NCBI GenBank assembly: GCA_023246355.1
Contig: JAHFIQ010000001.1
Span: forward strand, 145,887 to 209,886
Direction: 5' to 3'
Length of the DNA stretch: 64,000 nt
Source of the DNA: Candidatus Uhrbacteria bacterium
GTDB taxonomy: Bacteria; Patescibacteriota; Patescibacteriia; UBA9934; GWF2-40-263
Shown: positions 1 through 64,000 of the stretch, one piece after another
Position numbering within the stretch: position 1 is the stretch's first letter
How the letters are laid out: the number at the start of each line of letters is the position of its first letter
Translations under genes and position numbers: made by a program
Notes under the pieces: generated by a model
Told to the model about the DNA's origin: nothing
Database searches by the model: none
Seen by the model: only the letters and a program-made list of their open reading frames with translations

Positions 1-1875
1 CGTTCCAGTCCAGGCGCCGGTTGTTTCTGTGCGCCACAGGGCTCCGCTCATGGTTCCGGTGTGTGTGAGATAAAAACCATTTCCTGAAGTCAGACCATCA
101 ACCGTGTAGTCGATGCCGTTGGCTGTGGTCACGGAATCAAAGAAGATATCCATCGTATCGTTGGTGGTCTCTGACGAGAAGAAGTTGAACATGTCGAGCG
201 ATCCGGCAGACTGGGTGCCGAAGTTCATCACATCAGCGCCTGTGCCTGTTCCCATGTTGATGGTTCGAGCCACAGAAGTGCTTCCGATCGTGATCGTACG
301 ACTGGCTGTTTGTGTGTCGAGTGAAACATCATTTTGGGCACTAGTAACCGCAACTGATCCACCTGAACCACCAGCGGTAACGGAGATAGCTCCGTCCGTT
401 GTGTCCATGGCAATGGTTCCGGCGCCGGCCACGTTTACATCAAGTCCAGCCGATCCAGGACCAGCCGAGTTGTTGGTGTTGATCTGAACATACGCGGCAT
501 CCAAACCAATGGCACCGGTTGTATTGTTGGTTGCATCGTAGGCATCAAGCTCAATACCTGAGCCAGCAGCGCCATCTGCATCAAGATAAATAGCGACGCC
601 TGTTGGATCTGAGGCAAGAGTTGTCGTGTCCAGGGAGCGCAAAACCACCGTGGACGAAGTGCCGCCAGCACTCGTCGAAAGGGTGAGTCCGCCTACGGAT
701 GTTGAAAAGTTTGAAGCAGCTCCGCCGTCGATGGTGACACCGCCAGTACCACCGTTGATGTCGACGAGAAGCGCATTGATTTCAGATTCTGTGGAAGCAG
801 CATTACCCATGGTGATGGTCTTGGCTGCTGCACCTGTTCCCAAGTTGACCGCGCCGGTTGAACCAGAATCCACTGTGACCGCGCCGGTTGTTCCAGAGGT
901 AATGTTCAAAGCAGAAGCAGCTGCGGAGGCAACCGTTCCAGCTCCAACAAAGGTCAAATCGTTAATATCTAAGTTTGTGCCCTCGACGAGGATTGCACCA
1001 GCATTCCCACCGTCGTCAATCGTGATGGCACCAGTGCCTGGTGTGATATCAAACTCTGGACCATCAACGCCAAATCCACCGGTACCGGTGTTTATTTGAA
1101 CCGCTGTTGCTCCTGTGGTGTTACCAACCGTAACCGTGTGGGCAATCGCGTTGGTACCAATGTTCAAGGCGCCAGTTCCAGCGTTCAATACGACCGATGT
1201 GGCACCGGTTGAGTTACCGACCGTGACGGTCTTTGCAACCGCGCCAGCACCAATGTTGATGGCTGTGGCAGCCGAGTTGTCAAGTGTCAGAGTGGCTGTG
1301 TCGGTGATACCTTCAACGAAGTTCCAGGAATCGCCATCGTAGAAGCGAATCTTGTCGTTCGTGGTGTCGTAGAACAAACGACCATCAAACGTATCGTCTG
1401 TTGGGGCGCTTGAGACAGCCTCAATGGCTTGAGTGAAGATAGAGTAAGGCGTCTTGGTTACCTCCACGCGAGGGGAAAGGGTTTCAGCTGAACCAACCGC
1501 ATCAGAAGAGTTCACCTTTAATTCAAGAAAAAGATTGTCTGAAAAATCAGAGAGGCTTGCTCCAAGCGGGATCTGCAAGGAGAAGAAGCCGTTGGTGACT
1601 GTAATGGCCGATGTTGGTGTGGCCAAGAAGTTTGTACCTTGGATATTGCTTGAGGCAGTTGTACCACCTGTGAGTGCGCTCTCCAAGTCAAACCAGAAAT
1701 AGTACGTTCCTGTGAGGGCCGTACCGGATGAGTTAAAAAGGCGTCCGTTGTAGCCGATCGATGTCGGCACCTGCGCTTGGGCAGCGGACGGGACTGCAAG
1801 AAGGGCAAAAGCCAGTGTGTAGAACACCATGGCCACTGCCACAAACGTGTGCAGAATGAGTTTGGCGGTTCGCAT
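1..1875 (-). CDS. Large secreted cell-surface repeat protein (N-terminal ~625 aa; gene continues past the window start)
   Basis: An ATG at 1875 (minus strand) opens a frame I translated by hand with no stop down to position 1. The track omits it only because it is incomplete. The N-terminus MRTAKLILHTFVAVAMVFYTLAFALLAVPSAAQA is a signal peptide. The body is Gly/Thr/Ala/Asn-rich with reiterated units (TVTVGNSTGATSVVLNAGTGALNIGTNAIAHTVTVGNTTGATAVQINTGTGG), which reads as beta-helix or adhesin-like. It also carries the motif GRLFYDTTNDKIRFYDGDSW. The plus-strand track ORFs here are out-of-frame or antisense artefacts. Confidence 0.6.
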   Translation of the reverse strand, partial: MRTAKLILHTFVAVAMVFYTLAFALLAVPSAAQAQVPTSIGYNGRLFNSSGTALTGTYYFWFDLESALTGGTTASSNIQGTNFLATPTSAITVTNGFFSLQIPLGASLSDFSDNLFLELKVNSSDAVGSAETLSPRVEVTKTPYSIFTQAIEAVSSAPTDDTFDGRLFYDTTNDKIRFYDGDSWNFVEGITDTATLTLDNSAATAINIGAGAVAKTVTVGNSTGATSVVLNAGTGALNIGTNAIAHTVTVGNTTGATAVQINTGTGGFGVDGPEFDITPGTGAITIDDGGNAGAILVEGTNLDINDLTFVGAGTVASAAASALNITSGTTGAVTVDSGSTGAVNLGTGAAAKTITMGNAASTESEINALLVDINGGTGGVTIDGGAASNFSTSVGGLTLSTSAGGTSSTVVLRSLDTTTLASDPTGVAIYLDADGAAGSGIELDAYDATNNTTGAIGLDAAYVQINTNNSAGPGSAGLDVNVAGAGTIAMDTTDGAISVTAGGSGGSVAVTSAQNDVSLDTQTASRTITIGSTSVARTINMGTGTGADVMNFGTQSAGSLDMFNFFSSETTNDTMDIFFDSVTTANGIDYTVDGLTSGNGFYLTHTGTMSGALWRTETTGAWTGT

Positions 1876-2028
1876 ACGATTGTGATGCGTAGTCTCTTAG
1901 GAGACTTGAAATTATTTAAAAGGATTGGACGGCTCAGTGATTCTGGTAAAGAAACGATGAAACCCAAGGCGCATGCCTTGTTCATTCCTTTACCAAATCA
2001 CTTAGCTCATGCCTCGATCCATGAGAGA

Positions 2029-3261
2029 TTAATTAAGTTTTTTCTTTTTCCTTGCGGAAATTATACCAACAATGACGATTGCTCCCAAGATCAGAGTTAT
2101 CAACAGCTTCTTTGGTGTCGACAAACTGTTCACGGCTGCGCCAGCGCGTGCGATGGCTGTGAGCTCCTGATTCTCCTCAAATCCATCAGGACGACTCAGA
2201 TCGGTTCCTTCTGGGTACACACGGATTGACGTGCTTCCATAAGAAGCGTTCCCTGCTCGATCAAGCGCTGCGACTCGGAAAAAGTAGGTCCCAACAGCCA
2301 AGTCTGAGATTTCCAGCGGACTCTCTTGCACCTGATACTCACTATCGTTGATGGCCACTTGGTACTGAAGTACGCCTGAGGTCTCATCAATGGTCGCAAA
2401 GGTAAACCAGGCAGATTCGCCTTCTAAAATCTTGTTTGTTTGGGCGACAAGTTCGATCGCATGTGGCGCCGTGGTGTCGATGTTGACTCGACGATGGGCG
2501 ACAGCTGTCTGCTTTCCGTTTGCTTGAACGCCCTTCAAGTGGAGGTAGTGGACCCCGTCTGCCACACCGGTAAATGAAAGCTGAGATGTGGACCCGTCCA
2601 CGTATGTGCTTGGTTCCGTATCTGAGTTCTCATCAAACGTGTAGTAATAGGCTGTGATGGGACTGTCTCCTTGCAGCGCCGTCCAGGTGAAAGCGACATC
2701 ACTCACAGTGAACCAGTCGACTTCGTTTGGATGACTCTCGCTCTCCACAACAAGCAGCGCTGTTCCAGCTTCTGCTGTGCTGGAGGCTCCTACCGTTACT
2801 TGCGAGCTCCCCAAATTCCCCGTGTCTATTTTCTCCTCTCCGTCCTCGATCGCTCGAGAGTCCGCAGAGATTTCTACGTCACCACTTCCCTCTTGCAGCG
2901 CAAGAAAGGTGATGGTCGCAAATGGTCCTTGTGCGGTCACTGGACCTTCCAGCGTAAAGGCTCCCCATGAAATTTTTCCGGTTTCGTTGTTGTACTCATT
3001 GCCTGGCGCCACACGATCGAAGGCTCCCACAAGAGAGACATTTCGAACTTGCAGAAGCGTTGGATCAAACGTGACCACGGCACGAGCTGTATCGAGCAAT
3101 GCCCCGCCTGGATTCACGCTCACGATCACATCGAATTGTTCGCCGCGTTCCACGGAGTATTCGCTCTGATCCAGACTCATCGATGCGGCTCCTTGTGCCT
3201 GAGAAATCCCAGGCAAGAGAAGCATCATCCCGACTACGACAACCGAAAGGAATTGTTTCAT
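2029..3261 (-). CDS. Cohesin-domain cell-surface protein with Ig/FN3-like region and a C-terminal TM anchor
   Basis: The 425-aa track ORF is trimmed to the start MKQFLSVVVVGMMLLLPGISQAQG (signal peptide), which is preceded by AGGAGG. The N-terminal domain (FDVIVSVNPGG...VVTFDPTLLQV...GKISWGAF...ATITFLALQEGSGDVEI) has the cohesin pattern. The C-terminus reads LLITLILGAIVIVGIISARKKKK. Confidence 0.6.
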   Translation of the reverse strand: MKQFLSVVVVGMMLLLPGISQAQGAASMSLDQSEYSVERGEQFDVIVSVNPGGALLDTARAVVTFDPTLLQVRNVSLVGAFDRVAPGNEYNNETGKISWGAFTLEGPVTAQGPFATITFLALQEGSGDVEISADSRAIEDGEEKIDTGNLGSSQVTVGASSTAEAGTALLVVESESHPNEVDWFTVSDVAFTWTALQGDSPITAYYYTFDENSDTEPSTYVDGSTSQLSFTGVADGVHYLHLKGVQANGKQTAVAHRRVNIDTTAPHAIELVAQTNKILEGESAWFTFATIDETSGVLQYQVAINDSEYQVQESPLEISDLAVGTYFFRVAALDRAGNASYGSTSIRVYPEGTDLSRPDGFEENQELTAIARAGAAVNSLSTPKKLLITLILGAIVIVGIISARKKKKLN

Positions 3262-3362
3262 ACGTACTTCTTGTCCTCCTGTGAATGTTGGCTTGGTGAG
3301 GGACATGTCGGATCAAAAACGTGTTTTGAGGCGGCATGTCCCTCACCAGAGCCAACGTACTG

Positions 3363-4244
3363 TTAAACACTTGTTCCCCATCGTGCGACCATCATCGAGA
3401 AGTCATAGTCGTCCACGATTTCATCTTCATTGAAGTCCCCGGCACGATTGTTATCGCCCCAGATTTTCACCAGCTTGCTCAAATCGTAATCGTTGACTGT
3501 GTCGTTTCCTGTGACGTCGCCGATCAGTCTTCGATAGAGTTCGTAGACGGTTTCGTCTGAGTCCTTAGAACCATTACTGGCGACAATCGAGAAGCTATTG
3601 AGTCCGTATGAAAGCGATACCATCGAGGACCAAGAATCATCGTCGACCAGTTCTACATCCTCTGAGGAATCGTTAATCGTGATCTCGTCAGTGTCTGTAT
3701 CCATGGTTCCGTACAAAAGGAAGGATGTTTTGTAGCTGTATTCAAGTGAGGCAATCTCGTCGGAAACTTCTGGTTCATCTGGCGCGGATCCGCCTCCACC
3801 ACCGCCACCGCCTCCACCACCGCCGCCTCCACCAGAGGCTGTTGAACAGCTTGACGTGACATAGGCACAGGCTGAGCTACAGGAAAGCGTTCCGGCATCA
3901 AACCCTTGGCTGGCACAGGTGGCGCTGTTCAAGTCTGCGCCATCACATGTTTCAGAGGAATCGCGGAAACCATCACCACAGTAGAACTGGAACGCGCCTC
4001 CGCCCTGCTCTTGATAGGTTGTGCTTGAGACGCTTCCTGTGTACGGCTCAATAGCTCCCTGCGCTCGATAACTTGAGGAGGTAAGCATCCCGGAGGCATT
4101 GGCTCCAGCGTTGGCCGAGGGAGACAGGTAGCCTTCCTCTGGATTGATCTGGTAGGTCGTTGAGGAAACCGTCGCTCCCGCACTCAGAGGGAATGCGACC
4201 AGACTGAGCGCCACCAGCAGTACAGGTAATTTTTTATATGTCAT
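3363..4244 (-). CDS. Secreted Cys-rich protein with a poly-Gly linker and a C-terminal dockerin-like duplicated Ca-binding repeat
   Basis: Signal peptide MTYKKLPVLLVALSLVAFPLSAGA. The central domain is Cys-rich (CGDGFRDSSETCDG...CSSACAYVTSSC). There is a run of fifteen Gly. The C-terminus reads GDVTGNDTVNDYDLSKLVKIW...GDFNEDEIVDDYDFSMMVARW, which matches the dockerin D-x-N-x-D-x-x-V-N-x-x-D pair. Confidence 0.6.
   Translation of the reverse strand: MTYKKLPVLLVALSLVAFPLSAGATVSSTTYQINPEEGYLSPSANAGANASGMLTSSSYRAQGAIEPYTGSVSSTTYQEQGGGAFQFYCGDGFRDSSETCDGADLNSATCASQGFDAGTLSCSSACAYVTSSCSTASGGGGGGGGGGGGGGGSAPDEPEVSDEIASLEYSYKTSFLLYGTMDTDTDEITINDSSEDVELVDDDSWSSMVSLSYGLNSFSIVASNGSKDSDETVYELYRRLIGDVTGNDTVNDYDLSKLVKIWGDNNRAGDFNEDEIVDDYDFSMMVARWGTSV
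3787..3834 (-). repeat. (GGN)n simple-sequence tract encoding poly-Gly
   Basis: The tract ccgcctccaccaccgccaccgcctccaccaccgccgcctccacc is in-frame. It encodes GGGGGGGGGGGGGGG in the dockerin-like protein. Confidence 0.8.
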
Positions 4245-4262
4245 ATGCGGAGTCGCTCGCCA

Positions 4263-6011
4263 TTAAAACGCTCCTGAGTAAGCAATCGCTGCAACGATAT
4301 TCCAATCTTGATCTGAACTTGGAAGGGCGCCGAACGCGGAAACATACGTGGTGATCGCGGCGGACTCGGCCTCCAAGTCGCGCTCATCATCACTTGGGGT
4401 GTAGCCGTTCACCATGTAATCGATGGCGACCCAATCAGCATCCTCAGATGGAAGACGACCGGTGATGGTTCCAAACCAACCAATGGCTTGCTGTTCAAGT
4501 GTCAGCGCTGTTTCTTCTTCTGCGACCACCTCTTCTACCTCTGCCACCTCATCCACCTCTTCCTCATCTCCTGACTCTAGGAAGTCTGTGTAGGCAAGCG
4601 TGTGTACGACATTCCATTCCATGTCCGTCGATGGCATCTTGGCGTACTTGGCACCGAAGATGACGAGTGCTGCTTGCTCGGCCGCCAGATCTTGTTCTTC
4701 TTCTTCACAGCCGCCGTAGGCAATGCAATGCAGAGCTGCCCAGTCGTCTTCTGAGGAAGGCATGCGAGCATAGAACGCTCCGAAGTAGACGAGCGCTTGC
4801 TGCTCAAGACTTGCAGATGTTTCTTCCTCGACTACCTCTTCTACCTCGTCCACCTCGGCCACCTCTTCCTCCTCTCCTGAGTCAAGGAAGTCCGTGTAGG
4901 CAAGCGTGTGGATGACATTCCATTCCATGTCTGTGGATGGCATCTTGCCGTACTTCGCGCCGAAGGTTACGAGTGCTGCTTGCTCGGCCGCCAGATCTTG
5001 TTCTTCTTCTTCACAGCCGCCGTAGGCAATGCAATGCAGAGCTGCCCAGTCGTCTTCTGAGGAAGGCATGCGAGCATAGAACGCTCCGAAGTAGACGAGG
5101 GCCTGTGCTTCAAGAGAGGCGGAAGATTCGGTGGTTGTTTCTTCTTCGGTCGTCTCCTCTTCTGTTGTGGTTTCTCCCTCTTCAAGAGGTTCAAGGCCTA
5201 GCAATTCCTGTCCAGCCGTTGTGTAAGCCAGTGCGTGAACCGCCTGCCAGTCCATAGAAGAAGATGGGTTGGCACCGTACTTGCTATTGAACTTGGCAAG
5301 CGCGGCAACTTCGTACGTGAGATTGCGATTGTCCGAGTCATAGCAACCGTCATCAGCAATACAGTTATTGGTTTCCCAATCGTCATCACTGGATGGAAGG
5401 CGTCCAAACAAGGCGCCGAAGTAAACCAGGGCAGCTGCTTGATCACTCTCACTTGCACCGTTGCTGTTTGAGCTACTTGTATCTTCTTCGTCAGTTGTTG
5501 CTGGAGCTTCTGATTCAACATCAGCGCCCGTGATCGTGATCCTGGACGATCCAAGTTCACCTGTATCGATGGTTTCTTCACCATCGGAAATCAAACGTGA
5601 TGAATCCTCAACCGCGATCGTTGCTGTTCCGGAGGACAGCGCATGAAAGGTCACGGTCGCAAGGGTGCCAGAGCTCGTCACCGGAGTGCCGAACTTGTAC
5701 GCGCCGTAGCTGAGTGTGCCTGCATCGTTGTCGATGTCATTGGAAGGTGAAAGATTTGGAAACAAGCTTCCAAGATCAAACGACAGCACCTCGACCATAT
5801 CTGGATCGAAGGAAAGATCGACACGAACCGTGTCGAGCGACTCGTCGTTGGCGTCCACGAGTACGCTTAAACTAAAAGAGTCCCCTGTCTCAACGGACGT
5901 GTTGGTAGGAGACAACGACAACGTGGCCGTGGTACCGGCATGCGCCGCTGGAATGCCAACGTTCGCGATTCCCATCGCGAGTCCGAGGAAGAGGACGGCA
6001 ATCTTCTTCAT
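4263..6011 (-). CDS. Cohesin-domain surface protein followed by seven ~45-aa acidic repeats
   Basis: Signal peptide MKKIAVLFLGLAMGIANVGIPAAHA. The cohesin-like N-terminal domain reads SFSLSVLVDANDESLDTVRVDLSFDPDMVEVLSF...GTLSYGAY...TVTFHALSSGTATIAV. It is followed by seven repeats of the unit A-[AL]-V-x-F-G-A-x-Y-x-x-M-P-S-x-[DE]-x-[DE]-W-x-x-[IVA]-H-x-[LI]-A-Y, separated by Glu/Thr-rich linkers. Confidence 0.65.
   Translation of the reverse strand: MKKIAVLFLGLAMGIANVGIPAAHAGTTATLSLSPTNTSVETGDSFSLSVLVDANDESLDTVRVDLSFDPDMVEVLSFDLGSLFPNLSPSNDIDNDAGTLSYGAYKFGTPVTSSGTLATVTFHALSSGTATIAVEDSSRLISDGEETIDTGELGSSRITITGADVESEAPATTDEEDTSSSNSNGASESDQAAALVYFGALFGRLPSSDDDWETNNCIADDGCYDSDNRNLTYEVAALAKFNSKYGANPSSSMDWQAVHALAYTTAGQELLGLEPLEEGETTTEEETTEEETTTESSASLEAQALVYFGAFYARMPSSEDDWAALHCIAYGGCEEEEQDLAAEQAALVTFGAKYGKMPSTDMEWNVIHTLAYTDFLDSGEEEEVAEVDEVEEVVEEETSASLEQQALVYFGAFYARMPSSEDDWAALHCIAYGGCEEEEQDLAAEQAALVIFGAKYAKMPSTDMEWNVVHTLAYTDFLESGDEEEVDEVAEVEEVVAEEETALTLEQQAIGWFGTITGRLPSEDADWVAIDYMVNGYTPSDDERDLEAESAAITTYVSAFGALPSSDQDWNIVAAIAYSGAF
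4560..5170. repeat. Near-perfect 306-bp (102-aa) tandem direct duplication inside the cohesin-repeat gene
   Basis: Sequence 4681-4796 is identical to 4987-5102 (gccgccagatcttgttcttcttcttcacagccgccgtaggcaatgcaatgcagagctgcccagtcgtcttctgaggaaggcatgcgagcatagaacgctccgaagtagacgag). The flanks are about 90% identical. Track ORFs 4667..4915 and 4937..5257 translate to the same peptide, which confirms the period. Confidence 0.85.
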
Positions 6012-6318
6012 AAGAAAATTTTTTAGGGCGGTTAAATGTAAAAGGATTTTGATGGCGCAAGTGACATCAAAAAAAGTTCATCAAAATTATACATGCAACG
6101 CGCAAGACCGACAAAGAAAATCTGTGTATAACCTGCGAAGTTCATCAAGAAATAATTCCGGAGAGCACAACCGTTATCGGTCACTTTCATCCCAACAACA
6201 AACTTCTCGACAAGGAAGCATTCAACGGCAAAATGGGATTTCTCTATTGCGCTGCTGCTGGTAATGACCTAAAAAGTCCACGCCAGTATAGACAAAAAAG
6301 GTTTTCCACAGCCGATTT

Positions 6319-7629
6319 TTACTTTTCTCCTCTGAACAAAAGCTGAACGGTTTTGAGAAGAATCAGGAAATCAAGAACCAACGATCGGTTTTTTATATAG
6401 TACAAATCGTATTCGAATTTTTTTTGAGAGTCCGTGACAGAACGAGCATAGCGAAATTTAATTTGCGCCCAACCGGTGAATCCTGGTTTTACAAAATGAC
6501 GAACACGATAATGGGGAATCTCTCGCTCAAGCGTTTCCACAAACATCGGTCGCTCTGGTCTTGGTCCGACCAAACTCAACTCCCCTTTCAACACATTCAA
6601 CATCTGCGGCAGCTCATCCAAGTGACTCTTACGCAACAGGTTGCCCACCCGTGTCACACGATCATCGTTCTTTGTCGCCCACTGCGCTCCACTCGCTTCC
6701 GCATCTGCTCTCATGGTACGAAACTTTTTAATCAAAAACGGCTGACGATTTTTCCCAACACGTTCCTGTGTGTAAAAAATAGCTCCGCCTTCCATCTTGA
6801 TCAAAAGGGCGATGAACATCCACAGCGGCAAGGTAAGAAGCAACAGACACGCCGCGACCGACACATCAAAGACACGCTTCAAACGATGCGAGAGACCTTG
6901 ATTGCGCTCCTGAACATGACGAATGAACCACGCGTGATCGATCGTGGAGAGTGGAATTCTCCGTGCGAATAATTCATAGGCTTGGGCGAGATCCAAGAAG
7001 GTCACACCCGTTCCAAGACACGCATAGAGTGATTGAAGGTGGTCACCTTGAGACAAAAATGCGTTAGGAACAATAACCACATCGAGATGATGTCGTTGGA
7101 TCTGACTCACAAGATCCTCTCCTGATGATGTGAGAGACACAGACTCATATCCATGATGCTTCAATGACTGGATAATTTCTGCTAACTCCCCCTCTTGATC
7201 TTGGAGATCCAACAGACCAATCCGCCAAGGAACAAGAGAGGAGATCTTCAGCGAGAATACCAAGCGCCACAGGTACGCGAACAAGCCAAACAGCAGGACG
7301 TGGATAAGGAGGTTCGTCTTAGGACTCAAATCTGTGAGTGTCGTTGCATAGAAAAACAAAACCCCTGTCCCAAACAGCATCACCACTGCAACGCCAAAAC
7401 GCGCCATAAACGACGTTGAGGTCGGCGGCAGAGAGAGGTCGTAGAGATCCATCACATAAAAAACCGCGAGCCAAACCAGATACAGAAAAGAGAACGGGAC
7501 GGCGTGAGCCAAAAAACGCTCTGTATCAACCTGCCCCCAGAACCCAATAAAAAGAGCCAACCACAATGTCCCGTAGAGTAATGCTACGTCTCCTGTTAGG
7601 AGAGCCATTTTCCGAAAAATGAAGCCCAT
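6319..7629 (-). CDS. Undecaprenyl-phosphate sugar phosphotransferase (bacterial sugar transferase, WbaP/WcaJ-like)
   Basis: N-terminal TM segments. The C-terminal catalytic domain reads KRVFDVSVAACLLLLTLPLWMFIALLIKMEGGAIFYTQERVGKNRQPFLIKKFRTM...LDELPQMLNVLKGELSLVGPRPERP...KPGFTGWAQI. Confidence 0.8.
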   Translation of the reverse strand: MGFIFRKMALLTGDVALLYGTLWLALFIGFWGQVDTERFLAHAVPFSFLYLVWLAVFYVMDLYDLSLPPTSTSFMARFGVAVVMLFGTGVLFFYATTLTDLSPKTNLLIHVLLFGLFAYLWRLVFSLKISSLVPWRIGLLDLQDQEGELAEIIQSLKHHGYESVSLTSSGEDLVSQIQRHHLDVVIVPNAFLSQGDHLQSLYACLGTGVTFLDLAQAYELFARRIPLSTIDHAWFIRHVQERNQGLSHRLKRVFDVSVAACLLLLTLPLWMFIALLIKMEGGAIFYTQERVGKNRQPFLIKKFRTMRADAEASGAQWATKNDDRVTRVGNLLRKSHLDELPQMLNVLKGELSLVGPRPERPMFVETLEREIPHYRVRHFVKPGFTGWAQIKFRYARSVTDSQKKFEYDLYYIKNRSLVLDFLILLKTVQLLFRGEK

Positions 7630-7635
7630 ACTACA

Positions 7636-9669
7636 ATGCCGTTATCATACACTATGGCTATACAAACAGAATCCTCTCTGAACCGATTCCTCCTGACAGC
7701 AACAAGAGTCGGAATGTTCTCCACCTTGCTCACTCCCCTGCTGTACTGGAGCAAGCTCATGTTCCTTCAAAACTCAACCAAAACATACTTCATCTACATC
7801 ATGAGTGAAATTACGCTTGTGCTCTTTCTCTGGCTCATCGCAAGAGCGCCAGAGTGGCGGCCGCGTATCACGCTGACCACGAAACTTTTCTTTCTCTACA
7901 TCCTGATCCTTGTCCTTGCATCCTTGCTGGGCGTTGATCCATCTTATTCTTTCTGGGGGAGTTTGGATCGGATGGGAGGAATCCTGACATGGCTGCATCT
8001 CACTGCTGTGTTTGTGGTTCTCACAAGCTTGATGCGCACACAAGAAGATTGGGTAAAATTTTTTTCCTTCTCGACTGCGGTTGCCGTCATGATCGCTTTT
8101 ATCCATCTCTTCTCCTTGGGTGGAACGGCGCTCATACCTGAAGCCCGAGGCGGAGCGACCCTGGGCAACTCTTCTTTCTTGGCTGTGTACTTGCTCTTCC
8201 ACACCTTTTTTTCGCTCTTTCTCGCCTCACAACAAAAAAAGAAAGAACGGCTCTACACCTGGCTGAGCGTCTGTGCCTTCTTTGCTCTGACTCTTTCCAG
8301 CGTAAGCGCCGTGGCCGTTCATTTCAGTTTGATCGGTGGAATGGTCCTGCTTTCCATTCTCCTGCTTATCGTCCATGGACGCTCCAAAACAAAAAAACAG
8401 CTTGGGATCGTTCTGCTCGTCCTCTTGTCGATCGTCTTTCTGACCACAACGATTCTGGCCTTCTTGCCTGAGAGCTCTGTGCATCAAAAATTTATCGACC
8501 TTTCCTCTGGGTCGCGATTTGCCCTTTGGGATAGTGCTTGGCAGGGCATCAAAGAAAAACCCTTGTTTGGCTGGGGCTTGGAAAACTTCGGCGTCGTAGC
8601 CCTGACGCACTACAACCCCTGCTTTGGATCTCAGGCGTGTGGGTTTGAAATGTGGTTTGACCATGCACACAATAAACTTCTGGACGTTTGGATTGAGTCC
8701 GGCATTCTGGGACTCCTGCTCTATCTTGGAATTTGGATATCCAGCATTCGCGAGCTGTGGCTGGCGCGACAAAAAAAGAACATCACAGGAACCACATTCG
8801 CCATTTTCAGCGCTTTGCTCGCCGCCTACTTTGTCCAAAACCTGACCGTCTTGGATACGATCACGAGTCTCTTGTTGTGGATCATGGTTCTCGCATTTTC
8901 AAATTCTCAAGAAGAGCCAGCCGTAAAAAAATCACGACCCTTGCCCCTGGCCATCCCGACGATCGCAACGATGTTCCTTCCCTTCGCCTTCTTTTTTTTC
9001 GTGATACAGCCCCTGCGCGGCAACCTGGGATTTGAACATGTGCTGAACGCCACAGATCTAGACACTCGGCTTGAAGCCTACGAACGCGCCACCACCCTCT
9101 CCCCTCTTGGCATTGACATGCGTCGGATTTTTCTCGGCGACCAAACGTCCAGCACCTACTGGAAAATCCCGGTCGAGACATTGAGGAGCATCGAGCCTCA
9201 AGCCCGCCTAGAGCTCGGACTCGCTCAAGCTGGTCTCATGGACAGTCTCGGTCACAAGAATCAAGAATTGCGAGCCCACATCGCTCTGGGAATCATGTAT
9301 CAAACTGAGGGACACTTTTTTGATCCTGCGGCCTTTGAGAAAGCCGAAGAAATTTTACTCAAAGCGATTGAACTCTATCCGCTGATCCCTCAACCTAAAT
9401 GGACCTTGGCGGGTGTGTACCTAGACGAAGGAAAATTGGATGAAGCGCTTGCCATGACTCAGTCTGTCTTAGATGCTTCACCTCTTTCACCCCAGGCTTA
9501 CAACTATCAACTCATTGTCCTTAAATGGATGGACGATACTGATGCCTTTGAAAAACTTGCCGCTCAGGCACTTCAGCTCATCCCTAATCTTCAATCAGAC
9601 ATCGACCAACTCACCGCGGTCGACCTGCAAACACGCTCCCAAGAAGTTCTGACCTCATTCCACCGTTAG
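7636..9669 (+). CDS. O-antigen ligase (Wzy_C) family polytopic membrane protein with C-terminal TPR repeats
   Basis: Multiple TM helices. The core reads HAHNKLLDVWIESGILGLLLYLGIWISS. The C-terminal ~250 aa are TPR-like (LGIMYQTEGHFFDPAAFEKAEEILLKAIELYP). Confidence 0.7.
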   Translation: MPLSYTMAIQTESSLNRFLLTATRVGMFSTLLTPLLYWSKLMFLQNSTKTYFIYIMSEITLVLFLWLIARAPEWRPRITLTTKLFFLYILILVLASLLGVDPSYSFWGSLDRMGGILTWLHLTAVFVVLTSLMRTQEDWVKFFSFSTAVAVMIAFIHLFSLGGTALIPEARGGATLGNSSFLAVYLLFHTFFSLFLASQQKKKERLYTWLSVCAFFALTLSSVSAVAVHFSLIGGMVLLSILLLIVHGRSKTKKQLGIVLLVLLSIVFLTTTILAFLPESSVHQKFIDLSSGSRFALWDSAWQGIKEKPLFGWGLENFGVVALTHYNPCFGSQACGFEMWFDHAHNKLLDVWIESGILGLLLYLGIWISSIRELWLARQKKNITGTTFAIFSALLAAYFVQNLTVLDTITSLLLWIMVLAFSNSQEEPAVKKSRPLPLAIPTIATMFLPFAFFFFVIQPLRGNLGFEHVLNATDLDTRLEAYERATTLSPLGIDMRRIFLGDQTSSTYWKIPVETLRSIEPQARLELGLAQAGLMDSLGHKNQELRAHIALGIMYQTEGHFFDPAAFEKAEEILLKAIELYPLIPQPKWTLAGVYLDEGKLDEALAMTQSVLDASPLSPQAYNYQLIVLKWMDDTDAFEKLAAQALQLIPNLQSDIDQLTAVDLQTRSQEVLTSFHR

Positions 9670-11642
9670 TAGAGTTCAAAAATAAGCTGGGCTCGCTTCT
9701 GGTTCACGTCCGCGTTAGAGATGAGACGTATTTGATCTTCCAAGCTTGAGGAAAGCGCATAGGCTTCATTGGCATAGCGCAAAAACAACTCCTGATCACC
9801 CAAAAACTTTACAGCGATCAAACGTTGAATCTGTGATTCAAGAACTGAGGGATCGAGATCAACAGCGGCCTGTGTAAGAGCTACCGCCTCTTCAATTCGA
9901 CTTTGATCAAGAAACACAGCGGCGAGCGCCCAGAGGGGGTGAGGATTGCGTGGATTCAGGTCAATCGCTTTTTTCAGCACTGTTTCTGCATCCTGAAATT
10001 TTGCCGAATTGAAAAATCTCGCCTCTGTGTGATAGAGCAGGCCTAAATGCAACAACGCAATAAGATCATTGGGTGCTCTGGAGGTCGTATCAACGAGGGC
10101 GGTTTCTGAGAGACTGAGCTCTGCGAGGAACTCCGTATTATCCTGGGAAGGATCCGAGAGCATGTCTTTCCAGACCTTTCCCGCTGTTTGACGAGCCAAG
10201 TACCACCGACGCATATCGATGCCAAGTAGAGACCCGTTCACAGCTCGCTCATACAAACTCAATCGTTCCTGGGAGGTTTGAGCCAAGAGAACCTGATCAA
10301 CCGCAAGGTTCCCAAGCACAGGTTGAATCACGGAAAAAAATAGCCCGAAAGGAAGGACGACCGTCGCGACCATTGGAAACCAAACAGGGACAGGCTTGAT
10401 TGGTGAGTGAGCCGACTCCCCTAACCCAGCATATGAAAGCAAGAGGATCCAGAAAAGAAGTGTCACGCCATCATCAAAGCCGGTAAGATTCTGAACAAGA
10501 GAGCCGGCCAAGGCACAAATCACGATCAGAGGAATCACGCCTGAGAAACGACTACGCCACAAGGTCCACAACGTGAGGGCGAAAATACTGAGATAAGAAA
10601 AAAGTCCCATCAATCCTGATGCAACAAGCACGTCAAGAATGATGTTATGAGCACGGTCATACCAAACCTCAATCCCGCAAGGAAGTGACCCAAGACAGGA
10701 ATCATAATGCTGAAAAAACGCTGTCTGAAAATTCTCGAGTCCCCATCCCAACCAGGGGTGTTCTTGCAATGCTTGCCACGCAATATTCCACACAACAAAT
10801 CGCCCACCGTTTGACCTGGAAACAAACGTTTCACGAATCCAACTCGTAGGGTCAGCAAGAGACAGCAGAGCAACAAGAAAACTCAATCCAAGAATGCCCA
10901 GCATACACCAACCGATCTGTTGTATCCCTCTGGTCTTTCCCTTGACGATCAAAAACAAGGAGAGGAACAACACGAGACTCCCCAAAAACGCACCAATGGA
11001 GGCCTGTGCCGTTGAAAGGAAAAGAGCGAGGATGAGGACAGCCGTAGCGATGGCGCTCATCACCCGCAATCGGCCAACGGATTGAGTAGCCAACACGAGA
11101 CTAAAACAAATTTGAAACAGCAGATAGGCACCAAAAAACGTTGAGTTTCCAATCGTTGAACCTGAGTGAGTGGATGAGAGGAGATCAATACCTGCGAAAG
11201 AAAACAGATGCACAGTAGAAACAAGAACCCCAACGATCGTTGAAAGAAGAAAGAATGGTTTCCAATCTTGTGCGGTGCGAAAAACGGAGGAGACGACAAA
11301 AAAAATCAGAACAAGATGGATCCAAAGCAACACGCCAGCCATGCGATCAAGACTCCCCCAAAAACTCAGGACCGGATCACTGCCAAAAAATGCAGAGAGA
11401 GAAAGGACGAGGAGGAATACAACGAGGGCTTTCCCTACACGGTTCGCTCGATACCCGATGGGAGGATGCAAAAAAAGAGACCACACAAAAAAAACGAAAA
11501 TACATTCGCTCACTCCCATGATGAAAAATGTCTTCGTTGACTCAAAATAATACTGCAACGGAGTCCAAAAAAAGAGCGGTGTAAACGCAAGGGCATAAAT
11601 CCCTAAACGAACGAGACGAAGTGAAACAGGCTCTTCTTTCAT
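9666..11642 (-). CDS. O-antigen ligase family + TPR membrane protein (paralog of 7636..9669)
   Basis: RAHNIILDVLVASGLMGLFSYLSIF aligns with the paralog. The C-terminus is TPR-like. The track ORF starts at 11807 but would overlap the divergent gene at 11698. I trimmed the start to M at 11642 (MKEEPVSLRLVRLGIYALAFTPLFFW), which aligns with the paralog N-terminus. M at 11681 is an alternative. The two paralogs overlap tail-to-tail by 4 bp. Confidence 0.65.
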   Translation of the reverse strand: MKEEPVSLRLVRLGIYALAFTPLFFWTPLQYYFESTKTFFIMGVSECIFVFFVWSLFLHPPIGYRANRVGKALVVFLLVLSLSAFFGSDPVLSFWGSLDRMAGVLLWIHLVLIFFVVSSVFRTAQDWKPFFLLSTIVGVLVSTVHLFSFAGIDLLSSTHSGSTIGNSTFFGAYLLFQICFSLVLATQSVGRLRVMSAIATAVLILALFLSTAQASIGAFLGSLVLFLSLFLIVKGKTRGIQQIGWCMLGILGLSFLVALLSLADPTSWIRETFVSRSNGGRFVVWNIAWQALQEHPWLGWGLENFQTAFFQHYDSCLGSLPCGIEVWYDRAHNIILDVLVASGLMGLFSYLSIFALTLWTLWRSRFSGVIPLIVICALAGSLVQNLTGFDDGVTLLFWILLLSYAGLGESAHSPIKPVPVWFPMVATVVLPFGLFFSVIQPVLGNLAVDQVLLAQTSQERLSLYERAVNGSLLGIDMRRWYLARQTAGKVWKDMLSDPSQDNTEFLAELSLSETALVDTTSRAPNDLIALLHLGLLYHTEARFFNSAKFQDAETVLKKAIDLNPRNPHPLWALAAVFLDQSRIEEAVALTQAAVDLDPSVLESQIQRLIAVKFLGDQELFLRYANEAYALSSSLEDQIRLISNADVNQKRAQLIFELY

Positions 11643-11697
11643 AGGATGTATTTGCAAATTGTGTGCCTTTTTTGAAAACATGTAAAATACGGCCGCT

Positions 11698-12660
11698 ATG
11701 CAAAAGAACGTCATTCTCGTCACCGGCGGAGCTGGATTTATTGGTTGCCATGTCGCCAAACGACTTATCGAGCTAGGACACGACGTTGTCATTGTCGACA
11801 ACTTCAATCCTTACTACGATCCATCCTTGAAAGAGGCAAGGATCGCCACACTGCTCAAAGACCTGCCTTTCACTCTGTACAGAAATGACATTCAGGACGA
11901 GCACGCGATGCGGAAAATTTTTGACAGGCACAAACCCAATCTCCTCTGTCACCAAGCAGCCCAAGCTGGTGTGCGCTATGCCACTCAAGATCCTTTTGCC
12001 TACGGACAGTCAAATCTGATGGGCACGCTCACTCTCTTGGAACTGGCTCGAGAGTTTCAGGTACAAGGCATTGTGATGGCTTCAAGCTCGTCAGTCTATG
12101 GCGACGCCGCACACTATCCAGTCAAAGAAACGGACGTGACCGACCAGCCAATCTCTCTCTACGCGGCTACGAAGCGATCCTGCGAGCTCATCGCCTACTC
12201 CTATCATCACCTCTACAACCTTCCTATCACTTGTCTACGCTATTTCACTGTGTATGGTCCTTGGGGACGTCCAGATATGGCGATCTTCTCTTTTACGAAA
12301 GCGGCCATCGAAGGAAAACCGATCAATGTCTACGGTCAAGGCGAAATGGCTCGGGACTTCACCTACATCGATGATATCGTGGATGGTGTCATCAAGGCTC
12401 TTCAAGTGAATCTTCCATGGGCTGTGTTAAACCTCGGTCGTGGAAACGCAGAACCACTCATGCACATGATTCAACTTGTGGAACAAGCGACGGGCGAACA
12501 TCTTGAAAAACGATTCCTCGATATGCAACCAGGAGACGTGAAACAAACGTTTGCGGATGCGAGCCTTGCGAAAGAACGCCTCTCCTGGGAGCCTCACACA
12601 CGCCTGGATGAGGGAGTCGCCGCGTTCGTTGCGTGGTACAAAAAGTACTATGGAGCATAA
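11698..12660 (+). CDS. NAD-dependent nucleotide-sugar epimerase (SDR; UDP-glucuronate/UDP-glucose 4-epimerase-like)
   Basis: VLVTGGAGFIGCHVAKRL is a Rossmann motif. YAATKRSCE is the catalytic Y-x-x-x-K. DNFNPYYDPSLKEAR is typical of the UDP-GlcA 4-epimerase group. Confidence 0.8.
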   Translation: MQKNVILVTGGAGFIGCHVAKRLIELGHDVVIVDNFNPYYDPSLKEARIATLLKDLPFTLYRNDIQDEHAMRKIFDRHKPNLLCHQAAQAGVRYATQDPFAYGQSNLMGTLTLLELAREFQVQGIVMASSSSVYGDAAHYPVKETDVTDQPISLYAATKRSCELIAYSYHHLYNLPITCLRYFTVYGPWGRPDMAIFSFTKAAIEGKPINVYGQGEMARDFTYIDDIVDGVIKALQVNLPWAVLNLGRGNAEPLMHMIQLVEQATGEHLEKRFLDMQPGDVKQTFADASLAKERLSWEPHTRLDEGVAAFVAWYKKYYGA

Positions 12661-13768
12661 AGCTCAAAAAAAAATCGCGGTCTTCTTCACCCACGGGGTC
12701 TCTCTCGAACTCTGGGAAAAACGTGGAATGTTTTCGCGCGAGATAAAATTTTACGAAGCGCTCGCTCATGAGGTCGGTGAAATCTCGTTCTTTACCTACG
12801 GCCGTCACGATGATCGCTACTCCTCACAACTCGATCCTCACATCCGAATTTTTCCCAAACGTCTTCCTGTCCCCAATCTCCTCTACGGAATCCTGTTGCC
12901 CTTTTTACACTGGCGAGAACTTTCCCGAGTCCATCTCATTCGTATCCACCAAGGAGCTGGGGCGATTCCGGCACTCATCGCACATTGGGTCTGGAACAAG
13001 CCATTGATCGTCCGTGCGGGATTCCAATGGTACCTCTTTGCCTCTGGACAACACGCATCACACGCAAAGCTCTGGCTGATCTCGCTTATTGAGCAACTCA
13101 CCTATCGATCCGCGCAGTTTATCATCCATACCACACAACAAGACGCGGACTTCGTCGTGAAGCGCTACCAAATTGACGTGAACAAGCTGCACGTGATTCC
13201 CAACTGGGTCGACACAGACCTATTCAAACCACTGAACATTGAAAAACAGCCGAGGTCCGTCTGCTTCGTTGGGAGATTCGAGGAACAAAAAAACGTTCAG
13301 GTTTTGATCGCCGCTATGAAAGATACTGAGGGAACGCTGATTCTCTACGGCGATGGTTCGCTCAAACGTAAACTCGAAGAACTAGCTCCCGCGCTCCACG
13401 TCAATGCGCAATTCCGTGGTCCCATCGCCAATGAGGAACTTCCTGCCGCGCTCAATGCCTGCGAGATCTTCGTCCTTCCGTCGCTATACGAAGGAAATCC
13501 GAAAGTCCTCCTGGAAGCCATGGCCTGCGGACTTCCAGTCATTGGAACAAACGTTGCAGGAATTCGAGAAGTGATCCATGACAATGAAAACGGAATTCTG
13601 TGCGAACCTCACCAAGAATCAATTCACCAAGCTCTCCAAACCTTGTTGAACGATCGGGCGTCTCATCAGCGTCTTGGATCTGCAGCGCGCAAGACTATTC
13701 TCGCGCACGCGTCCTTACTCAACACAGTGCAGTTAGAAGGGACACTTCTGGACTCCACTCAGGTATGA
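12650..13768 (+). CDS. GT4 family glycosyltransferase
   Basis: The start is trimmed to MEHKAQKKIAVFF. The ATG at 12650 overlaps the upstream stop (ATGGAGCATAA). The C-terminus EGNPKVLLEAMACGLPVIGTNVAGIREVIHDNENGIL is the GT4 E-x7-E region. Confidence 0.75.
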   Translation: MEHKAQKKIAVFFTHGVSLELWEKRGMFSREIKFYEALAHEVGEISFFTYGRHDDRYSSQLDPHIRIFPKRLPVPNLLYGILLPFLHWRELSRVHLIRIHQGAGAIPALIAHWVWNKPLIVRAGFQWYLFASGQHASHAKLWLISLIEQLTYRSAQFIIHTTQQDADFVVKRYQIDVNKLHVIPNWVDTDLFKPLNIEKQPRSVCFVGRFEEQKNVQVLIAAMKDTEGTLILYGDGSLKRKLEELAPALHVNAQFRGPIANEELPAALNACEIFVLPSLYEGNPKVLLEAMACGLPVIGTNVAGIREVIHDNENGILCEPHQESIHQALQTLLNDRASHQRLGSAARKTILAHASLLNTVQLEGTLLDSTQV

Positions 13769-14556
13769 AGTTTTACGATACAACACATCGACGTCTCGCC
13801 GTGTTTGAAAAACAAGCCACACCTGAATTTTGGAATACCCTCTGGAAAAAAGAAGACCTTAAAAAACAGGTAAGCTCTGGAAAAACCTATCACTTCATCG
13901 AAGCGTTCACGAAACGGTACACTCCCCCTGGAGGTCGCATTCTTGAAGGAGGCTGTGGTACGGGACAAGTGGTGAACTGCTTACAGAGATGGGGATACGA
14001 AGCCTATGGCATCGATTACGCAGACAGGACCATCCAAGCTGTGCGTGATCTGTTCCCACATCTGAACCTCTCTGTTCAAGACGTAAGAAAGACGAACTTT
14101 CCGAATGATCATTTCGACGCCTATTGGTCACTTGGGGTCATCGAACATTTTTGGAACGGCTATCATGAGATCACCCACGAAGCCCATCGGGTGTTAAAAC
14201 ACAACGGCATTTTTTTTCTTTCGTTTCCCGCCATGTCACCACTGCGAAAGTTAAAAGCACGCCTCTCATGGTACCAACCGCTGCCGAGAAAAATAGAAAG
14301 CAACGATTTTTACGAATTCATGCTCGATCCCAATAGGGTCATCAAAGATCTGTCTGATCAAGGATTCTCTCTCGTTCATTCCTACTCGTACGATGCCCTC
14401 AAGGGCATCAAAGACGAAATCACTCTGTTCCAACCTCTGACGAAAAAACTCTACGCGAGTAAACACGTGGTTGCCCGAGGAATTCGACTTGCCTGCACCC
14501 TGCTTTTGGGTCGGCTCACAGGACATATGACGTTACTTGTGCTTAAAAAAACCTAA
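13765..14556 (+). CDS. Class I SAM-dependent methyltransferase
   Basis: The start is trimmed to MKFYD, giving an ATGA overlap with the upstream stop. Motif I reads ILEGGCGTGQVVNCL. Confidence 0.7.
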   Translation: MKFYDTTHRRLAVFEKQATPEFWNTLWKKEDLKKQVSSGKTYHFIEAFTKRYTPPGGRILEGGCGTGQVVNCLQRWGYEAYGIDYADRTIQAVRDLFPHLNLSVQDVRKTNFPNDHFDAYWSLGVIEHFWNGYHEITHEAHRVLKHNGIFFLSFPAMSPLRKLKARLSWYQPLPRKIESNDFYEFMLDPNRVIKDLSDQGFSLVHSYSYDALKGIKDEITLFQPLTKKLYASKHVVARGIRLACTLLLGRLTGHMTLLVLKKT

Positions 14557-14558
14557 CT

Positions 14559-15188
14559 ATGTTCCCCATTTTTGTTCGAGCTGCACTCGTCCTCCATAAC
14601 GGGAGTTACAAACTTGCAAGTAAACTTGCAATCAAGGCAGAAGGTGGTTTGCATCCCAAACACCGGCTGATGAACTACCATCAGTTTTTTCTGGACCACA
14701 TTGCATCAACTGATCGCGTCTTGGATATTGGCTGTGGCAACGGAGCTCTAGCGTATGATCTGGCAAAAAAAGCGGAGTCTGTCGTGGGAGTGGATCTCAA
14801 TCCAAAGCATGAGTCTGCCTGGCATGGAAGGTTTGCTGCTCCAAATCTCACCTGTCGCGTCGGCGATGCGACAACACTTAGTACAACGGAAACCTTCGAC
14901 GTCGTCATTCTTTCAAATGTCCTTGAGCACATAGAACACCGCGTCGACTTTTTGAAACGCATCAGGCATCTTGCTCCTCTTTTTCTTCTTCGTGTCCCGA
15001 TGATTGACCGTGATTGGATCACGCTGTACAAAAAAGAACTGGGGATCGAGTACAGACTCGATCAGACACACGTTGTCGAATACACGTTAGAAGGGTTTCT
15101 CCAGGAACTTGAGGACGCTGGACTCGTGTTACAATCGTGGTCCATTCAGTTCGGCGAAATCTGGGCTGTCGTCGACTCACCCTCATGA
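14559..15188 (+). CDS. Class I SAM-dependent methyltransferase (Methyltransf_11/23-like)
   Basis: VLDIGCGNGALAYDLAKKAESVVGVDLNP and FDVVILSNVLEHIEH. Confidence 0.65.
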   Translation: MFPIFVRAALVLHNGSYKLASKLAIKAEGGLHPKHRLMNYHQFFLDHIASTDRVLDIGCGNGALAYDLAKKAESVVGVDLNPKHESAWHGRFAAPNLTCRVGDATTLSTTETFDVVILSNVLEHIEHRVDFLKRIRHLAPLFLLRVPMIDRDWITLYKKELGIEYRLDQTHVVEYTLEGFLQELEDAGLVLQSWSIQFGEIWAVVDSPS

Positions 15189-16255
15189 TGATCAACCGAA
15201 TCCTCTCCCAAATCAAAAGCACCATCGGCAACCTCACCGCCTCGATACGCGGGTTCGATTTGGCATACGTTGTTGAAGGTCACGACTGGTCGATCAAGCA
15301 TGATGGTCAATCGATCACCAAAGCTCTCAACCAACAACAGCTGTTACACGCCCGTACAACATTCACCTCTGTTGGCTTACGTAACCAAATGGTGCATTTC
15401 GGTTCGGTCAATACCTTTTTTACAAAAAAAGGCTGGCATGAACCTCACGCATCAAATCGTGTCATCCTTACATGGTTTCACGTGATAGACGGCGACCCGC
15501 GCATCAACCTTCTCGTTCCCATTCAACACCAGCTCCACGCCATCCATACGTCATGCGAACAAACCAAACGAACACTCACAGATGCCGGAATTGACGAAAA
15601 CAAAATCATCGTCATTCCCCTGGGGGTCGACGTTTCTCTTTTCACTCCCGGGACACCCGAGCAAAAACGAAACGCACGTGAACGATTAGGAATAGCTGCT
15701 GATCGGCTTGTGATCGGATCGTTTCAAAAAGACGGTATCGGATGGGGCGAAGGAGTGGAACCAAAACTGATCAAGGGACCTGACAGCCTTGTAGAAACTC
15801 TCGTCCGCCTCAAGGCGAACAATCCACTTGTTCTTCTGACGGGCCCGGCTCGGGGATACGTCAAACGCGAACTGACCAAACACAGAATTGACTACATCCA
15901 TACCTACCTTCAAGATACAAAAAACCTGCCAGCCATGTACCATGCACTCGACCTCTATCTCATCACTTCACGATTGGAAGGAGGACCGAAATCCCTCTTA
16001 GAAGCATGGGCAAGCGGTGTGCCAGTCGTATCAACACGTGTGGGGATGGTTCCAGACATCGCGATTCATGAACAAACAGTGCTCTTCACTGACGCCGAAG
16101 ATGTTGACGGTCTGGCACAGCTGTCACACAGACTCATGACCGATCAGACTCTCTCTGATCGTCTCGCCCGTCAGGCCCTCATCGTCGTACAGGACCATTC
16201 CTGGGACAAGATCGCTCGCCGGTATGTTGATGAGCTCTACCGTCCCCTGCTATGA
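15185..16255 (+). CDS. GT4 family glycosyltransferase
   Basis: The start is trimmed to MMINRIL, giving an ATGA overlap. The C-terminus reads RLEGGPKSLLEAWASGVPVVSTRVGMVPDI. Confidence 0.7.
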   Translation: MMINRILSQIKSTIGNLTASIRGFDLAYVVEGHDWSIKHDGQSITKALNQQQLLHARTTFTSVGLRNQMVHFGSVNTFFTKKGWHEPHASNRVILTWFHVIDGDPRINLLVPIQHQLHAIHTSCEQTKRTLTDAGIDENKIIVIPLGVDVSLFTPGTPEQKRNARERLGIAADRLVIGSFQKDGIGWGEGVEPKLIKGPDSLVETLVRLKANNPLVLLTGPARGYVKRELTKHRIDYIHTYLQDTKNLPAMYHALDLYLITSRLEGGPKSLLEAWASGVPVVSTRVGMVPDIAIHEQTVLFTDAEDVDGLAQLSHRLMTDQTLSDRLARQALIVVQDHSWDKIARRYVDELYRPLL

Positions 16256-19098
16256 AAATTCACATCCTTCATCCTCTTCGCGATGAACCTTGGGGTGGTG
16301 GAAACCAATTCCTTAAGGCGCTTAAAGCCGAGTGGACACGGCAAGGTGTTTTGAGCCTCACGGCTGAGGAGGCAGATGTGATTCTCATCAACAGTTATCC
16401 GTTTGGTGAGGAACACCTCTTTGATACCTTGTGGCGGATCAAAAAAATGCACCCAGAAAAAATCGTGGTCTACCGATTGGACGGCCCCATTTCTTTTATT
16501 CGACAAAATGATACAGAGGTTGATCGCATCATCCGTACGTGGAATCATCTCATTGCTGATGGAATCATTTTTCAGTCCTCTTGGTGTGAAGAAAAAAATA
16601 GAGAGACGTTTCAAATTTCCTCTGCCTATCAGTCCGTCATCCACAATGCTCCGGATCCAACGATCTTCTATCCAAGTCAAAAGAACCATCTACCCAGCCA
16701 ACGCATCAAACTGATCGCGACAAGCTGGTCCGCCAACCTGCGCAAGGGATTTGATCTCTATACCTATCTCGACCAGAACCTCGACTTCTCTCGGTATGAA
16801 ATGACGTTCGTTGGTAATTCCCCGGTCAAATTTACTCACATCAAAATGATCGAACCCCTTTGCTCACAGGATCTGGCCTCTCTTTTAAGAACACAGGATC
16901 TCTTCATCACCGCATCAAAATCTGATCCTTGCTCGAACTCTCTTATTGAAGCTCTTTCCTGCGGACTCCCAGCCGTAGCCATCAATGATGGTGGACACCC
17001 AGAACTGATCCGACATGGCGGAGAACTTTTCAAGGATACTCAAGACGTCCTGGAAAAAATTGATCGCGTTGCCAATGCCTATGCTTCCTACCGAGCACAA
17101 CTTCCCGTGTTTGATATTTCCACAGTGGCACACCGCTACTTCGACTTCTGCGAAAATCTCTGGCTGGAAACACAAAAAAAGCGATACACCCCTAAACAGA
17201 CTCGTCCTGTCGGCTTGATCAAACTCAAAGGGCAAATCCTTACGTGGACCATAAAAAAGAACCTTGGAGCGATTCGAAAAAAAACGCATTCTTTTCTTCG
17301 CTTCTCGCCTATGCCCCAGCAACGTCTTCCACATCTCATTCGGGTGATCTCTACGGGTTTCCGCGACTATCGAAAGGCGCTCATCATTCTCACGCTTCTG
17401 GGCTTCCTCGGAAGTCTGTTCGAAATTATCGGTATCAATGCTCTCATTCCTCTCCTGAGCTTTGTCCTCAAAGAAACATCGAATGAGATGAATCTCATTA
17501 CGGAGACGACCCAGCGGGTCTTTTCATTCTTCCACGTCAGTTTTGGCATCCAAGCGCTTCTCATTTTTATTTCCCTGCTCTTCATTTCTAAAGCGGCTGT
17601 CCTCCTTTTCTTTCAATACGTGCACATTCACGTCATTACGGATTATGAAAGCCAAGAGCGAAGCAGGTTGCTAAAAAAAATGCTCACGGCTGAGTGGTCC
17701 TTTCTCTCCACGCGAAAAATGGGATACCTAGACCAGGTCATCACACAGGATATTACCTGCGCCACCTACGTACTCAGAGATGTAGGTCGACTTATCCTCA
17801 TCCTCACCAACCTTCTCATCTATACAATCGTTGCCCTCACGATTTCACCAACGATCACCCTGATGACCCTCGTAACTGGAACCCTGTTCTTTTTCGGCTT
17901 TAAACCCTTGTTTAAAAAAACATCCAACACAGCACGAGCGTTTACCAACGACAGCAAACGTGTCTCGCATTTTATCAATCAAATTCTCCTTGGATTTAAA
18001 TCCATCAAAACCCAAGCCACGCTGTCTTTGGTTGTCAGTCAGGGCGAACAGCTATTCAGTCTTCTGAAAAAATCCCGTGTGAACCTCTACCTGTACTCGG
18101 GACTTGGCGGCATTATCGGTGAACCCATGATCATGATCTTTCTGCTACTCATGTTTGCTGTCTCTTACTCCTTACCGAACTTCAACTTTGGTGTTTTCAC
18201 CGTCACGCTCTATCTGATGCATAAAATGTTCAACTACGTACAAAGTGCCCAAGGAAAATTCCAAACCATCAGCGAATACCTTCCACATCTGGAAAGTAGC
18301 ATTCAACATCTTGCCGATGCACAGCAACATCAAGAACAGAAGGAGGGAACCCAACCCTTTACATTTCAGCACACCCTTGAATTTCAAGGTGTTGGATTCA
18401 AATACCAGGATCATCAGGACGTCCTAACGAACATTCAATTCAGAATACACAAGGGAGAAATGATTGGCCTCATTGGACCTTCAGGTTCAGGGAAAACAAC
18501 GATTATTGATCTGCTGTTGCGTCTCCTCGAACCCACGACTGGTTCAATTCTGATGGATGACAAACCTCTCAAAACGATGGCGTTAGACGCCTGGAGAAAA
18601 AACATCGGGTACGTCCCTCAAGATCTTTTTTTGTTAAACGAGTCCATTAAGGAAAACATTCGTTTTTTTGATGAAAGGATCACGGATCAGGACATACAAA
18701 ATGCCGCGACTGCTTCCCATCTTGACGAGTTTCTTAAGAACGAGCCCAATGGACTTGAGACACAGGTAGGTGAACGTGGCATCCACCTATCGGTAGGACA
18801 GCGACAACGCATCGTTCTTGCAAGAGCCCTTGTGAGAAAACCAGAAATTCTCATCCTTGATGAAGCCACCAGTGCTCTTGATCACGCGTCCGAAGAAGCC
18901 GTACAACGCACCCTGAAAAAACTCAAGGGACACATGACGATCATTCTCATTGCTCATCGACCATCAACCCTGCTGGATGTCGACCGCCTTGTGACCATCG
19001 CTCATGGCGTGACGACTGAATGTGGTACTCCAACGGATCTGCTCAATAACCCGTCCTCCTATTTTTCTCAGATGCACCATCCTCAACGGGCATCGTGA
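16252..19098 (+). CDS. Fusion protein: N-terminal GT-B glycosyltransferase domain + complete ABC exporter half-transporter (6-TM MsbA-like TMD + NBD)
   Basis: aa 1-330 are GT-like (SKSDPCSNSLIEALSCGLPAVAINDGGHPELI). aa 350-650 hold hydrophobic ABC_membrane helices. The NBD has Walker A GPSGSGKTT, the signature LSVGQRQR, Walker B ILILDEATSALD and the H-loop IAHR. The start has an ATGA overlap with the upstream stop. Confidence 0.75.
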   Translation: MKIHILHPLRDEPWGGGNQFLKALKAEWTRQGVLSLTAEEADVILINSYPFGEEHLFDTLWRIKKMHPEKIVVYRLDGPISFIRQNDTEVDRIIRTWNHLIADGIIFQSSWCEEKNRETFQISSAYQSVIHNAPDPTIFYPSQKNHLPSQRIKLIATSWSANLRKGFDLYTYLDQNLDFSRYEMTFVGNSPVKFTHIKMIEPLCSQDLASLLRTQDLFITASKSDPCSNSLIEALSCGLPAVAINDGGHPELIRHGGELFKDTQDVLEKIDRVANAYASYRAQLPVFDISTVAHRYFDFCENLWLETQKKRYTPKQTRPVGLIKLKGQILTWTIKKNLGAIRKKTHSFLRFSPMPQQRLPHLIRVISTGFRDYRKALIILTLLGFLGSLFEIIGINALIPLLSFVLKETSNEMNLITETTQRVFSFFHVSFGIQALLIFISLLFISKAAVLLFFQYVHIHVITDYESQERSRLLKKMLTAEWSFLSTRKMGYLDQVITQDITCATYVLRDVGRLILILTNLLIYTIVALTISPTITLMTLVTGTLFFFGFKPLFKKTSNTARAFTNDSKRVSHFINQILLGFKSIKTQATLSLVVSQGEQLFSLLKKSRVNLYLYSGLGGIIGEPMIMIFLLLMFAVSYSLPNFNFGVFTVTLYLMHKMFNYVQSAQGKFQTISEYLPHLESSIQHLADAQQHQEQKEGTQPFTFQHTLEFQGVGFKYQDHQDVLTNIQFRIHKGEMIGLIGPSGSGKTTIIDLLLRLLEPTTGSILMDDKPLKTMALDAWRKNIGYVPQDLFLLNESIKENIRFFDERITDQDIQNAATASHLDEFLKNEPNGLETQVGERGIHLSVGQRQRIVLARALVRKPEILILDEATSALDHASEEAVQRTLKKLKGHMTIILIAHRPSTLLDVDRLVTIAHGVTTECGTPTDLLNNPSSYFSQMHHPQRAS

Positions 19099-20237
19099 AC
19101 TCCCCTATGGTCTTGCTCTATTTATTCGCAAACGCAAAAGCCAGACAACAACCAACCAGTGGCAAGACTCCTTCTTCACAACGATTTTCCTTCTACGGGC
19201 TGGACGCGTTTTCACTGTCTAGCGAACATACGGTCTTAGACACACTCAACGACGAAGCTGCCTTGGAAACACACAGACGTGGAAAAATCATCGACGCCCT
19301 CTGCAATGGGATCCTGCATTACGTGGGTGGATCAGGTGGATCTTGGTACAAGCTCTGGCGCATGCGTAAGGCTATGAGCCAGTCTGATACGGTTGTTGCT
19401 ACCGCAGATCGGGTGGGAATACCTCTTGTTCTGCTTTCCTATTTTCATCTCATCCCCAAACGTCGAATAGTGTATGTGAGTATTGGATTACCAGAAAGAC
19501 TGCAAACCCTTAAACCTTTTTTTCGGCGTCTGTATCTCAACGCATTCCACCATGTGACCGATGAGGTCATCTGCTACGGCCACAAAGAACATCTGTTACT
19601 TCAACACGATCTTGGCCTACAAAAACCCAGGGTTTGGTTTGTGCCCTTTGGCGTGGACACGAACACCCTCATACCACAGGACCCCTCCACAGGACAGACG
19701 ATTGTCTGTGTTGGCGCTGATCCTCATAGGGACTTCCATTCACTCTTCATCCTGGCTGAGCGGCATCCGATGACCCCTTTCTTGGTCATCACCTCACGTG
19801 CACATCAACGGAAATGGAAGAGACTCAAGGTATCGATTCCAACCAACGTCACGCTCCAGTACGATCTTCCCTTTGTTGAAACGATGGAGGCAGTATCCCA
19901 ATCCAAATTTGTTGTACTCCCGGTGTTTGAAAATTCGTATTCCGGAGCAACCACAACCCTCTTGCAAGCGATGGCATTAGGAAAAGCCGTCATTGTGACC
20001 AAGACGGGTGCCATCGCAGATGGCTATCATCTTGCACACGAACAGAATGTTCTTTTCGTGCCACCAGAAGATATCGAGGCTTTAGATGTTGCCTTTACAC
20101 GCCTCTCAACGGACCCAGCATTGAGAATGGCACTGGGGGCAGCTGCCAGAGAAACCGTTGCGCGACATCTGAACTGGCAGAGGTATTCACATCAGATGTA
20201 TTCGATCATTACAGGGCATCAAACGTCTCCTCATTGA
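19095..20237 (+). CDS. Glycosyltransferase (GT-B, GT4/GT1-like)
   Basis: The C-terminal region reads VLPVFENSYSGATTTLLQAMALGKAVIVTKTGAIADGY. The GTG start overlaps the upstream TGA. ATG at 19107 is an alternative start. Confidence 0.55.
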   Translation: MNSPMVLLYLFANAKARQQPTSGKTPSSQRFSFYGLDAFSLSSEHTVLDTLNDEAALETHRRGKIIDALCNGILHYVGGSGGSWYKLWRMRKAMSQSDTVVATADRVGIPLVLLSYFHLIPKRRIVYVSIGLPERLQTLKPFFRRLYLNAFHHVTDEVICYGHKEHLLLQHDLGLQKPRVWFVPFGVDTNTLIPQDPSTGQTIVCVGADPHRDFHSLFILAERHPMTPFLVITSRAHQRKWKRLKVSIPTNVTLQYDLPFVETMEAVSQSKFVVLPVFENSYSGATTTLLQAMALGKAVIVTKTGAIADGYHLAHEQNVLFVPPEDIEALDVAFTRLSTDPALRMALGAAARETVARHLNWQRYSHQMYSIITGHQTSPH

Positions 20238-20284
20238 CCTCTCCACACGTCTGTGAAAACATGCAGACACGTTGGTATTTCTCT

Positions 20285-21358
20285 ATGCAACACATCGCTC
20301 TTATTGGCTGCGGAAGAGTCGCCTCACATATCGCACAATTTTTGGAACAGGGAATGCGCGGCGTTCAGGTCATACACGTTTGTGACATCGTCACCGAACG
20401 AGCAGATGCCATGGCCTTGCGGCTTGGGACTCACGCCGTCTATGACATGAGTGAGGTGTTACAAAACCCCGACGTGACGACGGTTTTGATTCTCACTGAA
20501 TCAGGAAATCATGGAACCCACGCACGTGAAGCCTTGCTTGCTGGCAAACATGTGATCGTTGAAAAGCCGATCGGATTAATTCCTGATGAGGTCATCGAAA
20601 ACGAACGCATCGCGAGAGAGAAAAACCTCCTGTATGCCGCCATCAAACAAAACAGATTTAATCCCGCGATCGAGCAATTAAAAAAAACATCTGACGCAGG
20701 ACGCTTTGGAAAACTGGTCCTTGGAAGTATTCGACTGATCTGGTGCAGACCGCAAGCCTACTACGAGGATGGCTGGCACGGCACCTGGGCCATGGACGGA
20801 GGGGTTATCAGCCAACAAGCCATCCATCATATCGATGCTCTCCAATGGATCTGTGGTCCAATCACCGAGGTTGTGAGCGCACAAACAAATGCGTTGAACC
20901 GCCTGGAAGCTGAGGACACAACCGTGGCTCTTGTTCGATTCCAAAACGGAGGGCTTGGAACGATTGAGGCAACAACCGCCGCACGGCCGACGGATAAAGA
21001 AGCATCGATCACGATCGTTGGAGAAAAAGGCATGGCACAGATTGGTGGCGTGGCACTAAACAACATCACCCAATGGGAATTTACAGAACCACACCCAGAG
21101 GATCAAAACACACAGAAGCACTACTCACAAGAAGTTCCAAATGGATATGGTCTTTCACACGGACCCCTCCTCCAGGAAATCTTCGACCGTCTCAACCGGG
21201 GAAACATCATCCCCCCCATTACGGCATTGGATGCGCTATCGAGCGTACGGATCGTTCACGCCCTGTACAAAAGCGCCGAGGAACATCGCTGGGTAACGGT
21301 GGATGAACAGGTCCGTTCTGCGCGTTTGGGAAATCCATCCACGCGAGCAACTGTATGA
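20285..21358 (+). CDS. Gfo/Idh/MocA family NAD(P)-dependent sugar oxidoreductase
   Basis: The start is trimmed to MQHIALIGCGRVASHIA (dinucleotide-binding N-terminus). LLAGKHVIVEKPIGLIPDE is the EKP motif. The C-terminal alpha/beta dimerisation domain is present. Confidence 0.75.
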   Translation: MQHIALIGCGRVASHIAQFLEQGMRGVQVIHVCDIVTERADAMALRLGTHAVYDMSEVLQNPDVTTVLILTESGNHGTHAREALLAGKHVIVEKPIGLIPDEVIENERIAREKNLLYAAIKQNRFNPAIEQLKKTSDAGRFGKLVLGSIRLIWCRPQAYYEDGWHGTWAMDGGVISQQAIHHIDALQWICGPITEVVSAQTNALNRLEAEDTTVALVRFQNGGLGTIEATTAARPTDKEASITIVGEKGMAQIGGVALNNITQWEFTEPHPEDQNTQKHYSQEVPNGYGLSHGPLLQEIFDRLNRGNIIPPITALDALSSVRIVHALYKSAEEHRWVTVDEQVRSARLGNPSTRATV

Positions 21359-22269
21359 CCAGTCCTCTGCTCAACGCTGTCGACAATGGCGCCGCTTTGA
21401 ATCTGGGTGATTCCCTGTATTACGCCGCCATCCTCGGAACACACCCTTCCAAAGGAGCTCGCTCCCCGGTTTTATGGAATGCGGCTTTCAAAAACCTTGG
21501 AATCGACGCGCAGATGCATCCCATGGATGTCACGGCTGAAAACCTTCCGTTCGTTATAGACGAACTGAAAAAAGACCCTCGATTCATCGGAGGCGCCGTC
21601 ACCACCCCCCACAAACAAACCATCAGTTCACTGTTGGACGCACTCGAGGAAGAGGCCGAACTCATCGGCGCAGTAAATGCTCTCTATCGCAAGGATGGAA
21701 AACTCGTGGGAGCAAATACTGATGGTGCAGCAGCCCTGAAAAGTTTAGAAGCACACGCGGGTTCCATCCATGGAAAGACCGTTCTTCTCCTGGGTCTGGG
21801 AGGAGCCGGACGAGCCGTTGGGATCTATCTTGCCCGAGCGATCGGCAAAGAAGGCAAGCTGCTGCTCAGCAACCGAACGATCGACGTCGCCCAAAACGTC
21901 CAAGAAAAAACAGCATCATTTTGTCCCACAACGGTGATTCCTTGGCCTGTGGATGCGATAACCCTCTCACAATCTGATATCCTCATAAACGCCACAACCA
22001 TTGGCTTTGCAGGATCGGGGCAAGAGGATTTCTCTCCCATTGATGCCACTCTGATGCTGTCGCTTAGGCCAACCTCATTCGTCTTTGACCTCATCTATCA
22101 ACCCTTGGAGAGTCCTTTGCTGCGGCTTGCGCGGACGCGAGGGGCACAAACAATCAACGGCAAAGAGATGAACCTCGAGCAAGCCATCATTGCCTTTGAA
22201 AAAGCTGCTCGTGGAGTGGGGCAACAAGTTCCCGAAGGTTCGGTAAAGCCTCTCATGCAATCCGTTTAA
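21355..22269 (+). CDS. Shikimate/quinate 5-dehydrogenase (AroE) family reductase
   Basis: GTHPSKGARSPVLWNAAF matches G-x-P-x-x-HS-x-SP-x-x-HN. VTTPHK carries the catalytic Lys. NTDG carries the catalytic Asp. LGLGGAGRAVGIYL is a Rossmann motif. NRT and INATTIG are present. The start has an ATGA overlap. Confidence 0.7.
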   Translation: MTSPLLNAVDNGAALNLGDSLYYAAILGTHPSKGARSPVLWNAAFKNLGIDAQMHPMDVTAENLPFVIDELKKDPRFIGGAVTTPHKQTISSLLDALEEEAELIGAVNALYRKDGKLVGANTDGAAALKSLEAHAGSIHGKTVLLLGLGGAGRAVGIYLARAIGKEGKLLLSNRTIDVAQNVQEKTASFCPTTVIPWPVDAITLSQSDILINATTIGFAGSGQEDFSPIDATLMLSLRPTSFVFDLIYQPLESPLLRLARTRGAQTINGKEMNLEQAIIAFEKAARGVGQQVPEGSVKPLMQSV

Positions 22270-22278
22270 CATTTTTCT

Positions 22279-23205
22279 ATGAAAGACATTAGTGAAACCG
22301 ATCTCAAAAATAACCTTCCACTCTCCTGCAAACCTGGAATGAAGATTCCTGTGCACGTAGGCAACACCCAGGTGGGTGGCGAGGGACTCACGATCATGGC
22401 AGGACCGTGCACGGTGGAGAGTCGTGAACAAGTTTTCTCAATCGCGAAGGCTGTGAAAAATGCCGGAGCGACGATTCTTCGTGGGGGCGTCTTCAAACCT
22501 CTCACCTTCCCTTACGGAGACCCACTCTTACTCGCCGACGCTGGGACAGACGGAGAAAACCTTCCTCGCACACACATTCTTTCCAAACAAGAAACCCTTG
22601 AACGGGCAGAGCGCCGATTCAGGTATTTTGCTGAGGCAGGAAAATCCGTTGGACTCCCAATTGTTTCAGAAGCAATTGTGGCGGATGCGATTGAGATGAT
22701 GGAGCCATATGTGGACATGTTCCAAGTCGGCTATCGATCCATGTTCAACATGGACTTGCTCTATCGCTTATGCAAAACCGAAAAGCCCGTGCTCTTGAAA
22801 CGTCATGCGGGAGAATCGATCCGAAGCCTTTTGGGAGTGGTCGAACATTTCTATGCACGTGGAAAAACAAACCTCGTGGTCTGTGAGCGTGGCGTTGCTG
22901 TCCCACACACGCACAATAGTGCTTCTCGCGCCATCCTGGATATCCAAGCGATTGTCGCTCTGAATGAATACGCCCCTACCATTCCGGTGATCGCTGATCC
23001 AAGCCACTCCACGTTTAAACGGTCGTACGTTCAAGCGATGAGCCGCGCGGCGATAGCCGCTGGAGCCGACGGTCTTCTGATCGATGTCCATCCTGATCCA
23101 GAACACGCTTGGGTCGATCCGCTCCAAGCGCTCAATTTTGATCAGTTTGGCGAACTCATGAAGGATGTACGATCCATCGCTCTCACGGTCGGCAGAACTC
23201 TATGA
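22279..23205 (+). CDS. DAHP synthase type I-beta / KDO8P synthase family PEP-aldolase with a divergent phosphate-binding motif
   Basis: [50 protein letters not shown] and [40 protein letters not shown] align closely with type I-beta DAHPS / KdsA. The canonical KPRTSPYSFQG motif is [10 protein letters not shown] here. Confidence 0.7.
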
Positions 23206-24611
23206 CCCAACCGCTCGTCTCCATCATCATACGCACAAAAAACGAGGAGGCATGGATCGGCCGCACCCTTCGTGCTGTTGAAACTCAAACATACCGAAAT
23301 TACGAAGTCATTATTGTGGACACAGGATCTACAGATCGCACGCTTGAAATCGCAAAAAAATTTCCCTGCCAGATTGTGTGCGACGAAACAGTTCCCTATC
23401 GTCCGGGTCGTGTGCTCAACAGAGGCATCCACGCATCGAACGGTTCGTTGTTGGTTCTCTTATCTGCTCATGCCGTCCCAGTGGATGAGACATGGCTTGC
23501 ACAACTGGTCTCCACCATTTTGGAAGACGAACAAACCGCTGGGGTCTATGGGCGTCAACTCCCGCTTCCCGAATCCTCTCCGTTTGATAAGCGTGATCTG
23601 TTGATCACCTTTGGACCAGAAAAAAGGGTTCAGCGAAAAGACAACTTTTTCCATAACGCAAATGCGATTATTCGTCGCGACCTGTGGGAACGCATACCGT
23701 TTGACGAGACGGCAACCAATATTGAAGACCGTCTCTGGACCAAGGCGGTTCAAGAACATGGATTTTCTGTAACCTACGAACCCGAAGCACGCGTCTATCA
23801 CCATCATGGCATCCATCAATACGGAAACGTCAGCCGTTGTGAAACCACCGTGACTATTTTAGAACAGTTAGAAACGGTTGGTGTCTCGGCACAGGAGATG
23901 GATCATCAACTTGCATACGAGGGCGCACAACAGATGCTCACCATCTTGCCTATGAGCCATGAGGACACGGAACGGCTGTTGGAAATCCCCTATGGATCTG
24001 ATCAACCATTTCTTAACCATGTCCTGAGGGAAATCGCGCGATCCTCACTGATCCACCGGGTCGTTGTGGCAACCGCACATCCAATCGCCCTTGAACTGGC
24101 GAAGACGTTTGGATTTGAAACGTTTTTTTATCTGACACCCATGTTCAATGGTCCAGAAGCCTCTTTAGAAGAGGTCCTTCAAGCCACACTCACGTTTGTT
24201 AAAGAAACATCTGGGTTCACCCCTTCGCATGTCCTTTTTTTGAAAGGAACCCACGTCTTTCGCAGCGCGGAACTCATGAATGCGCTTATCAAAAAAGCGT
24301 TCATCGAAAAGGAAGACTCTGTCTTTGTGGCAAGAAAAGAATACCGCGCCGTGTGGGCTTTAGAGCAAGGGACGTTCGTGCGCAAGGACAGTGGCTTTAT
24401 CAAACACGAACAAAAAGAGCCACTCTGGATGGGATACATGGGTCTAGGATGCATCACCAAAACAGCGTTCATCCAAGCTGGAAATCGATTAGGAGAATCG
24501 GTAGCCGTTGTCCCCATGAATAACGCCTTGATGCTCCTGGACATCCAGAATGCTACAGAGCGGGAAATGGCAAAACATCTGTTCGTAAAACGCCACGACA
24601 TGCATCTATGA
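23202..24611 (+). CDS. GT2 (GT-A) glycosyltransferase fused to a C-terminal degenerate NeuA/SpsF-like cytidylyltransferase domain
   Basis: The N-terminus [42 protein letters not shown] is a GT2 signature. The C-terminal half ([20 protein letters not shown]...[24 protein letters not shown]) has the same layout as the next gene. ATGA overlap. Confidence 0.6.
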
Positions 24612-25309
24612 ACCCGCCAAACATTGTCGCCATTGTCCCTGCCAGAGGTGGATCAAAAGGGCTTCCAAAAAAAAATCTGCAACTTCTCAATGGACATCCG
24701 TTGATCACCTATGCGATTGCTGCGGCAAAACGCTGTGAACGAATCGCGCGCGTAATCGTCGCAACAGACGATCAAACAATTGCTGATGTTGCCGTACGCT
24801 CTGGAGCAGAGGTTCCCTTCTTGTTGCCACAGGATCTCGTCCAAGACCATACACGTTTGGAAGACACGTTTGCCTATGTCACGCAGTGGCTGCTCAAACA
24901 AGATCCTACGATTGAGTACATCTGCTTTGTTGATCCCACGCGACCTGTTCGACCACCTCATTTCTTGAATGATGCCCTGGGAGCTCTTCTTGAGAGTGGC
25001 CAGGATTCCGTCATCAGCGGAGTACACGAACATAAGTCGGTCTGGAAAAAAACAGATGCTCGGCTTGAACGGCTGGATAGTGGATTTACTGTTCGGCAAC
25101 TCAAGCCTGACCAGATCTACGTGTGCTATAGCGGCCTAATCACATGCACGAAAGCCTCGTTCATGGCAAAGGGAGAACGTCTGGGTCCCACTGTTCTTAT
25201 CTGGGAATTCGATGACCACAACATGACCGTCGACGTTCACACCAAGGACGACCTGCGTTTAGCCGAGCTGATTCTCAACGAGTGGCGTGACCGCTATGTG
25301 ATACCGTAG
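24608..25309 (+). CDS. CMP-sugar cytidylyltransferase (acylneuraminate cytidylyltransferase NeuA/PseF family)
   Basis: VAIVPARGGSKGLPKKNLQLLNGHPLITYAIAAAKRCERIARVIVATDD is the CTP_transf_3 P-loop. ATGA overlap. Confidence 0.75.
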   Translation: MNPPNIVAIVPARGGSKGLPKKNLQLLNGHPLITYAIAAAKRCERIARVIVATDDQTIADVAVRSGAEVPFLLPQDLVQDHTRLEDTFAYVTQWLLKQDPTIEYICFVDPTRPVRPPHFLNDALGALLESGQDSVISGVHEHKSVWKKTDARLERLDSGFTVRQLKPDQIYVCYSGLITCTKASFMAKGERLGPTVLIWEFDDHNMTVDVHTKDDLRLAELILNEWRDRYVIP

Positions 25310-25313
25310 ATGT

Positions 25314-26840
25314 ATGACCTCATGGCCTACTTCATTTAACGCCCAAGCTCGACACATAAACGACTCTCAGCAACGGGAGTTCGCTGACCACTGGTACCTC
25401 CATCAAGAAAAAGATCTCACGATCCAAGATGGAATTTCTTATGGCGGCCTTCTTCGTTTGCCTGTTTTTTTGTTGATGACTGAAACATTTCAAAAAAAGA
25501 CGCGCCTGGACTCGATATGGAAACTCGTAAAAACGATTGTTGCAATGCTCTGGATGTTTGCCTCTCTTCTTGTGCGCCCCCCAAAAAAAAATCCCCAAAA
25601 CCAACATTCTGGTCGTGAATATGCCTTCCTCTATGCCAAGCACGCGCCTACAGGAGCTATCGCAAAAACGCTCGATCCCATCATCCAAGCACTCAATACG
25701 CGTGGCGAATCCGTCCGTCTATTTACCTTTGACGAGAAGCAGCGCGATGCTCTACAAACCCAGTACCCCACGCTGCCTTGCGTGAATCTATCGGAAGGAT
25801 CCGTTTCCTTCAGTCATGTCTGGTCGCTTTTCAGGATGCTTGTGCGAACCACCTGTATCCTTCTCTTCTCAGCCAAACGCGCGAATCTATTCGATGCCCT
25901 TGGCCAATGGTACTATCATGCTCCAAGATTTCTGCAGATAGATCAGTCCCTGGAAACAGAGCTGCACAAAGACACAATCATCGTTTCAGCGACCGAGATG
26001 CATCCCCATGAACGACTCGTATTTACGCGTGCCAAGACACGAACCATTTCTACCATCCTCATTCAACATGGCGTTACGGACCAGACAATAAAAAATCAGG
26101 TAGTGAACACTCCCTCGATCGCATCACACGTGTTCGTTTGGGGGGAACATGCAAAACGCTATTTTCTCAAACATGGCGTGCCAGAACAACGTGTGACTGT
26201 CACAGGTTCGCCAGCACTCACCTCCCTATTTCACTCTCTCAAACGACCTTCTCGCGAAACAATACTCACACCATTTGCTCTCCCGAATCGTGCATTCATT
26301 CTCTTTTCCGGACAACATTTCGATCGTGAAAAAAATACGGCTCTGTGCACATTGATGCTCGAGGCGTACAAACGCTTCTCCTCAATGACACAAGAACCGC
26401 CCGCACTGCTTATCACTCCACACCCAGCAAAAAGTCCTTACTCCACGGTCTCTTTTTACACGAACCTCGTGGAAAAACATGACCTCAATCTGGAAGGGAA
26501 CGTCTTTGTGAGATCTGCAAAAAACCAAATTGGTGAACTGCTTGAAATGGCGGATCTTCTGATCACCTCTTCCTCGACCCTCCATGTGGAAGCGGCGATC
26601 AAAGGAATCCCTGTGATCCTCCTCAATATCGATGGAGTTCCCGACATGGATATGGTTACGGACAAAGCCGCACGAGCTGCCCATACGGAAGAAGAACTCA
26701 CAGATGCTCTACGATCGCTTCAAAATCCAATCGTCCGGGAATCTCTCCAGACGCATGTGCCTCGCTTTCTTGAGTCCTATATCTCCTACCCTGATAATGC
26801 TGTCACACGAGTCACCGAAAAACTTTTGACCATCCGTTAA
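25314..26840 (+). CDS. GT-B glycosyltransferase with HP and SS motifs (sialyltransferase / KpsC-KpsS capsule Kdo-transferase-like)
   Basis: The C-terminal domain reads FILFSGQHF...LLITPHPAKSP...IGELLEMADLLITSSSTLHVEAAIKGIPVILL. The HP motif and SS(S)T motif are arranged as in CMP-ulosonic-acid-dependent GT-B transferases. The N-terminal ~150 aa are unassigned. Confidence 0.45.
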   Translation: MTSWPTSFNAQARHINDSQQREFADHWYLHQEKDLTIQDGISYGGLLRLPVFLLMTETFQKKTRLDSIWKLVKTIVAMLWMFASLLVRPPKKNPQNQHSGREYAFLYAKHAPTGAIAKTLDPIIQALNTRGESVRLFTFDEKQRDALQTQYPTLPCVNLSEGSVSFSHVWSLFRMLVRTTCILLFSAKRANLFDALGQWYYHAPRFLQIDQSLETELHKDTIIVSATEMHPHERLVFTRAKTRTISTILIQHGVTDQTIKNQVVNTPSIASHVFVWGEHAKRYFLKHGVPEQRVTVTGSPALTSLFHSLKRPSRETILTPFALPNRAFILFSGQHFDREKNTALCTLMLEAYKRFSSMTQEPPALLITPHPAKSPYSTVSFYTNLVEKHDLNLEGNVFVRSAKNQIGELLEMADLLITSSSTLHVEAAIKGIPVILLNIDGVPDMDMVTDKAARAAHTEEELTDALRSLQNPIVRESLQTHVPRFLESYISYPDNAVTRVTEKLLTIR

Positions 26841-26844
26841 CCGT

Positions 26845-27852
26845 ATGACCTGTCCTGTCTGCCACAGTCCAACCGCACGACGATGGTGTTCTTGCCATGA
26901 TCACTTGATGAAAAAACCTCTTCCGGGTCGAACGTTTTATCGTTGTCTTTCCTGCGACTTGGTCTACCTATCACCACAGACGTCGACCACAGACTACGAG
27001 GAACACTACGGTGAAGGGTATATTTCTCACAAGCACGTGCCTTCAAAACCCCCTCGTGAATCGTATGCTTCTCAGAAGCTCCTCCAACTCCGAGGGCAGA
27101 TCTGGCAAGAGCTCTTTCAGGTACCCATGGGTCTGGTATCCTCGGGCCTATTCACTCGATGGATGCTCCTGCTTATACGAAGATCTGTTTTCTTTCGCTC
27201 TACACCACTCAAATGCGATGGGAACGGAAAGAAGCTGTTAGATGTCGGAAGCGGAGCCGGACAGTTCTTGACGGCGCAGTCACAACGAGGCTGGAACGTC
27301 CATGGCTTGGAACCTGCACCAAGAATGGTTGAGGAGAGCAGGGCGCGCGGACTGGATGTTCGCCAGGGATTTTCCATCGCACCGTATTTTCCTACACCAA
27401 CCTTTCATTTCATTGTCCTCAATCAAGTGTTTGAACATCTCACAGACCCACAGGTCATGTTAAAAGAAGGACACGATGCTCTCAGAGAAAACGGAATCCT
27501 TTACATGAACATGCCAAACGCACGCAGTCTTCCCGCATGGCTCTTTCGTGGCTTTTGGTTTAATCTAGATGCACCCCGACATAATCTCCTCTTCTCCCCT
27601 TCGGTCATCAGACGCCTACTCGTACAAGAGAACTTTGAAGTGCTCATGCTCTACACGTCCTCAAGTACAAAGGGGTTCACGGGCTCCATAGAGTACCTGC
27701 TCCGTGATGTATTTCACCTTCCACTCCCCGAAGGATCTGTGAGAAAAAATAAATGGTTCAACCGCTGTTTAGTACCATTCGTTCGCCTTATTGATTGGTT
27801 TGGCGTGGGAGACAATCTCCATGTCATTGCTCGAAAAAAATCCATCCTATGA
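26845..27852 (+). CDS. SAM-dependent methyltransferase with N-terminal zinc-ribbon (sugar C/O-methyltransferase-like)
   Basis: CPVCHS...CLSCDL is a Zn ribbon. LLDVGSGAGQFL is SAM motif I. FIVLNQVFEHLTDP is present. Confidence 0.65.
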   Translation: MTCPVCHSPTARRWCSCHDHLMKKPLPGRTFYRCLSCDLVYLSPQTSTTDYEEHYGEGYISHKHVPSKPPRESYASQKLLQLRGQIWQELFQVPMGLVSSGLFTRWMLLLIRRSVFFRSTPLKCDGNGKKLLDVGSGAGQFLTAQSQRGWNVHGLEPAPRMVEESRARGLDVRQGFSIAPYFPTPTFHFIVLNQVFEHLTDPQVMLKEGHDALRENGILYMNMPNARSLPAWLFRGFWFNLDAPRHNLLFSPSVIRRLLVQENFEVLMLYTSSSTKGFTGSIEYLLRDVFHLPLPEGSVRKNKWFNRCLVPFVRLIDWFGVGDNLHVIARKKSIL

Positions 27853-28826
27853 AGGAAGCTCTTTGTCTTCTGTGCAACCAAGACAACGCATCGGTACTGC
27901 TCATCAATAAAGGGGATCCTTTCCGGACAAGCATCAACGGACGGGAAACACGCTATGTGGTCTGCAACCTGTGTGGTTTTGTGTATCAGAATCCAAAACT
28001 AGATGAACAGGAAATTGAAAACCTGTACACAAAAGAGACCTACGATAAAAAAGACACACGTATCACGGAAGCCTATCAACAGAAAAAAGAAGAATACGCA
28101 AAACAGAGCTTTGACTGGATCGCCAAACACAGACAGGTTTCAACACAGACGAACGAATCTAAAATTCTCGATATCGGATGCAATACAGGCGCCCTCTTAT
28201 CCCTGTTCAAACAGCAAGGTTGGCAATGTTATGGGGTTGAACCTTCACAAAACATGTCGACCATAGCGAAAGAACGCTACGGCCTGACACAGGTCTCAAC
28301 TCACCTTTTTAAAGAAGGACTGTTCGCTCCAGCCTCGTTCTCCTTTGTCTCCCTTCTCCACACGCTTGAACACCTTGAAAACCCAGCGATCATGCTCAAG
28401 GAAATAGCGCAGGTCTTGAATCCCGATGGCACGGTGTACATCGAGGTGCCGGATATCTACCAACCAAAAAGTTGCTTCTATACATCCTACTTTGCCGCAC
28501 CGCACCTCTACGTTTTTTCCCCTCATTCTCTAGAGCGACTTCTCGCCCAACACGGTTTTCAGACCATCGCCCGTGGTGCCGTTCCTCGTGGAATCTGCGT
28601 GCTTGCAAAGAAAGCGGAACCGCGCGACCTTCCCCTCACAGACGATTCCACGAACATCATCTTTCAGATCACACAGTATAAAAAGATTCATGACCGCCAC
28701 GCGTTTCTCTATCGATACATCGCCCAGAGCCTTCCTGCGCGTATCCTCATCAAACTCCGCCTTCCGATTATCAGCTCTGCGCTCTCCCGATGTACAGAAC
28801 GGGTCCGTGTCAATAAAATCATCTAA
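27849..28826 (+). CDS. SAM-dependent methyltransferase with N-terminal zinc-ribbon (paralog-type of previous)
   Basis: The start is trimmed to MKEALCLLCNQ, giving an ATGA overlap. Cys pairs CLLC...CNLC are present. ILDIGCNTGALLSLF is SAM motif I. Confidence 0.65.
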   Translation: MKEALCLLCNQDNASVLLINKGDPFRTSINGRETRYVVCNLCGFVYQNPKLDEQEIENLYTKETYDKKDTRITEAYQQKKEEYAKQSFDWIAKHRQVSTQTNESKILDIGCNTGALLSLFKQQGWQCYGVEPSQNMSTIAKERYGLTQVSTHLFKEGLFAPASFSFVSLLHTLEHLENPAIMLKEIAQVLNPDGTVYIEVPDIYQPKSCFYTSYFAAPHLYVFSPHSLERLLAQHGFQTIARGAVPRGICVLAKKAEPRDLPLTDDSTNIIFQITQYKKIHDRHAFLYRYIAQSLPARILIKLRLPIISSALSRCTERVRVNKII

Positions 28827-28835
28827 ATCATTTCC

Positions 28836-29924
28836 ATGCCCTCCGAGTGGTTGAACAATCTTCGCACACACCTCTTGCTCTTTCTTGAACAACAAAGAGA
28901 TGAAACCATCCCTGGATATTTTCGTTATGCGTTCTCTGGTGATGTCTTTCAAAATAAAAATCGATCAAACCTCGCCGGAAGTATCTTTGCGCTCAAGCTG
29001 TACCACATGCTCAACATGCACCAAGCGGCACCCACGCATTCGGCCATTGAACGCATTCTGAGCTTCCAAAAGTCAGATGGAACGATCTACGATCCGTTTA
29101 TCTATCGAAAAAGTTTTATAAGAAATCTTCTTTCAAATCTTTCAAAAGCCAAGACACACAACCTTAATAACGATGAATACATTCGAGCGGAAACACGACA
29201 GGCCTACTCTGCCCTTCTTCTGTATGACATCATCCCTGATCATCTATACGCCAACATCCCAACACAACCTGATGCAGTCAAAAAATACATTGACACGCTC
29301 GACTGGAAGCGACCATGGGGAGCTGGAAGCCACGTAAGTCACCTCTTGTTTTTTTTGTCCCTCTTGAGAAAGGCAAAACGGCTAGATGAGACAACGTACA
29401 ACGATGCTCGCGAAATGACTCTGAGCTCTCTCTCTTCTCTTCAGCACAACTCTGATGGCACTTGGTATACCGGCCTTCCATCGCCCAGACAAAAAGTGAA
29501 TGGTGCCATGAAAGTGATCACCGGCCTGCTCATCGACAATGTCCCCTTCACGTATCCTGATCGCTTGATTGATCTGTGTCTGCACACTGACACGCAACAG
29601 ACATCCGATGCGTGTGATCAAATAAATCAAGTACTCGTATTGCGCTACGCAGACGAACAGTGCCAGCACAGTCATCGTCGGGACGAGATATTCACATTCT
29701 GCGAAAAAATCCTCTGGCAATGGCAAGACTATTATCATCAAAACGAAGGAGGTTTTTCCTTTCACAAAAATCGTGCGAATGATCGCTATTACGGTGCAAA
29801 CGTAAGCCGTGGACTGAACGAACCAGACATCCATGGGACGGTTCTGTTTGTCTGGGGACTGAGCCTGATGGCGAAACTGATTCCGCTCCCAGAATTGGAC
29901 TGGCTACAAGAAATGAAAAGTTGA
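28836..29924 (+). CDS. Hypothetical protein with repeated Q/S-x-DG-[TW]-[WFY] motifs (possible alpha/alpha-toroid fold)
   Basis: The motifs are QKSDGTIYDP, WGAGSHVSHLLFFLSLL, HNSDGTWYTG and NEGGFSFH. The spacing resembles prenyltransferase, terpene-cyclase or AGE-type (alpha/alpha)6 repeats. The family is not assigned. Confidence 0.35.
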   Translation: MPSEWLNNLRTHLLLFLEQQRDETIPGYFRYAFSGDVFQNKNRSNLAGSIFALKLYHMLNMHQAAPTHSAIERILSFQKSDGTIYDPFIYRKSFIRNLLSNLSKAKTHNLNNDEYIRAETRQAYSALLLYDIIPDHLYANIPTQPDAVKKYIDTLDWKRPWGAGSHVSHLLFFLSLLRKAKRLDETTYNDAREMTLSSLSSLQHNSDGTWYTGLPSPRQKVNGAMKVITGLLIDNVPFTYPDRLIDLCLHTDTQQTSDACDQINQVLVLRYADEQCQHSHRRDEIFTFCEKILWQWQDYYHQNEGGFSFHKNRANDRYYGANVSRGLNEPDIHGTVLFVWGLSLMAKLIPLPELDWLQEMKS

Positions 29925-30757
29925 TGTCTATGACTGTTTCCATTCTCCTTTCCGTCTTCAACGGCGAACGTTTCCTGCGACAAGCTGTCGACAGTCTTCT
30001 GACACAGACCTACCGAGATTTCGAATTGTGGATCGTGAATGACGCATCAACAGATCAAACACCACAAATTTTGGATCAACTCTCCCGTGAAGATTCTCGA
30101 GTCCGTATCATCACAAACGAGAGGAACCTCGGTCTCACAAAATCACTCAACCTCGCCCTTGCCCAAGCTCAAGGCTCCTCCATCGCTCGTATGGATGCCG
30201 ACGATATCGCTCTCCCTGAGCGGCTTGAAAAACAAGTCGCCTATCTTGATGCCCATCCTGATATTGACGTGGTCGGAACCGCCTATCAATTTATCAACGC
30301 ACAGAATCGCGTGATCGGTGAGCGTCATCCGTCGACAGACGATGAACAGATTCGCCGTAAACTCATTATTCACAATCCATTCCTCCACAGCTCAGTCCTG
30401 ATCCGAAGAGCACTCCTTGACCAAGTCCATGGCTATGACGAACGTTTCCGCCGCGCACAAGACTACGACTTATGGATGCGACTGGAGCCTCTGACGAAAC
30501 TCGCCAACCTCCCGAATATTCTCATGCAAAAACGTTTCACAACTGACATGATCTCGTATGCATCTGAACGTGAACAAATCAAAACAGCTGTGACCATCCG
30601 TGTAGCCGCCATCCGTCGAGGTCAGTATCCTTGGTGGTGCGCCATCTATCTGATTAAACCGTTCCTCGCCACCATCCTCCCGCTTCCCTTGGTCCGATTC
30701 TTGCGGACCCACGTCTTTGGACAAAAAATCTATGCTCACCCCTTCGTACAAAAATAG
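29921..30757 (+). CDS. GT2 (GT-A) glycosyltransferase
   Basis: VSILLSVFNGERFLRQAVDSLLTQTYRDFELWIVNDASTDQT and RMDADD match the DxD region. ATGA overlap. Confidence 0.75.
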   Translation: MMSMTVSILLSVFNGERFLRQAVDSLLTQTYRDFELWIVNDASTDQTPQILDQLSREDSRVRIITNERNLGLTKSLNLALAQAQGSSIARMDADDIALPERLEKQVAYLDAHPDIDVVGTAYQFINAQNRVIGERHPSTDDEQIRRKLIIHNPFLHSSVLIRRALLDQVHGYDERFRRAQDYDLWMRLEPLTKLANLPNILMQKRFTTDMISYASEREQIKTAVTIRVAAIRRGQYPWWCAIYLIKPFLATILPLPLVRFLRTHVFGQKIYAHPFVQK

Positions 30758-30792
30758 TGAGCTGAGGACTTGTGTAGCAAAATTTTTCTCAC

Positions 30793-31899
30793 ATGAAAAT
30801 CTTTTTCTTCATCACCAAATCTGAAACCGGTGGCGCGCAGACACATGTCGCGCAGCTCACGAAGTTTTTTCTGTCTCGTGGGGATGAAGTCTGTGTGATG
30901 AGCGCTCCTGGTGGCTGGCTTGAAACGGAAACTCAGCGACAGGGAGCGCCCTTCTTTCCCAATCCTTTTCTCTCTAATGCTCCCAACCCTCTGCGTCTTC
31001 TCAAAGCTGCTTCTGCCCTCACTGATGCGGTCCGTGAATTCCAACCTGATCTCGTCGCCTGTCACAGCACCATGGCCGGCCTCTTGGGTCGTCTAACCAT
31101 CAAAAATCGCATCCCTACGGTCTTCACAGCTCATGGCTGGGGTTTCCTGCCTGGCGCTCCCCGTACACGACGGGTCTTCTTACCGATCCTGGAGCGGATC
31201 GCGGCGAAATTCTGCTCCAAAATTATTTGTGTCTCACAAAATGATCTGAGGCTGGCACGAGCTCATCGCATTGCTCCTGAAAAAAAATTAGTCCAGATCT
31301 ACAACGGTATTGAGATTCCAAATCCCCGTCTTGACCACTTTCGCCGTCTCGACCACCTGGTCCACCTCTTTTTTGTCGGCCGCCTTGCTCCACCCAAAGA
31401 TCCGTTCATGCTCATCCATGCTGTCTCAACGCTCCCCCACGATCTCCAAAACCGAATTACCGTGACCATCATCGGCGAAGGCCCACAGAGGACAGCTCTT
31501 CAACATCTTATCCGTGAGACACACCTGGAGCCATACGTGAATCTTTCTGGAACGCTCGCGCGAGACGAAATCTTGAAACGGCTCCAGACACAAGCTGACA
31601 TCTTCGTGCTGCTCTCCCATTTCGAAGGCTTTCCGTATTCGATCCTGGAGGCCATGGCCTGCGGCGTTCCTGTGATCGCTTCTCATGTAGGCGGTATTAA
31701 AGAAGCCATAACGCCAGACGTTGGCTTGCTCATCTCGCCGTCAGATCCTGAGTCTCTGATGCAAGCTCTGACACGCCTCATTCAAAATCCAGAAGAACGT
31801 CAACACATGGGTGTGCGCGCACGCGAAAAAGCGCAAAACGAATTTTCCGTCGAACGCATGTGTGAAAAAACGCTCGAGGCCTATCAACGTGTCATCTGA
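30793..31899 (+). CDS. GT4 family glycosyltransferase
   Basis: N-terminus ITKSETGGAQTHVAQL. C-terminus FEGFPYSILEAMACGVPVIASHVGGIKEAI. Confidence 0.75.
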   Translation: MKIFFFITKSETGGAQTHVAQLTKFFLSRGDEVCVMSAPGGWLETETQRQGAPFFPNPFLSNAPNPLRLLKAASALTDAVREFQPDLVACHSTMAGLLGRLTIKNRIPTVFTAHGWGFLPGAPRTRRVFLPILERIAAKFCSKIICVSQNDLRLARAHRIAPEKKLVQIYNGIEIPNPRLDHFRRLDHLVHLFFVGRLAPPKDPFMLIHAVSTLPHDLQNRITVTIIGEGPQRTALQHLIRETHLEPYVNLSGTLARDEILKRLQTQADIFVLLSHFEGFPYSILEAMACGVPVIASHVGGIKEAITPDVGLLISPSDPESLMQALTRLIQNPEERQHMGVRAREKAQNEFSVERMCEKTLEAYQRVI

Positions 31900-31913
31900 T
31901 ATACTGATGACGT

Positions 31914-33272
31914 ATGCAGAAGGAGGACACTATTTTGAAACTCATCAAACAACAACCAGTGCTTGCGTTTGTTGATCCTTTTCTCTCAGACCATCCTACC
32001 GCCCAACTCTTTCTTGTCGGCGGCGCTGTGCGTGATGCACTGTTTGGAAGAACCATGACTGAGCAAGATTTTGATTTTGTCATTCGTGGGTTGTCCCAAG
32101 AAGAAATCCAAACCTGGTTTAGCACGCAAGGCGAAGTGAACCTGGTTGGCCAACACTTTGGCGTGTTCAAGTTCATGCCGCGAGGATTCTCACCAGAGCA
32201 CATTTCTTTCATCGATCTCGCTCTCCCAAGAACAGAAGCTGTGTCAGAAGGATCGCTGGGCGGCTACAAAGATTTTGATGTCCAGTCTGATCCATCGCTT
32301 CCCATCGAAGACGACTTGGCACGGCGAGACTTCACCATGAACGCCATGGCCTTTGATATCCGAAAGCAGCACCTGGTCGATCCCTTCCAAGGACAAACCG
32401 ATCTCGCAAACAAAACCATCCGAGCGGTTGGAAATCCAGAAGCACGCTTTCGCGAAGATCTCACACGCCTCCTGCGTGCGATTCGTTTCTCTGCCGAGCT
32501 TGGATTCGACATCGAAGAGAACACGCACCGCGCCATCAAAATACTCCTGCCGGAAATCAATCGAATGCGCGAGGTAGATGGGAAACTCGAATTTGTGGTG
32601 CCAAGAGAAATCGTCGGGGAAGAATTGGCAAAGGCTCTCAATCGAAATCCTCATCGTGCGGTTGAACGACTGCAACAGACCGGAGCTCTCCATGAAATTT
32701 TTCTCGGGATCAAAGACGCTCTTTCAGAGCAGGACTATCTGGATCCTCTTGAACAGACGCATCCCAATGAACTTCTCGTCGTTGTTTCCCTGCTCATGCG
32801 AGGTTTGAACAAAGAACAGCTACACAATGCGATTCACCTTTCAGGGCTGGATCGCCTTCCACGAGATTCCGATATCCGTATTGACACAGGTGATGTGCTT
32901 TGGCTCGTAAAAAGTCTACAAACAAACATCTCTGTCCATGAAATCCAAGGCATGCCTGGATCTGAATTTGAACGACGGTTCATGAATGGTCGTGGCGGGG
33001 CATTGGTTCGCTGTCTCGATCTTCTGGAGAAAAAAAACATCGCGGACGCAGCACGTCAGCGACGAAAACACATTGAAGACCGTTGGCTGGTCGATCACGA
33101 TGAAACGATCGCTCCCCTGCTCTCAGGAAACGACGTGCTGGCCGCCGGCGTTGGTGCCGGACCAAAAGTACGTCTCTGGCTCGACGGCATCCGTGACTTA
33201 CAACTCGATGGCAGACTCATGACTCGCGAAGCCGCGCTGATTTGGCTTAAAGACAACCTTCCACGGGAGTGA
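31914..33272 (+). CDS. cca: tRNA nucleotidyltransferase (CCA-adding enzyme) / PolyA_pol family
   Basis: FLVGGAVRDALFGR is the head-domain GG-x-VRD motif. RDFTMNAMAF and ARFREDLTRLLRAIRFSAELGF are present. Confidence 0.7.
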   Translation: MQKEDTILKLIKQQPVLAFVDPFLSDHPTAQLFLVGGAVRDALFGRTMTEQDFDFVIRGLSQEEIQTWFSTQGEVNLVGQHFGVFKFMPRGFSPEHISFIDLALPRTEAVSEGSLGGYKDFDVQSDPSLPIEDDLARRDFTMNAMAFDIRKQHLVDPFQGQTDLANKTIRAVGNPEARFREDLTRLLRAIRFSAELGFDIEENTHRAIKILLPEINRMREVDGKLEFVVPREIVGEELAKALNRNPHRAVERLQQTGALHEIFLGIKDALSEQDYLDPLEQTHPNELLVVVSLLMRGLNKEQLHNAIHLSGLDRLPRDSDIRIDTGDVLWLVKSLQTNISVHEIQGMPGSEFERRFMNGRGGALVRCLDLLEKKNIADAARQRRKHIEDRWLVDHDETIAPLLSGNDVLAAGVGAGPKVRLWLDGIRDLQLDGRLMTREAALIWLKDNLPRE

Positions 33273-34791
33273 TTTCAAGCCAGGCTGGTAGCGTTGGGTC
33301 TTCAAGATAGCGACCTGGAAGTCTCGCACGAGACCAATTCCATGTTTGCCATTCCCACCCGAGTGACAGTTGGTTGAAGTCAAAAAGTTGGTTCAGATAA
33401 AAATTTTGTAAACTCTCGCGAACATACACCCCATCACAGGCTGTTTGGTCAAAGCCTTGGACATCACTCTGCTGCGCTCCGTCCAAAAACGTCTTGATCG
33501 TGGGATAGGCTTCTTCACTCAAAGACATCAAAGAATACACATCGACCTTGCAAGCTGTGGTCGATTTTTGTTCGCACGCTTCATGTCGTTTGATATTCAG
33601 TGCTGCTGTCAGTTGATCTGAGGGTGTCCAGGCAAAAAGAAGTCCAGAGCAAGCCAGCACGATCAGCCCATGGTGCATCAGGTTTACTTGAGAGGCTTGA
33701 CGCAGAACATTCACGAGCAACAACACCAATAGAATGCCAAGGGTGTCCATCACAAAATACCCAAACAAACGATCTGGTGTGTAGCCGTACGCATCGACGT
33801 ACAGATTCAGCCGTGTAAACGCAGAGAAGAGCACGAGAAGGGTTTCCACGATCAAGGCCCCGTGAAGTCCTGTGAGGACCTTGCTCGTGCGCTCACCGTG
33901 CAAAAGACGCAACGTAAGAATGATGCCGATCACCAAAAATGCCGCGACAACGAGTTGAAAAAAACCTTCACGAGCATACTGTGCATACGTGACATCCATG
34001 CCGACAAAGGCCGCCTCGCCGCCGAACAGCGCATAGCCTTGGACCAGAAGAAAGCTCGCAAACAAAACAGCGATGCCTCCCACGATCACCTGACTTTCAA
34101 GAATAAATCGGGGTTTCAATTCATCCAATGCTGCGTGAGTAAACCGTTGCCAAAACGCGGCGGCAAAAATCGTGGAAAACAACGCCGTCCAAAATCCGAC
34201 GTATAGGACATGACCCAACCAATGTTCAGGTTCAAAGAGAAGATTAAGTTTAGAAAAAACATCACCTGTGTAAGAACGAAACAACACGTCAGCGCTAGAA
34301 AACAACGCAACGAAAAGCAAGAAGATCGGAATCAAGATGACCAAGCCTTTCACCATGGCATTTTGACGCGCAGTAAAACGCTTCGAACGGAGCTCGCGAA
34401 AAATGGTCAGGCGCGATAACAGCTTCCATCCCAACTCAAGAGTCCCGGTTGAAAGAATCTCAAATGGATGCCGCCATTGTCCAGAATGCCCCAGAGCAAA
34501 AACGATAAAGAGCAAATTGGAAATGAAAAATCCAAAAAAGGCAATCGTGAGTCCAAAGCTCCCTGTCCAGACCGCAAACACCGCGCTGTAGGCAAACGCA
34601 AAGCCAGCCGCGACCCAGGCACGGCGTGACAAGTGATGCTTCGTCCACAGGGAAATCCAAAAACTCATAGCCAAAAAAAGAACTTCCGCAACAGGAAGAT
34701 TCAGGCCAAAGCGCATCTGCTCAAAAAAGAGATAATCAAACGCGATTCCAAGTCCAAGCGCTGACAAAGCAATTTTTGTGGGTGTCGTCAT
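33247..34791 (-). CDS. Polytopic integral membrane protein, function unknown
   Basis: A 514-aa ORF with more than 10 hydrophobic helices and a Cys-containing C-terminal soluble tail. Its 3' end overlaps cca convergently. Confidence 0.5.
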   Translation of the reverse strand: MTTPTKIALSALGLGIAFDYLFFEQMRFGLNLPVAEVLFLAMSFWISLWTKHHLSRRAWVAAGFAFAYSAVFAVWTGSFGLTIAFFGFFISNLLFIVFALGHSGQWRHPFEILSTGTLELGWKLLSRLTIFRELRSKRFTARQNAMVKGLVILIPIFLLFVALFSSADVLFRSYTGDVFSKLNLLFEPEHWLGHVLYVGFWTALFSTIFAAAFWQRFTHAALDELKPRFILESQVIVGGIAVLFASFLLVQGYALFGGEAAFVGMDVTYAQYAREGFFQLVVAAFLVIGIILTLRLLHGERTSKVLTGLHGALIVETLLVLFSAFTRLNLYVDAYGYTPDRLFGYFVMDTLGILLVLLLVNVLRQASQVNLMHHGLIVLACSGLLFAWTPSDQLTAALNIKRHEACEQKSTTACKVDVYSLMSLSEEAYPTIKTFLDGAQQSDVQGFDQTACDGVYVRESLQNFYLNQLFDFNQLSLGWEWQTWNWSRARLPGRYLEDPTLPAWLEITPVEGCL

Positions 34792-34794
34792 AGG

Positions 34795-34965
34795 TTATGG
34801 AATCGTGAGTGAATAAAATAATCCGTAGAAGAGAATCAAAATCGCTGAGGCCATGATGATGGCGGTCAGACCGATGATCCCTTCTTTGTCCTGACGTTGA
34901 ACAGCTTTGCGAATAAGAATCACGCTCACGATAAGGAGGCTCACACCGATAAAGAGAAATGGCAT
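34795..34965 (-). CDS. Small 56-aa two-helix membrane protein (below track cutoff)
   Basis: Hand translation gives MPFLFIGVSLLIVSVILIRKAVQRQDKEGIIGLTAIIMASAILILFYGLFYSLTIP. The stop sits 3 nt before the ATG of the downstream membrane-protein gene. The Shine-Dalgarno signal is weak. Confidence 0.3.
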   Translation of the reverse strand: MPFLFIGVSLLIVSVILIRKAVQRQDKEGIIGLTAIIMASAILILFYGLFYSLTIP

Positions 34966-34976
34966 AGAGGTTTATT

Positions 34977-35053
34977 TGGTGGGGGTGGATGGACTCGAAC
35001 CATCGACCGTCGAGGTATAAGCTCGATGCTCTAACCAACTGAGCTACACCCCC
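34977..35053 (-). tRNA. tRNA-Ile (anticodon UAU)
   Basis: Minus-strand sequence GGGGGTGTAGCTCAGTTGGTTAGAGCATCGAGCTTATACCTCGACGGTCGATGGTTCGAGTCCATCCACCCCCACCA. It has a 7-bp acceptor stem, a GCTC/GAGC D stem, an anticodon stem TCGAG/CTCGA with loop CTTATAC, a T arm GATGG-TTCGAGT-CCATC, and an encoded CCA. Confidence 0.8.
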
Positions 35054-35109
35054 GGTTCACACTTTAGTATAGCATCAGGCCCTGTCAATCGTGATATACT
35101 TGGGGCGTT

Positions 35110-35571
35110 ATGGATCCGCAGCTTACTTCACTGATCATTTTGCTGGCTATTTTTTGGTTTCTTGTCTATTGGGTTTTGGGAGGGGTCTTTTTTGCCGCGA
35201 TTGCCCTTCTGCGTCTGGGACGCATCCGCATGGTGCGCTTTAGTTGTTTATTCACACTGCTTGCCTTGTTCCTCGGAGCCGGTGCTGCTTACGGTGGCGT
35301 TGCGCGATCACAGACAGACGTCCTTTCCTGCCTTGAAGAGGCCCAGTCAAAAGCCGAGACAGTCATGGCCGTATTTGGTTGCGGCTTTGCCAGTATCTTC
35401 GGCGTCTTTCTTGTCGGCGCGGCTTTACTCACCCTGGGCGGATTTCTCATCATGTCGATTTCAAAAAGCAAAACCAAGCCTTGGATTATTCTAGAGGAGC
35501 CACAAGAGGAGATCCTTCCTGAGGAGACCGTGTCCGTCGAAACCCAGGTTCCTGAGAGTAAGTTTTTTTAA
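35110..35571 (+). CDS. Hypothetical membrane protein (3-4 TM) with acidic C-terminus
   Basis: A 153-aa ORF. Hydrophobic segments include LIILLAIFWFLVYWVLGGVFFAAIALL. Confidence 0.45.
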   Translation: MDPQLTSLIILLAIFWFLVYWVLGGVFFAAIALLRLGRIRMVRFSCLFTLLALFLGAGAAYGGVARSQTDVLSCLEEAQSKAETVMAVFGCGFASIFGVFLVGAALLTLGGFLIMSISKSKTKPWIILEEPQEEILPEETVSVETQVPESKFF

Positions 35572-35617
35572 GAGTTGACGCGCGGACAACTTTTTCCTAT
35601 TATTCCCCCGCTTCATA

Positions 35618-35694
35618 TGGGCGGTTAGCTCACTTGGTTAGAGCGCTACATTGACATTGTAGAGGTGACTGGTTCGAGTCCAGTACCGCCCACC
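35618..35694 (+). tRNA. tRNA-Val (anticodon GAC)
   Basis: GGGCGGTTAGCTCACTTGGTTAGAGCGCTACATTGACATTGTAGAGGTGACTGGTTCGAGTCCAGTACCGCCCACCA. The stems all pair and the anticodon loop is TTGACAT. Confidence 0.85.
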
Positions 35695-35696
35695 AA

Positions 35697-35724
35697 AAAC
35701 TCCAGACAACTGGAGTTTTTTGTT
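35697..35724 (+). terminator. Rho-independent terminator after tRNA-Val
   Basis: AACTCCAGACAACTGGAGTTTTTTG forms a 6-bp stem followed by a T6 run. Confidence 0.6.
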
Positions 35725-35749
35725 CTCTCTGCTACTATGCCATCTATCT

Positions 35750-36670
35750 ATGCCTGAACTTCACGTCACACAGGAAGCGGAAGGAAAACGATTGGATCAT
35801 TTTTTGACGTCCAACATGGAATCAACACGTTCACAGATTCAAAAGCTCATCGAGGCTGGGAGCGTGCGTGTAAACGGTGACGTGGCAAAATCCAACCGAC
35901 GACTGGAAACAGACGATGTTATTTTTTATCCAGAAGCCGAAGTGATCACACACGCAAAAACCGAAGTCGCTCCGATTTTAGAAATCCTCTACCAAGATGA
36001 CGACATCTTGGTCATCAACAAACCAGCTGGTCTGCTGGTCCATGAAGCTTTCAAAAACGAAATGCGAGCCACGGTTGTAGACGCTCTGTTAGAATCTTTT
36101 CCCGAAGTAGCAGACGTTGGTGATGACCCAAAACGTCCAGGCATTGTCCATCGGCTGGACAAAGACGTTTCAGGCGTGATGGCCATTGCAAAAACCCAAG
36201 CTGGATTTGAACATCTCAAACGCCAATTTCAAGAGCGAACCCTCACCAAAGAATATCTCGCCCTGGTGTACGGATCGCTTCCAAAAGATCACGACGTCAT
36301 TACCCTTCACGTGACGCGTTCCAAAGCCAAGGGGCGCATGGTCGCTCGACCAGAGTCTCAGGAAGGCAAAGAAGCGCACACCGAATATGACGTGCTCGAA
36401 CGACTGAATACGACAACCTATGTTCGCGTGAAAATCTTAACTGGCCGTACACACCAAATTCGCGTGCACTTTCAAGCGATCGGTTACCCGATCGTCGGGG
36501 ACAAACTCTACAAAGTGAAAGGCATGAAATTTCGTCCCATCGAATTGGACCGACTCTTTCTCCATGCAACAAAACTCACCCTGCGTCTCATGAATGGACA
36601 CGAAAAAACGTTTGAGACAGGACTGCCAAATGAACTTGAGAGACTTCTGCGCTCACTGAAAAAACTATGA
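35750..36670 (+). CDS. RluA-family 23S rRNA pseudouridine synthase (RluD/RluC-like) with S4 domain
   Basis: The start is trimmed to MPELHVT. RLDHFL is S4-like. ILVINKPAGLLVH and HRLDKDVSGVMAIAKT carry the catalytic Asp motif. TGRTHQIRVHF is present. Confidence 0.8.
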   Translation: MPELHVTQEAEGKRLDHFLTSNMESTRSQIQKLIEAGSVRVNGDVAKSNRRLETDDVIFYPEAEVITHAKTEVAPILEILYQDDDILVINKPAGLLVHEAFKNEMRATVVDALLESFPEVADVGDDPKRPGIVHRLDKDVSGVMAIAKTQAGFEHLKRQFQERTLTKEYLALVYGSLPKDHDVITLHVTRSKAKGRMVARPESQEGKEAHTEYDVLERLNTTTYVRVKILTGRTHQIRVHFQAIGYPIVGDKLYKVKGMKFRPIELDRLFLHATKLTLRLMNGHEKTFETGLPNELERLLRSLKKL

Positions 36671-37236
36671 GAGGAAAAATCTTTATCATCACGGGCCCCA
36701 GTGGTGTAGGCAAAACGTCCATTGCCACAGAGCTTCTCAAACGTCGACCGCGTTTGAAAAAACTCGTGACGTACACGACGCGTCCGATTCGACCTGGAGA
36801 GACAAACGGCGTCTCGTATCACTTTGTTGATGAAGCCACGCTTACATCCATGCAAAACGCCGGAGAACTTTTCGAATCAGCACGCGTCTACGACACGCTC
36901 TACGGAAGCAAAAAATCAGACGTGGAAGCCCTCCTACACGCTGGCAACGACGTTTTATTTGTCATCGATGTTCAGGGTGCCAAAACGATTCAACAAGACC
37001 ATCCGGAAACGGTCGTCATCTTCATTGATGCAGAATCAGACGAAGCGCTCATGAAACGGTTAGAGGCCAGAGATCAGGGCAAGACGGTCAATCTTGAGGA
37101 ACGTTTACAAGCGATTCAAAACGAACGTGTGTACGGTGCGTCTTGCCAGCACCGAGTCGTCAATCAGGAAGGAAAACTGACGGAAACAGTGGACGCCATC
37201 CTGAACCTCATGGATCATCTTGACGAGAATCTTTGA
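36667..37236 (+). CDS. gmk: Guanylate kinase
   Basis: GPSGVGKTS is the P-loop. TTRPIRPGETNGVSYHFV is present. ATGA overlap. Confidence 0.85.
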   Translation: MRGKIFIITGPSGVGKTSIATELLKRRPRLKKLVTYTTRPIRPGETNGVSYHFVDEATLTSMQNAGELFESARVYDTLYGSKKSDVEALLHAGNDVLFVIDVQGAKTIQQDHPETVVIFIDAESDEALMKRLEARDQGKTVNLEERLQAIQNERVYGASCQHRVVNQEGKLTETVDAILNLMDHLDENL

Positions 37237-37257
37237 ATTCATTATAGTCTGGCCACT

Positions 37258-37662
37258 ATGGAAGAAGAACAAACACAAACACCTGTTTCAACAGAGGCAC
37301 AGGTACCTGAAAAGCCTGCCGCAGCTGGAAACATCCTCGCGTTGGATCAAGTCCGTGCCGGACAGACCGTGCGACTCCATGAGCGCATTAAGGACGTCTC
37401 GGCCAAGGGCGAAGAACGCGAGCGCGTCCAAGTCTTTGAAGGCATTGTCCTGGGTGTACGGGGCTCGGGGATATCCAAGACCCTCACCATCCGCAAAGTC
37501 AGCGATGGCATCGGCGTGGAAAAAATCTATCCCCTGCACTCGCCACTCATTGCCAAGATCGAGCTGGTCAAAACCGCTCGTGTCCGCCGCGCCCGTCTGA
37601 GTTTCCTCAACAATCTCAAAACACGTTTCAAGAGAAAGCTCGAAGAGACGTACGTGAAGTAA
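37258..37662 (+). CDS. rplS: 50S ribosomal protein L19 with ~25-aa N-terminal extension
   Basis: VRLHERIKD...ERERVQVFEGIVLGVRGSGISKTLTIRKVSDGIGVEKIYPLHSPLIAKIELVKTARVRRARL aligns with bL19. Confidence 0.85.
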   Translation: MEEEQTQTPVSTEAQVPEKPAAAGNILALDQVRAGQTVRLHERIKDVSAKGEERERVQVFEGIVLGVRGSGISKTLTIRKVSDGIGVEKIYPLHSPLIAKIELVKTARVRRARLSFLNNLKTRFKRKLEETYVK

Positions 37663-37668
37663 ATAAAA

Positions 37669-37697
37669 TCCCGGCCACACGGTCGGGATTTTGGTTT
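37669..37697. terminator. Bidirectional hairpin terminator between rplS and the minus-strand GC-rich island
   Basis: AAAATCCCGGCCACACGGTCGGGATTTTGG forms an ~9-bp stem flanked by A and T runs. Confidence 0.5.
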
Positions 37698-37770
37698 AAA
37701 AGAAACACCCCGCCGAACGACGAGTCATCCGGGGGATGTTTCTCGCCGTAGGGCGGAGTCGCGTTGATGG

Positions 37771-38190
37771 TCAGCTCTTGGGGGGCTTTGGGACGATCTC
37801 GGCGGCGTAGAAGTACACCTCCCAGCGATATCCTTCATCCTTGCGGATCTCGATACGAACAAGACCCTTCCAAGCCTGCTCGAGCTCGCGCAACGCCTCC
37901 TCGAGCTTGTCGAAGGAAGTGAAACCGTACACGTGGAGTTCGGTCTCTCGGATCTTGTCGCTGTTGCCGCTGCCCAGGAGGGTGTTCGTGACGAGGTACT
38001 CGAGAAACTCGGGGAGCTTCCAGTACTCGGTATCGCCGATGGTGCTTGGGTACCAACCCATCTCATTGGCGTACTTCTGCATCGAAGACGGAATGAGCTC
38101 GACCAGCTCTGAGGCAAGCTGGCGCCAAACCTGGTTGGCCTCCTGCAGAAGACGCTCTCGATGTTCCCAAGATTCGCGGATGGAAGGCAT
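37771..38190 (-). CDS. Hypothetical protein (GC-rich island)
   Basis: A 139-aa ORF. An RBS (AAGAGGA) lies upstream. The codon usage is GC-rich and unlike the surrounding genome. Confidence 0.4.
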   Translation of the reverse strand: MPSIRESWEHRERLLQEANQVWRQLASELVELIPSSMQKYANEMGWYPSTIGDTEYWKLPEFLEYLVTNTLLGSGNSDKIRETELHVYGFTSFDKLEEALRELEQAWKGLVRIEIRKDEGYRWEVYFYAAEIVPKPPKS

Positions 38191-38212
38191 GAATCCTCTT
38201 TCCGGGGGAAAG

Positions 38213-38318
38213 TTCCAACCCAGATCTCTAGCGTCTTGGTTTCAAAACGACGGGGATCCTTGTTGAAGATTGAATATCCCCGTCCGTCTCAAGCGTTGGG
38301 CGAGACGGACGGGGGTCG
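38213..38318 (-). repeat. ~110-bp intergenic tandem-hairpin repeat, copy R1
   Basis: About 95% identical to 38739..38854. Read on the minus strand, it holds CCGTCCGTCTC-N11-GAGACGGACGG and GACGGGGAT-N18-ATCCCCGTC hairpins, then GTTTTGAAACC, then AGATCTGGGTTGGAA abutting the next gene's RBS. Confidence 0.8.
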
Positions 38319-38330
38319 CGTGGCGAGTGC

Positions 38331-38522
38331 CTACTCGCGGAAGACGGCCTGGGGCATGGTGCCCGTGCCTTCGCACTGACCGCCGCCGAAAGACGGTTCG
38401 TGAGCGGCCATGACGTAGTTGAAGGCCTCTCCTTCGTCGAGGTCGAGATCGTCCTCTTCCGAATCGCTGTGGGACGGACGTACTCTGTGCGACTCCTGAC
38501 AAGTACAACAGGCTCCGAGCAT
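38331..38522 (-). CDS. Small acidic Cys-containing hypothetical protein (63 aa)
   Basis: An AGGAG lies 7 nt upstream of the ATG. The ORF sits inside the GC-rich island, and frame choice is uncertain in high-GC DNA. Confidence 0.3.
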   Translation of the reverse strand: MLGACCTCQESHRVRPSHSDSEEDDLDLDEGEAFNYVMAAHEPSFGGGQCEGTGTMPQAVFRE

Positions 38523-38578
38523 GAGATCTCCTAGCTGAACGGAAGTGTGGTGGGTGCGAGTGTCGTCTTCTTAGGCCT

Positions 38579-38718
38579 CTACTGGAAAGCCCAGCCGAAG
38601 TGACGAACGATCAAGCACAGGAGAAGCGTGATCACCCCTGCGGCGAAACCTTGAAAAAATCCGTTGCGGAACCAGCCGCCAGCGAACACGCCAAGCGCGA
38701 TGCCGAGAATGAGATACA
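38579..38718 (-). CDS. Small 46-aa hydrophobic membrane peptide
   Basis: Hand translation gives MYLILGIALGVFAGGWFRNGFFQGFAAGVITLLLCLIVRHFGWAFQ. It is below the track cutoff. Confidence 0.3.
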
Positions 38719-38738
38719 TCTGAATTTCCTTTCTGGAG

Positions 38739-38854
38739 GAAAGAAATTTTCCAACCCAGATCTCTAGCGTCTTGGTTTCAAAACGACGGGGATCCTTGTT
38801 GAAGATTGAATATCCCCATCCGTCTCAAGCGTTGAGCGAGACGGACGGGGGTCG
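38739..38854 (-). repeat. Tandem-hairpin intergenic repeat, copy R2
   Basis: ttttccaacccagatctctagcgtcttggtttcaaaacgacggggatccttgttgaagattgaatatcccc[a/g]tccgtctcaagcgttg[a/g]gcgagacggacgggggtcg is near-identical to R1. Confidence 0.8.
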
Positions 38855-38875
38855 AGGCGGTCGTGGACCGCGAGA

Positions 38876-39184
38876 TCAGTCGCCTCGTGCGAAAGGGACG
38901 GTCGGGACGATGTTGGGTCGCCTCAGCTCCTTCCAGATTCCGGGAGCCAGCACGCCGTAGAGGTAGGAGCCGACCGCACAGACGAAGGTTCCGACGCCCG
39001 CGAGCCATGCCATCTGCCACTCACCGTTGACGATGCAACGGGCCCCAAGGACGAGGAGTCCCAGCGAGATGGCGGCCATGAACAGCGTTGCAACGGCACT
39101 GATGAACAGAAGCAAGATCATGAGCACGAACCTCACGAGCCGTCCGGCCTTGTATCCGATCATCCTGTAAGAGGCTCCGGGCAT
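38876..39184 (-). CDS. Hypothetical membrane protein (~102 aa)
   Basis: The start is trimmed to MPGASYRM, which is preceded by ACGGAGGG. There are three hydrophobic helices. Confidence 0.4.
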   Translation of the reverse strand: MPGASYRMIGYKAGRLVRFVLMILLLFISAVATLFMAAISLGLLVLGARCIVNGEWQMAWLAGVGTFVCAVGSYLYGVLAPGIWKELRRPNIVPTVPFARGD

Positions 39185-39206
39185 GTGCCCTCCGTTTGGT
39201 GAGAAA

Positions 39207-39237
39207 TGTTCCAACCCAGATCCCTGGAGTCGTCTTG
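39207..39237 (-). repeat. Partial third copy (R3) of the island repeat (conserved RBS-proximal end only)
   Basis: gttccaacccagatccctggagtcgtcttg matches the 5' 30 nt of R1/R2. It lies immediately upstream of the 38876 gene's RBS. Confidence 0.6.
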
Positions 39238-39265
39238 CGACAGACTCCAGAAGCTGAATTTGAAT

Positions 39266-40978
39266 TTAGATCGTTCGCACATCGTCACCAGAGGTGACGC
39301 TCACACCTTTGCCGTACTTCCACAGGGCGGTGTCGTTCACTTCGATGATACCTTGGTTCCAGTCGGAACCATAGATTTCATCAGCGACGGTTTCAGAGAC
39401 GATCCAGTGCAAGTCATAGTCTGATCCGACCACGTAGACGCGCTCTGAGCTCACGGTTTTAACCCGTGTGCCAGGAGCGAACTTGAGGTCCCCTTCGTAG
39501 TCAGACGTTTCCAGGTACACATCAATCGTGGCCTGGCTCACTTCGACCACTTGGTCCCATGAATCAAACCAGGTGAAGTACACTTCCTCACTTGGGATGA
39601 GCCACATTTGGTCACCGCTCACAAGATAAATGCCTTCCGAATCGTAGGCGGAAAACGCCTCGACTTCATCGCGCACCAAATCGAGCAAGGGTGAGAACGT
39701 GGCTTCGTAGATGTTGCCATCTTCTCCCTGCCAGTAGGCATGTTCACGGTCTGAGAGAACCGGCACACCGCCGAATCCAACGTTCAACAGACGGCCATTG
39801 GATGTATTCTCATACCAGACGTTCCCATCCTCATCGACACCCACAAGAATATCGTCAAAGGCGTCAGTCACATGAAACGAACGTGTGTCCCATTCAAGGG
39901 TTTCAAAGTTATAACCAACATAGTCGCCATCTTGATTTTGGAAGTAGATGGAATCCTCGGTGAGATTGAAGATGCCGCCCGAAGCAACACCGAGTTTGTG
40001 CACGCCATCGACGTCACTCACATACAAACCGTTTTCGTCATCGATGTAGGCCATGCGGTCGCCCACAATCTGGACAGCGTCTTCTACATCAATGAGCCAA
40101 GACAAGTACGCGCCGCCAGCGTCTGTTGGGGTTTCGTCAACACCTTGGGTGTAGCTCCACAAACGGAAGTTGCGGAAGAAGCGGATGGAACCATCAGAGA
40201 GGTAATGTGCGCCAACAATGTCCGCACCGGGTTCGGTCCAAGAATCAGGAACCGCTTCCATGGTGCGCGCGGTCTGGTCCACAATCCACAACTGTTCAAA
40301 GCCACCTTCAAATTGAAACTTCACAAGAGCGAGTCCGTCTTGGACGTCAACAATCTCTTGCCAAGGGGCTGTGAGGGTATAGGTGAAATCATCACGCTCA
40401 AAACCAGAACCGTAGTCATACACCGAGAGTGTGGATTCCACATCACCGGAGTCTTCATCGGTTTGCAGAGTGGATGTATAGATGCGGTCGCCATCGGTCG
40501 CAAACGTCATAAACGCGACGCCATTGTCAGATCGTGAAGCACCAGCAAGTGTCGCGATCGCTCCAGACTCGGTATCGTATTCGTACATCGTTCCCCACGA
40601 CTCGTCAGAATCGACCGGGATCATATAAATGAACCGACCATCTTGAGCTGTCTGCCAAAATGCGTCTGTCACAGAGTCGTCAACGGAAGCAACCTCAAGG
40701 GCTTCGCCATCTTTGAAGATGGTGAGGTCAACTTGTTCGCACAGGTCTGGATACTCGCAAGACTCAGCCGTCTTCACAACAAAGACTGCGTCGTTAAACG
40801 CGTAGGGACCAGATGTGTCTGCATCGAGCTTCAAACGCTCAACGCGGAAGTAATCGTAATCCCAGGCCGCGGTGGCGACCGGAGTGCTCCACGATCCAGA
40901 ATCCGCAAAAACGGTTGGAAGCAATGGAGAGAGGGCAATCGCAAGCGCGACGGCCAAAATAAGTGTTTTCTTCAACAT
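39266..40978 (-). CDS. Secreted hypothetical protein (570 aa), Asp/Gly/Trp/Tyr-rich, likely beta-propeller/beta-sandwich
   Basis: Signal peptide MLKKTLILAVALAIALSPLLPTVFA. No recognisable catalytic motifs. Confidence 0.5.
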   Translation of the reverse strand: MLKKTLILAVALAIALSPLLPTVFADSGSWSTPVATAAWDYDYFRVERLKLDADTSGPYAFNDAVFVVKTAESCEYPDLCEQVDLTIFKDGEALEVASVDDSVTDAFWQTAQDGRFIYMIPVDSDESWGTMYEYDTESGAIATLAGASRSDNGVAFMTFATDGDRIYTSTLQTDEDSGDVESTLSVYDYGSGFERDDFTYTLTAPWQEIVDVQDGLALVKFQFEGGFEQLWIVDQTARTMEAVPDSWTEPGADIVGAHYLSDGSIRFFRNFRLWSYTQGVDETPTDAGGAYLSWLIDVEDAVQIVGDRMAYIDDENGLYVSDVDGVHKLGVASGGIFNLTEDSIYFQNQDGDYVGYNFETLEWDTRSFHVTDAFDDILVGVDEDGNVWYENTSNGRLLNVGFGGVPVLSDREHAYWQGEDGNIYEATFSPLLDLVRDEVEAFSAYDSEGIYLVSGDQMWLIPSEEVYFTWFDSWDQVVEVSQATIDVYLETSDYEGDLKFAPGTRVKTVSSERVYVVGSDYDLHWIVSETVADEIYGSDWNQGIIEVNDTALWKYGKGVSVTSGDDVRTI

Positions 40979-41074
40979 AGTTTTTTGGTTAGTTTAAGGG
41001 CGCAATATAGCAAAAAACAGCCGTTTTGTCAATGGGACGGCTGCTTTTTTTAGCTTAACAAAGCGAAATGATAC

Positions 41075-43930
41075 TTATTTGAGCAAAGGCTTCAGATACT
41101 GCCCTGTCACGCTTCTCTTTACCTTCACGATATCCTTTGGCGTTCCAACCGCGACGACTTCCCCGCCTTTGATACCGCCATCAGGTCCCATATCGATGAC
41201 CCAGTCCGCGCCTTTCACCACGTCCAAGTTGTGCTCGATGATGACAACCGTGTTGCCTTTGTCCACGAGCTGATGCAGCACACCCAGCAATCGTTTGATG
41301 TCTTCAAAGTGCAGTCCGGTCGTCGGCTCATCCAAAATGTAGAGTGTGCGACCCGTGGCGCGACGTGAAAGCTCGGTCGACAATTTGACGCGCTGTGCTT
41401 CTCCACCGGAAAGCGTGGTCGCGCTCTGTCCCAATCGGATGTAGCCCAGGCCCACCTCGTGCAGCACATTCAACTTATCAAAGATGCTCGTTTGATCCGC
41501 AAAGAAGCGTCGTGCTTCCTCGACTGTCATGTTGAGCACGTCTGAAATGGTTTTTTGTTTGTAATGCACTTCCAACGCCTCATGATTGTAGCGCGTGCCC
41601 CGACACTCGGCACACTCCACATACACGTCAGGCAGAAACTGCATTTCGATTCGGCGCATGCCGTCCCCTCCACATGCCTCACAGCGTCCACCACCCTTCA
41701 CATTAAAACTAAACTTCCCTGCATCATATTTGCGCATCTTGGCTTCGGGCAGATCAGCAAACAAATCTCGAATCGCGGTGAACACGCCGGTGTAGGTCGC
41801 CGGGTTTGATCGTGGAGTACGACCAATGGGAGACTGGTCCACTGCCACAACCTTATCGATATGCTCAATGCCCTTGATCTCTTTGTGCTCCCCTGGGTAG
41901 AGCTTGGCGCGATAAAATTTTCGGCTGAGTGCCTTGCCAAGAATATCCAAGACAAGCGTTGACTTTCCCGATCCTGAAACCCCGGTCACACAGACAAGAC
42001 AACCAAGCGGAATTTCCACGTCCACATTTTTCAAGTTGAACGCGGTTGCCCCAACCACGGTTATTTTCTTCCCGCTGCCCTTCCGATATTTTTTTGGTGT
42101 GGGGATGGATTTCGCACCTGAGAGATATTGTCCTGTAAGCGAATCTTTGTCTTTTTGAATCTGTGCCGCTGTGCCTTCTGACACAATTTGTCCACCATAC
42201 TCGCCAGCTCCAGGTCCGACATCAAACACATAATCCGCGGCACGAATCATCGCCTCGTCGTGCTCGACCACGATTACGGAGTTCCCAAAGGCTTTCAACT
42301 GTCGAATCGTCTCGATCAAACAGTCGTTATCTCGTGGATGCAAACCAATCGATGGCTCATCCAAAATATAAATGACGCCCGAGAGTTGGCTGCCAAGTTG
42401 CGTGGCCAAACGGACACGCTGAGACTCACCACCTGAGAGGGTCATGGCTGAACGATCTAGCGTGAGATAGCCAAGTCCCACTTGGGTGAGTTGATTCAAA
42501 CGAATCTGCACTTCTTTTGCCACGCGCTGTGTGACCAGAAGTTCGTCTGAAGTGAGCCCTTGGTTCCCCTTGGCCACCTTGTCCACCTTGACCACCTCTT
42601 TAAAAAACGCCTTCACATCCTCGACCGGCAAATTCACCACGTCGGCAATCGACTTGCCATCGATGGTGATGGCAAGCACCGCCTTATTCAAACGTGCGCC
42701 ATGACAGGACGGACAAATCATCCGACGCATGTAGCCTTCCAGCTCTGCTCGTACATACTCAGAATCTGTCTCCCGATATTTTTGCTCCAGCTGCATGAGG
42801 ATACCTGGAAACGTCACCGTCTCCCCTTTGAAGGCGTATGTATCCTCCCCTGTGCCATTCAACACCAGATCCATTTTGGCTTTTGGAATTTTCGCCACCG
42901 GCATGTCCATGGGAATGCGGTGCTTCTTACCAACGATCTGAAGCAAGTCCAGGTAACTCGTCTGGTTCCCTGCGATTTTAGTCCACGGACGCACCGCGCC
43001 TTCTTCAAACGTCAGCCGACGGTTGGGAATCACAAGCTCTGCTTCCAAGACCAACTTCTCACCAAGTCCTGTGCATTCCTCACAGGCGCCATGGGGAGAG
43101 TTAAAGGAAAACAATCTTGGCTCAGGCTTGGGAAGATTGATCCCGCAATGGGGACACATGTAGCTTTTGGAAAGAGGAAACTCGTCCCCTGTGTCGTCGT
43201 TTACAAGGGTGATGAACCCATTGCCATAATCGAGCGCCTTGTTCACCTGAGCGGTCACCTGCTCGGCGGAATAGGTCATCCCAGGTTCAAACGCAAACAC
43301 CAGCACATCGATATCGTGATCTTTCTTTTTGTCTTTGCGCATGGCAAGCGCTTCGCTGGTATCGATCACGAGCCCATCAAACCGGACTTGCGTGAATCCG
43401 GCGTTGAGTGCGCCTTGCAGGACATGTTTGTGTTCGCCTTTCAACTGATGCACGACCGGAGCAAACAAAAGCACGCGCTCCTTCCCAATCATGGTCGTGA
43501 CGCGTGTCACAATTTCCGTGAGGGATTGTTCGCCGACAGGCTTTCCACAGGTGGGACAATGCGGCCGACCAGCACGAGCAAACAACACGCGCAAAAAATC
43601 ATAAATCTCCGTCACGGTTCCCACGGTTGAGCGAGGATTATGCGACGAAGATTTTTGGTCAATGGCAATGGTCGGCGAGAGGCCGGTGATTTCATCGACG
43701 TCTGGTTTGTCTTGAAGCTCTAAAAATTGGCGAGCATAGGAGGAGAGCGACTCCATGTAGCGACGCTGCCCTTCTGCGTAAATCGTGTCAAACGCGAGAG
43801 ATGATTTTCCTGATCCGGAAAGTCCGGTCACGACCACAAGCTTGTTCTTGGGGATATCCACGTTCACGTTTTTCAAATTGTGTACTCGCGCTCCACGGAT
43901 GGAAATAACGTCGGCCATAATCGAACACAT
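41075..43930 (-). CDS. uvrA: Excinuclease ABC subunit A
   Basis: 951 aa with two ABC ATPase modules: [51 protein letters not shown] and [15 protein letters not shown]. Zinc-finger Cys clusters are also present. Confidence 0.9.
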
Positions 43931-43943
43931 TCAAAAAATAAAC

Positions 43944-43990
43944 ACGCTGGCAAGGCTACCACAAACAAAAACACAGGGCAAGAGACAAGC
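43944..43990 (-). terminator. Terminator hairpin downstream of the 44011 gene
   Basis: On the minus strand, CACAGGGCTTGTCTCTTGCCCTGTG is followed by TTTTTGTTTG. Confidence 0.5.
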
Positions 43991-44010
43991 CCTGTGGTGT
44001 ATTGAAATCA

Positions 44011-45507
44011 CTAATCGAATAGATCAACCCACCAAGCATTTGAGTCAAACGAAGTGCAGCTATAGGTAACCGCTGAAGTGGCTGCAACAATCGTAGAAAT
44101 ACTTACTGCCGCTAAACCAAGCTGGACCGACTGGATGTCGCAAGCCTGACCTTTATCTGTTGTTCGACTATAACTACAGATATCATTAAGTGCGCTGTAG
44201 CCACAGAATGAACCGAGTGTCAGATCACCGAGCTGATCCATAAGCACCTGAGCCGCACCATTGTCTGACCCGATCAAACCTGAATTCTTCCCAAGATCGA
44301 CTTCACTTAAAGTCGTCTGTCCGCTTCCAGTGCGAACTGGGATAGAACTATAGGCATCACAACTTGTGATGTTGTTACAATCGACGGTCACAAGCGCACA
44401 CGCCGCTCGTCCTGTCGGCTCCCCGCCTGCATCTGGGTCACGTGTAAAAAAACATTGCTGAAATTTGTCTGTTGTCTCCACATGTGGCTGAACAACTTGA
44501 CCATTAGAAAGTGTATAATTAAAGGAAATATTCTTTGTTGTCTTTGCGTAGGACGGCAAACTATTAAACGCCGAGCAGATGCTCTGAGTTACCATCAGGA
44601 CGCTATTGGAACCAGTGAGCTCTTGGCATTCCATACAAGTCGGTGTTTCACCAGGAACACACATCTGCGTGTCCTTCCCACACTTGGAAAAATTACACAC
44701 GGTTCCGTCGGCGACCGCTGCACCATTTTCATCTTTTTGCACGGTCCCGACCGTTCCGCACTCGTGTGCTTTTCCACCATCGTCCACCGTGTAACCTTCG
44801 GTGATCAATTCATCACACGAGGCGTTATCCACTAAGCTGACGGTTTTGATCATGGGAAATTGCGGAACCTGAAGCTTCACCAGATTTGGGTTCACGGTTG
44901 CGAGAATCAGATATGTGGAAAGTAAGAGGACAAGACCCGCGACGCCGTTCATCATGCGTTTTTTCGCTTTGCCGATTTGCTCAGAGCTTACAGCTGCAAA
45001 AGACCATTGAAGGCCTCCAACCATGATGAGAACGATCGCAATCAGCGTTGAGGCTCCAATGAGCCACGAATACACAGCCCCAACGTACTCACCCAGATCA
45101 ACCGGGGACGTGAGCGAACCGATCGAAACTTGGAGAGTGGCTTTTGTGGCATTGCTTCCACTGGGATAACAGTAGTGAAATCCATTCGAACATTCAGGTG
45201 GCTGAAAATCGTCAAACGTCCCTGATACGTCCGCACATTGCTCTGCGGAAAAACAGTTGAGCGTTCTGGAAGGATATTGATTTGCTGAACACGCAAACGC
45301 TGCCACCTGAGCGCCTTTTTTCTGGCAGGTCGACGCACAGGTTGCGGAAGTCATCTTGGTTTGCTGATCGACTGCGCCGTTGGTACTCGTACAAAAACAA
45401 TCGCACGTTGGATCTGCGGCTCGCGTGGCCACGGGCACAGCAAACAAAAAACTCATGGAGACGACCAGGGACATCACAGACAAAATCCATGAACGAATCA
45501 GCGTCAT
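44011..45507 (-). CDS. Cys-rich secreted protein with an internal TM segment, function unknown
   Basis: N-terminal signal [30 protein letters not shown]. About 30 Cys, including CDCFC. Central TM segment [23 protein letters not shown]. Confidence 0.45.
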
Positions 45508-45508
45508 A

Positions 45509-46249
45509 TTATTGAGAGCCGATCACCGATTTCACAATCGCTTCCATCACCTCAGCAGGAATCGATCCAGCGATCAGATTTCCATTGATAAAAAATGTGG
45601 GTGTTCCACGCACCCCAGCGGCAACGCCGGCTTCCAAATCTTCCTGCACTTCATCCACATATCGCTCTTTGGACAAGCAACTCTGAAATTGATCCACGTT
45701 CAAGTTCAGCTCGCGAGCAAAGGTCACAAACGAGTCTGCCGTAAGACTGGATTGTTTTTGATACAGCTTGTCGTGGTATTCCCAAAATTTGTCTTGCTCA
45801 GCAGCACATTCCCCAGAGAGCGCAGCCATCTGGGCAAGCGGGTGGATGTCGGTGAGCGGTAGGTCTCGATACACGTAGTAAATCTCGTTTGGATACTTCG
45901 CTGCTAACTCACGCATCACAAACGAGGCTTCCTGCGAGTACGGACATTGAAAATCGGCAAACTCGACGATGGTCAGCAGCGCGTCAGAATTTCCAAGATG
46001 GGGATCGTCTGTGGTGACCAGATCAAACTCACCGTTGGTTACGACAACATTCGAGAGACCAAGATCAGAGGTGAAGCTACTGTCAAAGTTGTAGGTGGAG
46101 AGATCAATCTCCCCGTTCTTGATTCGGCTGGCGTAATAGAACACACGAGAGGCAAACGCGATCAGGAGCCCTAAGACAACCACCGTCGCGACCGTTGCGA
46201 TCCAACTGCGTTTTCTGTTCACCTGCTCATCTGATTCTGTGGCCTCCAT
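45509..46249 (-). CDS. DsbA-like thiol:disulfide oxidoreductase (membrane-anchored)
   Basis: N-terminal TM helix. EFADFQCPYSQEASF is a CxxC thioredoxin motif. FFINGNLIAGSIPAEVMEAI is present. Confidence 0.7.
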   Translation of the reverse strand: MEATESDEQVNRKRSWIATVATVVVLGLLIAFASRVFYYASRIKNGEIDLSTYNFDSSFTSDLGLSNVVVTNGEFDLVTTDDPHLGNSDALLTIVEFADFQCPYSQEASFVMRELAAKYPNEIYYVYRDLPLTDIHPLAQMAALSGECAAEQDKFWEYHDKLYQKQSSLTADSFVTFARELNLNVDQFQSCLSKERYVDEVQEDLEAGVAAGVRGTPTFFINGNLIAGSIPAEVMEAIVKSVIGSQ

Positions 46250-46425
46250 ACGAGGAACAGTATATCATGGGAGTATTGGTCCTGTATGACCCTCGAACAC
46301 ACACAGCAACAAGAGGAATCACGCGTGACTCGACGTGAAAAAAAACGGACTCCCAAGATGCGCGTGTCCGGTCGTGGCATGAAACGCTTTGGATCTCCAA
46401 AACGAGTACAAGGAAAGCCTGGCCA

Positions 46426-46454
46426 TTGACCTTTGTTCGTGAATTTGATAGTCT
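46426..46454 (+). promoter_or_regulatory. Candidate sigma70-type promoter for secG (TTGACC-17-TAGTCT), short leader
   Basis: The hexamers lie 10-38 nt upstream of the secG ATG at 46464. Confidence 0.3.
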
Positions 46455-46463
46455 CATCGCATT

Positions 46464-46685
46464 ATGAATGTCGACCTCATCCTCAACATCGCTCAAATCG
46501 TACTCGCGGTCCTGCTCGTTGCGGCTATTCTTTTACAAGCCCGTGGCACGGGACTAGGCGCTGCCTTTGGTGGAGGCGGAAATGTCTACCGCACCAAGCG
46601 CGGCGCAGAGAAAAAACTATTTCAACTCACCATTGTCCTGTCCATTTTGTTTTTCGGCGTGGCCCTTGCTAACGCGCTCATCTAG
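46464..46685 (+). CDS. secG: Preprotein translocase subunit SecG
   Basis: 73 aa with two TM helices and a Gly-rich loop (LQARGTGLGAAFGGGGNVYRTKRG), as in SecG. Confidence 0.65.
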   Translation: MNVDLILNIAQIVLAVLLVAAILLQARGTGLGAAFGGGGNVYRTKRGAEKKLFQLTIVLSILFFGVALANALI

Positions 46686-46690
46686 TTTCC

Positions 46691-48511
46691 ATGCGTTCAT
46701 TGTTCTCACAGCGCTCTTCACAGAATCCAGCCGACCAAAAAAAGAACCTGACCATGCGCCAGGTCCTTTCTGTTACCAAAACCCGTGCGTTCCCAAGTTG
46801 GGCGCAATGGAAACAGCTCCCTCGCGTTCTCACGATGGGTGAAAAACGTGTGATGATGAGTGCCCTCTCGGTGATGGTGTTTGCCCTGGTCGCGCTTGTT
46901 GGGACCTATGTCTTTTCTCACAGAGTTGAAATTCCCGCCGTGGGTGGTGACTATACGGAAGGACTCGTTGGCGAACCACGATTTGTGAATCCCCTGTACG
47001 CCTCAGCCAGCGATGTGGATCAAGACCTGACGAGCCTCATCTACTCAGGCCTTCTCAAATACGATCCAGAACAGGGCTACGTTCCGGACCTGGCTGAATC
47101 TCTCACCATCAGTGAGGACGGCCTAACTTACACGCTCAACATCAAAGACCAAGCGAAATTTCACAATGGCGAGGATGTGCGCGCACGGGATGTGCTTTTC
47201 ACAATCGACGCCATCCAAAACCCGGCCTATCGCAGTCCACTCATCGACAACTTCTATAACGTCACCGTTGTTCAAGTAGATGAAAACACGGTTTCATTTG
47301 TCTTGAAAGAACCCTTTGCGCTGTTCAAACAATACCTGACCGTTGGCATTCTTCCTGCCAGCCTCTGGGCAGAAATCCTCCCGCAGAATGCGCCCTTGGC
47401 CGCCCTCAATCTTCAACCGGTTGGTTCAGGTCCGTATCAGTTTGCGGAATTTGCCAAAGACCAACGCGGAAGCATTCGCAGTTACACCCTGACCCGAAAC
47501 AAGGACTACTACGATGAACCCGCATTCATTGAAACGCTCTCGTTCAAATTTTACGCAGACGCAACATCCCTTGGGGAAGCTCTTGAAAATAAAAACGTCG
47601 AAGGGGCATCGGTGATTCCTTCTGATGCACTTGAGGGGGTGGCAGAGAACAGCAATGTCCAACTCTTGCAACCTCTACTTCCACAAGAGACGATTCTCTA
47701 TATGAACCAGTCTGTCCAACCGGTCTTGAAGGATTTGGTTGTACGAACGGCCATTGCGCAAGCCATTCAGAAGCAATCGATTGTGGAAACCCTGGGACAG
47801 GCCAACGCAGAGGTCATCGAAGGACCCATCCTTGAAGGCATGATTGGGTATGACGCAAACCGGCAGAGCGTGTACAATGTCACTCAAGCAAATGAATCGC
47901 TGGAGGAAGCCGGGTATCACCTTGATGCGGGTTCTGGTCTGCGCGGTCTTAAGGAGGAAAAAACCGAGGAATCGGACGAGTCACAAGCGACTCCAAGCAA
48001 CCTCCAACTCACCCTCACGGCCGTTGACTCAACACAGATGCACGAAGTAGCTGATCGTATTCAACAGGACTTGAGTGCGATCGGCATCACGGTCACCTTG
48101 AACTTCATCCCCTCTGACGTCATCTACGCGCAAGTCATCGAACCAAGAAATTTTGAGTTGCTTCTTTCTACGATCTTGCTCAACGGTGATGCCGACCCCT
48201 ACCCCCTCTGGCATTCTTCTCAAGCAAAAAGCGGTGGACTCAACGTGAGCGGCTACGCCAATGCGGACGTGGATACACTCTTAACCGACGGACGAAAAGA
48301 GCTCGATGAAAGCGTCCGTGCGACCAAGTACCAACAATTTGAACAGCTCCTTGCCAAAGACGTGCCTGCTGTGTTTTTATACCAGTCGCGTTTTGCCTAC
48401 GCGGTCGCTGAAAAAATCCATCTTGAGGCTCTCTCACGCATCGTGAGTCCTTCGGATCGGTTTGCGAACGTGACCCGTTGGTACATCAAAACGAAGAAGG
48501 CCTTGCGATAA
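46691..48511 (+). CDS. ABC transporter substrate-binding protein, family 5 (oligopeptide/nickel type), N-terminally membrane-anchored
   Basis: TM anchor MMSALSVMVFALVALVGTYVF. The SBP_bac_5-like body carries GLLKYDPEQGYVPDLAES...DGLTYTLNIKDQAKFHNGEDV. Confidence 0.7.
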   Translation: MRSLFSQRSSQNPADQKKNLTMRQVLSVTKTRAFPSWAQWKQLPRVLTMGEKRVMMSALSVMVFALVALVGTYVFSHRVEIPAVGGDYTEGLVGEPRFVNPLYASASDVDQDLTSLIYSGLLKYDPEQGYVPDLAESLTISEDGLTYTLNIKDQAKFHNGEDVRARDVLFTIDAIQNPAYRSPLIDNFYNVTVVQVDENTVSFVLKEPFALFKQYLTVGILPASLWAEILPQNAPLAALNLQPVGSGPYQFAEFAKDQRGSIRSYTLTRNKDYYDEPAFIETLSFKFYADATSLGEALENKNVEGASVIPSDALEGVAENSNVQLLQPLLPQETILYMNQSVQPVLKDLVVRTAIAQAIQKQSIVETLGQANAEVIEGPILEGMIGYDANRQSVYNVTQANESLEEAGYHLDAGSGLRGLKEEKTEESDESQATPSNLQLTLTAVDSTQMHEVADRIQQDLSAIGITVTLNFIPSDVIYAQVIEPRNFELLLSTILLNGDADPYPLWHSSQAKSGGLNVSGYANADVDTLLTDGRKELDESVRATKYQQFEQLLAKDVPAVFLYQSRFAYAVAEKIHLEALSRIVSPSDRFANVTRWYIKTKKALR

Positions 48512-48596
48512 GCGGACGTGGCGGAATTGGTATACGCGTACGTCTCAGAAGCGTATGGAGTAATCCTTGAGGGTTCGAGTCCCTCCGTCCGCACCA
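48512..48596 (+). tRNA. tRNA-Leu (anticodon CAG), class II with long variable arm
   Basis: GCGGACGTGGCGGAATTGGTATACGCGTACGTCTCAGAAGCGTATGGAGTAATCCTTGAGGGTTCGAGTCCCTCCGTCCGCACCA. It has a 3-bp D stem, the anticodon loop CTCAGAA and a GAGGG/CCCTC T stem. Confidence 0.8.
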
Positions 48597-48689
48597 ACGC
48601 GATTTTTCTCTCCTGCTGTACCTCATGGCAGGAAAACAAAGATCACGTTCTCGAGCTCTTTGTTCTTTCACAATTGAACTTCTCTTATT

Positions 48690-48728
48690 CAACGAACCCA
48701 GGCTAAAGCCTGGGGCTACCTTATTTTT
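48690..48728 (+). terminator. Hairpin + T-run after tRNA-Leu
   Basis: CCCAGGCTAAAGCCTGGGG is followed by CTACCTTATTTTTTT. It ends 2 nt before the rnj ORF start. Confidence 0.5.
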
Positions 48729-48730
48729 TT

Positions 48731-50635
48731 ATGTCCCCTTCTCCACAACAACCACAACGACCTCACCCAGGCCCGCGTGGAGGTAAGCCCAAACATCGCG
48801 GGCGTATTTTCCGATCGCAAAAACCGCGTACGGATCATCCAGCTGCCTCCCATCGACCAGCTCCAGCCTCTCATGCTCCGTTCTCTCTTACGCAAAACAC
48901 ACCAGCAAGTAGCTCCCACCACTCAGCCGAACAGACGCCGCACGCTCCACAGGTCCAAACCTTCTCATCTCCTACTGGGGACACCCTGCGCATCATGGTC
49001 CTGGGAGGCTGTGAGGAAGTCGGTCGCAACTGCACACTGATCGAATACAAAAACGACATCATCTTGATCGACATGGGTTTGCAATTCCCTGAAGAAAACA
49101 TGCCTGGGATTGACTACATCATTCCCAACATGAGCTATCTGAAGGGCAAAGAAAAAAATGTCCGAGGGCTCATCATCACCCACGGCCACTACGACCACAT
49201 CGGCGCGATTCCCCACACCATTCCCCATATCGGGAACCCTCCGATCTACGCGCTGCCCATGTCAGCGGCCATCATCAAACGTCGCCAAGAAGACTTCCAC
49301 ACGCGACCACTCAACATCAAAATCACCAAGGCCAGTGATGTCTTGCGATTGGGAGCGCTGACCGTATCCTTCTTCCACATCAACCACTCGATCCCTGATG
49401 CCGTTGGCATTGTCATTGACACTCCGGTTGGGCGCGTCTGCCACACCGGCGATTGGAAATTTGATTTCCATCCTGTGGGTACAGCGCACGCCGACTTCCA
49501 ACACATTGCCACCCTTGGTAAAGAAGGCGTGTTGGTGCTCATGGGAGATTCCACCAACGCCAACCATCCAGGACAACAGGTGTCTGAAAAAGTCATCGGC
49601 GAAGAACTAGATCTGATCATTGAAAAAGCACCTGGACGTCTCATTGTTGGAACCTTTGCCTCGCTGCTCTCTCGCGTCAAACAACTGATCGAGTCCTCTG
49701 AACGTCATGGCAAAAAAGTCGCCATCGATGGCTACTCCATGAAAACCAACGTGGAGATCGCCAAGGTGATGGGATTTATCAAATGCAATCAGTCCACGCT
49801 CATTAAACCCGAACAGATGGATGCCTACGATGACAACAAAGTCGTTCTCATCTGTACGGGCGCCCAGGGCGAAAAAAATGCAGCGCTCAATCGTATCGCC
49901 AACAACGAACACCGCAGCGTGCAAATCCGAGAATCTGACACGATCATTTTTTCCTCATCCGTCATTCCGGGAAATGAAAACTCCGTGCAACGTCTCATGG
50001 ACACGCTCTACCGCAAAGGAGCCAACGTCATCAACTACAAAATGATGGACGTGCACGCTGGAGGCCACGCCAAAAAAGAAGACATCAAGCTCATGCTGGC
50101 TTTGTTCAAACCCAAGTACTACGTGCCCATCGAAGGCAACCACTTCTTGCTGCGAGAGAACGCCAAGGTCGCCTATTCCATGGGATGGCAAAAAGAAAAC
50201 GTGTTCATTGTGGACAACGGACAGATCATGGAATTTCAAAAAGGCCATGGCGTGCTGCGCAAAGAAAAAGTCCCGACCGATTACGTGTTCGTAGACGGCT
50301 TGGGTGTGGGTGATGTTTCACAAGTCGTCCTGCGTGATCGCCAAGTGCTGGCTGAGGACGGTATGGTGATCGTCATCGTGCAGATCGAAAAGCGCACAGG
50401 CAAACTCATCGGCAACCCTGATATCGTCAGTCGTGGATTCATCTTCATGAAAGACCAACAGGAGTTGATTCGCCTCACACGCGAAGAAGTGAAGAAGGCT
50501 CTGATCGACAACGATCCAAAATCTTCTGCGGATCCCAAGTACACGCGCGAGCGCATCCGTGACGAAGTCGGAAAATTCCTCTTCAAAAAAACCGAACGCC
50601 GCCCAATGATTCTACCGGTGGTGATGGAAGTGTAA
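48731..50635 (+). CDS. rnj: Ribonuclease J (metallo-beta-lactamase / beta-CASP) with ~88-aa Pro/His/Ser-rich N-terminal extension
   Basis: IMVLGGCEEVGRNCTLIEY, ITHGHYDHIGAIP (HxHxDH), the beta-CASP region and the C-terminal domain are all present. M at 48995 is an alternative start if the extension is untranslated. Confidence 0.85.
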   Translation: MSPSPQQPQRPHPGPRGGKPKHRGRIFRSQKPRTDHPAASHRPAPASHAPFSLTQNTPASSSHHSAEQTPHAPQVQTFSSPTGDTLRIMVLGGCEEVGRNCTLIEYKNDIILIDMGLQFPEENMPGIDYIIPNMSYLKGKEKNVRGLIITHGHYDHIGAIPHTIPHIGNPPIYALPMSAAIIKRRQEDFHTRPLNIKITKASDVLRLGALTVSFFHINHSIPDAVGIVIDTPVGRVCHTGDWKFDFHPVGTAHADFQHIATLGKEGVLVLMGDSTNANHPGQQVSEKVIGEELDLIIEKAPGRLIVGTFASLLSRVKQLIESSERHGKKVAIDGYSMKTNVEIAKVMGFIKCNQSTLIKPEQMDAYDDNKVVLICTGAQGEKNAALNRIANNEHRSVQIRESDTIIFSSSVIPGNENSVQRLMDTLYRKGANVINYKMMDVHAGGHAKKEDIKLMLALFKPKYYVPIEGNHFLLRENAKVAYSMGWQKENVFIVDNGQIMEFQKGHGVLRKEKVPTDYVFVDGLGVGDVSQVVLRDRQVLAEDGMVIVIVQIEKRTGKLIGNPDIVSRGFIFMKDQQELIRLTREEVKKALIDNDPKSSADPKYTRERIRDEVGKFLFKKTERRPMILPVVMEV

Positions 50636-50640
50636 GCAAA

Positions 50641-50676
50641 CAAAAAACCGCTCAGCGTTTGAGTGGTTTTTTGTTA
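50641..50676 (+). terminator. rnj terminator
   Basis: AAAACCGCTCAGCGTTTGAGTGGTTTTTTG. Confidence 0.6.
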
Positions 50677-50699
50677 GTCGTAACAGGTAAAGATCTCCT

Positions 50700-50741
50700 A
50701 AAACGATAAATGAAAACGTCCGGGTCTCCCAGACCGGACGT
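50700..50741 (-). terminator. Terminator of GC-rich cassette A
   Basis: On the minus strand, ACGTCCGGTCTGGGAGACCCGGACGT (an 11-bp stem) is followed by TTTCATTTATCGTTTT. Confidence 0.55.
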
Positions 50742-50794
50742 GAAGGAAGAAGGTTGAGGCTCAACGAAGGTTGAACTATGAGGACTAAGTGTCG

Positions 50795-51505
50795 CTACTT
50801 CCGGCGAAGACGCAGGGCCCCGTAACCCGGGTCGGCGCTGTCAGAGCTCCCGCTGAGGTGGATCTCCACCTGACCCCTCCACACCCCGAGGTAGGCACAG
50901 CGCACGCGGCGGGCACGGTTCACCGTCCTGGGGAGATCGATGACGTGCTCGTTCTCCACCACGATCGTTGGGTGATGGGCGTAGGCGAAGACGCCTTCGA
51001 GGGCCGTACCGGCCAGGACGTCGCCGACGAGCTCGCCTCGGCAGTGGTCAGGACGGCGACCGCGGTTCTTGCGTCCGTCGTCGTGGCGGAACCAGAACGG
51101 CTCGGTGGGGAGCGGGAAGCGGTAGTCGAAGGGCTTGACTGAGTCCTCGGCGTAGCCAAACTCCTGAAACTGAATGCCCAGCATCTTGCAGGAGCGCAGC
51201 AGTCCCGGTCGCGGGTCGCACAGGGAAAGGAGCGGCAGCTCGGAGTCCTCGGCGACCAACCCTTCCGGAATCTTGGGGATCCCGGCCAGGTACGCCTTGA
51301 AGTTCTTGGCGCCGACCCTCGGATCACGGCCGAAGCCACGATCCCAAAACCGCTTGGCCATGGCCACACGCGGGTCGGTCATCTTGCCGGCGACTCCGCC
51401 GGAGGTGATCTGACGAATGAAGGACTGGAACTCGTCGTGGAGACCCGGTCCATTCTCGTCGAGCTCCAAGAAGTGCCGGAGCTGTTTGGTATTGATGTGT
51501 CCCAT
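50795..51505 (-). CDS. Hypothetical protein A of GC-rich cassette family (236 aa)
   Basis: About 65% GC against a ~50% background. GGAGG lies 6 nt upstream of the ATG. The C-terminal 180 aa are ~75% identical to the 56711..57418 product (PFWFRHDDGRKN...CRGELVGDVLAGTALEGVFAYA.HPTIVVENEH.IDLPRTV...LRLRRK). No known domain was recognised. Confidence 0.5.
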   Translation of the reverse strand: MGHINTKQLRHFLELDENGPGLHDEFQSFIRQITSGGVAGKMTDPRVAMAKRFWDRGFGRDPRVGAKNFKAYLAGIPKIPEGLVAEDSELPLLSLCDPRPGLLRSCKMLGIQFQEFGYAEDSVKPFDYRFPLPTEPFWFRHDDGRKNRGRRPDHCRGELVGDVLAGTALEGVFAYAHHPTIVVENEHVIDLPRTVNRARRVRCAYLGVWRGQVEIHLSGSSDSADPGYGALRLRRK

Positions 51506-51586
51506 TCTATCCTCCGTCCAAGGTCATCCATCGTGGCACCAAAAGGCGGCACGATCGGTTAGACTCTGGGCAGAATGCACGGTGCC

Positions 51587-51680
51587 GCCGTGCCGGTGTG
51601 TGTGCAAAACCGGAGGATTCCGGCTCTGCAAACGACTGGAGAATATACACCCGTTTGGCGGAAAAGTCAAGAATTCGATA
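51587..51680. promoter_or_regulatory. Conserved ~95-bp promoter/leader element, copy 1 (minus-strand promoter TTGACT-17-TATATT at 51642..51670)
   Basis: About 92% identical to 60933..61027 and partially to 57495..57522. On the minus strand it drives a ~125-nt structured leader. On the plus strand it ends 10 nt before the trpS ATG with TTGGCG-18-TATACT. Confidence 0.6.
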
Positions 51681-51693
51681 TACTGCGCCCTGT

Positions 51694-52686
51694 ATGAGCC
51701 GCATCCTCACCGCCCTCCAGCCTTCCGGCATCCTCCACATCGGCAACTACTTTGGCGCCATTGAGCCCATGGTAAGTCTTCAGTCTGCAGGAAATCAAAA
51801 TCTCTTGTTCATGGTCGACTACCATGCGATCACCGTAGAGCAGGATCCACACACGCTTCGACAAAACATCTTATTTGCGGCTGCGACCTATCTCGCCTCT
51901 GGCATTGATCCTGAAAAGACCATCCTCTTTCAACAGTCACGTGTTTCTGAACATACAGAACTGGCTTGGATTTTGAATTGCTTGGTACGGATGGGCGAGC
52001 TGGAGCGGATGACCCAATACAAAGATAAAGCGCTTGGCAAAGGTCAATCTGTTTCGGTCGGGCTATTCGACTACCCTGTCCTCATGGCCGCGGACATTTT
52101 GCTGTATGACACGAATATCGTGCCTGTGGGGGAAGATCAAAAACAGCATGTGGAACTCGCGCGCGACCTGGCTGAACGCTTCAACAAAAAATTTGGAGAA
52201 ACGTTTGTCGTACCCAAACCGCAGATCCGCAAAGAAGGCGCACGTCTCATGGCGCTCGATGATCCACACAAAAAAATGTCAAAGTCAGCCACGAGTGAAA
52301 AAAACTACCTCTCCCTCATGGACGATGAAAAAACCGTTTTGAAAAAAATCAAAGCAGCGGTCACAGATTCAGAAGGGACGATCCGTCTGAGTCCGTCCCG
52401 ACCAGGGATCGGGAATCTCATCACCATTCTGTCCCTCATCACAAAAAAAACGCCCAAAGAAATCGAAAACGCCTACGAAGGAAAAGGCTATGGCGATTTC
52501 AAAACGGACCTTGCACGCGAGCTTACCGCGTTTCTGACACCCCTCCAGTCAAAGATCAACGCCTTGCTCAAAGATCCCTCTGGGCTCCTGAAGATTCTAG
52601 ACAACGGCGCCTCACGTGCCAAAGCCATGGCAGAAAAAAAGATGATCGACGTCCGTCAAAAAATCGGCGTGACGCTCTCGTCATAA
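51694..52686 (+). CDS. trpS: Tryptophan--tRNA ligase
   Basis: The start is trimmed to MSRILTALQPSGILHIGNYFGA, which holds the HIGH-class motif. KMSKS is present, as is GEDQKQHVELARDLAERFN. Confidence 0.85.
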   Translation: MSRILTALQPSGILHIGNYFGAIEPMVSLQSAGNQNLLFMVDYHAITVEQDPHTLRQNILFAAATYLASGIDPEKTILFQQSRVSEHTELAWILNCLVRMGELERMTQYKDKALGKGQSVSVGLFDYPVLMAADILLYDTNIVPVGEDQKQHVELARDLAERFNKKFGETFVVPKPQIRKEGARLMALDDPHKKMSKSATSEKNYLSLMDDEKTVLKKIKAAVTDSEGTIRLSPSRPGIGNLITILSLITKKTPKEIENAYEGKGYGDFKTDLARELTAFLTPLQSKINALLKDPSGLLKILDNGASRAKAMAEKKMIDVRQKIGVTLSS

Positions 52687-52711
52687 ACCAGCCAACCGGC
52701 TGGTGTTTCGA

Positions 52712-52745
52712 TGCCAAATCAAAACGCCCCTTGAGTGAGGCGGTT
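52712..52745 (-). terminator. Terminator hairpin shared as a repeat (copy 1), downstream of vapC
   Basis: On the minus strand, CCGCCTCACTCAAGGGGCG is followed by TTTTGATTTGG. The 30-nt core aatcaaaacgccccttgagtgagg recurs at 53445..53478. Confidence 0.55.
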
Positions 52746-53148
52746 ACATGCCTAAGAGTTCAAGAAATTCGGATGGATCTGTTATCCGAGTGCCTTTCCA
52801 TTTCTTCAGTGGAAGCAGATGCTTTTTATCGCCTGTCACAAGAACATCAGCATCCGTCGCCTCAGCACAAGCCAGGATCTGATTATCAGCCTTACACGCT
52901 TTAATCTTCTTTGGAATCGTTGTAGGAGTCACGATGGTAGCTTGTTGACGCAGCAATTCCTGAACTCTGTATCTTTGCGATGCAGGCCATTGAAATTTTT
53001 TCTTAAGTACCTCGTCAACTTCTTCCAAAATAAACGGTGAAAGAATGAGTTCCAGTTCAAACACACGAATAAGGTCCAAAACTTTTTGTGGTGTTCCCCC
53101 AAACATCAATGCGGAGATAATCACATTCGTATCCAGGACAACTCGCAT
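52744..53148 (-). CDS. vapC: PIN-domain ribonuclease toxin (VapC-like)
   Basis: RVVLDTNVIISAL holds the first acidic residue, and the LVTGDKKHL region is present. The protein is 134 aa and lies directly downstream of a small RHH/antitoxin-like ORF. Confidence 0.7.
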   Translation of the reverse strand: MRVVLDTNVIISALMFGGTPQKVLDLIRVFELELILSPFILEEVDEVLKKKFQWPASQRYRVQELLRQQATIVTPTTIPKKIKACKADNQILACAEATDADVLVTGDKKHLLPLKKWKGTRITDPSEFLELLGM

Positions 53149-53150
53149 AC

Positions 53151-53387
53151 CTACGATGTACGCACTTCGTCAATAAGACGTTCAACATCCTGGCTCTTTA
53201 ATCCCAATCGCTGAGATTGTCGTTGACCAAACTGATACAGCTCGCGCCACTGTTGTTCTGTTAAATAAAATTGGAACGCCTTGCGTAGGAGCTCAGATCG
53301 AGTGAGTGACTCGCGCTTGGCTTGTGAGGTAATTTTTCTCACAAACGTTTGAGGAAGAGAAATCGTCGTAGGAATCGTTAGGCGCAT
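53151..53387 (-). CDS. Antitoxin-like small protein (VapB/RHH-type)
   Basis: 78 aa, 2 nt upstream of vapC. TISLPQTFVRKITSQAKRESLTRSELLRKAF resembles the ribbon-helix-helix N-terminus. Confidence 0.5.
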   Translation of the reverse strand: MRLTIPTTISLPQTFVRKITSQAKRESLTRSELLRKAFQFYLTEQQWRELYQFGQRQSQRLGLKSQDVERLIDEVRTS

Positions 53388-53444
53388 AAAGTTGAGTATT
53401 ACTTAATCACACTCAGATGATATCGGTGGCAGACAACATCGTCA

Positions 53445-53478
53445 ACAAATCAAAACGCCCCTTGAGTGAGGGGCGGCG
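53445..53478 (-). terminator. Repeat copy 2 of the same terminator, downstream of the Zn-ribbon gene
   Basis: The minus strand reads CGCCGCCCCTCACTCAAGGGGCGTTTTGATTTG. Confidence 0.55.
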
Positions 53479-53479
53479 T

Positions 53480-54664
53480 CTAGAGAGCAGTTGTTGAGAA
53501 GTCGAGCCCGGTGGCAATCGAGTACATCGCCTTGTGCGATGAACCAACGGGATACTGGTGGAACTCGCTCTCGCTCTTGGGTTCATGGTCGAATGTCTTG
53601 GTTCCTTTCTCGTCCACCAACACGACCTTGTAGGTAGCCGCGCGACCAGACTCGCGCTCCTTTTCGCCCGCACCGACTCGGCAGTTGAGACAGAGCTCCT
53701 CGCTATCGGGCCAGGATGTTTCGGTGGTTGTTCCTTGGTGAGGAACCTGGCGTTCAGGCTTCCAACGCCAGACGCTCCAGGAGTAGTAGTCCTCGTAGCG
53801 CGGATCATCGCGGTAGACGGGAACGTCCCTGGTTCGTGGGTCATCGCGATACTTGGTCGTACATTTCTCACCCCCACCTGTGCACACCTCATCGCCACCT
53901 GTACAGGTCGCCGTGCCATTGTCGTTGGGGGTGCAGGTCCGCTGGGTCGTGTGACAACTCCGCTCAACGGCCACGCAGTTTTCACCGTCTTCAACTTGCA
54001 CGGTGTAGTGCTCGACCTCGTTGTGATCGAACACCTTGACGGTGTGATGCACGCGGCTTCCCAGATCTTTGACGTTCTGTGCATCCGACGGACGCGATTC
54101 GTCAAACCCTTCCTCAGCGACCTGCTTGTAACGCTCGACGCTGACGGTCTGTGTCCAAGCAACACTCGTGACCGTGACATCAACCGGCCGCTTGGTAAAC
54201 AGGGCCCAGAGAAGTCCTCCACACAGGGCAGCGACCACCAGAGCGCAGCCGATGAACCTGTAGACCAAGTTGTCACGAGAGGGCGCGGGAGGATCCCCGT
54301 AGCGAGCCCACTGGGAAATCGGTGGTCGATCATCATATTCTGAGCCTGCTTGCTGCCCTCGTCCTGAAACTCGCTCAGCCTGTTCTTCACTCCTGGCGCC
54401 TGCACAGTTGCGGCAAGCGCCATCGGCATTGCGCTGGGTTCCGCCGCAGTACTCACAGGACCAGTTGGGACCATCTTGCGCCTGGCGAAGCTCAGCAGCA
54501 TCCGTGATCCGCCTTTCGTGAGACACGTCCCCTGGCATGTACCAGGGAGCCGACGTGGTGTCATGCGTTGCGCCGCAGGAAGGACAGTTGTCCTTCAGCC
54601 CTCCAATTCCCTTGGTTGAACACCTGGGACAATCCCAGAGCATTTCGATTTGGTCTGTTGGCAT
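53480..54664 (-). CDS. Double zinc-ribbon membrane protein with Cys-rich extracytoplasmic domain (GC-rich island)
   Basis: CPRC...CPSC and CEYC...CRNC form N-terminal ribbons. TM segment FIGCALVVAALCGGLLWALF. C-terminal CTPNDNGTATCTGGDEVCTGGGEKCT. The overlapping 383-aa ORF in another frame is a GC artefact. Confidence 0.5.
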   Translation of the reverse strand: MPTDQIEMLWDCPRCSTKGIGGLKDNCPSCGATHDTTSAPWYMPGDVSHERRITDAAELRQAQDGPNWSCEYCGGTQRNADGACRNCAGARSEEQAERVSGRGQQAGSEYDDRPPISQWARYGDPPAPSRDNLVYRFIGCALVVAALCGGLLWALFTKRPVDVTVTSVAWTQTVSVERYKQVAEEGFDESRPSDAQNVKDLGSRVHHTVKVFDHNEVEHYTVQVEDGENCVAVERSCHTTQRTCTPNDNGTATCTGGDEVCTGGGEKCTTKYRDDPRTRDVPVYRDDPRYEDYYSWSVWRWKPERQVPHQGTTTETSWPDSEELCLNCRVGAGEKERESGRAATYKVVLVDEKGTKTFDHEPKSESEFHQYPVGSSHKAMYSIATGLDFSTTAL

Positions 54665-55256
54665 TCTTGCTCCAGGCCATATCTTCTACACGCTTTTTCA
54701 ATTCCTGTCAACCAAAAACACCCGCGCGGGGCGAGTGTCTGTGGTGTCCAAGGATCTGTCTGTAAGCCGAATTTTGTCTTCCCTGATTGCTCAGAGGAGA
54801 TGGCAATCTATCTAGGCCTGATGTTGCCACCAGGCTCAAGCGAACGACCAAATTTGTTCTTTCACCAGAACCCGCCGCCGCGAGAGGCTTTGGCGGGCGT
54901 GGAGGGTTTGCCACAATCCATGTCACCATGGAGCGAGAAGCGTAGCTGATTGCTCAACACCACTTCACTTTTCACCTTTCACTCCGACGGACGTCGGAGC
55001 TAGTATTGTCTCTGTGGTACTTTCCCTAGGCTTTGATTCAGGAATCATGGAACAGATTTCTCCAATTCCGCGAGCCCCAATTCTTATACCTGGTCGCCGT
55101 TAGCGACTCTCTTTGTTGTCATACCTTGCGGCACAACAGGTGTTCGGACTTTCCTCATGTTCTTTCAAACACGTAGCCATCCGACAGTCCTTGGACCCAC
55201 AAAAGATACCAGAACGTCTAGTCGATGTCAAGCCATTTTGATAGACTACAGCAAGT

Positions 55257-56669
55257 ATGAAACGATCCGAACTTGCTTTTACACTGGCGCTTGTCCCGTT
55301 TGATTTCTTCGCGCTGACGGCTGCTGCCACGGCAGCGTTCTTCGCGCGTTATCATCCAGCCTTCACACAAATCCGTCCGGTCATTTTTGATTTGAACCTC
55401 GACAGCTATTTCACAGTCGTCACACCCATTACGCTTCTGTTCATCCTCATTTTTGCTATCACGGGTCTGTACAGCACAAGACGTTCCTCGGTGGGCCGGG
55501 AACTCTCACGTATTGCTCTTGCATGCTCGGCAGCCATGGCCTTGGTGTTTGCCATTTCCTTTTTTTCTCGTGTCCTGTTTGAATCACGTTTCATCGCGCT
55601 GGCCGCCTGGATCCTGGCAATACTGTTTGTGTGTCTCACCCGTCTCACGGTTCGCGGGCTCCAACGATCGCTTCTTCATGTTGGGATCGGAACGCATCGT
55701 GTCGTGGTGATCGGAGACACGACCGTGGCTCGAGCGCTCATGGAAGAATTCAAACACAAACGTCGTTTGGGATTTCGCCTGGTCGGACACTTCAACACCT
55801 TTAACAAAAACGTCGCCACCCATCTACGTGACATGAAGCGCCGCGATCAGTTGGATGAAATCATCTTGGCCGACCCTGAAGCCACACGCCGTGAAACCCT
55901 TGAGCTCATCGCGTTCACCGAACAAGAACATCTGGTCTTCCGCTACTCGGCCGATCTTTTCACCGCGGCTGTGGGACGCTCGATCATTCACATGTATGCC
56001 GGTGTCCCAATCATAGAAGTCCAAAAAACACCCCTGGACGGCTGGGGGGCGATTTACAAGCGACTCTTTGATGTGGCAGGCGCATCTGTTTTGATCCTCT
56101 TGAGCTCCCCGATCATGCTTGTCACGGCCATTGCCATCAAACTCGACTCACGCGGACCTGTATTTTTTTCAAAACTAGATGACGGCTCACCAGTTGAACG
56201 CATGGGGCAGGGCGGCCGACCATTTCGCTATCTCAAATTTCGCTCCATGCGACCTGGCACACACTCAATGCGCTACGAGGAGTTAGCGGCACACGACACA
56301 CGCAAAGGTTCTCCACTTGTGAAAATCAAAAATGATCCACGCATCACCCGCGTCGGATCCTTCATTCGCACATGTTCGATCGATGAGCTCCCAGAATTTT
56401 TCTTGGTGCTCACGGGTCACATGAGTCTAGTCGGTCCTCGTCCGCATCTTCCTGAAGAAGTCGATCGCTACAAACCTGAACAGCGAAAAGTCATGACCGT
56501 CAAACCCGGCATTACGGGCATGGCGCAAATCTCCGGCCGCGCGGATTTGGATTTCGATTCTGAAGTGCGACTGGACACGTACTACATTGAACACTGGAGT
56601 CCTTGGCTTGATTTGTACATCTTATTGAGGACCCCGTTGGTGGTCCTGTTGGGCAGAGGGGCTTCATAG
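55257..56669 (+). CDS. Undecaprenyl-phosphate sugar phosphotransferase (second copy; WbaP/WcaJ-like)
   Basis: N-terminal TM helices. KRLFDVAGASVLILLSSPIMLVTAIAIKLDSRGPVFF...RYLKFRSM...DELPEFFLVLTGHMSLVGPRPHLP...KPGITGMAQI. Confidence 0.8.
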   Translation: MKRSELAFTLALVPFDFFALTAAATAAFFARYHPAFTQIRPVIFDLNLDSYFTVVTPITLLFILIFAITGLYSTRRSSVGRELSRIALACSAAMALVFAISFFSRVLFESRFIALAAWILAILFVCLTRLTVRGLQRSLLHVGIGTHRVVVIGDTTVARALMEEFKHKRRLGFRLVGHFNTFNKNVATHLRDMKRRDQLDEIILADPEATRRETLELIAFTEQEHLVFRYSADLFTAAVGRSIIHMYAGVPIIEVQKTPLDGWGAIYKRLFDVAGASVLILLSSPIMLVTAIAIKLDSRGPVFFSKLDDGSPVERMGQGGRPFRYLKFRSMRPGTHSMRYEELAAHDTRKGSPLVKIKNDPRITRVGSFIRTCSIDELPEFFLVLTGHMSLVGPRPHLPEEVDRYKPEQRKVMTVKPGITGMAQISGRADLDFDSEVRLDTYYIEHWSPWLDLYILLRTPLVVLLGRGAS

Positions 56670-56671
56670 AA

Positions 56672-56705
56672 AAAGAAAAGCGGCCACCATTACTGGGGCC
56701 GCCGT
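56672..56705. terminator. Bidirectional terminator between sugar transferase and cassette B
   Basis: GCGGCCACCATTACTGGGGCCGCCGTTTTTTTC. Confidence 0.55.
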
Positions 56706-56710
56706 TTTTT

Positions 56711-57418
56711 TCACTTCCGGCGAAGACGCAGGGTCCCGCAACCCGGGCTGGCGATGTCAGATTCCCTGTAGAGACTGATCCTCACCTGACCCCTCCACAC
56801 CTCGAGGAAGGCACAGTTCATGCGGCTGTCACGGAGCACCGTCCTGGGGAGGTCGATGGAGTGCTCGTTCTCCACCACGATCGTTGGGTGAAGGGCGTAG
56901 GCGAAGACGCCTTCGAGAGCCGTACCGGCCAGGACGTCGCCGACCAGTTCGTCCCGGCAGTCGTCGGGACGGCGCTTGTGGTTCTTGCGTCCGTCGTCGT
57001 GGCGGAACCAGAAGGGCTCGGCGGGGAGCGGGAAGTTCTGGTTGAAGGGCTCGGCCGATTCCTCACTGAAGCCCAGCTCCTCGAACTGGATGCCAAGCAT
57101 CTTGCAGGAGCGCAGCAATCCCGGCCGCGGGTCGGCAAGGGAGACGAACTCCAACTCGTCATCAACAACGAGGGAGCCGGGAACCTCTGGGATACCTTCC
57201 CAGTAGGCTCTGAAGTTCTTCGACTGCACGTTTGGATCACGGCCGAAGCCCAGAGTCCACAGAGACAGAGCCTGCATCACCCGCAGGCTCACGGGATCTG
57301 CCTCCAGGCCGCGAATGAACTCGTCTACTTGTTCCCCAATCCCGGAAAGGCTCACTCGCCTTCGGGCATCCTGAATCCGAGCCAACTTGACCAAATGCTC
57401 TGCATCAAACAGTGACAT
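56711..57418 (-). CDS. Hypothetical protein B of GC-rich cassette family (paralog of 50795..51505)
   Basis: 235 aa and GC-rich. It has the same C-terminal block and the same final LRLRRK as protein A. Confidence 0.5.
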   Translation of the reverse strand: MSLFDAEHLVKLARIQDARRRVSLSGIGEQVDEFIRGLEADPVSLRVMQALSLWTLGFGRDPNVQSKNFRAYWEGIPEVPGSLVVDDELEFVSLADPRPGLLRSCKMLGIQFEELGFSEESAEPFNQNFPLPAEPFWFRHDDGRKNHKRRPDDCRDELVGDVLAGTALEGVFAYALHPTIVVENEHSIDLPRTVLRDSRMNCAFLEVWRGQVRISLYRESDIASPGCGTLRLRRK

Positions 57419-57485
57419 GACATTCTCCTATCGGACTTTGATGAGGCCAAGGGGCCTCGCACCACGTGCCGAGAACGGGGGGTGG

Positions 57486-57522
57486 AGTATCGTCCCGTTT
57501 GGCGGAAAAGTCAAGAATTGAT
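57486..57522. promoter_or_regulatory. Conserved promoter element, copy 2 (minus: TTGACT-17-GATACT; abuts GT4 start on plus)
   Basis: cgtttggcggaaaagtcaagaattgata matches copy 1, including the gaatt(c)gata tail, and sits 14 nt before the ATG at 57537. Confidence 0.5.
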
Positions 57523-57536
57523 AGGATGCCGGGGCT

Positions 57537-58646
57537 ATGAAACTGGCACTGGTTCACGACTACTTGATCCAAAACGGTGGGGCAGAAAAAGTGTTGGAAG
57601 TCTTTGGTTCTCTGTGGCCGGACTCCCCCATCTACACGCTCCTGTTTGACCCAGAGCGGCTCCCGACCTTCCAAGGCCGGGATATTCGTACATCGTTTCT
57701 TGAACGACTTCCCTTTGGCCGTCAAAAATATCAGTGGTACTTGCCTCTCATGCCCACCGCCACCGAACACTACGACCTCTCTGACTTTGATGTTGTCCTC
57801 TCATCAACGAGTGCCTTTGCCAAAGGGGTGATCACCCGAGACGACGCTCTTCACATTTGTTATTGTCATACCCCGACGCGATATCTTTGGAGCGACACGC
57901 ACAGCTACGTGGACGAACTGCGTGTTCCGGGATTTGTAAAAATGCTGTTGCCCCCAGTGCTCTCACGCCTTCGACTCTGGGACAAGACGGCCGCTGATCG
58001 TGTGGATGTGTTCGTGGCGAATTCCAAAACCGTCCAAAGCCGCATTCAAAAATATTACCGCCGTGATGCACAGGTCATTCATCCTCCGGTTGATACACAT
58101 CGTTTTCAAATTGCCCCAACCTCTGCCATATCCACCTCCCCCTACTTTCTCACCGGCGGCCGCTTGGTTGCCTACAAACGCTACGACCTGGTCATCCAAG
58201 CTGCCAACCGGACAAAGCTGCCACTGAAAGTTTTCGGCACAGGTCCGATTGAGGATGATCTGAAAAAAATGGCTGGATCTCACATCGAGTTTCTTGGCCG
58301 TGTCTCACAGGAAGAACAAGCACGGCTGTACCAGGGAGCGCTCGCGTTTATCCATCCTCAAGAAGAGGACTTCGGGATTACACCTGTGGAATCCATGGCC
58401 AGCGGTCGTCCGGTCATCGCGTACAAAAAAGGCGGTGCGACCGAAACCGTTGTCGAAGGACTCTCTGGAGAATTTTTTCAAGAACAAATTTGGGAGGAAG
58501 TCGCCGACCTCATGCTGCGTTTTGACGAACGTCGCTACGATCCTCAGGCCATCAAAGCGCACGCTGAACAGTTTTCAAAAGAACGTTTTGAACGCGAGAT
58601 GAAATCGTTTGTTGAATCGCAATGGGAGGCTCATCGCCGCGTATGA
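57537..58646 (+). CDS. GT4 family glycosyltransferase
   Basis: N-terminus MKLALVHDYLIQNGGAEKVLEV. C-terminus QEEDFGITPVESMASGRPVIAYKKGGATETV. Confidence 0.8.
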   Translation: MKLALVHDYLIQNGGAEKVLEVFGSLWPDSPIYTLLFDPERLPTFQGRDIRTSFLERLPFGRQKYQWYLPLMPTATEHYDLSDFDVVLSSTSAFAKGVITRDDALHICYCHTPTRYLWSDTHSYVDELRVPGFVKMLLPPVLSRLRLWDKTAADRVDVFVANSKTVQSRIQKYYRRDAQVIHPPVDTHRFQIAPTSAISTSPYFLTGGRLVAYKRYDLVIQAANRTKLPLKVFGTGPIEDDLKKMAGSHIEFLGRVSQEEQARLYQGALAFIHPQEEDFGITPVESMASGRPVIAYKKGGATETVVEGLSGEFFQEQIWEEVADLMLRFDERRYDPQAIKAHAEQFSKERFEREMKSFVESQWEAHRRV

Positions 58647-59758
58647 GAATCCTGGTCGACATCAGACACTTGGCGAACCCTCATCTCTCGGGCGTAGGAC
58701 AGTACACCGTGCAGCTTCTGCGTGCGCTTTTTGACATTGACCATGAGAATGAATACGTTTTGTTTTCAAGCGGTAGAGTGAAGCCGGATCTTTCAACCTT
58801 TCACCTCTCCACCCCAAACAAAATCTTGAATCTTCGAACCCTTTTGTTTGCCCATCCCACCATCAACTGGCATATCCACGAACCCATTGATCTCATTTTT
58901 CTTCCCAACCTCAACATCACCACTCTGCCTTCTGACATTCCCACAGTCCTCACCGTGCACGACCTCTCGTGGAAACTCTATCCAGAATTTTATTCGCTGA
59001 AAATGCGTGCGTGGCACAAGGCGACTCGAGCTCATGAATTGATTGAACGAAGCCGTGCAATCATCACACCCTCTCTTTGCACAAAGCAGGACGTAAACAG
59101 ATTGTTCAACGTGGACTCTGAACGAACGCATGTGATCCCTCACGGTGTCTCAGAAGAGTTCACACCAAAAATGCAGGCTCAAGATCACGGCGTGCGCTCA
59201 CGTCTCAAACTTCCAAAACATTTTGCGCTGTTCGTCGGAACGATTGAACCACGAAAAAATCTGATCGCCCTTGTGGAAGGCGTAAAAGACTATCGAGAAC
59301 GAACTCGCGACGATCTCCATCTCGTCTTGGCTGGAGGTTGGGGTTGGAAATCGCACGACCTGCGACGACGACTCTGGAAACGCGATACGCAGGGCTGGGT
59401 GCACCAGATGGGCTATGTGAACCCCCACGATCTCCCTGCGCTCTACCGTTCAGCTTCTGTCACGGTCTGGCCGTCTATCTACGAAGGCTTTGGCTTGCCG
59501 ATTTTGGAATCCATGGCCTCAGGCACGCCGGTGATCACCTCCCACACGTCCTCCATGCCAGAGGTCGCGGGCATGGCTGCCATAACGATCGATCCCTACA
59601 ACAGCCGCGACATGGCTGACGCCCTGAAAGGACTGCTTGGTTCCTCTGCTCTGCAGGCACAACTCGTATCCAGCGGACTCGATCGCGCCAAAACGTTCAC
59701 CTGGCACAAGGCAGCACAAGAAACACTCGACGTGTTCCGTCATTCCTGTGATGGATAG
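58643..59758 (+). CDS. GT4 family glycosyltransferase
   Basis: The start is trimmed to MRILVDIRHL, giving an ATGA overlap. The C-terminus reads YEGFGLPILESMASGTPVITSHTSSMPEVAG. Confidence 0.75.
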   Translation: MRILVDIRHLANPHLSGVGQYTVQLLRALFDIDHENEYVLFSSGRVKPDLSTFHLSTPNKILNLRTLLFAHPTINWHIHEPIDLIFLPNLNITTLPSDIPTVLTVHDLSWKLYPEFYSLKMRAWHKATRAHELIERSRAIITPSLCTKQDVNRLFNVDSERTHVIPHGVSEEFTPKMQAQDHGVRSRLKLPKHFALFVGTIEPRKNLIALVEGVKDYRERTRDDLHLVLAGGWGWKSHDLRRRLWKRDTQGWVHQMGYVNPHDLPALYRSASVTVWPSIYEGFGLPILESMASGTPVITSHTSSMPEVAGMAAITIDPYNSRDMADALKGLLGSSALQAQLVSSGLDRAKTFTWHKAAQETLDVFRHSCDG

Positions 59759-59934
59759 TTATTGATACTCATCAATAGTAAAGCATCTGTCGTAACCGGA
59801 AACCTCGACAGTGTTCCAACAGTCCTAAGTACGACGGCATGTTCTCGAGAGTAAGTCTCTTGAACATCCGTTGTTTTGTTTTGTGAGCAAAAAGAAAAGG
59901 ATCCAAGGTTCCAAGAACCAAGGATCCAAGCGTC

Positions 59935-60858
59935 TTAGAGAACGCCGAGGAGGCGGAACCCGACGTCGTCGCCGGGACCGCGCGACCAGCGCCTGCCCAC
60001 ACCCGCGAGCCCACCGTAGCCACGGTTGCCGACGAACACCCGGTGGACAGAACCGTAGGCGTTTTCCGTCCATTCCCAGGAGGCGGTGGCGCCGAGATCC
60101 TGGAACTGCGTCCCATGGAGACGATTGAGCTCGAGCAGGATGTTGCCGAAGAAGTTCCACTCCTGTGCGGTCATGGGGCGCACGGCCGCCTTCTTGAGAC
60201 TCCAGAGCTGGGCCGTCTGCGGACACAGGGTGGCCCGCAGGTGATCCCACGAGATCTTGAAGCGAGTCTGGAGGCCGAGCTCGAAAGCGAGCCGGTCGTT
60301 ACCACCGCCGTAGCCCTTCGGATCGTTCCAATCGGGCTTGCGAACGAGCTCGATCACGACCCAGCGCCCCGGCAGCGGATGATGCGTGATCTGGCTCTCG
60401 TCGATATGGCGACCCCAGTCGGGAGCGATCCAGCCATCCGGACGGGTCGCAGAAGTGAGCGCGGTCGGAAGGAAGATCGGAATCAGATTCCCATCGTCGA
60501 TCCAGCCGCGGGTCCTGGCACTCATGTGCTTCTTCAAGGGCGGCAGTGAGGCACTGACCTTGGGGAACTTCAGCGCGTAGAACTCGCTCCAGAAGGCCTG
60601 CGGATCACTCGCGATCCGACGCAGGAGCGCCGCGGTCGCGTCGATGTTCGGCGGCTGTTCCGACTCGGCCTTGGGTGCGAGCCTGGCCTTCACCCAGGCG
60701 TCGAGCTCAGTGGGGTCGATCAGGTGACGAGCGAGAGCTTCACCTAGCGGCATGGTGACCGCATGGGCGCCCAAAAGGCCGTTCAGGCCGTCCGGGGTGA
60801 GGTGCTCACGCCGCTTGTTGATCTCGTCGGCCCAGCCGGGCAATGCTTCCAGAGTCAT
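59935..60858 (-). CDS. Hypothetical protein C of the GC-rich cassette set; C-terminus weakly FGE-sulfatase (SUMF1/EgtB/PvdO)-like
   Basis: The start is trimmed to MTLEALPGW, with AAGGAG 6 nt upstream. The track's 511-aa ORF extends across the promoter and is rejected. The C-terminus reads RPMTAQEWNFF...ASWEWTEN...RVFVGNRGYGG...VGFRLLG, which resembles the order RLPTEAEWEY...NVWEWT...RGGSW...GFR. Confidence 0.4.
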   Translation of the reverse strand: MTLEALPGWADEINKRREHLTPDGLNGLLGAHAVTMPLGEALARHLIDPTELDAWVKARLAPKAESEQPPNIDATAALLRRIASDPQAFWSEFYALKFPKVSASLPPLKKHMSARTRGWIDDGNLIPIFLPTALTSATRPDGWIAPDWGRHIDESQITHHPLPGRWVVIELVRKPDWNDPKGYGGGNDRLAFELGLQTRFKISWDHLRATLCPQTAQLWSLKKAAVRPMTAQEWNFFGNILLELNRLHGTQFQDLGATASWEWTENAYGSVHRVFVGNRGYGGLAGVGRRWSRGPGDDVGFRLLGVL

Positions 60859-60932
60859 GATTTCTCCTTCCCTTGCGACTTTCTTACCACCCCTTACAAA
60901 CGGGTTGATAAGTACTTGCAAAGGACGAATGC

Positions 60933-61027
60933 GCACGGTGCCGCCGTGACGGTGTGTGTGCAAAACCAGAGGATTCCGGCTGTGCAAACGACTGGAGAAT
61001 ATACTCCAGTTTGGCGGAAAAGTCAAG
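60933..61027. promoter_or_regulatory. Conserved promoter/leader element, copy 3 (minus promoter TTGACT-17-TATATT at 60998..61026)
   Basis: gcacggtgccgccgtgacggtgtgtgtgcaaaaccagaggattccggctgtgcaaacgactggagaatatactccagtttggcggaaaagtcaag matches copy 1. The hairpin CCGGA/TCYGG retains pairing. Confidence 0.6.
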
Positions 61028-61103
61028 CGGTGGACCTGTCGCACGCATTCTATTTCAACGGACAACTTCCCTGTGCATATCCTGGGATCAAACTCGGAAT
61101 TTT

Positions 61104-61119
61104 TTGCTATAATTGCCGC
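61104..61119 (+). promoter_or_regulatory. Extended -10 promoter (TGcTATAAT) immediately upstream of the GT4 start, implying a leaderless or near-leaderless mRNA
   Basis: tttttgcTATAATtgccgcATG. The -10 ends 7 nt before the ATG at 61120. Confidence 0.45.
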
Positions 61120-62280
61120 ATGAGAGTGGGAATAGATGCCAGAATGTTGGGTCCAACAGTGGGTGGAGGCGGACTTGGACGATATGTTGAACAGCTCGTG
61201 CATGAGCTTGGACAGCAGAATCAAAAGAACCGCTTTGTTTTGTTCCTGAAAGAAGCGACACAGGTGGAAAAGGGAGATGAGGGAGACAAGGTGGAAAAGG
61301 GAGATGAGGGAGACAAGGTGGAAAAGAGAATCGTACCTGTCCACTGGTACACACTCAAAGAACAGCTCGTGATGGGACGAGTCATTGATCGAGAGCATCT
61401 TGATCTCGTCCACTTCCCGCACTGGAACGTTCCCCTCTTTTTGAGAACGCCGTTTGTCGTCACGATCCATGATCTCATCTTGCTTGAAGAACCACGATCA
61501 GCCCGCGCCACGACTCGTCACCCTCTTGTCTATGCCCTCAAGTACGCCGCGTACAAAATCATCCTCAAAAACGCTCTTTCAAAATCCCGCGCCATCATCG
61601 CGGTCTCACAATATACGAAGTCTTCGATCCTCAAATTCTTTCCCGAGATTCCCGAAAGCAAAATTTTCGTGATCTACGAAGGAGTAACGAATCTGCCTAA
61701 GACCCCTCCCGACCTCCCCTTGCCAAGGGGAGTAGACACCGTCCTGTACATCGGCAACGCCTATCCACACAAAAACCTCGATGCCCTTCTGTGCGCCTTC
61801 TCGCTTTTCCTCAAGACTCACCCGGACGCCAAGCTGGTCCTTGCTGGACGCGATGACGTTTTCTACCAGCGTCTCCAAAAAGATGCAGCTCAACTGAACC
61901 TCACAGACCACATCCAGTTCATTCCAAATCCGACAGATCAAGATCTTGCAAAGCTCTACCGCAGTGCCACGCTCTTTGTCTTCCCTTCCAAATGTGAAGG
62001 CTTTGGCCTTCCACCTTTGGAAGCCATGAGCTTCAACGTTCCTGTCGTCGCATCCAACACAAGCTCTCTGCCAGAAATTTTGGGCGATGCTGCTGTCTTC
62101 TTCAATCCAAAAGACCCTCAAGACATCGCCAGGGCTATGGAGCACGTCTTTGACAATCCAGCATTACAAGAAGAGCTCAGAAAAAAAGGTCTTGAATGCA
62201 TCAAACGCTACTCCTGGAAGAACATGGCAGAGCAAGTCCTCTCAATCTACGAATCCTGTGACAAAAAAGAAGCCTCTTAA
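61120..62280 (+). CDS. GT4 family glycosyltransferase with an internal KGDEGDKVE tandem repeat
   Basis: The start is trimmed to MRVGIDARMLG. The C-terminus reads KCEGFGLPPLEAMSFNVPVVASNTSSLPEILG. A 27-bp unit recurs 2.3 times at 61263..61325. Confidence 0.75.
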   Translation: MRVGIDARMLGPTVGGGGLGRYVEQLVHELGQQNQKNRFVLFLKEATQVEKGDEGDKVEKGDEGDKVEKRIVPVHWYTLKEQLVMGRVIDREHLDLVHFPHWNVPLFLRTPFVVTIHDLILLEEPRSARATTRHPLVYALKYAAYKIILKNALSKSRAIIAVSQYTKSSILKFFPEIPESKIFVIYEGVTNLPKTPPDLPLPRGVDTVLYIGNAYPHKNLDALLCAFSLFLKTHPDAKLVLAGRDDVFYQRLQKDAAQLNLTDHIQFIPNPTDQDLAKLYRSATLFVFPSKCEGFGLPPLEAMSFNVPVVASNTSSLPEILGDAAVFFNPKDPQDIARAMEHVFDNPALQEELRKKGLECIKRYSWKNMAEQVLSIYESCDKKEAS

Positions 62281-64000
62281 AAAAATCCCAGCCAAAAAAT
62301 CCGGCCTAAAGGCCGGATCCGGCTCCGCCGGAAAGCCATCCGTCTCTAAAAAAACAAAGACGCCTGTTTCGCGTACCAAAAAAACGCTCAAACGTCAGCT
62401 CGTGGTCAATCCGTATCATCTTGAAGCGCGACCACACATTGAACAGAGCAACGCGCACACCGCATCTCCATTCATCCTCTCGCTCAAACCAACGCATGAA
62501 GAAGCGCAAATGGAAGAATCAGCTCAGCGCGTCCACGTCAATCTTCTCACAACGCCTGTCGTGCTCCCTGATCTTTCACAGGATCTCGCGCTCACAAGTG
62601 CTGAACTCATGGATCAACTCGCGGAGGGAGTCACAAGGATGAAACCAACGAAGATTCCCGCTACATGGATCTGTGACCACAAACCCCAGGAGCACGCTCT
62701 GGCCATTCATTCTTCACACATCCCTTCCCTCTCCCACGACATCTTTCTCCCTGCGCAAGTCCCAGAAAATATTTTTGCGCTGTTTGATTTCCCAGAAGAA
62801 GAATCCTGTCCCGAAGCAGAGCTTGTTGATCTTGAAGAACTCCAAACACAGACGGCACAAGAACTCGTGATTCCAAAACGGACCTGGAAATTCACTTTCC
62901 CCTCTGCTCTCTCAAACCTACTCCCTACCACCTACAACCTCCCTCACTGGCAACGTGCGGTCGCTTCATTTGTGGCTGTCTCGTTCCTCTTCGTCCTGCC
63001 CTTGCATGCGATGAACGTGGTGCAAGATCTGCGCGCCACAAAAACAGAGCTTGAACAAACAGGCACGAGTGCTGTTTCTTTTCTGTCAGACGGTGCACAA
63101 GCCGCTCTTGCTTCAGAAAGTGAGAAAGCGCAGAGTCAGTTCGCTCTCTCGAGCGCTCGATTTGATTCTGCACGGTCAACACTAGATGAACTTGGCGCTG
63201 GGACCCGCTTTCTGCTTTCCGTCCTCCCTCTCACCCAGTCGAGCTACAAAACAGGCGAAGCACTCATCGAAGCTGGAAGTGAACTCGCAATCGCCGGCAC
63301 TCGGCTCTCAGAAGGGTATACCGCGATCGAACAGGAACTGAACCCAACACCTGTCTCACGACTGAACCTCTTGGAGGCCTATGTCAGCTCTGCCGCACCA
63401 CATCTTGTGAATGCACAGCAAGCACTTCAGAACATCGATCTCTCTGCCATCCCAGAAGAACATCAATCGGATGTCTCACGACTCACCACAAGCCTTCCCA
63501 AACTCATCTCTGGGATCGACGAATTTCAATCCTTCTTCACTCTGGCACAGCAACTCCTGGGAGCAGAAGGCAGCAAGCGCTACCTTATCGTGTTCCAAAA
63601 CAACACGGAGATTCGTCCCACGGGCGGTTTCATCGGAAGCTTTGCTGATGTGAAAGTGCATGATGGCGTGATTGAGGACATGAACGTTCCCGGTGGCGGT
63701 TCGTATGATTTACAAGGCACGCTTCAGGAAGATCTCATTGCCCCTCAACCACTTCAACTCCTCTCCGCTCGCTGGGAATTTCAGGACGGCAATTGGTTTC
63801 CCGATTTTCCCACGAGTGCCAGACAGCTCATCCAGTTTTATGAGGACGCGGGTGGTCCAAGTGTTGATGGCGTCTTGGCTGTAAACGCAACCTTCGTGGC
63901 AGATCTGATCGGGCTGTTGGGTCCCATCGAGATGCCTGAATACGAACGGACGATCACGCAAGAAAATTTTATCTTCGAAGCGCAGCGCATTGTGGAGATG
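62258..64000 (+). CDS. DUF4012-family-like membrane-anchored protein (partial; runs off window end), Lys-rich N-terminus
   Basis: The frame is open from before 62258 to 64000. RYLIVFQNNTEIRPTGGFIGSFADVKVHDGVIEDMNVPGGGSYDLQG matches the DUF4012 hallmark. TM segment AVASFVAVSFLFVLPL. The start is uncertain. GTG at 62258 (KKIPAKKSGLKAGSGSAGKPSVSKKTKTPVSRTKKTLKRQ) and ATG at 62510 (MEESAQRV) are both candidates. Confidence 0.5.
   Translation, partial: MTKKKPLKKIPAKKSGLKAGSGSAGKPSVSKKTKTPVSRTKKTLKRQLVVNPYHLEARPHIEQSNAHTASPFILSLKPTHEEAQMEESAQRVHVNLLTTPVVLPDLSQDLALTSAELMDQLAEGVTRMKPTKIPATWICDHKPQEHALAIHSSHIPSLSHDIFLPAQVPENIFALFDFPEEESCPEAELVDLEELQTQTAQELVIPKRTWKFTFPSALSNLLPTTYNLPHWQRAVASFVAVSFLFVLPLHAMNVVQDLRATKTELEQTGTSAVSFLSDGAQAALASESEKAQSQFALSSARFDSARSTLDELGAGTRFLLSVLPLTQSSYKTGEALIEAGSELAIAGTRLSEGYTAIEQELNPTPVSRLNLLEAYVSSAAPHLVNAQQALQNIDLSAIPEEHQSDVSRLTTSLPKLISGIDEFQSFFTLAQQLLGAEGSKRYLIVFQNNTEIRPTGGFIGSFADVKVHDGVIEDMNVPGGGSYDLQGTLQEDLIAPQPLQLLSARWEFQDGNWFPDFPTSARQLIQFYEDAGGPSVDGVLAVNATFVADLIGLLGPIEMPEYERTITQENFIFEAQRIVEM

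Follow-up and report, generated by a model that had tools for sequence, protein, structure and literature searches.

A probable non-cellulosomal cohesin-dockerin pair in a conserved gene cassette of Candidatus Uhrbacteria

The locus described here lies on a 64-kb stretch of DNA, in the following called the window, from Candidatus Uhrbacteria (CPR/Patescibacteria); the source is a tiny uncultured groundwater bacterium. Three consecutive genes, A, B and C, are all encoded on the minus strand and adjoin the 5' part of a giant gene, D, which is cut by the window edge:

4263..6011, minus strand: gene A, predicted secreted cohesin protein of 582 aa (open reading frame, Pfam Cohesin)
3363..4244, minus strand: gene B, predicted secreted dockerin protein of 293 aa (open reading frame, alignment, AF2 model)
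2029..3261, minus strand: gene C, membrane-anchored cohesin protein of 410 aa (open reading frame extending to 3306)
1..1875, minus strand: gene D, 5' part of 625 codons with its ATG at 1875 (translation)
6086..6114, minus strand: promoter-like TTGTCG-17-TATAAT, about 75 nt upstream of A

For gene C, translation most likely starts at the ATG at 3261 (MKQFLS...), since an AGGAGG precedes it by 13 nt and the 410-aa version is the one called on public contigs. The promoter-like site ahead of A is weak evidence, as sites of this type show no excess over shuffled controls. Judging from their sequences, A, B, C and D all carry putative Sec signal peptides for export. Genes surrounding A, B and C code for glycosyltransferases and O-antigen-ligase-like proteins.

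By fold, cohesins are defined as nine-stranded flattened β-jelly-rolls. One cohesin domain, recognised by sequence profile, is present in A, in C and in each of their orthologues. The modules of the two proteins are arranged as follows (A residues from translation):

5577..5912, minus strand: A cohesin, residues 34-145 (Pfam PF00963, 38.2 bits)
4266..5438, minus strand: four A helical modules of about 75 aa each, with acidic linkers between them
5220-5438, minus strand: A helical module 1, residues 192-264
4890-5108, minus strand: A helical module 2, residues 302-374
4584-4802, minus strand: A helical module 3, residues 404-476
4266-4493, minus strand: A helical module 4, residues 507-582
2827..3153, minus strand: C cohesin (Pfam Cohesin, 33.5 bits)
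2152..2766, minus strand: C Ig-like stalk of two β-sandwich modules (sub-threshold matches to Big_13, K319L-like PKD, fn3 and OmpL47-type barrel)
2038..2106, minus strand: C transmembrane helix LLITLILGAIVIVGIISA with RKKKK stop-transfer tail (hydropathy)

Both cohesin scores exceed the Pfam gathering cut-off of 24.1 bits, and PF00963 is also precomputed on most A orthologues, several of the 88 A homologues (nearly all from Uhrbacteria) being named 'cohesin domain-containing protein'. The cohesins of A and C share 37% identity over 170 aa (E 3e-30) as well as the motifs DT.R, PGN..dN..G and S.lI..GeEk, and are evidently paralogues. A profile built from these domains finds exclusively cellulosomal cohesins as top PDB matches (3l8q_A at 1.4e-4, 5g5d_A, 4uyp_A, 1g1k_A and 2vn5_A), with modest E-values that carry no assignment to type I, II or III. 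Outside the cohesin, the two proteins differ. In A, the signal-peptide-like segment at residues 2-24 is the sole hydrophobic segment, a hydropathy scan finding no membrane anchor, and the cohesin is followed by the four helical modules. The AF2 model of residues 294-480 predicts two four-helix domains (pLDDT>90) joined by a disordered linker. One copy of the same module type, 79% identical, closes an Uhrbacteria S8 peptidase (P0167) that bears no dockerin. Protein C, on the other hand, ends in LLITLILGAIVIVGIISA-RKKKK-LN, and its stalk is corroborated by an orthologue (L001) scoring above cut-off for fn3 (27.8 bits) and Y_Y_Y (27.7 bits). A hydrophobic helix with basic tail closes nearly all complete C-type orthologues and none of the A-type proteins; a crude 19-residue hydropathy filter missed L038 and L043 4047-4871, both of which show a hydrophobic stretch plus RRKK at their C-termini. 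No conserved motif, LPXTG sorting signals included, precedes the C-type terminal helix, and profile searches gave no match to SLH repeats in A, B or C.

Gene B, located between the two cohesin genes, encodes a chain of distinct modules:

3981..4172, minus strand: residues 25-88, conserved, predicted disordered (pLDDT 30-40), with three S-[ST]-[ST]-Y (S-S-T-x-Y) motifs in the alignment
3846..3980, minus strand: residues 89-133, six-cysteine domain (CGDG...C...C) with six invariant Cys
3789..3833, minus strand: residues 138-152, 15 glycines in a row, a family-conserved flexible linker (pLDDT<50)
3525..3788, minus strand: residues 153-240, Ig/Fn3-like β-sandwich, X-module-like (AF2)
3366..3524, minus strand: residues 241-293, dockerin (Dockerin_1, profile, AF2 model)
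3456-3521, minus strand: dockerin repeat 1, residues 242-263, GDVTGNDTVNDYDLSKLVKIWG (translation)
3375-3440, minus strand: dockerin repeat 2, residues 269-290, GDFNEDEIVDDYDFSMMVARWG (translation)

Dockerins consist of tandem segments of about 22 residues, each made up of an EF-hand-like Ca loop of 12 residues, with ligands at positions 1, 3, 5, 9 and 12, and a subsequent helix. In B, the putative Ca ligands are D243, T245, N247, N251 and D254 in repeat 1 and D270, N272, D274, D278 and D281 in repeat 2. The Asp/Asn pattern, whose absence had been named beforehand as grounds for discarding the assignment, can be recognised in the formal alignment and hardly varies: D1 and D12 are unchanged throughout in either repeat, and the family alignment retains D1, N/T3, D/N5, D/N9 and D12. 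Following both loops, the helix start D-Y-D-[LF]-S is nearly invariant and internally symmetric. By itself, B scores 16.5 bits against Dockerin_1 (E 0.0098), which is below the Pfam PF00404 gathering cut-off of 22.9 bits, and PF00404 is precomputed in only about 11 of its 74 full-length homologues (40-81% identity; Uhrbacteria and Parcubacteria). Dockerin_1 nevertheless matches 24 of 28 aligned relatives at E<=0.01 (best 3.8e-7), the B-family profile finds solved dockerins as its best PDB matches (4fl4_A at 8.8e-4, 2jnk_A, 1daq_A and 2mte_A), and the proteins retrieved with a profile restricted to the last 55 aa mostly carry PF00404. The AF2 model predicts two helices (252-260 and 279-287, pLDDT about 95) in a compact domain of about 53 aa, in which a six-residue linker separates the repeats without a middle helix. 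It superposes on the dockerin 2y3n_B with a TM score of 0.80 and an rmsd of 1.4 Å over 54 columns; the Foldseek E of only 0.026 is due to the small domain size. Based on family alignment, profile comparison with solved dockerins and AlphaFold model, the C-terminus of B is an EF-hand-like duplicated dockerin, the function of which would presumably depend on Ca2+. Hence, the arrangement described in an earlier note on this DNA, with two cohesin proteins flanking a dockerin-like protein, one of them ending in a transmembrane helix with KKKK anchor and the middle one in a duplicated Ca-binding segment, is borne out; of the profile matches it had called for, those of the cohesins hold for the individual proteins, while that of the dockerin holds for the family and against solved structures, B alone falling short.

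Upstream of the dockerin, the Ig-like module is modelled by AF2 with seven strands (pLDDT>90) running straight into the dockerin. In sequence it resembles none of the known X modules; Foldseek relates it to the Fn3-like modules of CbhA (3pdd, 3pe9) and to glucodextranase domain B, and a weak Pfam match to Glucodextran_B is found. For the six-cysteine domain, positions 78-127 of the B-family profile find thousands of proteins with Cys-rich repeats in many copies; these repeats are weakly related to DUF4215 and TIGR02232. The motif region at residues 25-88 is a candidate partner-binding end.

Gene D encodes a giant, secreted, G/T/A/S-rich protein, complete orthologues of which measure 1968-2812 aa, always follow C and display a weak H-type-lectin-like C-terminal domain plus an acidic tail. 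The earlier note had placed a giant repeat protein just upstream of the set. A giant gene does adjoin C, but it lies downstream, as it is read on the minus strand at lower coordinates (1-1875), and BLAST detects no internal repeats in it. The fifth member of the cassette, E, is a small membrane protein. For D, E, the helical modules of A and the N-terminal half of B, no PDB or Pfam matches were obtained (for the helical modules, Foldseek included), leaving them without experimental or structural precedent.

The trio A-B-C is strictly syntenic across Uhrbacteria. About 60 loci share the gene order A-B-C-D(-E), flanked by housekeeping genes, FtsEX or glycosylation genes depending on the locus. 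As the flanks differ between loci, the cassette moves as a unit. Among loci found via the dockerin, a cohesin gene lies directly 3' of the dockerin gene in 36 of 38 species genomes, and all 24 metagenome loci found via the cohesin motif show the same order wherever the sequence allows. In one distant Parcubacteria genome (L043), a dockerin gene with a membrane-anchored cohesin gene behind it occurs twice in tandem, with Pfam scores above cut-off (Dockerin_1 27.7 and 31.7 bits). Each of 38 assemblies contains the dockerin pattern a single time, as does the window, and neither the window nor the flanks (up to 10 kb per side) of the roughly 60 loci yielded further dockerin or cohesin matches. This single copy fits a dedicated cohesin-dockerin pair. 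The earlier reading of the set as self-contained and non-cellulolytic agrees with these results: in the window, cohesin and dockerin profiles match A, C and B only, with a single cohesin in either cohesin protein, next to glycosyltransferase genes. A literature search found no paper describing the A-B-C-D-E cassette.

Taken together, we favour, with some reserve, the interpretation that A-B-C forms the central part of a conserved surface cassette built on a dedicated non-cellulosomal cohesin-dockerin joint, in which B would bind to C and/or A. Alternatively, the modules may be genuine homologues without mutual binding, the dockerin being a Ca2+-stabilised terminal module or a binder of another ligand and the cohesins spacers or binders of carbohydrate or protein, with adjacency resulting from a shared D-centred surface structure. 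Two loci speak in favour of this explanation: in L029 a B-like gene is directly followed by D, and in L039 it lies beside an E-like gene and an opposite-strand giant gene, in both cases with no cohesin gene nearby. Hence, the dockerin partner can be encoded elsewhere, and B may be linked more closely to D and E than to C. The sub-threshold Dockerin_1 score of B points in the same direction, and partnerless dockerin-like modules are common outside cellulosomes according to Peer et al. (2009), as reported in PMC9012536. Against it stand the dockerin-then-cohesin order, which holds at 36 of 38 genome loci from the dockerin side and at all testable metagenome loci from the cohesin side, and the duplicated pair of the distant Parcubacteria genome. 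Moreover, conservation within B peaks in the dockerin (mean identity 0.68 versus 0.41-0.51 elsewhere), and its putative recognition residues D-Y-D-[LF]-S do not vary in either repeat, as a constrained interface predicts. Absence of mutual binding is regarded as unlikely. Regarding the receiving cohesin, the mean pairwise identity of 0.57 for that of A (23 cassettes) exceeds the 0.44 for that of C, so that either may be the primary partner.

Cohesin and dockerin are the modules that define cellulosomes. Their joint presence could thus suggest a miniature enzyme scaffold, in which A and C act as scaffoldins for dockerin enzymes encoded elsewhere and B is one ligand among many; the S8 peptidase with its A-type module likewise hints at co-localised enzymes. 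Yet this peptidase shares the helical module and not a dockerin, A and C offer a single cohesin each, and B has no catalytic domain detectable by profile searches. Considering further that the dockerin pattern was found a second time neither in any of the 38 assemblies nor in the window or flanks, and that no glycoside hydrolases or carbohydrate-binding modules (CBMs) occur among the neighbouring glycosyltransferase and O-antigen-ligase-like genes, such a scaffold is very improbable. Least credible of all is an origin from a prophage or defective element, with D as a fibre with lectin-like tip and A-C as assembly or attachment proteins, which the giant, fibre-like D with its weak lectin-like domain and a faint PHROG tail-tube match of E (E 0.008) might evoke, but A, B, C and D have no significant PHROG match, the variable housekeeping and glycosylation flanks contain no integrase, capsid or terminase, and the cassette is present in one copy per genome across the whole candidate phylum with a divergence that follows the hosts.

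Under the preferred interpretation of a dedicated joint, A, B, C and D would leave the cell via their Sec signal peptides, and C would be held in the cytoplasmic membrane by its C-terminal helix and RKKKK, presenting its cohesin at the tip of the Ig-like stalk. The soluble B would dock into a cohesin with its 'X-Doc-like' pair of Ig-like module and Ca2+-binding dockerin, the receiving cohesin being that of C, whereby B would become tethered to the cell, and/or that of A. As an unanchored secreted paralogue, A may employ its four helical modules as a portable targeting domain, also used on the secreted S8 protease. The free 'cargo' end of B, comprising the motif region and six-Cys domain on a poly-Gly tether, might engage the giant D or an external ligand. 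In this way, the joint probably helps to organise a surface structure including D, possibly a surface fibre or adhesin layer. The analysis shows the domain identities, the export and anchor signals in the sequences, the synteny and the pattern of conservation, whereas we infer the physical binding of B to C or A, its Ca dependence, the link to D and the adhesive or structural role. More tentatively still, A-B-C-D-E might constitute a lineage-wide surface appendage of Uhrbacteria, with D as lectin-tipped fibre, B as adaptor whose dockerin enters the anchored C, and A cross-linking or capping; as a complete picture, this is doubtful. If true, the cohesin-dockerin joint would be the means by which an episymbiotic, ultra-small bacterium holds on to host cells or biofilm matrix.

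A cellulosome in the proper sense was considered and rejected: multi-cohesin scaffoldins are absent (one cohesin in A, C and all orthologues), as are dockerin-bearing enzymes or CBMs in the window or flanks. Among known systems, the closest cellulosomal comparison is the type II pair of X-dockerin and anchoring-scaffoldin cohesin, as in CipA X-Doc and SdbA of C. thermocellum; 5m0y_B and 2y3n_B, both matched here, are solved examples. Similar to type II X-Doc, the B dockerin has two EF-hand-like Ca loops with an Ig-like module directly before it, its model superposes well on 2y3n_B, and the presumed partner sits as a lone cohesin on an anchoring protein attached to the cell. Likewise, the A/C cohesin profile matches cohesins of anchoring and adaptor scaffoldins. 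In contrast to the type II systems, the host is a CPR bacterium, and the cassette includes no enzymes, CBMs or multi-cohesin scaffoldin. C is anchored by a membrane helix with basic tail instead of the SLH repeats or sortase signal of anchoring scaffoldins. Furthermore, the B dockerin differs from type II X-Doc in its compactness, short linker and missing middle helix, and its recognition positions 10-11 read D-Y in place of S-T or similar in cellulosomal dockerins. The Ig module is also predicted to be oriented differently to the dockerin than in 5m0y_B, resulting in a poor superposition (rmsd 13 Å).

A second comparison is offered by the toxin-complex dockerin/cohesin of Clostridium perfringens (NagH dockerin, PDB 2jnk/2ozn), which also represents a non-cellulosomal joining of secreted proteins. 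Among solved structures, 2jnk_A ranks second for the B-family profile, with a similarity of only E~1e-3, and both share an aromatic-acidic helix start (...IDEYEIS in 2jnk_A, ...VDDYDFS in B). In C. perfringens, however, dockerin and cohesin are each part of large glycoside-hydrolase toxins, whereas B has no enzyme domain and C is membrane-anchored.

Finally, non-cellulosomal cohesin and dockerin modules occur in Archaeoglobus fulgidus, ANME archaea and diverse bacteria (PMC9012536, which also cites the survey of Peer et al. 2009). These resemble the present case in that their hosts do not live by degrading cellulose, that the cohesins are single and not part of large scaffoldins, and that they have been suggested to assemble proteins at the surface or outside the cell. 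The earlier reports chiefly take stock of domains, in architectures that vary, whereas here a strict five-gene cassette with a giant protein extends over a whole candidate phylum. A, B and C constitute a genuine instance of an established protein-docking system, though one that does not serve cellulose degradation.

Four consecutive minus-strand genes, here called A to D, were found within positions 1-6011 of the window by ORF calling and translation:

4263-6011, minus strand: gene A, 582 aa, cohesin protein
3363-4244, minus strand: gene B, 293 aa, dockerin protein, start 18 nt after the stop of A
3789-3833, minus strand: 15 consecutive glycine codons in B (glycine tether)
2029-3306, minus strand: ORF of gene C, cohesin protein of 410 aa from ATG 3261, beginning MKQFLS
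1-1875, minus strand: gene D, start ATG 1875, running off the window start

The start codon of C is most likely ATG 3261, since AGGAGG lies 13 nt before it and public gene calls use the same start. A signal-peptide-like hydrophobic segment opens each of the four proteins, and a second hydrophobic segment is present only in C, where the C-terminal LLITLILGAIVIVGIISA is followed by RKKKKLN. Scans for promoters and terminators gave counts not above those of shuffled controls.

The earlier note had proposed that A and C carry cohesin domains behind signal peptides, that one of them ends in a membrane anchor with a KKKK tail, and that the gene between them encodes a protein with a duplicated, calcium-binding dockerin-like segment. 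Signal-peptide-like openings of A and C as well as the terminus of C agree with this, and Pfam Cohesin (PF00963) is matched by both proteins with 38.2 bits (A, residues 34-145) and 33.5 bits (C) at a gathering cut-off of 24.1. Judged by sequence, the two cohesin domains are paralogues, with 37% identity across an alignment of 170 aa (E 3e-30), and have in common the motifs DT.R, PGN..dN..G and S.lI..GeEk. When a profile built from 23 cohesin domains (A- and C-type) was compared with solved structures, the top matches were all cellulosomal cohesins (3l8q_A, 5g5d_A, 4uyp_A, 1g1k_A and 2vn5_A; E 1e-4 to 3e-3). Several A-type proteins are already named 'cohesin domain-containing protein' by NCBI.

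Beyond their cohesins, A and C are built differently. C carries its cohesin at the N-terminal tip, followed by approximately 200 residues of Ig-like modules, which remain below Pfam threshold here and are matched by fn3 and Y_Y_Y above cut-offs in the orthologue of locus L001, with the membrane helix last. This helix with its basic tail ends nearly every complete C-type protein and none of the A-type proteins; two C-type proteins were missed by the crude hydropathy filter, and their printed C-terminal ends show the same arrangement. A sortase or exosortase sorting signal at the C-terminus was considered and rejected, as the stretch preceding the helix shows no conserved motif, and C is hence a predicted tail-anchored display protein. 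In A, the cohesin is followed by four modules of about 75 residues with acidic linkers between them (window 4266-5438, A residues 192-582), which AlphaFold models as confident four-helix domains and for which no PDB or Pfam match was obtained. The number of these modules varies and with it A ranges from 266 to 637 aa between species, in some of which bacterial TSP3 repeats follow the helical modules at the C-terminus. One copy of the module (ALVYFGAFYARMPSS..DW..LHCIAYGGC...), 79% identical, ends an Uhrbacteria S8 family peptidase (P0167); owing to this occurrence, the module looks like a portable, apparently undescribed targeting domain.

For the dockerin, the Pfam check gave a divided answer: Dockerin_1 in B alone reaches only 16.5 bits (E 0.0098) and stays below the cut-off of 22.9, whereas 24 of 28 aligned members of the B family match it at E<=0.01, with 3.8e-7 as the best value. 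Altogether, 74 full-length B homologues were collected, annotated as 'hypothetical' in every named record except one. Searching solved structures with B alone returned poly-Gly linker artefacts only, so that a family profile was required, and its best matches are the dockerins 4fl4_A, 2jnk_A, 1daq_A and 2mte_A. With the 55 C-terminal residues of B as the profile, most proteins retrieved from a set of 5.8 billion carry PF00404, a search whose candidates were short proteins only and which is thus uninformative on other architectures. Formal alignment places the calcium ligands at D243, T245, N247, N251 and D254 in the first repeat and at D270, N272, D274, D278 and D281 in the second, so that the Asp/Asn pattern anticipated by the earlier note is retained, with D1 and D12 of the loop invariant in both. 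In each repeat, the loop leads into D-Y-D-[LF]-S, which is invariant, and position 20 is a Trp; the putative cohesin-contact residues are invariant across the family. AlphaFold2 models residues 153-293 of B with pLDDT>90 as a seven-stranded Ig-like sandwich, which matches Fn3-like modules and runs straight into helices 252-260 and 279-287; the modelled dockerin superimposes on the B. cellulosolvens dockerin 2y3n_B with a TM of 0.80 and an rmsd of 1.4 A. Taken together, profile, Ca-loop and fold evidence confirm the cohesin/dockerin observation and support the earlier interpretation; the domain assignments by themselves can be held with high confidence.

In the N-terminal half of B, a conserved region that is predicted to be disordered and contains the S-[ST]-[ST]-Y motif three times is followed by a six-Cys domain. 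This domain is a member of a vast family of Cys-rich tandem repeats whose relationship to DUF4215 and TIGR02232 is weak; a representative search with the B family gave about 25 B-type clusters and mostly multi-copy Cys-rich repeat proteins. The length class of the glycine run is kept across the family, and the run drew spurious PDB matches to engineered Gly-Ser linkers.

Named homologues come from Candidatus Uhrbacteria, within the Patescibacteria/Parcubacteria group, and B itself, unchanged in sequence and with the same neighbours, is present on several metagenome contigs from ENA. A dockerin-side search, in which ORFs were classified with per-module profiles, yielded 38 loci, each from a different species-level assembly; the order A-B-C-D is kept wherever the contig reaches, and a cohesin gene directly follows the dockerin gene in 36 of them. 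Conversely, scanning metagenome contigs with a cohesin motif gave 24 loci, all with the same cassette where sequence allows. Its flanks comprise housekeeping genes in L001, FtsEX in a JGI contig, and glycosyltransferases, Bac_transf and O-antigen-ligase-like genes here and in locus L003. As the flanks change and the order stays, the cassette behaves as a unit, and it is a real, non-random feature. Some cassette-bearing assemblies (among L007, L013-L015, L020-L022, L031, L032 and L042) are titled 'uncultured Gammaproteobacteria bacterium' or, in one case, 'Candidatus Methylomirabilis sp.', which probably reflects mislabelling or mis-binning of the MAGs. Outside the core family, a B-like gene is followed by a C-like gene in L041 and L042, and L043 (Parcubacteria GW2011_GWB1_42_6; 3407-4871 and 7247-11019) holds two pairs in tandem, in each of which a membrane-anchored cohesin gene follows a dockerin gene, with dockerin-ended proteins of 211 aa and 974 aa, small cohesin proteins and Pfam scores above cut-off. 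This suggests that the arrangement of a dockerin gene before an anchored cohesin gene is more widespread among Parcubacteria. Conservation differs between the modules:

Mean pairwise identity of cassette modules across 23 complete cassettes
B dockerin: 0.68
A cohesin: 0.57
B N-terminal half: 0.51
C stalk: 0.45
C cohesin: 0.44
B Ig-like module: 0.41

In the proposed model, the Ca2+-loaded dockerin of B would plug into the cohesin of C, tethering B to the membrane, and/or into that of A. Cellulosomal dockerins are known for a dual binding mode, and the near-perfect symmetry of the two repeats in B would likewise allow either orientation. The glycine-tethered N-terminal half of B would then be the free end, and the unanchored A may cross-link, cap or compete via its cohesin, its helical modules possibly binding a common envelope or target ligand, the same as that of the S8 protease. 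Since D and a further small gene, E, always travel with the trio of A, B and C, the joint may also organise a surface structure including the giant D. We infer binding of B to the cohesins and consider the joint as a whole moderately probable; a connection with D and with adhesion is held with far less certainty.

That the cohesin and dockerin modules do not bind each other at all is unlikely, though the most probable of the alternatives. Two variant loci speak for it: in L029 (7487-10452), D directly follows B with no cohesin gene nearby, and in L039 (9632-20362), a B-like gene has E-like and giant genes as neighbours, and no cohesin is encoded within 20 kb. Against it stand the two-way synteny, the recurrence of the pairing in L043 and the invariant dockerin surface. 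A cellulosome-like enzyme scaffold is highly improbable, as the cohesins are single, no dockerin-bearing enzyme lies nearby, the neighbouring genes include no GH or CBM, and the dockerin subtype occurs once per genome (38 assemblies, within the sensitivity of the pattern scan); this fits the non-cellulolytic context assumed by the earlier note, and a profile search found no further dockerin or cohesin within the 64-kb window. Slightly less probable still is a phage-derived fibre module, given that A-E have no significant match in PHROGs, no phage genes lie nearby and the cassette is single-copy and phylum-wide.

The earlier note had also placed a giant repeat protein just upstream, which needs correction in both respects: relative to transcription, D lies downstream of C, and it has no BLAST-detectable internal repeats. 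D is G/T/A/S-rich, and its orthologues reach 1968-2812 aa when complete (e.g., L001 12098-18682); public assemblies usually break within this gene. The C-terminal region is conserved, with a sub-threshold H-type-lectin match (22.5 vs 24 bits) and an acidic Pro/Val/Glu tail at the end, and the C-terminal 594 aa gave no significant PDB sequence match. E, located beyond the left edge of the window, is a small membrane protein of 151-161 aa directly after D (L001 18796-19281; L012, L013, L018, L023, L028) with MAI[EQ]SKM.RGPIG, a membrane helix and ...FLDNGQVYFG...LGNEAHGPED..., and matches no known family. The gene after E encodes, in several loci, an O-antigen-ligase-like membrane protein. Further genes of the window are:

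6319-7629: Bac_transf priming glycosyltransferase
7636-9669, plus strand: large Wzy_C (O-antigen-ligase-like) membrane protein
9666-11807, minus strand: large Wzy_C (O-antigen-ligase-like) membrane protein with C-terminal TPR repeats
16252-19098, plus strand: fusion of a group-1 glycosyltransferase domain (residues ~196-275) and a full ABC exporter (membrane domain and ATPase), 948 aa
34977-35053, minus strand: tRNA-Ile, anticodon TAT

The convergent Wzy_C genes adjoin the Bac_transf gene; all of these border the cassette in L003 as well, but not in L001. The exporter fusion sits amid a long run of glycosylation genes. In most bacteria AUA is decoded by a CAT tRNA carrying lysidine, so a UAU tRNA-Ile is uncommon.

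CPR/Patescibacteria, mostly uncultured, presumably live attached to other cells, and little is known of their surface machinery. Cohesin-dockerin docking in known systems is Ca2+-dependent and very tight. With its small domains and well-understood docking chemistry, the cassette offers a concrete, expressible handle on CPR surface biology, and its domains could serve as baits or labels for contacts of the giant protein and the adaptor. In full-text literature searches, no paper describing a cohesin-dockerin system from Uhrbacteria or CPR was found. Among known systems, the cellulosomal type II X-Doc/anchoring-cohesin pair and the C. perfringens toxin dockerin/cohesin pair are the closest in mechanism; the C. 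perfringens structure 2jnk_A is the second-best solved match of the B profile, and its IDEYEIS resembles VDDYDFS. Closest in context are the non-cellulosomal modules of archaea and diverse bacteria, catalogued by Peer et al. 2009 and studied for binding in Archaeoglobus, both as summarised in PMC9012536. The Uhrbacteria system differs in that a membrane helix takes the place of SLH or sortase anchoring; its dockerin is compact, lacks a middle helix and carries D-Y where recognition takes place in known dockerins, and the system forms a fixed five-gene cassette including a giant protein, without enzymes or a multi-cohesin scaffoldin. The documented range of non-cellulosomal cohesin-dockerin pairs is extended to CPR, and a membrane-helix-anchored, single-cohesin variant is added: not a new mechanism, but a further member of the known cohesin-dockerin kind, from a new lineage and in an undescribed, conserved gene context.

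What the first reader, a model, noticed from the sequence alone, without database searches (positions are those of the whole stretch)
4270..5480. Novel ~45-aa repeat module (ALVYFGAxYxxMPSxxDxxW...HxLAY) reiterated seven times, with a recent 306-bp duplication
The repeat has a strongly conserved aromatic/Pro/Trp core and is separated by poly-Glu/Thr linkers. I do not recognise it as a known family. Two 102-aa double-units are nearly identical at the DNA level (4681-4796 is identical to 4987-5102). This implies recent duplication and likely copy-number variation between strains. It is a candidate binding module on a cohesin scaffold.
Basis: seen in the sequence. Interest (0 to 1): 0.55.

Follow-up and report, generated by a model that had tools for sequence, protein, structure and literature searches.

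The report
Unannotated helical tail repeat of Patescibacteria
A secreted cohesin protein of a Uhrbacteria-like bacterium ends in eight copies of a ~42-residue helix-loop-helix repeat; this repeat belongs to a large, unannotated family of strictly C-terminal domains on surface proteins across the Patescibacteria, and it most likely holds those proteins on the cell surface.

Summary
The repeat is real. It lies in a minus-strand gene (4263-6011, 582 aa) made of a signal peptide, a cohesin domain, acidic linkers and eight (not seven) ~42-aa helix-loop-helix half-units. The half-units pair into four ~85-aa four-helix domains (AF2 pLDDT 92).

The 306-bp tandem duplication is real but not simply recent. 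The copies are 89.5% identical and contain a 131-nt perfectly identical tract. An 80%-identical orthologue also has four domains with near-identical middle copies, so the pattern fits an older duplication plus gene conversion. An independent assembly keeps all four domains.

The repeat matches nothing in Pfam, NCBIfam, PDB sequences or PDB/BFVD folds. It is not an orphan, though. A profile finds about 1,200 protein clusters (Uhrbacteria, Falkowbacteria, Parcubacteria, Kerfeldbacteria and others). In these the domain almost always ends at the last residue of secreted proteins of 190 to more than 3,500 aa that carry Ig-like, fn3, protease or cohesin cargo.

In Uhrbacteria the gene heads a conserved cassette: cohesin+repeats, a dockerin protein, a membrane-anchored cohesin and a giant protein.

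Best reading (inferred, about 0.5): a new non-covalent cell-envelope anchoring module, analogous to SLH triads on anchoring scaffoldins. The ligand is unknown.

The parts
4263..6011 (-). Gene 1: 582-aa secreted protein made of a signal peptide, a cohesin domain, acidic linkers and four double units of the helical repeat. The stop codon is at 4263-4265.
   Evidence: ORF list. 99.8% identical to database protein P0001.
5937..6011 (-). Sec-type signal peptide (aa 1-25, MKKIAVLFLGLAMGIANVGIPAAHA|G).
   Evidence: Read directly from the translation. Inferred from sequence features; no predictor was run.
5577..5912 (-). Cohesin domain (aa 34-145).
   Evidence: Pfam PF00963, E 2e-9, 38.2 bits against a cut-off of 24.1.
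5208..5450 (-). Double unit 1 (aa 188-268). Two helix-loop-helix half-units. 'First-position' type with a C-x6-C pair.
   Evidence: Profile hit E 1.8e-32. Positional types.
4881..5123 (-). Double unit 2 (aa 297-377). 'Middle' type with C-x5-C. Lies inside the upstream copy of the 306-bp duplication.
   Evidence: Profile hit E 8.7e-37. AF2 model of this unit: pLDDT 92.4, pTM 0.84, four helices.
4575..4817 (-). Double unit 3 (aa 399-479). 'Middle' type, 91% identical in protein to unit 2.
4266..4508 (-). Double unit 4 (aa 502-582). Terminal type without the Cys pair; ends at the last residue (…AIAYSGAF-stop). It is the unit closest to the general Patescibacteria C-terminal domain.
   Evidence: Highest score of the four units against the broad-family profile (88.6 bits). 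Positional analysis.
4515..5126 (.). Tandem 306-bp duplication (4515-4820 and 4821-5126), 274/306 identical.
   Evidence: TRF, the repeat finder, base-by-base comparison.
4663..4793 (.). 131-nt tract that is perfectly identical to 4969-5099. It encodes the first half-unit of units 2 and 3 and is a probable gene-conversion tract.
   Evidence: The flanks differ by about 13% (20 of 148 nt at 4515-4662).
3363..4244 (-). Gene 2: 293-aa secreted protein with a Cys-rich motif, a run of 15 Gly and a C-terminal dockerin (aa 242-285, nt 3390-3521).
   Evidence: Pfam Dockerin_1 E 0.0098, below the cut-off, in the window. The orthologue in L003 passes the cut-off (24.5 vs 22.9 bits). The gene order is conserved.
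2029..3306 (-). Gene 3: 425-aa protein with a cohesin, Ig/fn3-like domains and a C-terminal transmembrane helix followed by KKKK.
   Evidence: Pfam Cohesin E 5.6e-8, 33.5 bits. The TM helix was read from the translation. Conserved in the cassette.
1..1875 (-). Gene 4: 5' part of a giant secreted repetitive protein that runs off the window. Its orthologues are 1,717 aa and more than 2,187 aa.
   Evidence: Translation, synteny, no Pfam hit.
6086..6114 (-). Promoter-like site (TTGTCG-17-TATAAT) about 75 nt upstream of the gene 1 start codon.
   Evidence: Consensus scan, 10 of 12 positions. Weak evidence: the number of sites found was no higher than in shuffled sequence.

Best explanation
The repeats are tandem copies of a previously unannotated all-helical domain. 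Its elementary unit is a ~42-aa helix-loop-helix hairpin with a P-x4-5-[DE]-W loop/helix start and an A-[IL]-A-Y helix end.

Across the Patescibacteria this domain forms the extreme C-terminus of many secreted surface proteins. I propose that it is a non-covalent cell-envelope anchoring module. It would bind a wall or envelope component (peptidoglycan, a secondary glycopolymer or an S-layer component; the ligand is unknown) and so tether the N-terminal cargo to the cell.

In the window protein the cargo is a cohesin held away from the anchor by poly-Glu/Thr/Val linkers. That cohesin, together with the membrane-anchored cohesin of gene 3, would dock the dockerin-bearing gene 2 product. The result would be a small cohesin-dockerin surface assembly.

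Uhrbacteria have amplified the domain. The ancestral terminal unit is preceded by 0-4 internal Cys-pair units, which would raise avidity. The window's fourth double unit arose by duplication of a middle unit and is being homogenised by gene conversion.

Shown: the repeat anatomy, the high-confidence predicted fold, the family size and taxonomy, the strict C-terminal position, the extracellular cargo and the conserved cassette. Inferred: the anchoring function, the ligand and the cohesin-dockerin pairing.
For: Anatomy and fold:
- Eight half-units forming four double units.
- AF2 models are confident. The double unit has pLDDT 92.4 and four helices. The 183-aa general domain has pLDDT 94.6, pTM 0.87 and nine helices.

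Family:
- 1,203 clusters at E<=1e-3 and 799 at E<=1e-10.
- Profile-profile link between the Uhrbacteria unit and the general domain: 98.9%, E 2.8e-17.
- Named taxa are Uhrbacteria, Falkowbacteria, Parcubacteria, Kerfeldbacteria, Jacksonbacteria and Patescibacteria.

Position:
- The domain ends at the last residue in 80 of 83 genomic ORFs and in about 120 of 128 representatives.

Cargo is extracellular and diverse:
- Cohesin, fn3, Ig-like domains, S8 protease, polysaccharide deacetylase, laminin-G and CarboxypepD_reg/Big_5 giants.
- 77 of 89 proteins have a hydrophobic N-terminus.
- Several genomes carry 2-3 such genes among the 80 loci listed.

Copy number:
- It varies from 1 to 5 double units in Uhrbacteria and from 3 to 5 or more hairpins elsewhere. 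This is typical of avidity-based wall-binding repeats.

Architecture and context:
- Cohesin followed by (most often) three C-terminal domains parallels the anchoring scaffoldins of cellulosome-producing clostridia, which have cohesin(s) plus three SLH motifs (established knowledge).
- The four-gene cassette with a canonical dockerin is conserved whatever the flanks.
- In the window and in L001/L002 the cassette abuts a Bac_transf/Wzy_C/glycosyltransferase cluster.
Against: - No ligand or binding residues are identified. The invariant residues (P, W, F, G, A, Y) look structural.
- Net charge is not conserved. Uhrbacteria units are acidic (median pI 4.2), while the general family is basic (pI about 9.6). 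This argues against one simple electrostatic ligand.
- The very strict flush C-terminal position and the conserved terminal motif (…RAIAYSGA[KT]R) also fit a sorting signal.
- No phage lysin carrying the domain was found, although such a lysin would have supported wall binding.
- Adjacency to polysaccharide genes is not universal.
- No experimental data exist for any member.
Confidence: 0.5

Rival explanations
1. Protein-protein docking module. The helical domain binds a dedicated surface receptor protein (for example an S-layer or anchor protein, or a cohesin, as a dockerin analogue), or it self-associates to build a surface lattice. It would not bind a wall polymer.
For: - The double unit has internal two-fold pseudo-symmetry, like dockerins.
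- The domain is shared by many cargo proteins per genome, as dockerins are.
- It occurs in a cohesin-dockerin cassette that contains two cohesins but only one canonical dockerin.
Against: - No calcium-binding D-x-N-x-D loops and no Dockerin Pfam hit in the repeats.
- One family member carries both a canonical dockerin and this domain.
- Most family members come from lineages whose loci showed no cohesin.
- No recurrent partner gene lies next to domain-bearing genes. The recurrent neighbours are HU, an ECF sigma factor and an anti-sigma-like protein.
Confidence: 0.2
2. C-terminal sorting or secretion signal domain. A folded tail is recognised by a dedicated export or attachment machinery, by analogy with the T9SS C-terminal domain, and may be removed after sorting.
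For: - Near-absolute flush C-terminal position (80 of 83 ORFs).
- Highly conserved terminal motif.
- Diverse and often giant cargo.
- Several proteins per genome.
Against: - Uhrbacteria proteins carry up to five full copies separated by long linkers. Internal copies (Cys type) are conserved far from the C-terminus, which a sorting tag would not require.
- Some single-unit proteins continue with TSP3 repeats after the domain.
- The proteins already have Sec signal peptides, and Patescibacteria are generally regarded as having no outer membrane to cross (established knowledge).
- No conserved processing-enzyme neighbour was found.
Confidence: 0.1
3. Host-binding adhesin tip. The domain recognises the surface of the host cell on which these epibiotic bacteria live.
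For: - Patescibacteria are largely epibionts, and several of their essential envelope proteins are proposed to target host glycans (PMC10633639).
- The cargo includes adhesin-like Ig and fn3 arrays.
Against: - The domain is strongly conserved across classes that live on very different hosts. Host-recognition modules usually diversify.
- In secreted bacterial adhesins the variable distal tip is typically N-terminal and the C-terminus is proximal to the cell (established knowledge).
- The domain is attached to enzymes and to a cohesin, not only to adhesins.
Confidence: 0.1
4. The extra double unit is an assembly artefact: a mis-assembled repeat collapse or expansion.
For: Short-read assemblers can mis-handle tandem repeats, and the two copies share a 131-nt identical tract.
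Against: - The copies differ at 32 of 306 positions, enough to anchor reads.
- An independent ENA assembly encodes the same 582-aa protein with one substitution.
- An 80%-identical orthologue also has four double units.
Confidence: 0.02

Closest known systems
SLH-domain triads of cellulosome anchoring scaffoldins (e.g. Clostridium thermocellum SdbA/OlpB/Orf2p) and S-layer proteins
   Same: Both are secreted proteins with N-terminal cohesin(s) and a C-terminal array of short helical repeats. In both, three domains is the commonest number (45 of 100 Uhrbacteria homologues with paired units), and the module is shared by several surface proteins of one organism. SLH anchors proteins non-covalently to a secondary wall polymer, which is the function proposed here.
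   Different: No sequence match to PF00395 and no SLH structure among the Foldseek hits. The unit here is a 42-aa hairpin, paired into four-helix domains or stacked into a run of four hairpins, not a three-pronged spindle. The position is strictly C-terminal. The lineage is different (Patescibacteria). The ligand is unknown.
CW_7 (Cpl-7) and choline-binding (CW_binding_1) repeats of Gram-positive and phage wall hydrolases
   Same: These are also tandem short repeats (about 20-48 aa; CW_7 is all-helical) at the C-terminus. Their copy number varies and sets the avidity for the wall. They show near-identical internal copies maintained by recombination.
   Different: No Pfam hit and no fold match. 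No phage homologues were found.
Type IX secretion C-terminal domain (T9SS CTD)
   Same: A folded domain that is always flush with the C-terminus of many otherwise unrelated, often giant, surface proteins within one phylum.
   Different: The T9SS CTD is a single-copy beta-sandwich that is cleaved after transport across an outer membrane. The domain here is all-alpha and multi-copy, has conserved internal copies, and occurs in bacteria regarded as lacking an outer membrane.
Dockerin (PF00404)
   Same: An internally duplicated helix-loop-helix module at the C-terminus of secreted proteins, occurring in a cohesin-containing locus.
   Different: The repeats have no calcium-binding loops and no Pfam match. 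A canonical dockerin is encoded separately in gene 2. The unit is twice the size of a dockerin segment.

Membership tests
Patescibacteria C-terminal helical-hairpin repeat (unnamed family defined here) | ~42-aa hairpin with a P-x(3-5)-[DE]-W motif and an A-[IL]-A-Y helix end, giving a significant profile match. | tested here: met
   Four double units at E 1.8e-32 to 8.7e-37. hhalign against the general-family profile: 98.9%, E 2.8e-17.
Patescibacteria C-terminal helical-hairpin repeat (unnamed family defined here) | The last unit ends at the protein's C-terminus. | tested here: met
   The window protein ends …AIAYSGAF-stop. Also 71 of 77 Uhrbacteria homologues, 80 of 83 genomic ORFs and about 120 of 128 representatives.
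Patescibacteria C-terminal helical-hairpin repeat (unnamed family defined here) | Secreted host protein with extracellular cargo. | tested here: met
   Signal-peptide-like N-terminus and cohesin. Cargo census.
Cohesin (PF00963), N-terminal domain of the same protein | Pfam match above the gathering score. | tested here: met
   38.2 bits against 24.1, aa 34-145.
SLH (PF00395) | Sequence match to the SLH profile, or fold similarity to solved SLH triads. | tested here: not met
   No hit at E<=10 in 74 double units or at E<=1 in 5 distant members. No SLH entry among the Foldseek PDB hits.
Peptidoglycan-binding modules (PG_binding_1, LysM, SPOR, CW_7, CW_binding_1/2, SH3b) | Pfam profile match. | tested here: not met
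   None is listed. NCBIfam also gave nothing.
Pseudomurein-binding repeat PMBR (PF09373) | Pfam match above the cut-off of 24.9 bits. | tested here: not met
   Only two isolated sub-threshold hits (E 0.018 and E 0.023; the one reported with details scores 15.2 bits over 14 residues).
Dockerin (PF00404) | Two ~22-residue segments with calcium-binding D-x-[DN]-x-D loops, and a Pfam match. | tested here: not met
   No Pfam hit in the repeats. Such loops are absent from the consensus. They are present in the gene 2 C-terminus instead.
Generic alpha-solenoid repeats (TPR, Sel1, HEAT/Armadillo, ankyrin) | Profile match or significant fold match. | tested here: not met
   No Pfam hit. The best solenoid hit in Foldseek (a designed Armadillo protein) has E 2.5 and TM 0.19. 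An ankyrin phmmer hit has E 0.54.
DUF4214 (PF13946); motif resemblance recalled from memory (…LGRxPDxxGxxxW…) | Pfam profile match. | tested here: not met
   Not listed at E<=10 in 74 members. A phage DUF4214 protein appears in BFVD only at E 1.6, TM 0.18.
T9SS C-terminal sorting domain | Single-copy beta-sandwich CTD; a diderm host with a T9SS. | tested here: not met
   The models are all-alpha and the domain is multi-copy. The presence of a T9SS in these genomes was not tested.

The most novel reading that the evidence does not exclude
This helical-hairpin tail, structurally unlike anything solved, is the general surface-display module of the Patescibacteria. It would be the functional counterpart of SLH, LPXTG or the T9SS CTD in other phyla. 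It would recognise a lineage-specific envelope component and mark the whole 'surfaceome', including the giant adhesins that mediate attachment to host cells.
Probability: 0.35. Interest if true: 0.8.

Novelty: new variant of a known kind. Interest (0 to 1): 0.6.

Why it matters
Patescibacteria (the candidate phyla radiation) make up a large share of bacterial diversity and are mostly uncultured. They are thought to live attached to other cells. How they display proteins on their surface is essentially unknown.

A conserved C-terminal tag that is easy to search for would give a direct handle on this problem. It sits on hundreds of secreted proteins, including cohesins, proteases, Ig-repeat giants and polysaccharide deacetylases. 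With it one can:
- list the candidate surface proteins of any genome;
- express the ~85-aa domain and fish for its ligand;
- add a new family to the domain databases.

The predicted fold is confident (pLDDT 92-95) and has no Foldseek match in the PDB, so a solved structure would probably be new.

Locally, the finding also documents a conserved cohesin-dockerin cassette in Uhrbacteria. This points to cellulosome-like modular assembly used for something other than cellulose degradation.

Tried and rejected
**Searches for a known family (all negative)**
- Pfam and NCBIfam scans of the whole protein, of 74 double units and of 5 distant tails returned only scattered sub-threshold hits: HCV_NS4b, E1_4HB and PMBR.
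- PDB sequence searches used a single unit and two profiles. The only 'hit' was a protein labelled only 'E8' (8fje), whose matches are weak, repeated and local (best per-domain i-Evalue 23). I judged it not meaningful.
- Foldseek of both models against the PDB gave best E 1.3 and 2.0. A recurring weak partial match to a GH23 lysozyme-like chitinase (3w6e, TMq 0.46, rmsd about 5 Å) is noted as a lead only. It is not significant.
- Foldseek against BFVD gave nothing.

**Search for phage lysins that borrow the domain (negative)**
- The IMG/VR pattern scan and a tblastn against INPHARED phages both found nothing.

**Search for a conserved partner gene**
- Next to domain-bearing genes in 80 loci, the only recurrent neighbours were HU, an ECF sigma factor, an anti-sigma-like protein and a secreted protein.

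**Other copies in the window**
- A six-frame profile search of the window found no other copy.

**Literature**
- Six full-text searches found no description of this domain or of Uhrbacteria cohesins. An S-layer survey preprint mentions novel anchoring domains and Patescibacteria S-layer proteins, but not this domain.

**Technical failure**
- The first genome contigs attempt, with the diverse alignment A2, failed for lack of a conserved stretch. It was repeated with A3.

**Limit on structural interpretation**
- I could not map conserved residues onto the models because model coordinates are not exported.
Full report
**1. The observation**

The flagged interval lies inside a minus-strand ORF, 4263-6011, encoding 582 aa. 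The product has four parts:
- a Sec-type signal peptide (…PAAHA|G);
- a cohesin domain at aa 34-145 (Pfam PF00963, E 2e-9, 38.2 bits against a cut-off of 24.1);
- an acidic Ser/Thr/Glu linker;
- the repeat region, aa 186-582.

The motif P-x(3-5)-[DE]-W occurs eight times, at aa 206, 249, 316, 358, 418, 460, 521 and 564.

The spacing alternates between about 42 aa and about 60-70 aa. The eight half-units therefore form four double units, separated by poly-Glu/Val/Thr linkers. Each double unit matches a family profile at E 1.8e-32 to 8.7e-37. The first and second halves of the double unit are themselves homologous (hhalign 99.1%, E 7e-19, 42% consensus identity).

**2. The duplication**

Tandem Repeats Finder reports a 306-bp period over 4515-5115 (2.0 copies, 91% matches, score 1032), and the repeat finder agrees.

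- Base by base, 4515-4820 and 4821-5126 share 274 of 306 positions.
- The longest perfect run is 4663-4793 = 4969-5099 (131 nt).
- In codon terms the copies differ at 14 synonymous and 10 non-synonymous codons. Codons 9-51, which encode the first half-unit, are identical at the DNA level.

This mosaic is what gene conversion on an older duplicate produces: a perfect tract flanked by about 13% divergence. It is not what a fresh duplication looks like.

The orthologue comparison agrees. Orthologue P0002 is 80% identical over the repeat region and also has four double units. Its two middle units are 95% identical to each other, but only 85-87% identical to the window's middle units. That is concerted evolution.

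The array is not an assembly artefact. Database protein P0001, from an independent ENA assembly (28.5-kb contig), differs only by E336D and has all four double units.

**3. What the repeat is**

No known family matches:
- Pfam and NCBIfam on the whole protein;
- Pfam on 74 individual double units at E<=10;
- PDB sequences by phmmer and by profile.

An AlphaFold2 model of double unit 2, built with a 74-sequence alignment (A1), is confident (pLDDT 92.4, pTM 0.84). It consists of four helices, that is two helix-loop-helix hairpins. Foldseek against the PDB finds nothing better than E 1.3.

**4. Relatives in Uhrbacteria**

A search with the repeat region returned 103 proteins. Where they are named, nearly all come from Candidatus Uhrbacteria or the Patescibacteria group (one is labelled Portnoybacteria), and nearly all have the architecture cohesin + repeats.

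Among the 100 homologues in which paired units were found, the number of double units is 1 (23 proteins), 2 (25), 3 (45), 4 (5) or 5 (2).

Units are position-specific:
- First and middle units carry a C-x(4-6)-C pair (72 of 77 and 58 of 61).
- The last unit lacks the pair (68 of 77) and lies within 3 residues of the C-terminus (71 of 77).

The window's units 1, 2/3 and 4 are each most similar to the same-position units of orthologues. A few homologues attach the module to other cargo, namely an S8 peptidase (P0086) and an SH3_3 protein (P0078). Some continue with bacterial TSP3 repeats.

**5. The wider family**

A profile search of 1.84 billion representative proteins found 1,203 clusters at E<=1e-3, 799 at E<=1e-10 and 32 at E<=1e-30.

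- In about 120 of the 128 new representatives the match ends at the last or next-to-last residue. The host proteins are 79-3,508 aa long.
- The distant members carry overlapping arrays of three to five hairpins, ending …RAIAYSGA[KT]R.
- Neither Pfam nor NCBIfam recognises them.
- hhalign links the Uhrbacteria double unit to the last two hairpins of this general domain (98.9%, E 2.8e-17).
- The window's terminal unit scores highest against the broad profile (88.6 bits, against 62-76 for the internal units). This suggests the terminal unit is ancestral and the internal Cys-type units are a Uhrbacteria amplification.

A scan of one genome per species found 319 confirmed loci using just two peptide patterns. 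Of the 80 loci listed, those with informative titles are Patescibacteria, Parcubacteria, Falkowbacteria, Kerfeldbacteria and Jacksonbacteria. Some titles from bulk MAG submissions read 'uncultured Gammaproteobacteria' and similar, and I did not verify them.

Several genomes contribute 2-3 of these loci. In 80 of 83 ORFs the domain is flush with the stop codon, and the ORFs range from 190 to more than 2,100 aa.

The cargo domains in 88 representatives and 5 giants are all extracellular types: fn3, cohesin, Ig-like domains, CarboxypepD_reg, Big_5, LTD, laminin-G, S8 protease, polysaccharide deacetylase, beta-helix and one canonical dockerin. Of 89 proteins, 77 have a hydrophobic N-terminus.

An AF2 model of a 183-aa Falkowbacteria-type tail (alignment A5) is very confident (pLDDT 94.6, pTM 0.87). 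It shows nine helices, a cap helix plus four hairpins. It has no Foldseek match in the PDB (best E 2.0) or in BFVD (best E 0.57), and no PDB sequence match.

**6. Genomic context**

Gene 1 is followed on the same strand, after 18 and 56 nt, by two more genes and then a fourth.
- **Gene 2** (3363-4244): a secreted 293-aa protein with a Cys-rich motif, 15 consecutive Gly and a C-terminal dockerin. The dockerin is below the Pfam threshold in the window (E 0.0098). It is above the gathering score in the L003 orthologue (24.5 bits against 22.9).
- **Gene 3** (2029-3306): a cohesin, Ig/fn3-like domains and a C-terminal transmembrane helix.
- **Gene 4** (1-1875): a giant secreted repetitive protein that runs off the window.

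The same four-gene order is found in relatives whose flanking genes are entirely different. The flanks are PolyA_pol and ribosomal genes there, but Bac_transf and Wzy_C here. The cassette is therefore a unit.

In the window and in L001/L002 it abuts a large polysaccharide-synthesis cluster. The S8 protease that carries the domain also sits among glycosyltransferases.

**7. Mechanism**

The facts that bear on function are these:
- (i) The host proteins are secreted.
- (ii) The domain is at the extreme C-terminus.
- (iii) It is shared by many unrelated cargo proteins, and several genomes carry more than one such gene.
- (iv) Its copy number varies and internal copies are homogenised.
- (v) It is restricted to one phylum-level lineage.

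Together these are the signature of a cell-surface retention module, as with SLH, CWB2, choline-binding, GW, LysM and CW_7 (established knowledge of those families). The usual Uhrbacteria architecture, cohesin plus three C-terminal domains, mirrors clostridial anchoring scaffoldins, which have cohesin plus three SLH motifs.

I therefore propose that the array tethers the protein non-covalently to an envelope component. The acidic linkers would act as a stalk. The distal cohesin and the membrane-anchored cohesin of gene 3 would capture the gene 2 dockerin protein.

This is inference. No ligand is known. The invariant residues look structural, with an S/T-x-x-D capping box before the Trp helix and a core of Phe, Trp, Ala and Tyr. 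Net charge flips between Uhrbacteria (pI about 4.2) and the rest of the family (pI about 9.6).

The rivals are a protein-protein docking or self-assembly module, a C-terminal sorting signal and a host-binding tip. The sorting-signal reading is weakened by the conserved internal copies far from the C-terminus. The dockerin-analogue reading is weakened by the separate canonical dockerin and by a family member that carries both modules.

**8. Comparison with known families, and novelty**

Membership tests for SLH, PG-binding modules, PMBR, dockerin, generic alpha-solenoids, DUF4214 and the T9SS CTD were all negative (see the membership table).

The function class, a C-terminal repeat module on surface proteins, is familiar. 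The sequence family and the predicted fold are not in the libraries I could search (Pfam copy whose newest models date from 2025, NCBIfam release 20.0 of June 2026, PDB copies of 2026). Six full-text literature searches found no description. AlphaFold DB and InterPro were not available to me, so an unnamed cluster there cannot be excluded.

I rate it a new variant of a known kind.

**9. Verdict**

- The claim of novelty holds.
- The 'recent duplication' is better read as an older duplication with gene conversion.
- The main addition is that the window's repeat is the amplified Uhrbacteria form of a Patescibacteria-wide, strictly C-terminal, structurally unmatched domain.

Interest 0.6. Confidence that the family and its anatomy are as described is above 0.9. 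Confidence in the anchoring function is about 0.5.

Noticed in passing
window 34977-35053 (-): tRNA-Ile with anticodon TAT. This is uncommon in bacteria, most of which decode AUA with a lysidine-modified CAU tRNA. It may say something about AUA decoding in this lineage.
   Followed up: no
window 54746-55192 (-): Bacterial RNase P class A RNA. It spans 447 nt against a 367-position model, so it carries sizeable insertions (125.8 bits).
   Followed up: no
window 3363-4244 (-), especially 3790-3834: Gene 2 encodes a run of 15 consecutive glycines between a Cys-rich DUF4215-like motif and a beta-rich region. It ends in a canonical two-segment dockerin. The poly-Gly tract is an 18-nt tandem DNA repeat and could itself vary in length.
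   Followed up: partly
window 1-1875 (-); L003 11267-17080: A giant secreted protein made of degenerate Gly/Thr/Asn/Ala-rich repeats (…TVTVGNSTGATSVVLNAGTGALNIG…). Its orthologues are 1,717 aa and more than 2,187 aa. It has no Pfam hit and is the conserved fourth gene of the cohesin-dockerin cassette. It could be a fibre or an S-layer-like component.
   Followed up: partly
window 6319-12660 and onward to about 33300: A large cell-envelope polysaccharide cluster lies next to the cassette. It includes Bac_transf, two convergent Wzy_C (O-antigen-ligase-like) proteins with C-terminal TPR regions, an epimerase, glycosyltransferases and a methyltransferase. This may be relevant to the ligand of the tail domain.
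   Followed up: partly
L005-L084 (other Patescibacteria loci): Genes carrying the C-terminal domain repeatedly lie next to an ECF-type sigma factor (12 loci), an anti-sigma-like membrane protein (9 loci) and an HU-like protein (13 loci). Three loci have two domain-bearing genes side by side.
   Followed up: partly
Uhrbacteria double units (alignment A1) vs the general family (A2, A5): The domain's net charge is inverted between lineages. The median pI is 4.2 in Uhrbacteria and about 9.6 elsewhere. Only the Uhrbacteria internal units have a conserved C-x(4-6)-C pair. Neither difference is explained.
   Followed up: partly
L011, L017, L024, L026, L044, L054, L056, L079 and others: Several contigs carrying this Patescibacteria-type domain are titled 'uncultured Gammaproteobacteria', Chlorobiota, Methanobacteriaceae, Planctomycetales or Saccharibacteria in their MAG records. 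These are probably placeholder labels or binning contaminants. I did not verify them.
   Followed up: no

Follow-up and report, generated by a model that had tools for sequence, protein, structure and literature searches.

PglK of Campylobacter jejuni and Wzk of Helicobacter pylori are type IV ABC flippases for undecaprenyl-PP-linked glycans, and they act with an initiating transferase, cytoplasmic glycosyltransferases (GTs), and an extracytoplasmic transferase (PglB or WaaL). How lipid-linked glycans are handed from GT to flippase in systems of this type, and how the flippases distinguish complete from incomplete substrates, are both poorly understood. The HepA system of Anabaena exports heterocyst envelope polysaccharide with the aid of a phosphoglycosyl transferase (PGT), HepC, and a GT4 enzyme, HepE, while MsbA is the lipid A-core flippase. 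In Wzm/Wzt systems with the chain-terminating enzymes WbdD and WbbB, the lipid-linked glycan undergoes a specific late modification to which its export is coupled; these exporters are type V, with an ABC-2 membrane protein and a separate nucleotide-binding domain (NBD). Finally, MprF and the PplT fusions, for which GT-B-PplT proteins have been reported (bioRxiv 10.1101/2022.03.11.483950), join a cytoplasmic biosynthetic domain to a translocator of its own product.

We analyzed a 64,000-nucleotide stretch of a Candidatus Uhrbacteria contig (the window), in which an initial annotation had pointed to a 948-aa ORF fusing a GT to an ABC exporter. The ORF is present exactly as claimed, and the joining of a GT and an ABC exporter in one protein of an uncultured Uhrbacteria-like bacterium, encoded in an operon for cell-surface glycans, is confirmed as real. 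The protein runs from a GT-B module through a basic helix into a transmembrane domain (TMD, from about residue 358) and then a complete NBD (Table 1); a peptide spanning the junction is, for example, THSFLRFSPMPQQR. The identical 948-aa protein is called on about 12 contigs of varied lengths from NCBI, ENA, and Logan assemblies (contigs were counted, not samples). By comparison with its relatives, the gene appears to join, genuinely and in frame, two proteins that are elsewhere encoded apart.

Table 1. Features of the fusion gene and its surroundings, in coordinates of the window.
Feature	Position	Strand	Basis or remark
Initiating polyprenyl glycosylphosphotransferase (Bac_transf)	6319..7629	-	Pfam; 5 TM-like segments
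Wzy_C (O-antigen ligase/polymerase-like) membrane protein	7636..9669	+	~12 TM segments
Second Wzy_C membrane protein, C-terminal TPR repeats	9666..11807	-	
GT4 gene (GT_A), upstream of fusion	15137..16255	+	
Whole GT-ABC fusion ORF, including stop	16252..19098	+	ATG start, 948 aa
GT-B module (GT4-like, retaining-type fold), aa 1-318	16252..17205	+	Pfam, AF2, Foldseek
Basic C-terminal helix of GT module, aa 319-344	17206..17283	+	7 K/R, 0 D/E
A8 homopolymer at fusion junction	17277..17284	+	codes R342-K343-K344
Met354, ancestral ABC start codon	17311..17313	+	residue 1 of stand-alone homologs aligns here
Type IV ABC TMD, aa 358-692	17323..18327	+	Pfam, hydropathy, AF model, Foldseek
NBD, aa 705-948	18364..19095	+	Pfam, motifs, alignment, AF model
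GT1-family gene, downstream of fusion	19095..20237	+	ortholog of L003 5787-6923, 41% identity
Protein X, 362 aa, soluble	28836..29924	+	

All three Pfam domains expected from the initial annotation exceed their gathering thresholds. In the C-terminal half, ABC_membrane matches residues 378-660 (29.5 bits, threshold 28) and ABC_tran residues 725-874 (120.8 bits, threshold 25, E = 8e-35). Six membrane helices had been proposed; hydropathy identifies strong segments at residues 377-395, 436-454, 514-547, and 619-637, with none in the GT or NBD regions, and the AlphaFold model contains an elbow helix (358-369) and six long helices (371-405, 433-478, 490-527, 535-580, 591-638, and 647-692). The charges of the loops flanking TM1 are compatible with a cytoplasmic N-terminus. 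The NBD is complete, as had been stated, with Walker A (GPSGSGKT, 742-749), Q790, the signature LSVGQ(RQR) (846-853), Walker B (ILILDE, 866-871, including E871), the D-loop (SALD, 874-877), and the H-loop (IAH, 900-902, including H902); in an alignment with 16 ABC homologs, K748, Q790, E871, D877, and H902 are invariant or nearly so. Foldseek aligns this half with ABCB1, MsbA, HlyB, TmrAB, and Atm1 at E ~1e-27, the first four about equally well, with a TM-score of ~0.66 when normalised to the half-transporter targets, and phmmer aligns it with BmrA (3e-63). The C-terminal half is a generic half-transporter of type IV (ABCB-like), with the TMD N-terminal to the NBD, and in fold class, half-transporter form, and domain order it resembles PglK and Wzk.

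The description "MsbA/PglK-like" in the initial annotation holds at the level of fold and superfamily but not at that of the curated families. The NCBIfam equivalog models give 221.4 bits for PglK (NF050066, cut-off 1000) and 265.3 bits for MsbA (TIGR02203, cut-off 602); the HepA model (NF045513) gives 314.4 bits against a cut-off of 725, yet is the best NCBIfam match. Although MsbA has the same fold and is among the top Foldseek matches, the gene cluster of the fusion is without lipid A genes, and Patescibacteria are not known to have LPS. The likeness to Wzm/Wzt is conceptual, an exporter with an extra cytoplasmic domain, but that of Wzt is a carbohydrate-binding module whereas that of the fusion is an enzyme, and the fusion carries TMD and NBD on one chain; its TMD matches ABC_membrane, with no ABC2_membrane match in the Pfam search. 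The same search returned no match to PplT, and the MprF/PplT translocators, although similar in design, belong to an unrelated family that is neither ABC nor ATP-driven and acts on phospholipids. Between TM1 and TM2, PglK structures have a short external helix that participates in LLO flipping. The AF2 model of the fusion places a helix at residues 415-426 of the TM1-TM2 loop, where pLDDT is only 53-58.

The N-terminal half bears out the proposed GT-B domain. Glycos_transf_1 matches residues 196-275 (41.8 bits, threshold 26.4), and AF2 gives a confident GT-B fold of two Rossmann-like halves of alternating beta/alpha elements when this half is modelled alone (pLDDT 89, pTM 0.87); the full-length AF2 model of the fusion is poor in this region. 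Foldseek matches BshA, MshA, PglA, WbnH, PimA, and HepE, each at probability 1.0, and the structural proximity of HepE (4xso/4xsr) is a second point of likeness to the HepA system, although the cyanobacterial GT and exporter are separate proteins. The solved GT4 enzymes share only 12-20% sequence identity with this half, so donor and acceptor specificity cannot be read from these matches.

The GT half is a typical member of a stand-alone GT4-like family of ~330-370 aa, here called "GGGNQF", which has 198 loci in GTDB species representatives of Bacteria and Archaea. Its motifs are GGGNQF (15-20), K165-G166-F167, and D225-x7-E233, the last corresponding to the EX7E-type motif of GT4; E233 is invariant in 80/80 unfused relatives, while the first motif position is D or E. 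The fusion keeps 55 of the 57 family-conserved residues and is 67% identical over this half to a Ca. Uhrbacteria ortholog; a homolog in the heterocystous cyanobacterium Nodularia is 49% identical. The basic tail is native to the module, the stand-alone GTs having it too, and probably serves as an anchor at the membrane surface, but in the fusion it continues into the ABC exporter. Elsewhere, the GT module is fused to many other partners, with a second GT, a methyltransferase, and an unknown domain among them.

The fusion gene is embedded in a glycan operon, as the initial annotation had it; the operon is tightly packed, and the fusion gene overlaps both the stop of the upstream GT gene and the start of the next GT gene by 4 nt. 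The operon encodes a polyprenyl PGT (TIGR03025, 338 bits, over the 296 cut-off), several GTs, and two Wzy_C proteins, the first of which in Table 1 is a candidate for the extracytoplasmic acceptor-transfer step. With a PGT, GT4/GT2 enzymes, an ABC exporter, and Wzy_C/WaaL-family proteins, the neighborhood of the fusion follows the pathway logic of PglK and Wzk (PMC2841628). Unlike those flippases, the fusion has a 353-aa N-terminal GT module and a Patescibacteria-like rather than a proteobacterial host.

Related genomes keep the two halves separate. In syntenic Ca. Uhrbacteria loci, whose neighboring genes are 54-88% identical, the ABC exporter is a separate protein of 592 aa whose Met1 corresponds to Met354 of the fusion. 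A stand-alone GT of 346-353 aa occupies the corresponding operon slot in two Uhrbacteria loci (L008 and L012) and in a related contig (L006), with GT_A conserved as its immediate 5' neighbor; in relatives, the module is flanked by other oligosaccharide-building GTs. Directly downstream of the unfused GT module, and overlapping it, lies the gene for Protein X, which has no match in Pfam, NCBIfam, or PDB; in the present locus this gene is displaced (Table 1), so that the ABC gene follows the GT.

The junction itself suggests how the fusion arose. Unfused relatives overlap the next gene by 31-83 nt, and with one A taken out of the A8 tract the GT becomes a separate 364-aa protein, with an overlap of 37 nt between its stop and the ABC ATG. 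As the A7 version restores the unfused layout, a one-base slip would explain the origin of the fusion. Across the GT family, the region coding for the tail is 1.7-fold enriched in poly-A runs. We propose an origin in two steps in an Uhrbacteria-like (Patescibacteria) lineage: a rearrangement would have put the exporter gene directly 3' of the GT gene, and a +1 slip in the poly-A of the basic-tail codons, near the GT 3' end, would then have shifted the GT frame into the exporter frame just 5' of Met354.

The architecture, described beforehand as uncommon, is confirmed as extremely rare. When 1.84 billion representative proteins were searched exhaustively, and 5.8 billion clusters twice by a word-based method, one other case came up, a colinear 934-aa protein (P0008; 32% identity) in an unrelated glycan cluster of 27% GC, where an A8 run again abuts the ancestral ABC ATG. 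Among 80 GT-module loci in reference genomes, none has the module fused to an ABC exporter, none has an unfused GT followed by an ABC gene, and 78 are without a homologous full-length ABC exporter within 6 kb, so the family as a whole is not marked by a general partnership of GT and exporter. The ABC halves of the present fusion (P0001) and P0008 rank 123 and 50 of 214 with respect to each other, and the GT halves 141 and 73 of 231. As neither half is the closest relative of its counterpart, the two fusions probably arose independently.

The best explanation, which we favor with some reserve, combines an in-frame fusion, an origin by poly-A slippage, and a GT tethered to an exporter of polyprenyl-P-linked glycan. 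By analogy with the Wzk/WaaL route of H. pylori and the PglK route of Campylobacter (Hug et al. 2010, PMC2841628), the most likely function is that of a cytoplasmic GT tethered to a Wzk/PglK-style exporter in a pathway of PGT, GTs, ABC flippase, and Wzy_C ligases. We propose that the GT half is a peripheral cytoplasmic enzyme and that the ABC half serves the same polyprenyl-phosphate-linked glycan pathway. The initiating phosphoglycosyl transferase would prime polyprenyl phosphate, and the soluble GTs and methyltransferases of the operon would assemble the glycan on the cytoplasmic side. At the membrane surface, beside the exporter, the tethered GT domains (two in each presumed homodimer) would add one sugar, after which the ABC dimer would flip the lipid-linked product and the Wzy_C-family proteins would transfer or polymerise the glycan outside. 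Tethering would provide 1:1 stoichiometry and proximity, and might favor export of intermediates already carrying the sugar of the fused GT. Direct coupling of sugar transfer to flipping (channelling), as the initial annotation envisaged, is plausible, and gains indirect support from the other fusion, in which these two families appear to have been joined independently and in the same order.

It is possible, though on balance unlikely, that the genome does carry the fusion but that joining the genes makes no functional difference, the domains working as they do when separate, with neither channelling nor gating; such a fusion might be evolutionarily short-lived. Because the gene lies one poly-A slip from two genes, it may stem from operon adjacency and a slippery junction and not from selection for channelling, and the many fusion partners of this slip-prone GT family suggest that a slippery overlapping 3' end and a downstream gene may suffice. 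Each fusion lineage also clusters as a singleton, and no fused descendants were found to have radiated from it. A neutral event accords less well with the fact that these families were joined twice, each time in the same order, given that the unfused adjacency is absent from the reference loci, or with the retention of conserved residues in both halves.

A smaller chance attaches to an artefact or minority variant, in which the junction of the true or dominant genome reads A7 (or A9), giving a 364-aa GT and a separate 595-aa ABC protein begun at Met354 by translational coupling. An assembly frameshift merging two genes had been named with the initial annotation as one thing that would overturn it, and the available evidence speaks against one, but because the junction is a homopolymer, with one A fewer giving the overlapping layout of relatives and P0008 in a like situation, a residual risk of artefact or length variation, through a miscall or a minority variant, attaches to it. 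Recurrence of the exact product on contigs from several assembly sources argues otherwise, as do P0008, which is identical in its ENA and JGI assemblies, and the GT half with its 55 of 57 family-conserved residues retained. The ORF has 14 homopolymers of at least 6 nt, and apart from the junction A8 there is no frame break at any of them; moreover, no Shine-Dalgarno-like sequence precedes Met354. Short-read consensus errors are uncommon at 8-nt homopolymers.

We hold it equally improbable that the junction poly-A is a slippage switch, acting through DNA phase variation or transcriptional slippage, that the tethered form gates export on the sugar of its GT, and that this device evolved twice. 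If so, one locus would yield either a separate GT and exporter or a tethered machine, and a PglK/Wzk-type flippase would have a built-in completion check.

Least probable, and indeed very unlikely, is an MprF-like synthase and flippase in which the GT makes a glycolipid, of diacylglycerol type or on another membrane lipid, and the ABC half flips it to the outer leaflet: the lipid-acting GT4 enzyme PimA among the structural neighbors, a basic membrane-surface helix compatible with a lipid acceptor, and the MprF and PplT-GT-B precedents (bioRxiv 10.1101/2022.03.11.483950) agree with it, but the operon, with its many GTs, its Wzy_C ligases, and a PGT that scores over the curated cut-off, is that of a classical polyprenyl-P pathway, and the GT module of relatives lies among oligosaccharide-building GTs.

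Returning to the tethered GT and exporter, a natural GT-flippase fusion would tell which GT family works beside this exporter family, and would put the hand-off step on one chain, ready for cryo-EM or reconstitution, although practical value is limited as the only two examples are uncultured singletons. A single slip in the lysine-coding poly-A tail of overlapping genes, having occurred twice, would provide a mechanism for the many fusion partners of the GT module. The fusion also offers a rare look at how surface glycans are assembled in Patescibacteria, in which the cell surface mediates an episymbiotic way of life.

The initial annotation proposed a single polypeptide joining a GT-B glycosyltransferase (GT) to an ABC exporter. 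The ORF is present, begins with ATG, and runs for 948 codons; its product (P0001) scores above the curated Pfam thresholds for Glycos_transf_1, ABC_membrane, and ABC_tran. Every nucleotide-binding domain (NBD) motif ascribed to it was found; K748, Q790, E871, D877, and H902 are invariant or near-invariant relative to 16 ABC homologs, and all catalytic residues of the NBD are kept. The predicted six-helix transmembrane domain is also borne out: strong TM segments are confined to residues 377–637 (Kyte-Doolittle hydropathy), and an AlphaFold model of the full-length protein, built from an ABC-rich alignment (A2), contains an elbow helix (358–369), six long helices (371–405, 433–478, 490–527, 535–580, 591–638, and 647–692), and a confidently modeled NBD (pLDDT about 90). 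An alignment combining full-length sequences with GT-only and ABC-only ones (A3) spread ~80 residues of the ABC N-terminus across the GT region and was dropped; the GT half is of low confidence in the full-length model because A2, rather than A3, served as its alignment.

Modeled alone (alignment A1), the GT module forms a confident GT-B fold (pLDDT 89, pTM 0.87). Its best structural neighbors are the retaining GT4 enzymes BshA, MshA, PglA, WbnH, PimA, and HepE (probability 1.0, sequence identity 12–20%), and by sequence it falls within Glycos_transf_1/GT-B, with the GT4 motif in a D-x7-E variant. The C-terminal end of the module is a long basic helix (residues 319–344) with 7 Lys/Arg and no acidic residues. 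Lys and Arg are many in the loop before TM1 and few in the TM1–TM2 loop, a distribution consistent with an N-terminus, and so a GT domain, on the cytoplasmic side. By its domains, motifs, and fold, the ABC half is a type IV half-transporter. The label MsbA/PglK-like holds to that extent, but the ABC half falls below the curated equivalog cut-offs for MsbA (265 vs 602) and PglK (221 vs 1000), as well as HepA (314 vs 725), and is not to be assigned to any of these three families. Its working can be likened to that of a PglK/Wzk-type exporter only by context.

Features of the fusion protein, its gene cluster, and related loci (nucleotide positions are those of the window unless a locus or residues are named)
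Feature	Position	Strand	Detail
GT-ABC fusion gene (P0001)	16252-19098	+	948 aa
Glycos_transf_1	aa 196-275 of fusion		41.8 bits (threshold 26.4)
ABC_membrane	aa 378-660 of fusion		29.5 bits (threshold 28)
ABC_tran	aa 725-874 of fusion		120.8 bits (threshold 25)
Walker A	residue 742		GPSGSGKT
ABC signature	residue 846		LSVGQRQR
Walker B	residue 866		ILILDE
H-loop	residues 900-902		IAH
Poly-A run at junction	17277-17284		encodes R342-K343-K344
P0008 junction	L001 ~11005-11020		
Cohesin-domain protein	2029-3306	-	
Cohesin-domain protein	4263-6011	-	
Initiating polyprenyl glycosylphosphotransferase	6319-7629	-	TIGR03025, 338 bits (cut-off 296)
Multi-spanning Wzy_C protein	7636-9669	+	
Multi-spanning Wzy_C protein	9666-11807	-	
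GT4 gene upstream of fusion (GT_A)	15137-16255	+	
Epimerase/dehydratase			among genes around fusion
GT4 and GT2 enzymes			several, among genes around fusion
SAM-methyltransferases			five, among genes around fusion
Five-gene block, candidate for activated acidic sugar	20234-25309	+	
Same block in L003	9837-14865		65-88% identity
Protein X	28836-29924	+	362 aa
Protein X ortholog	L008 6993-8090		
Protein X ortholog	L006 6317-7396		
Protein X ortholog	L003 6920-7996		
ABC-GT pair	L084 1057-4504		Patescibacteria MAG
tRNA-Ile, anticodon TAT (UAU)	34977-35053	-	
RNase P RNA, bacterial class A	54746-55192	-	125.8 bits

The fusion gene does sit within a glycan operon, amid polyprenyl glycosylphosphotransferase, Wzy_C, GT, and methyltransferase genes; this plus-strand operon is densely packed, and the gene has start/stop overlaps of 4 nt at both ends. 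The two Wzy_C (O-antigen ligase/polymerase-like) genes are convergent with overlapping 3′ ends and encode proteins with 11–12 TM segments each, one with C-terminal TPR repeats; one may serve as polymerase and the other as ligase or O-oligosaccharyltransferase. The five-gene block encodes a GFO/IDH/MocA oxidoreductase, a shikimate-dehydrogenase-like protein, a DAHP-synthase-like protein, a GT2 with an NTP-transferase-like tail, and a PseF/KdsB-like cytidylyltransferase, and is kept whole in the Candidatus Uhrbacteria MAG L003 (GCA_016219925.1). The DAHP-synthase-like protein scores 269 bits against DAHP synthase models and 85 against KDO8P synthase, under both cut-offs; the block may form a CMP-activated 3-deoxy-ulosonic acid via a DAHP-synthase-type aldolase instead of KdsA or NeuB. 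Just upstream of the glycan cluster are two cohesin-domain proteins, one of them also with a PKD-like domain; they could be surface proteins or scaffolds, and glycosylation may target them. Elsewhere the window encodes a tRNA-Ile(UAU), which is uncommon in bacteria, where AUA is usually decoded by a lysidine-modified CAU tRNA, and an RNase P RNA whose full-length match covers 447 nt of sequence, compared to 367 model positions.

An assembly frameshift merging two genes had been raised as a challenge to the fusion, and one feature of the junction keeps it in view. A run of eight A (A8) lies exactly where similarity to stand-alone GT tails ends; with one A fewer, the GT becomes a stand-alone protein of 364 aa, and its stop codon overlaps the exporter ATG (17311) by 37 nt. 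Overlaps of 31, 49, or 83 nt between the GT and the following gene occur in unfused relatives, so the single deletion restores their layout of two overlapping genes. A one-off assembly error is countered by four observations. The identical 948-aa product is called on ~12 contigs of differing lengths in NCBI, ENA, and Logan assemblies. A second colinear GT-ABC protein, P0008, exists and is the same in two assemblies (ENA and JGI). Both halves appear intact: of 57 positions with ≥90% conservation across 80 unfused relatives, the GT half retains 55, all invariant residues among them, and the NBD has its full catalytic set. Finally, the ORF contains 14 homopolymers of at least 6 nt, and the frame is unbroken at all the others. 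The fused state is very probably the real and dominant genomic state, and its predicted junction-spanning tryptic peptide is THSFLRFSPMPQQR. Searches of JGI metagenome contigs with A7, A8, or A9 versions of the junctions returned no match for the window and only the source contig for P0008, results uninformative on length variation. An internal translation start may exist at Met354, the residue aligned to the stand-alone exporter start, although no Shine-Dalgarno-like sequence lies upstream of it.

Several Candidatus Uhrbacteria MAGs closely match the window in gene order and sequence. In L003, the neighboring genes are 54–88% identical to those of the window, and L008 and L012 (both Candidatus Uhrbacteria) and contig L006 are likewise syntenic, the last three sharing the order methyltransferase, GT_A, GT module, protein X. 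This synteny makes an Uhrbacteria-like member of the Patescibacteria the most likely source of the window. Protein X is soluble and has no match in Pfam, NCBIfam, or PDB sequence searches. In unfused relatives its gene is directly 3′ of the GT module, with an overlap of 31–49 nt, and in L003 it directly precedes a separate exporter gene; in the window it lies elsewhere and the exporter follows right after the GT. Protein X is a conserved partner.

Comparison with other genomes upholds the initial view that the architecture is uncommon: one further example, P0008, was identified. This 934-aa protein is colinear with P0001 over residues 1–937 (32% identity), has the same three domains, and is encoded in an unrelated glycan cluster of 27% GC. 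Beyond it, no full-length colinear match occurred among the top 150 when 1.84 billion representative proteins were searched exhaustively with phmmer. This may be an under-count, as P0001 itself is not listed (another representative probably stands for its cluster) and fused proteins could therefore hide under unfused representatives. P0001 and P0008, used as queries in word-based searches of 5.8 billion clusters, each retrieved only the other, and the exact fusion protein had no match in GTDB species-representative genomes, so its source genome is not among them. Proteins of comparable length from the phmmer search, P0236 (947 aa), P0247 (945), P0234 (990), P0229 (986), and P0238 (837) were rejected as further fusions; by Pfam they are NBD-TMD-NBD proteins without a GT domain. 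A GT-module profile scan of 185,579 species-representative genomes gave 198 loci, 80 of which were fetched: the GT is stand-alone in ~76 and fused to an ABC exporter in none. A full-length homologous exporter lies within 6 kb in only two of the 80 (L048 and L084, both Patescibacteria), and neither of these exporters is downstream of the GT in the same frame. The L084 pair consists of an ABC exporter (602 aa) and then an overlapping 576-aa GT-module protein, the reverse of the order in the fusion and in a different frame. No description of a GT–type IV ABC exporter fusion was found in the searchable literature.

Dozens of unfused proteins outrank the other fusion in both halves. By BLAST score, the ABC half of P0008 ranks 123rd of 214 from P0001 and that of P0001 50th of 214 from P0008; the GT halves rank 141st and 73rd of 231. 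A single ancient fusion is the less parsimonious history, since each half has many closer relatives among unfused proteins, and the rare E12 shared by P0001 and P0008 also occurs in the unfused GT P0215. The parsimonious reading is that these two families fused twice, independently and in the same order.

The stand-alone homologs delimit the joined parts. ABC homologs of ~590 aa begin at Met354, which is therefore the ancestral exporter start, and stand-alone GTs (346–353 aa, identity up to 67%) align through ~residue 340 and have the basic tail in common, leaving only ~6–8 newly arisen junction residues (THSFLRFSP). The simplest history is a rearrangement that brought the GT and exporter genes together, adjacent and overlapping, and then a +1 slip within the poly-A tract that joined the GT frame to the exporter. 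In P0008 an A8 run directly abuts the ancestral exporter ATG (Met340), and a one-base slip in either direction gives a GT of 342 or 364 aa and two overlapping genes. Among 77 stand-alone GT-module family members, the tail-coding region has a 1.7-fold higher density of poly-A runs of at least 6 nt than the catalytic core, as expected of a lysine-rich tail, and 45% of the members have at least one there. The module (40–49% identity) is also joined to a second GT, SAM-methyltransferases, and an FkbM methyltransferase (P0015–P0035, L081, L084), and in Nodularia spumigena to an unannotated domain of ~400 aa. The poly-A-rich tail offers a general reason for these many partners, and the pattern suggests that GT-module fusions arise by slippage with whichever gene is downstream.

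The operon can be compared to a Wzk/PglK-style pathway (Hug et al. 2010, PMC2841628), with which it shares an enzyme that primes polyprenyl-P, GTs and modifying enzymes in the cytoplasm, an ABC exporter of type IV, and, outside, proteins of the WaaL/Wzy_C family. By this analogy, a presumed homodimer would hold two GT domains next to the exporter, at the cytoplasmic face of the membrane; the GT domain would add one sugar to a lipid-linked intermediate, and the exporter half would flip the extended product. Tethering the two might create channelling or a completion check. Two independent fusions in the same order are modest evidence for a functional link between GT and exporter, weakened because a slip-prone junction would fuse the GT to whatever is downstream; a functionally neutral fusion, though the less likely reading, is a serious rival. 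A design precedent exists in the MprF and PplT-GT-B fusions (bioRxiv 10.1101/2022.03.11.483950), although their translocator is unrelated.

The finding holds up: the architecture is rare, and how it arose can now be accounted for, while any functional role is conjectural. Each domain is an ordinary member of a known superfamily; what is new is their combination, known from two uncultured singletons and one homopolymer slip away from the ordinary two-gene state.
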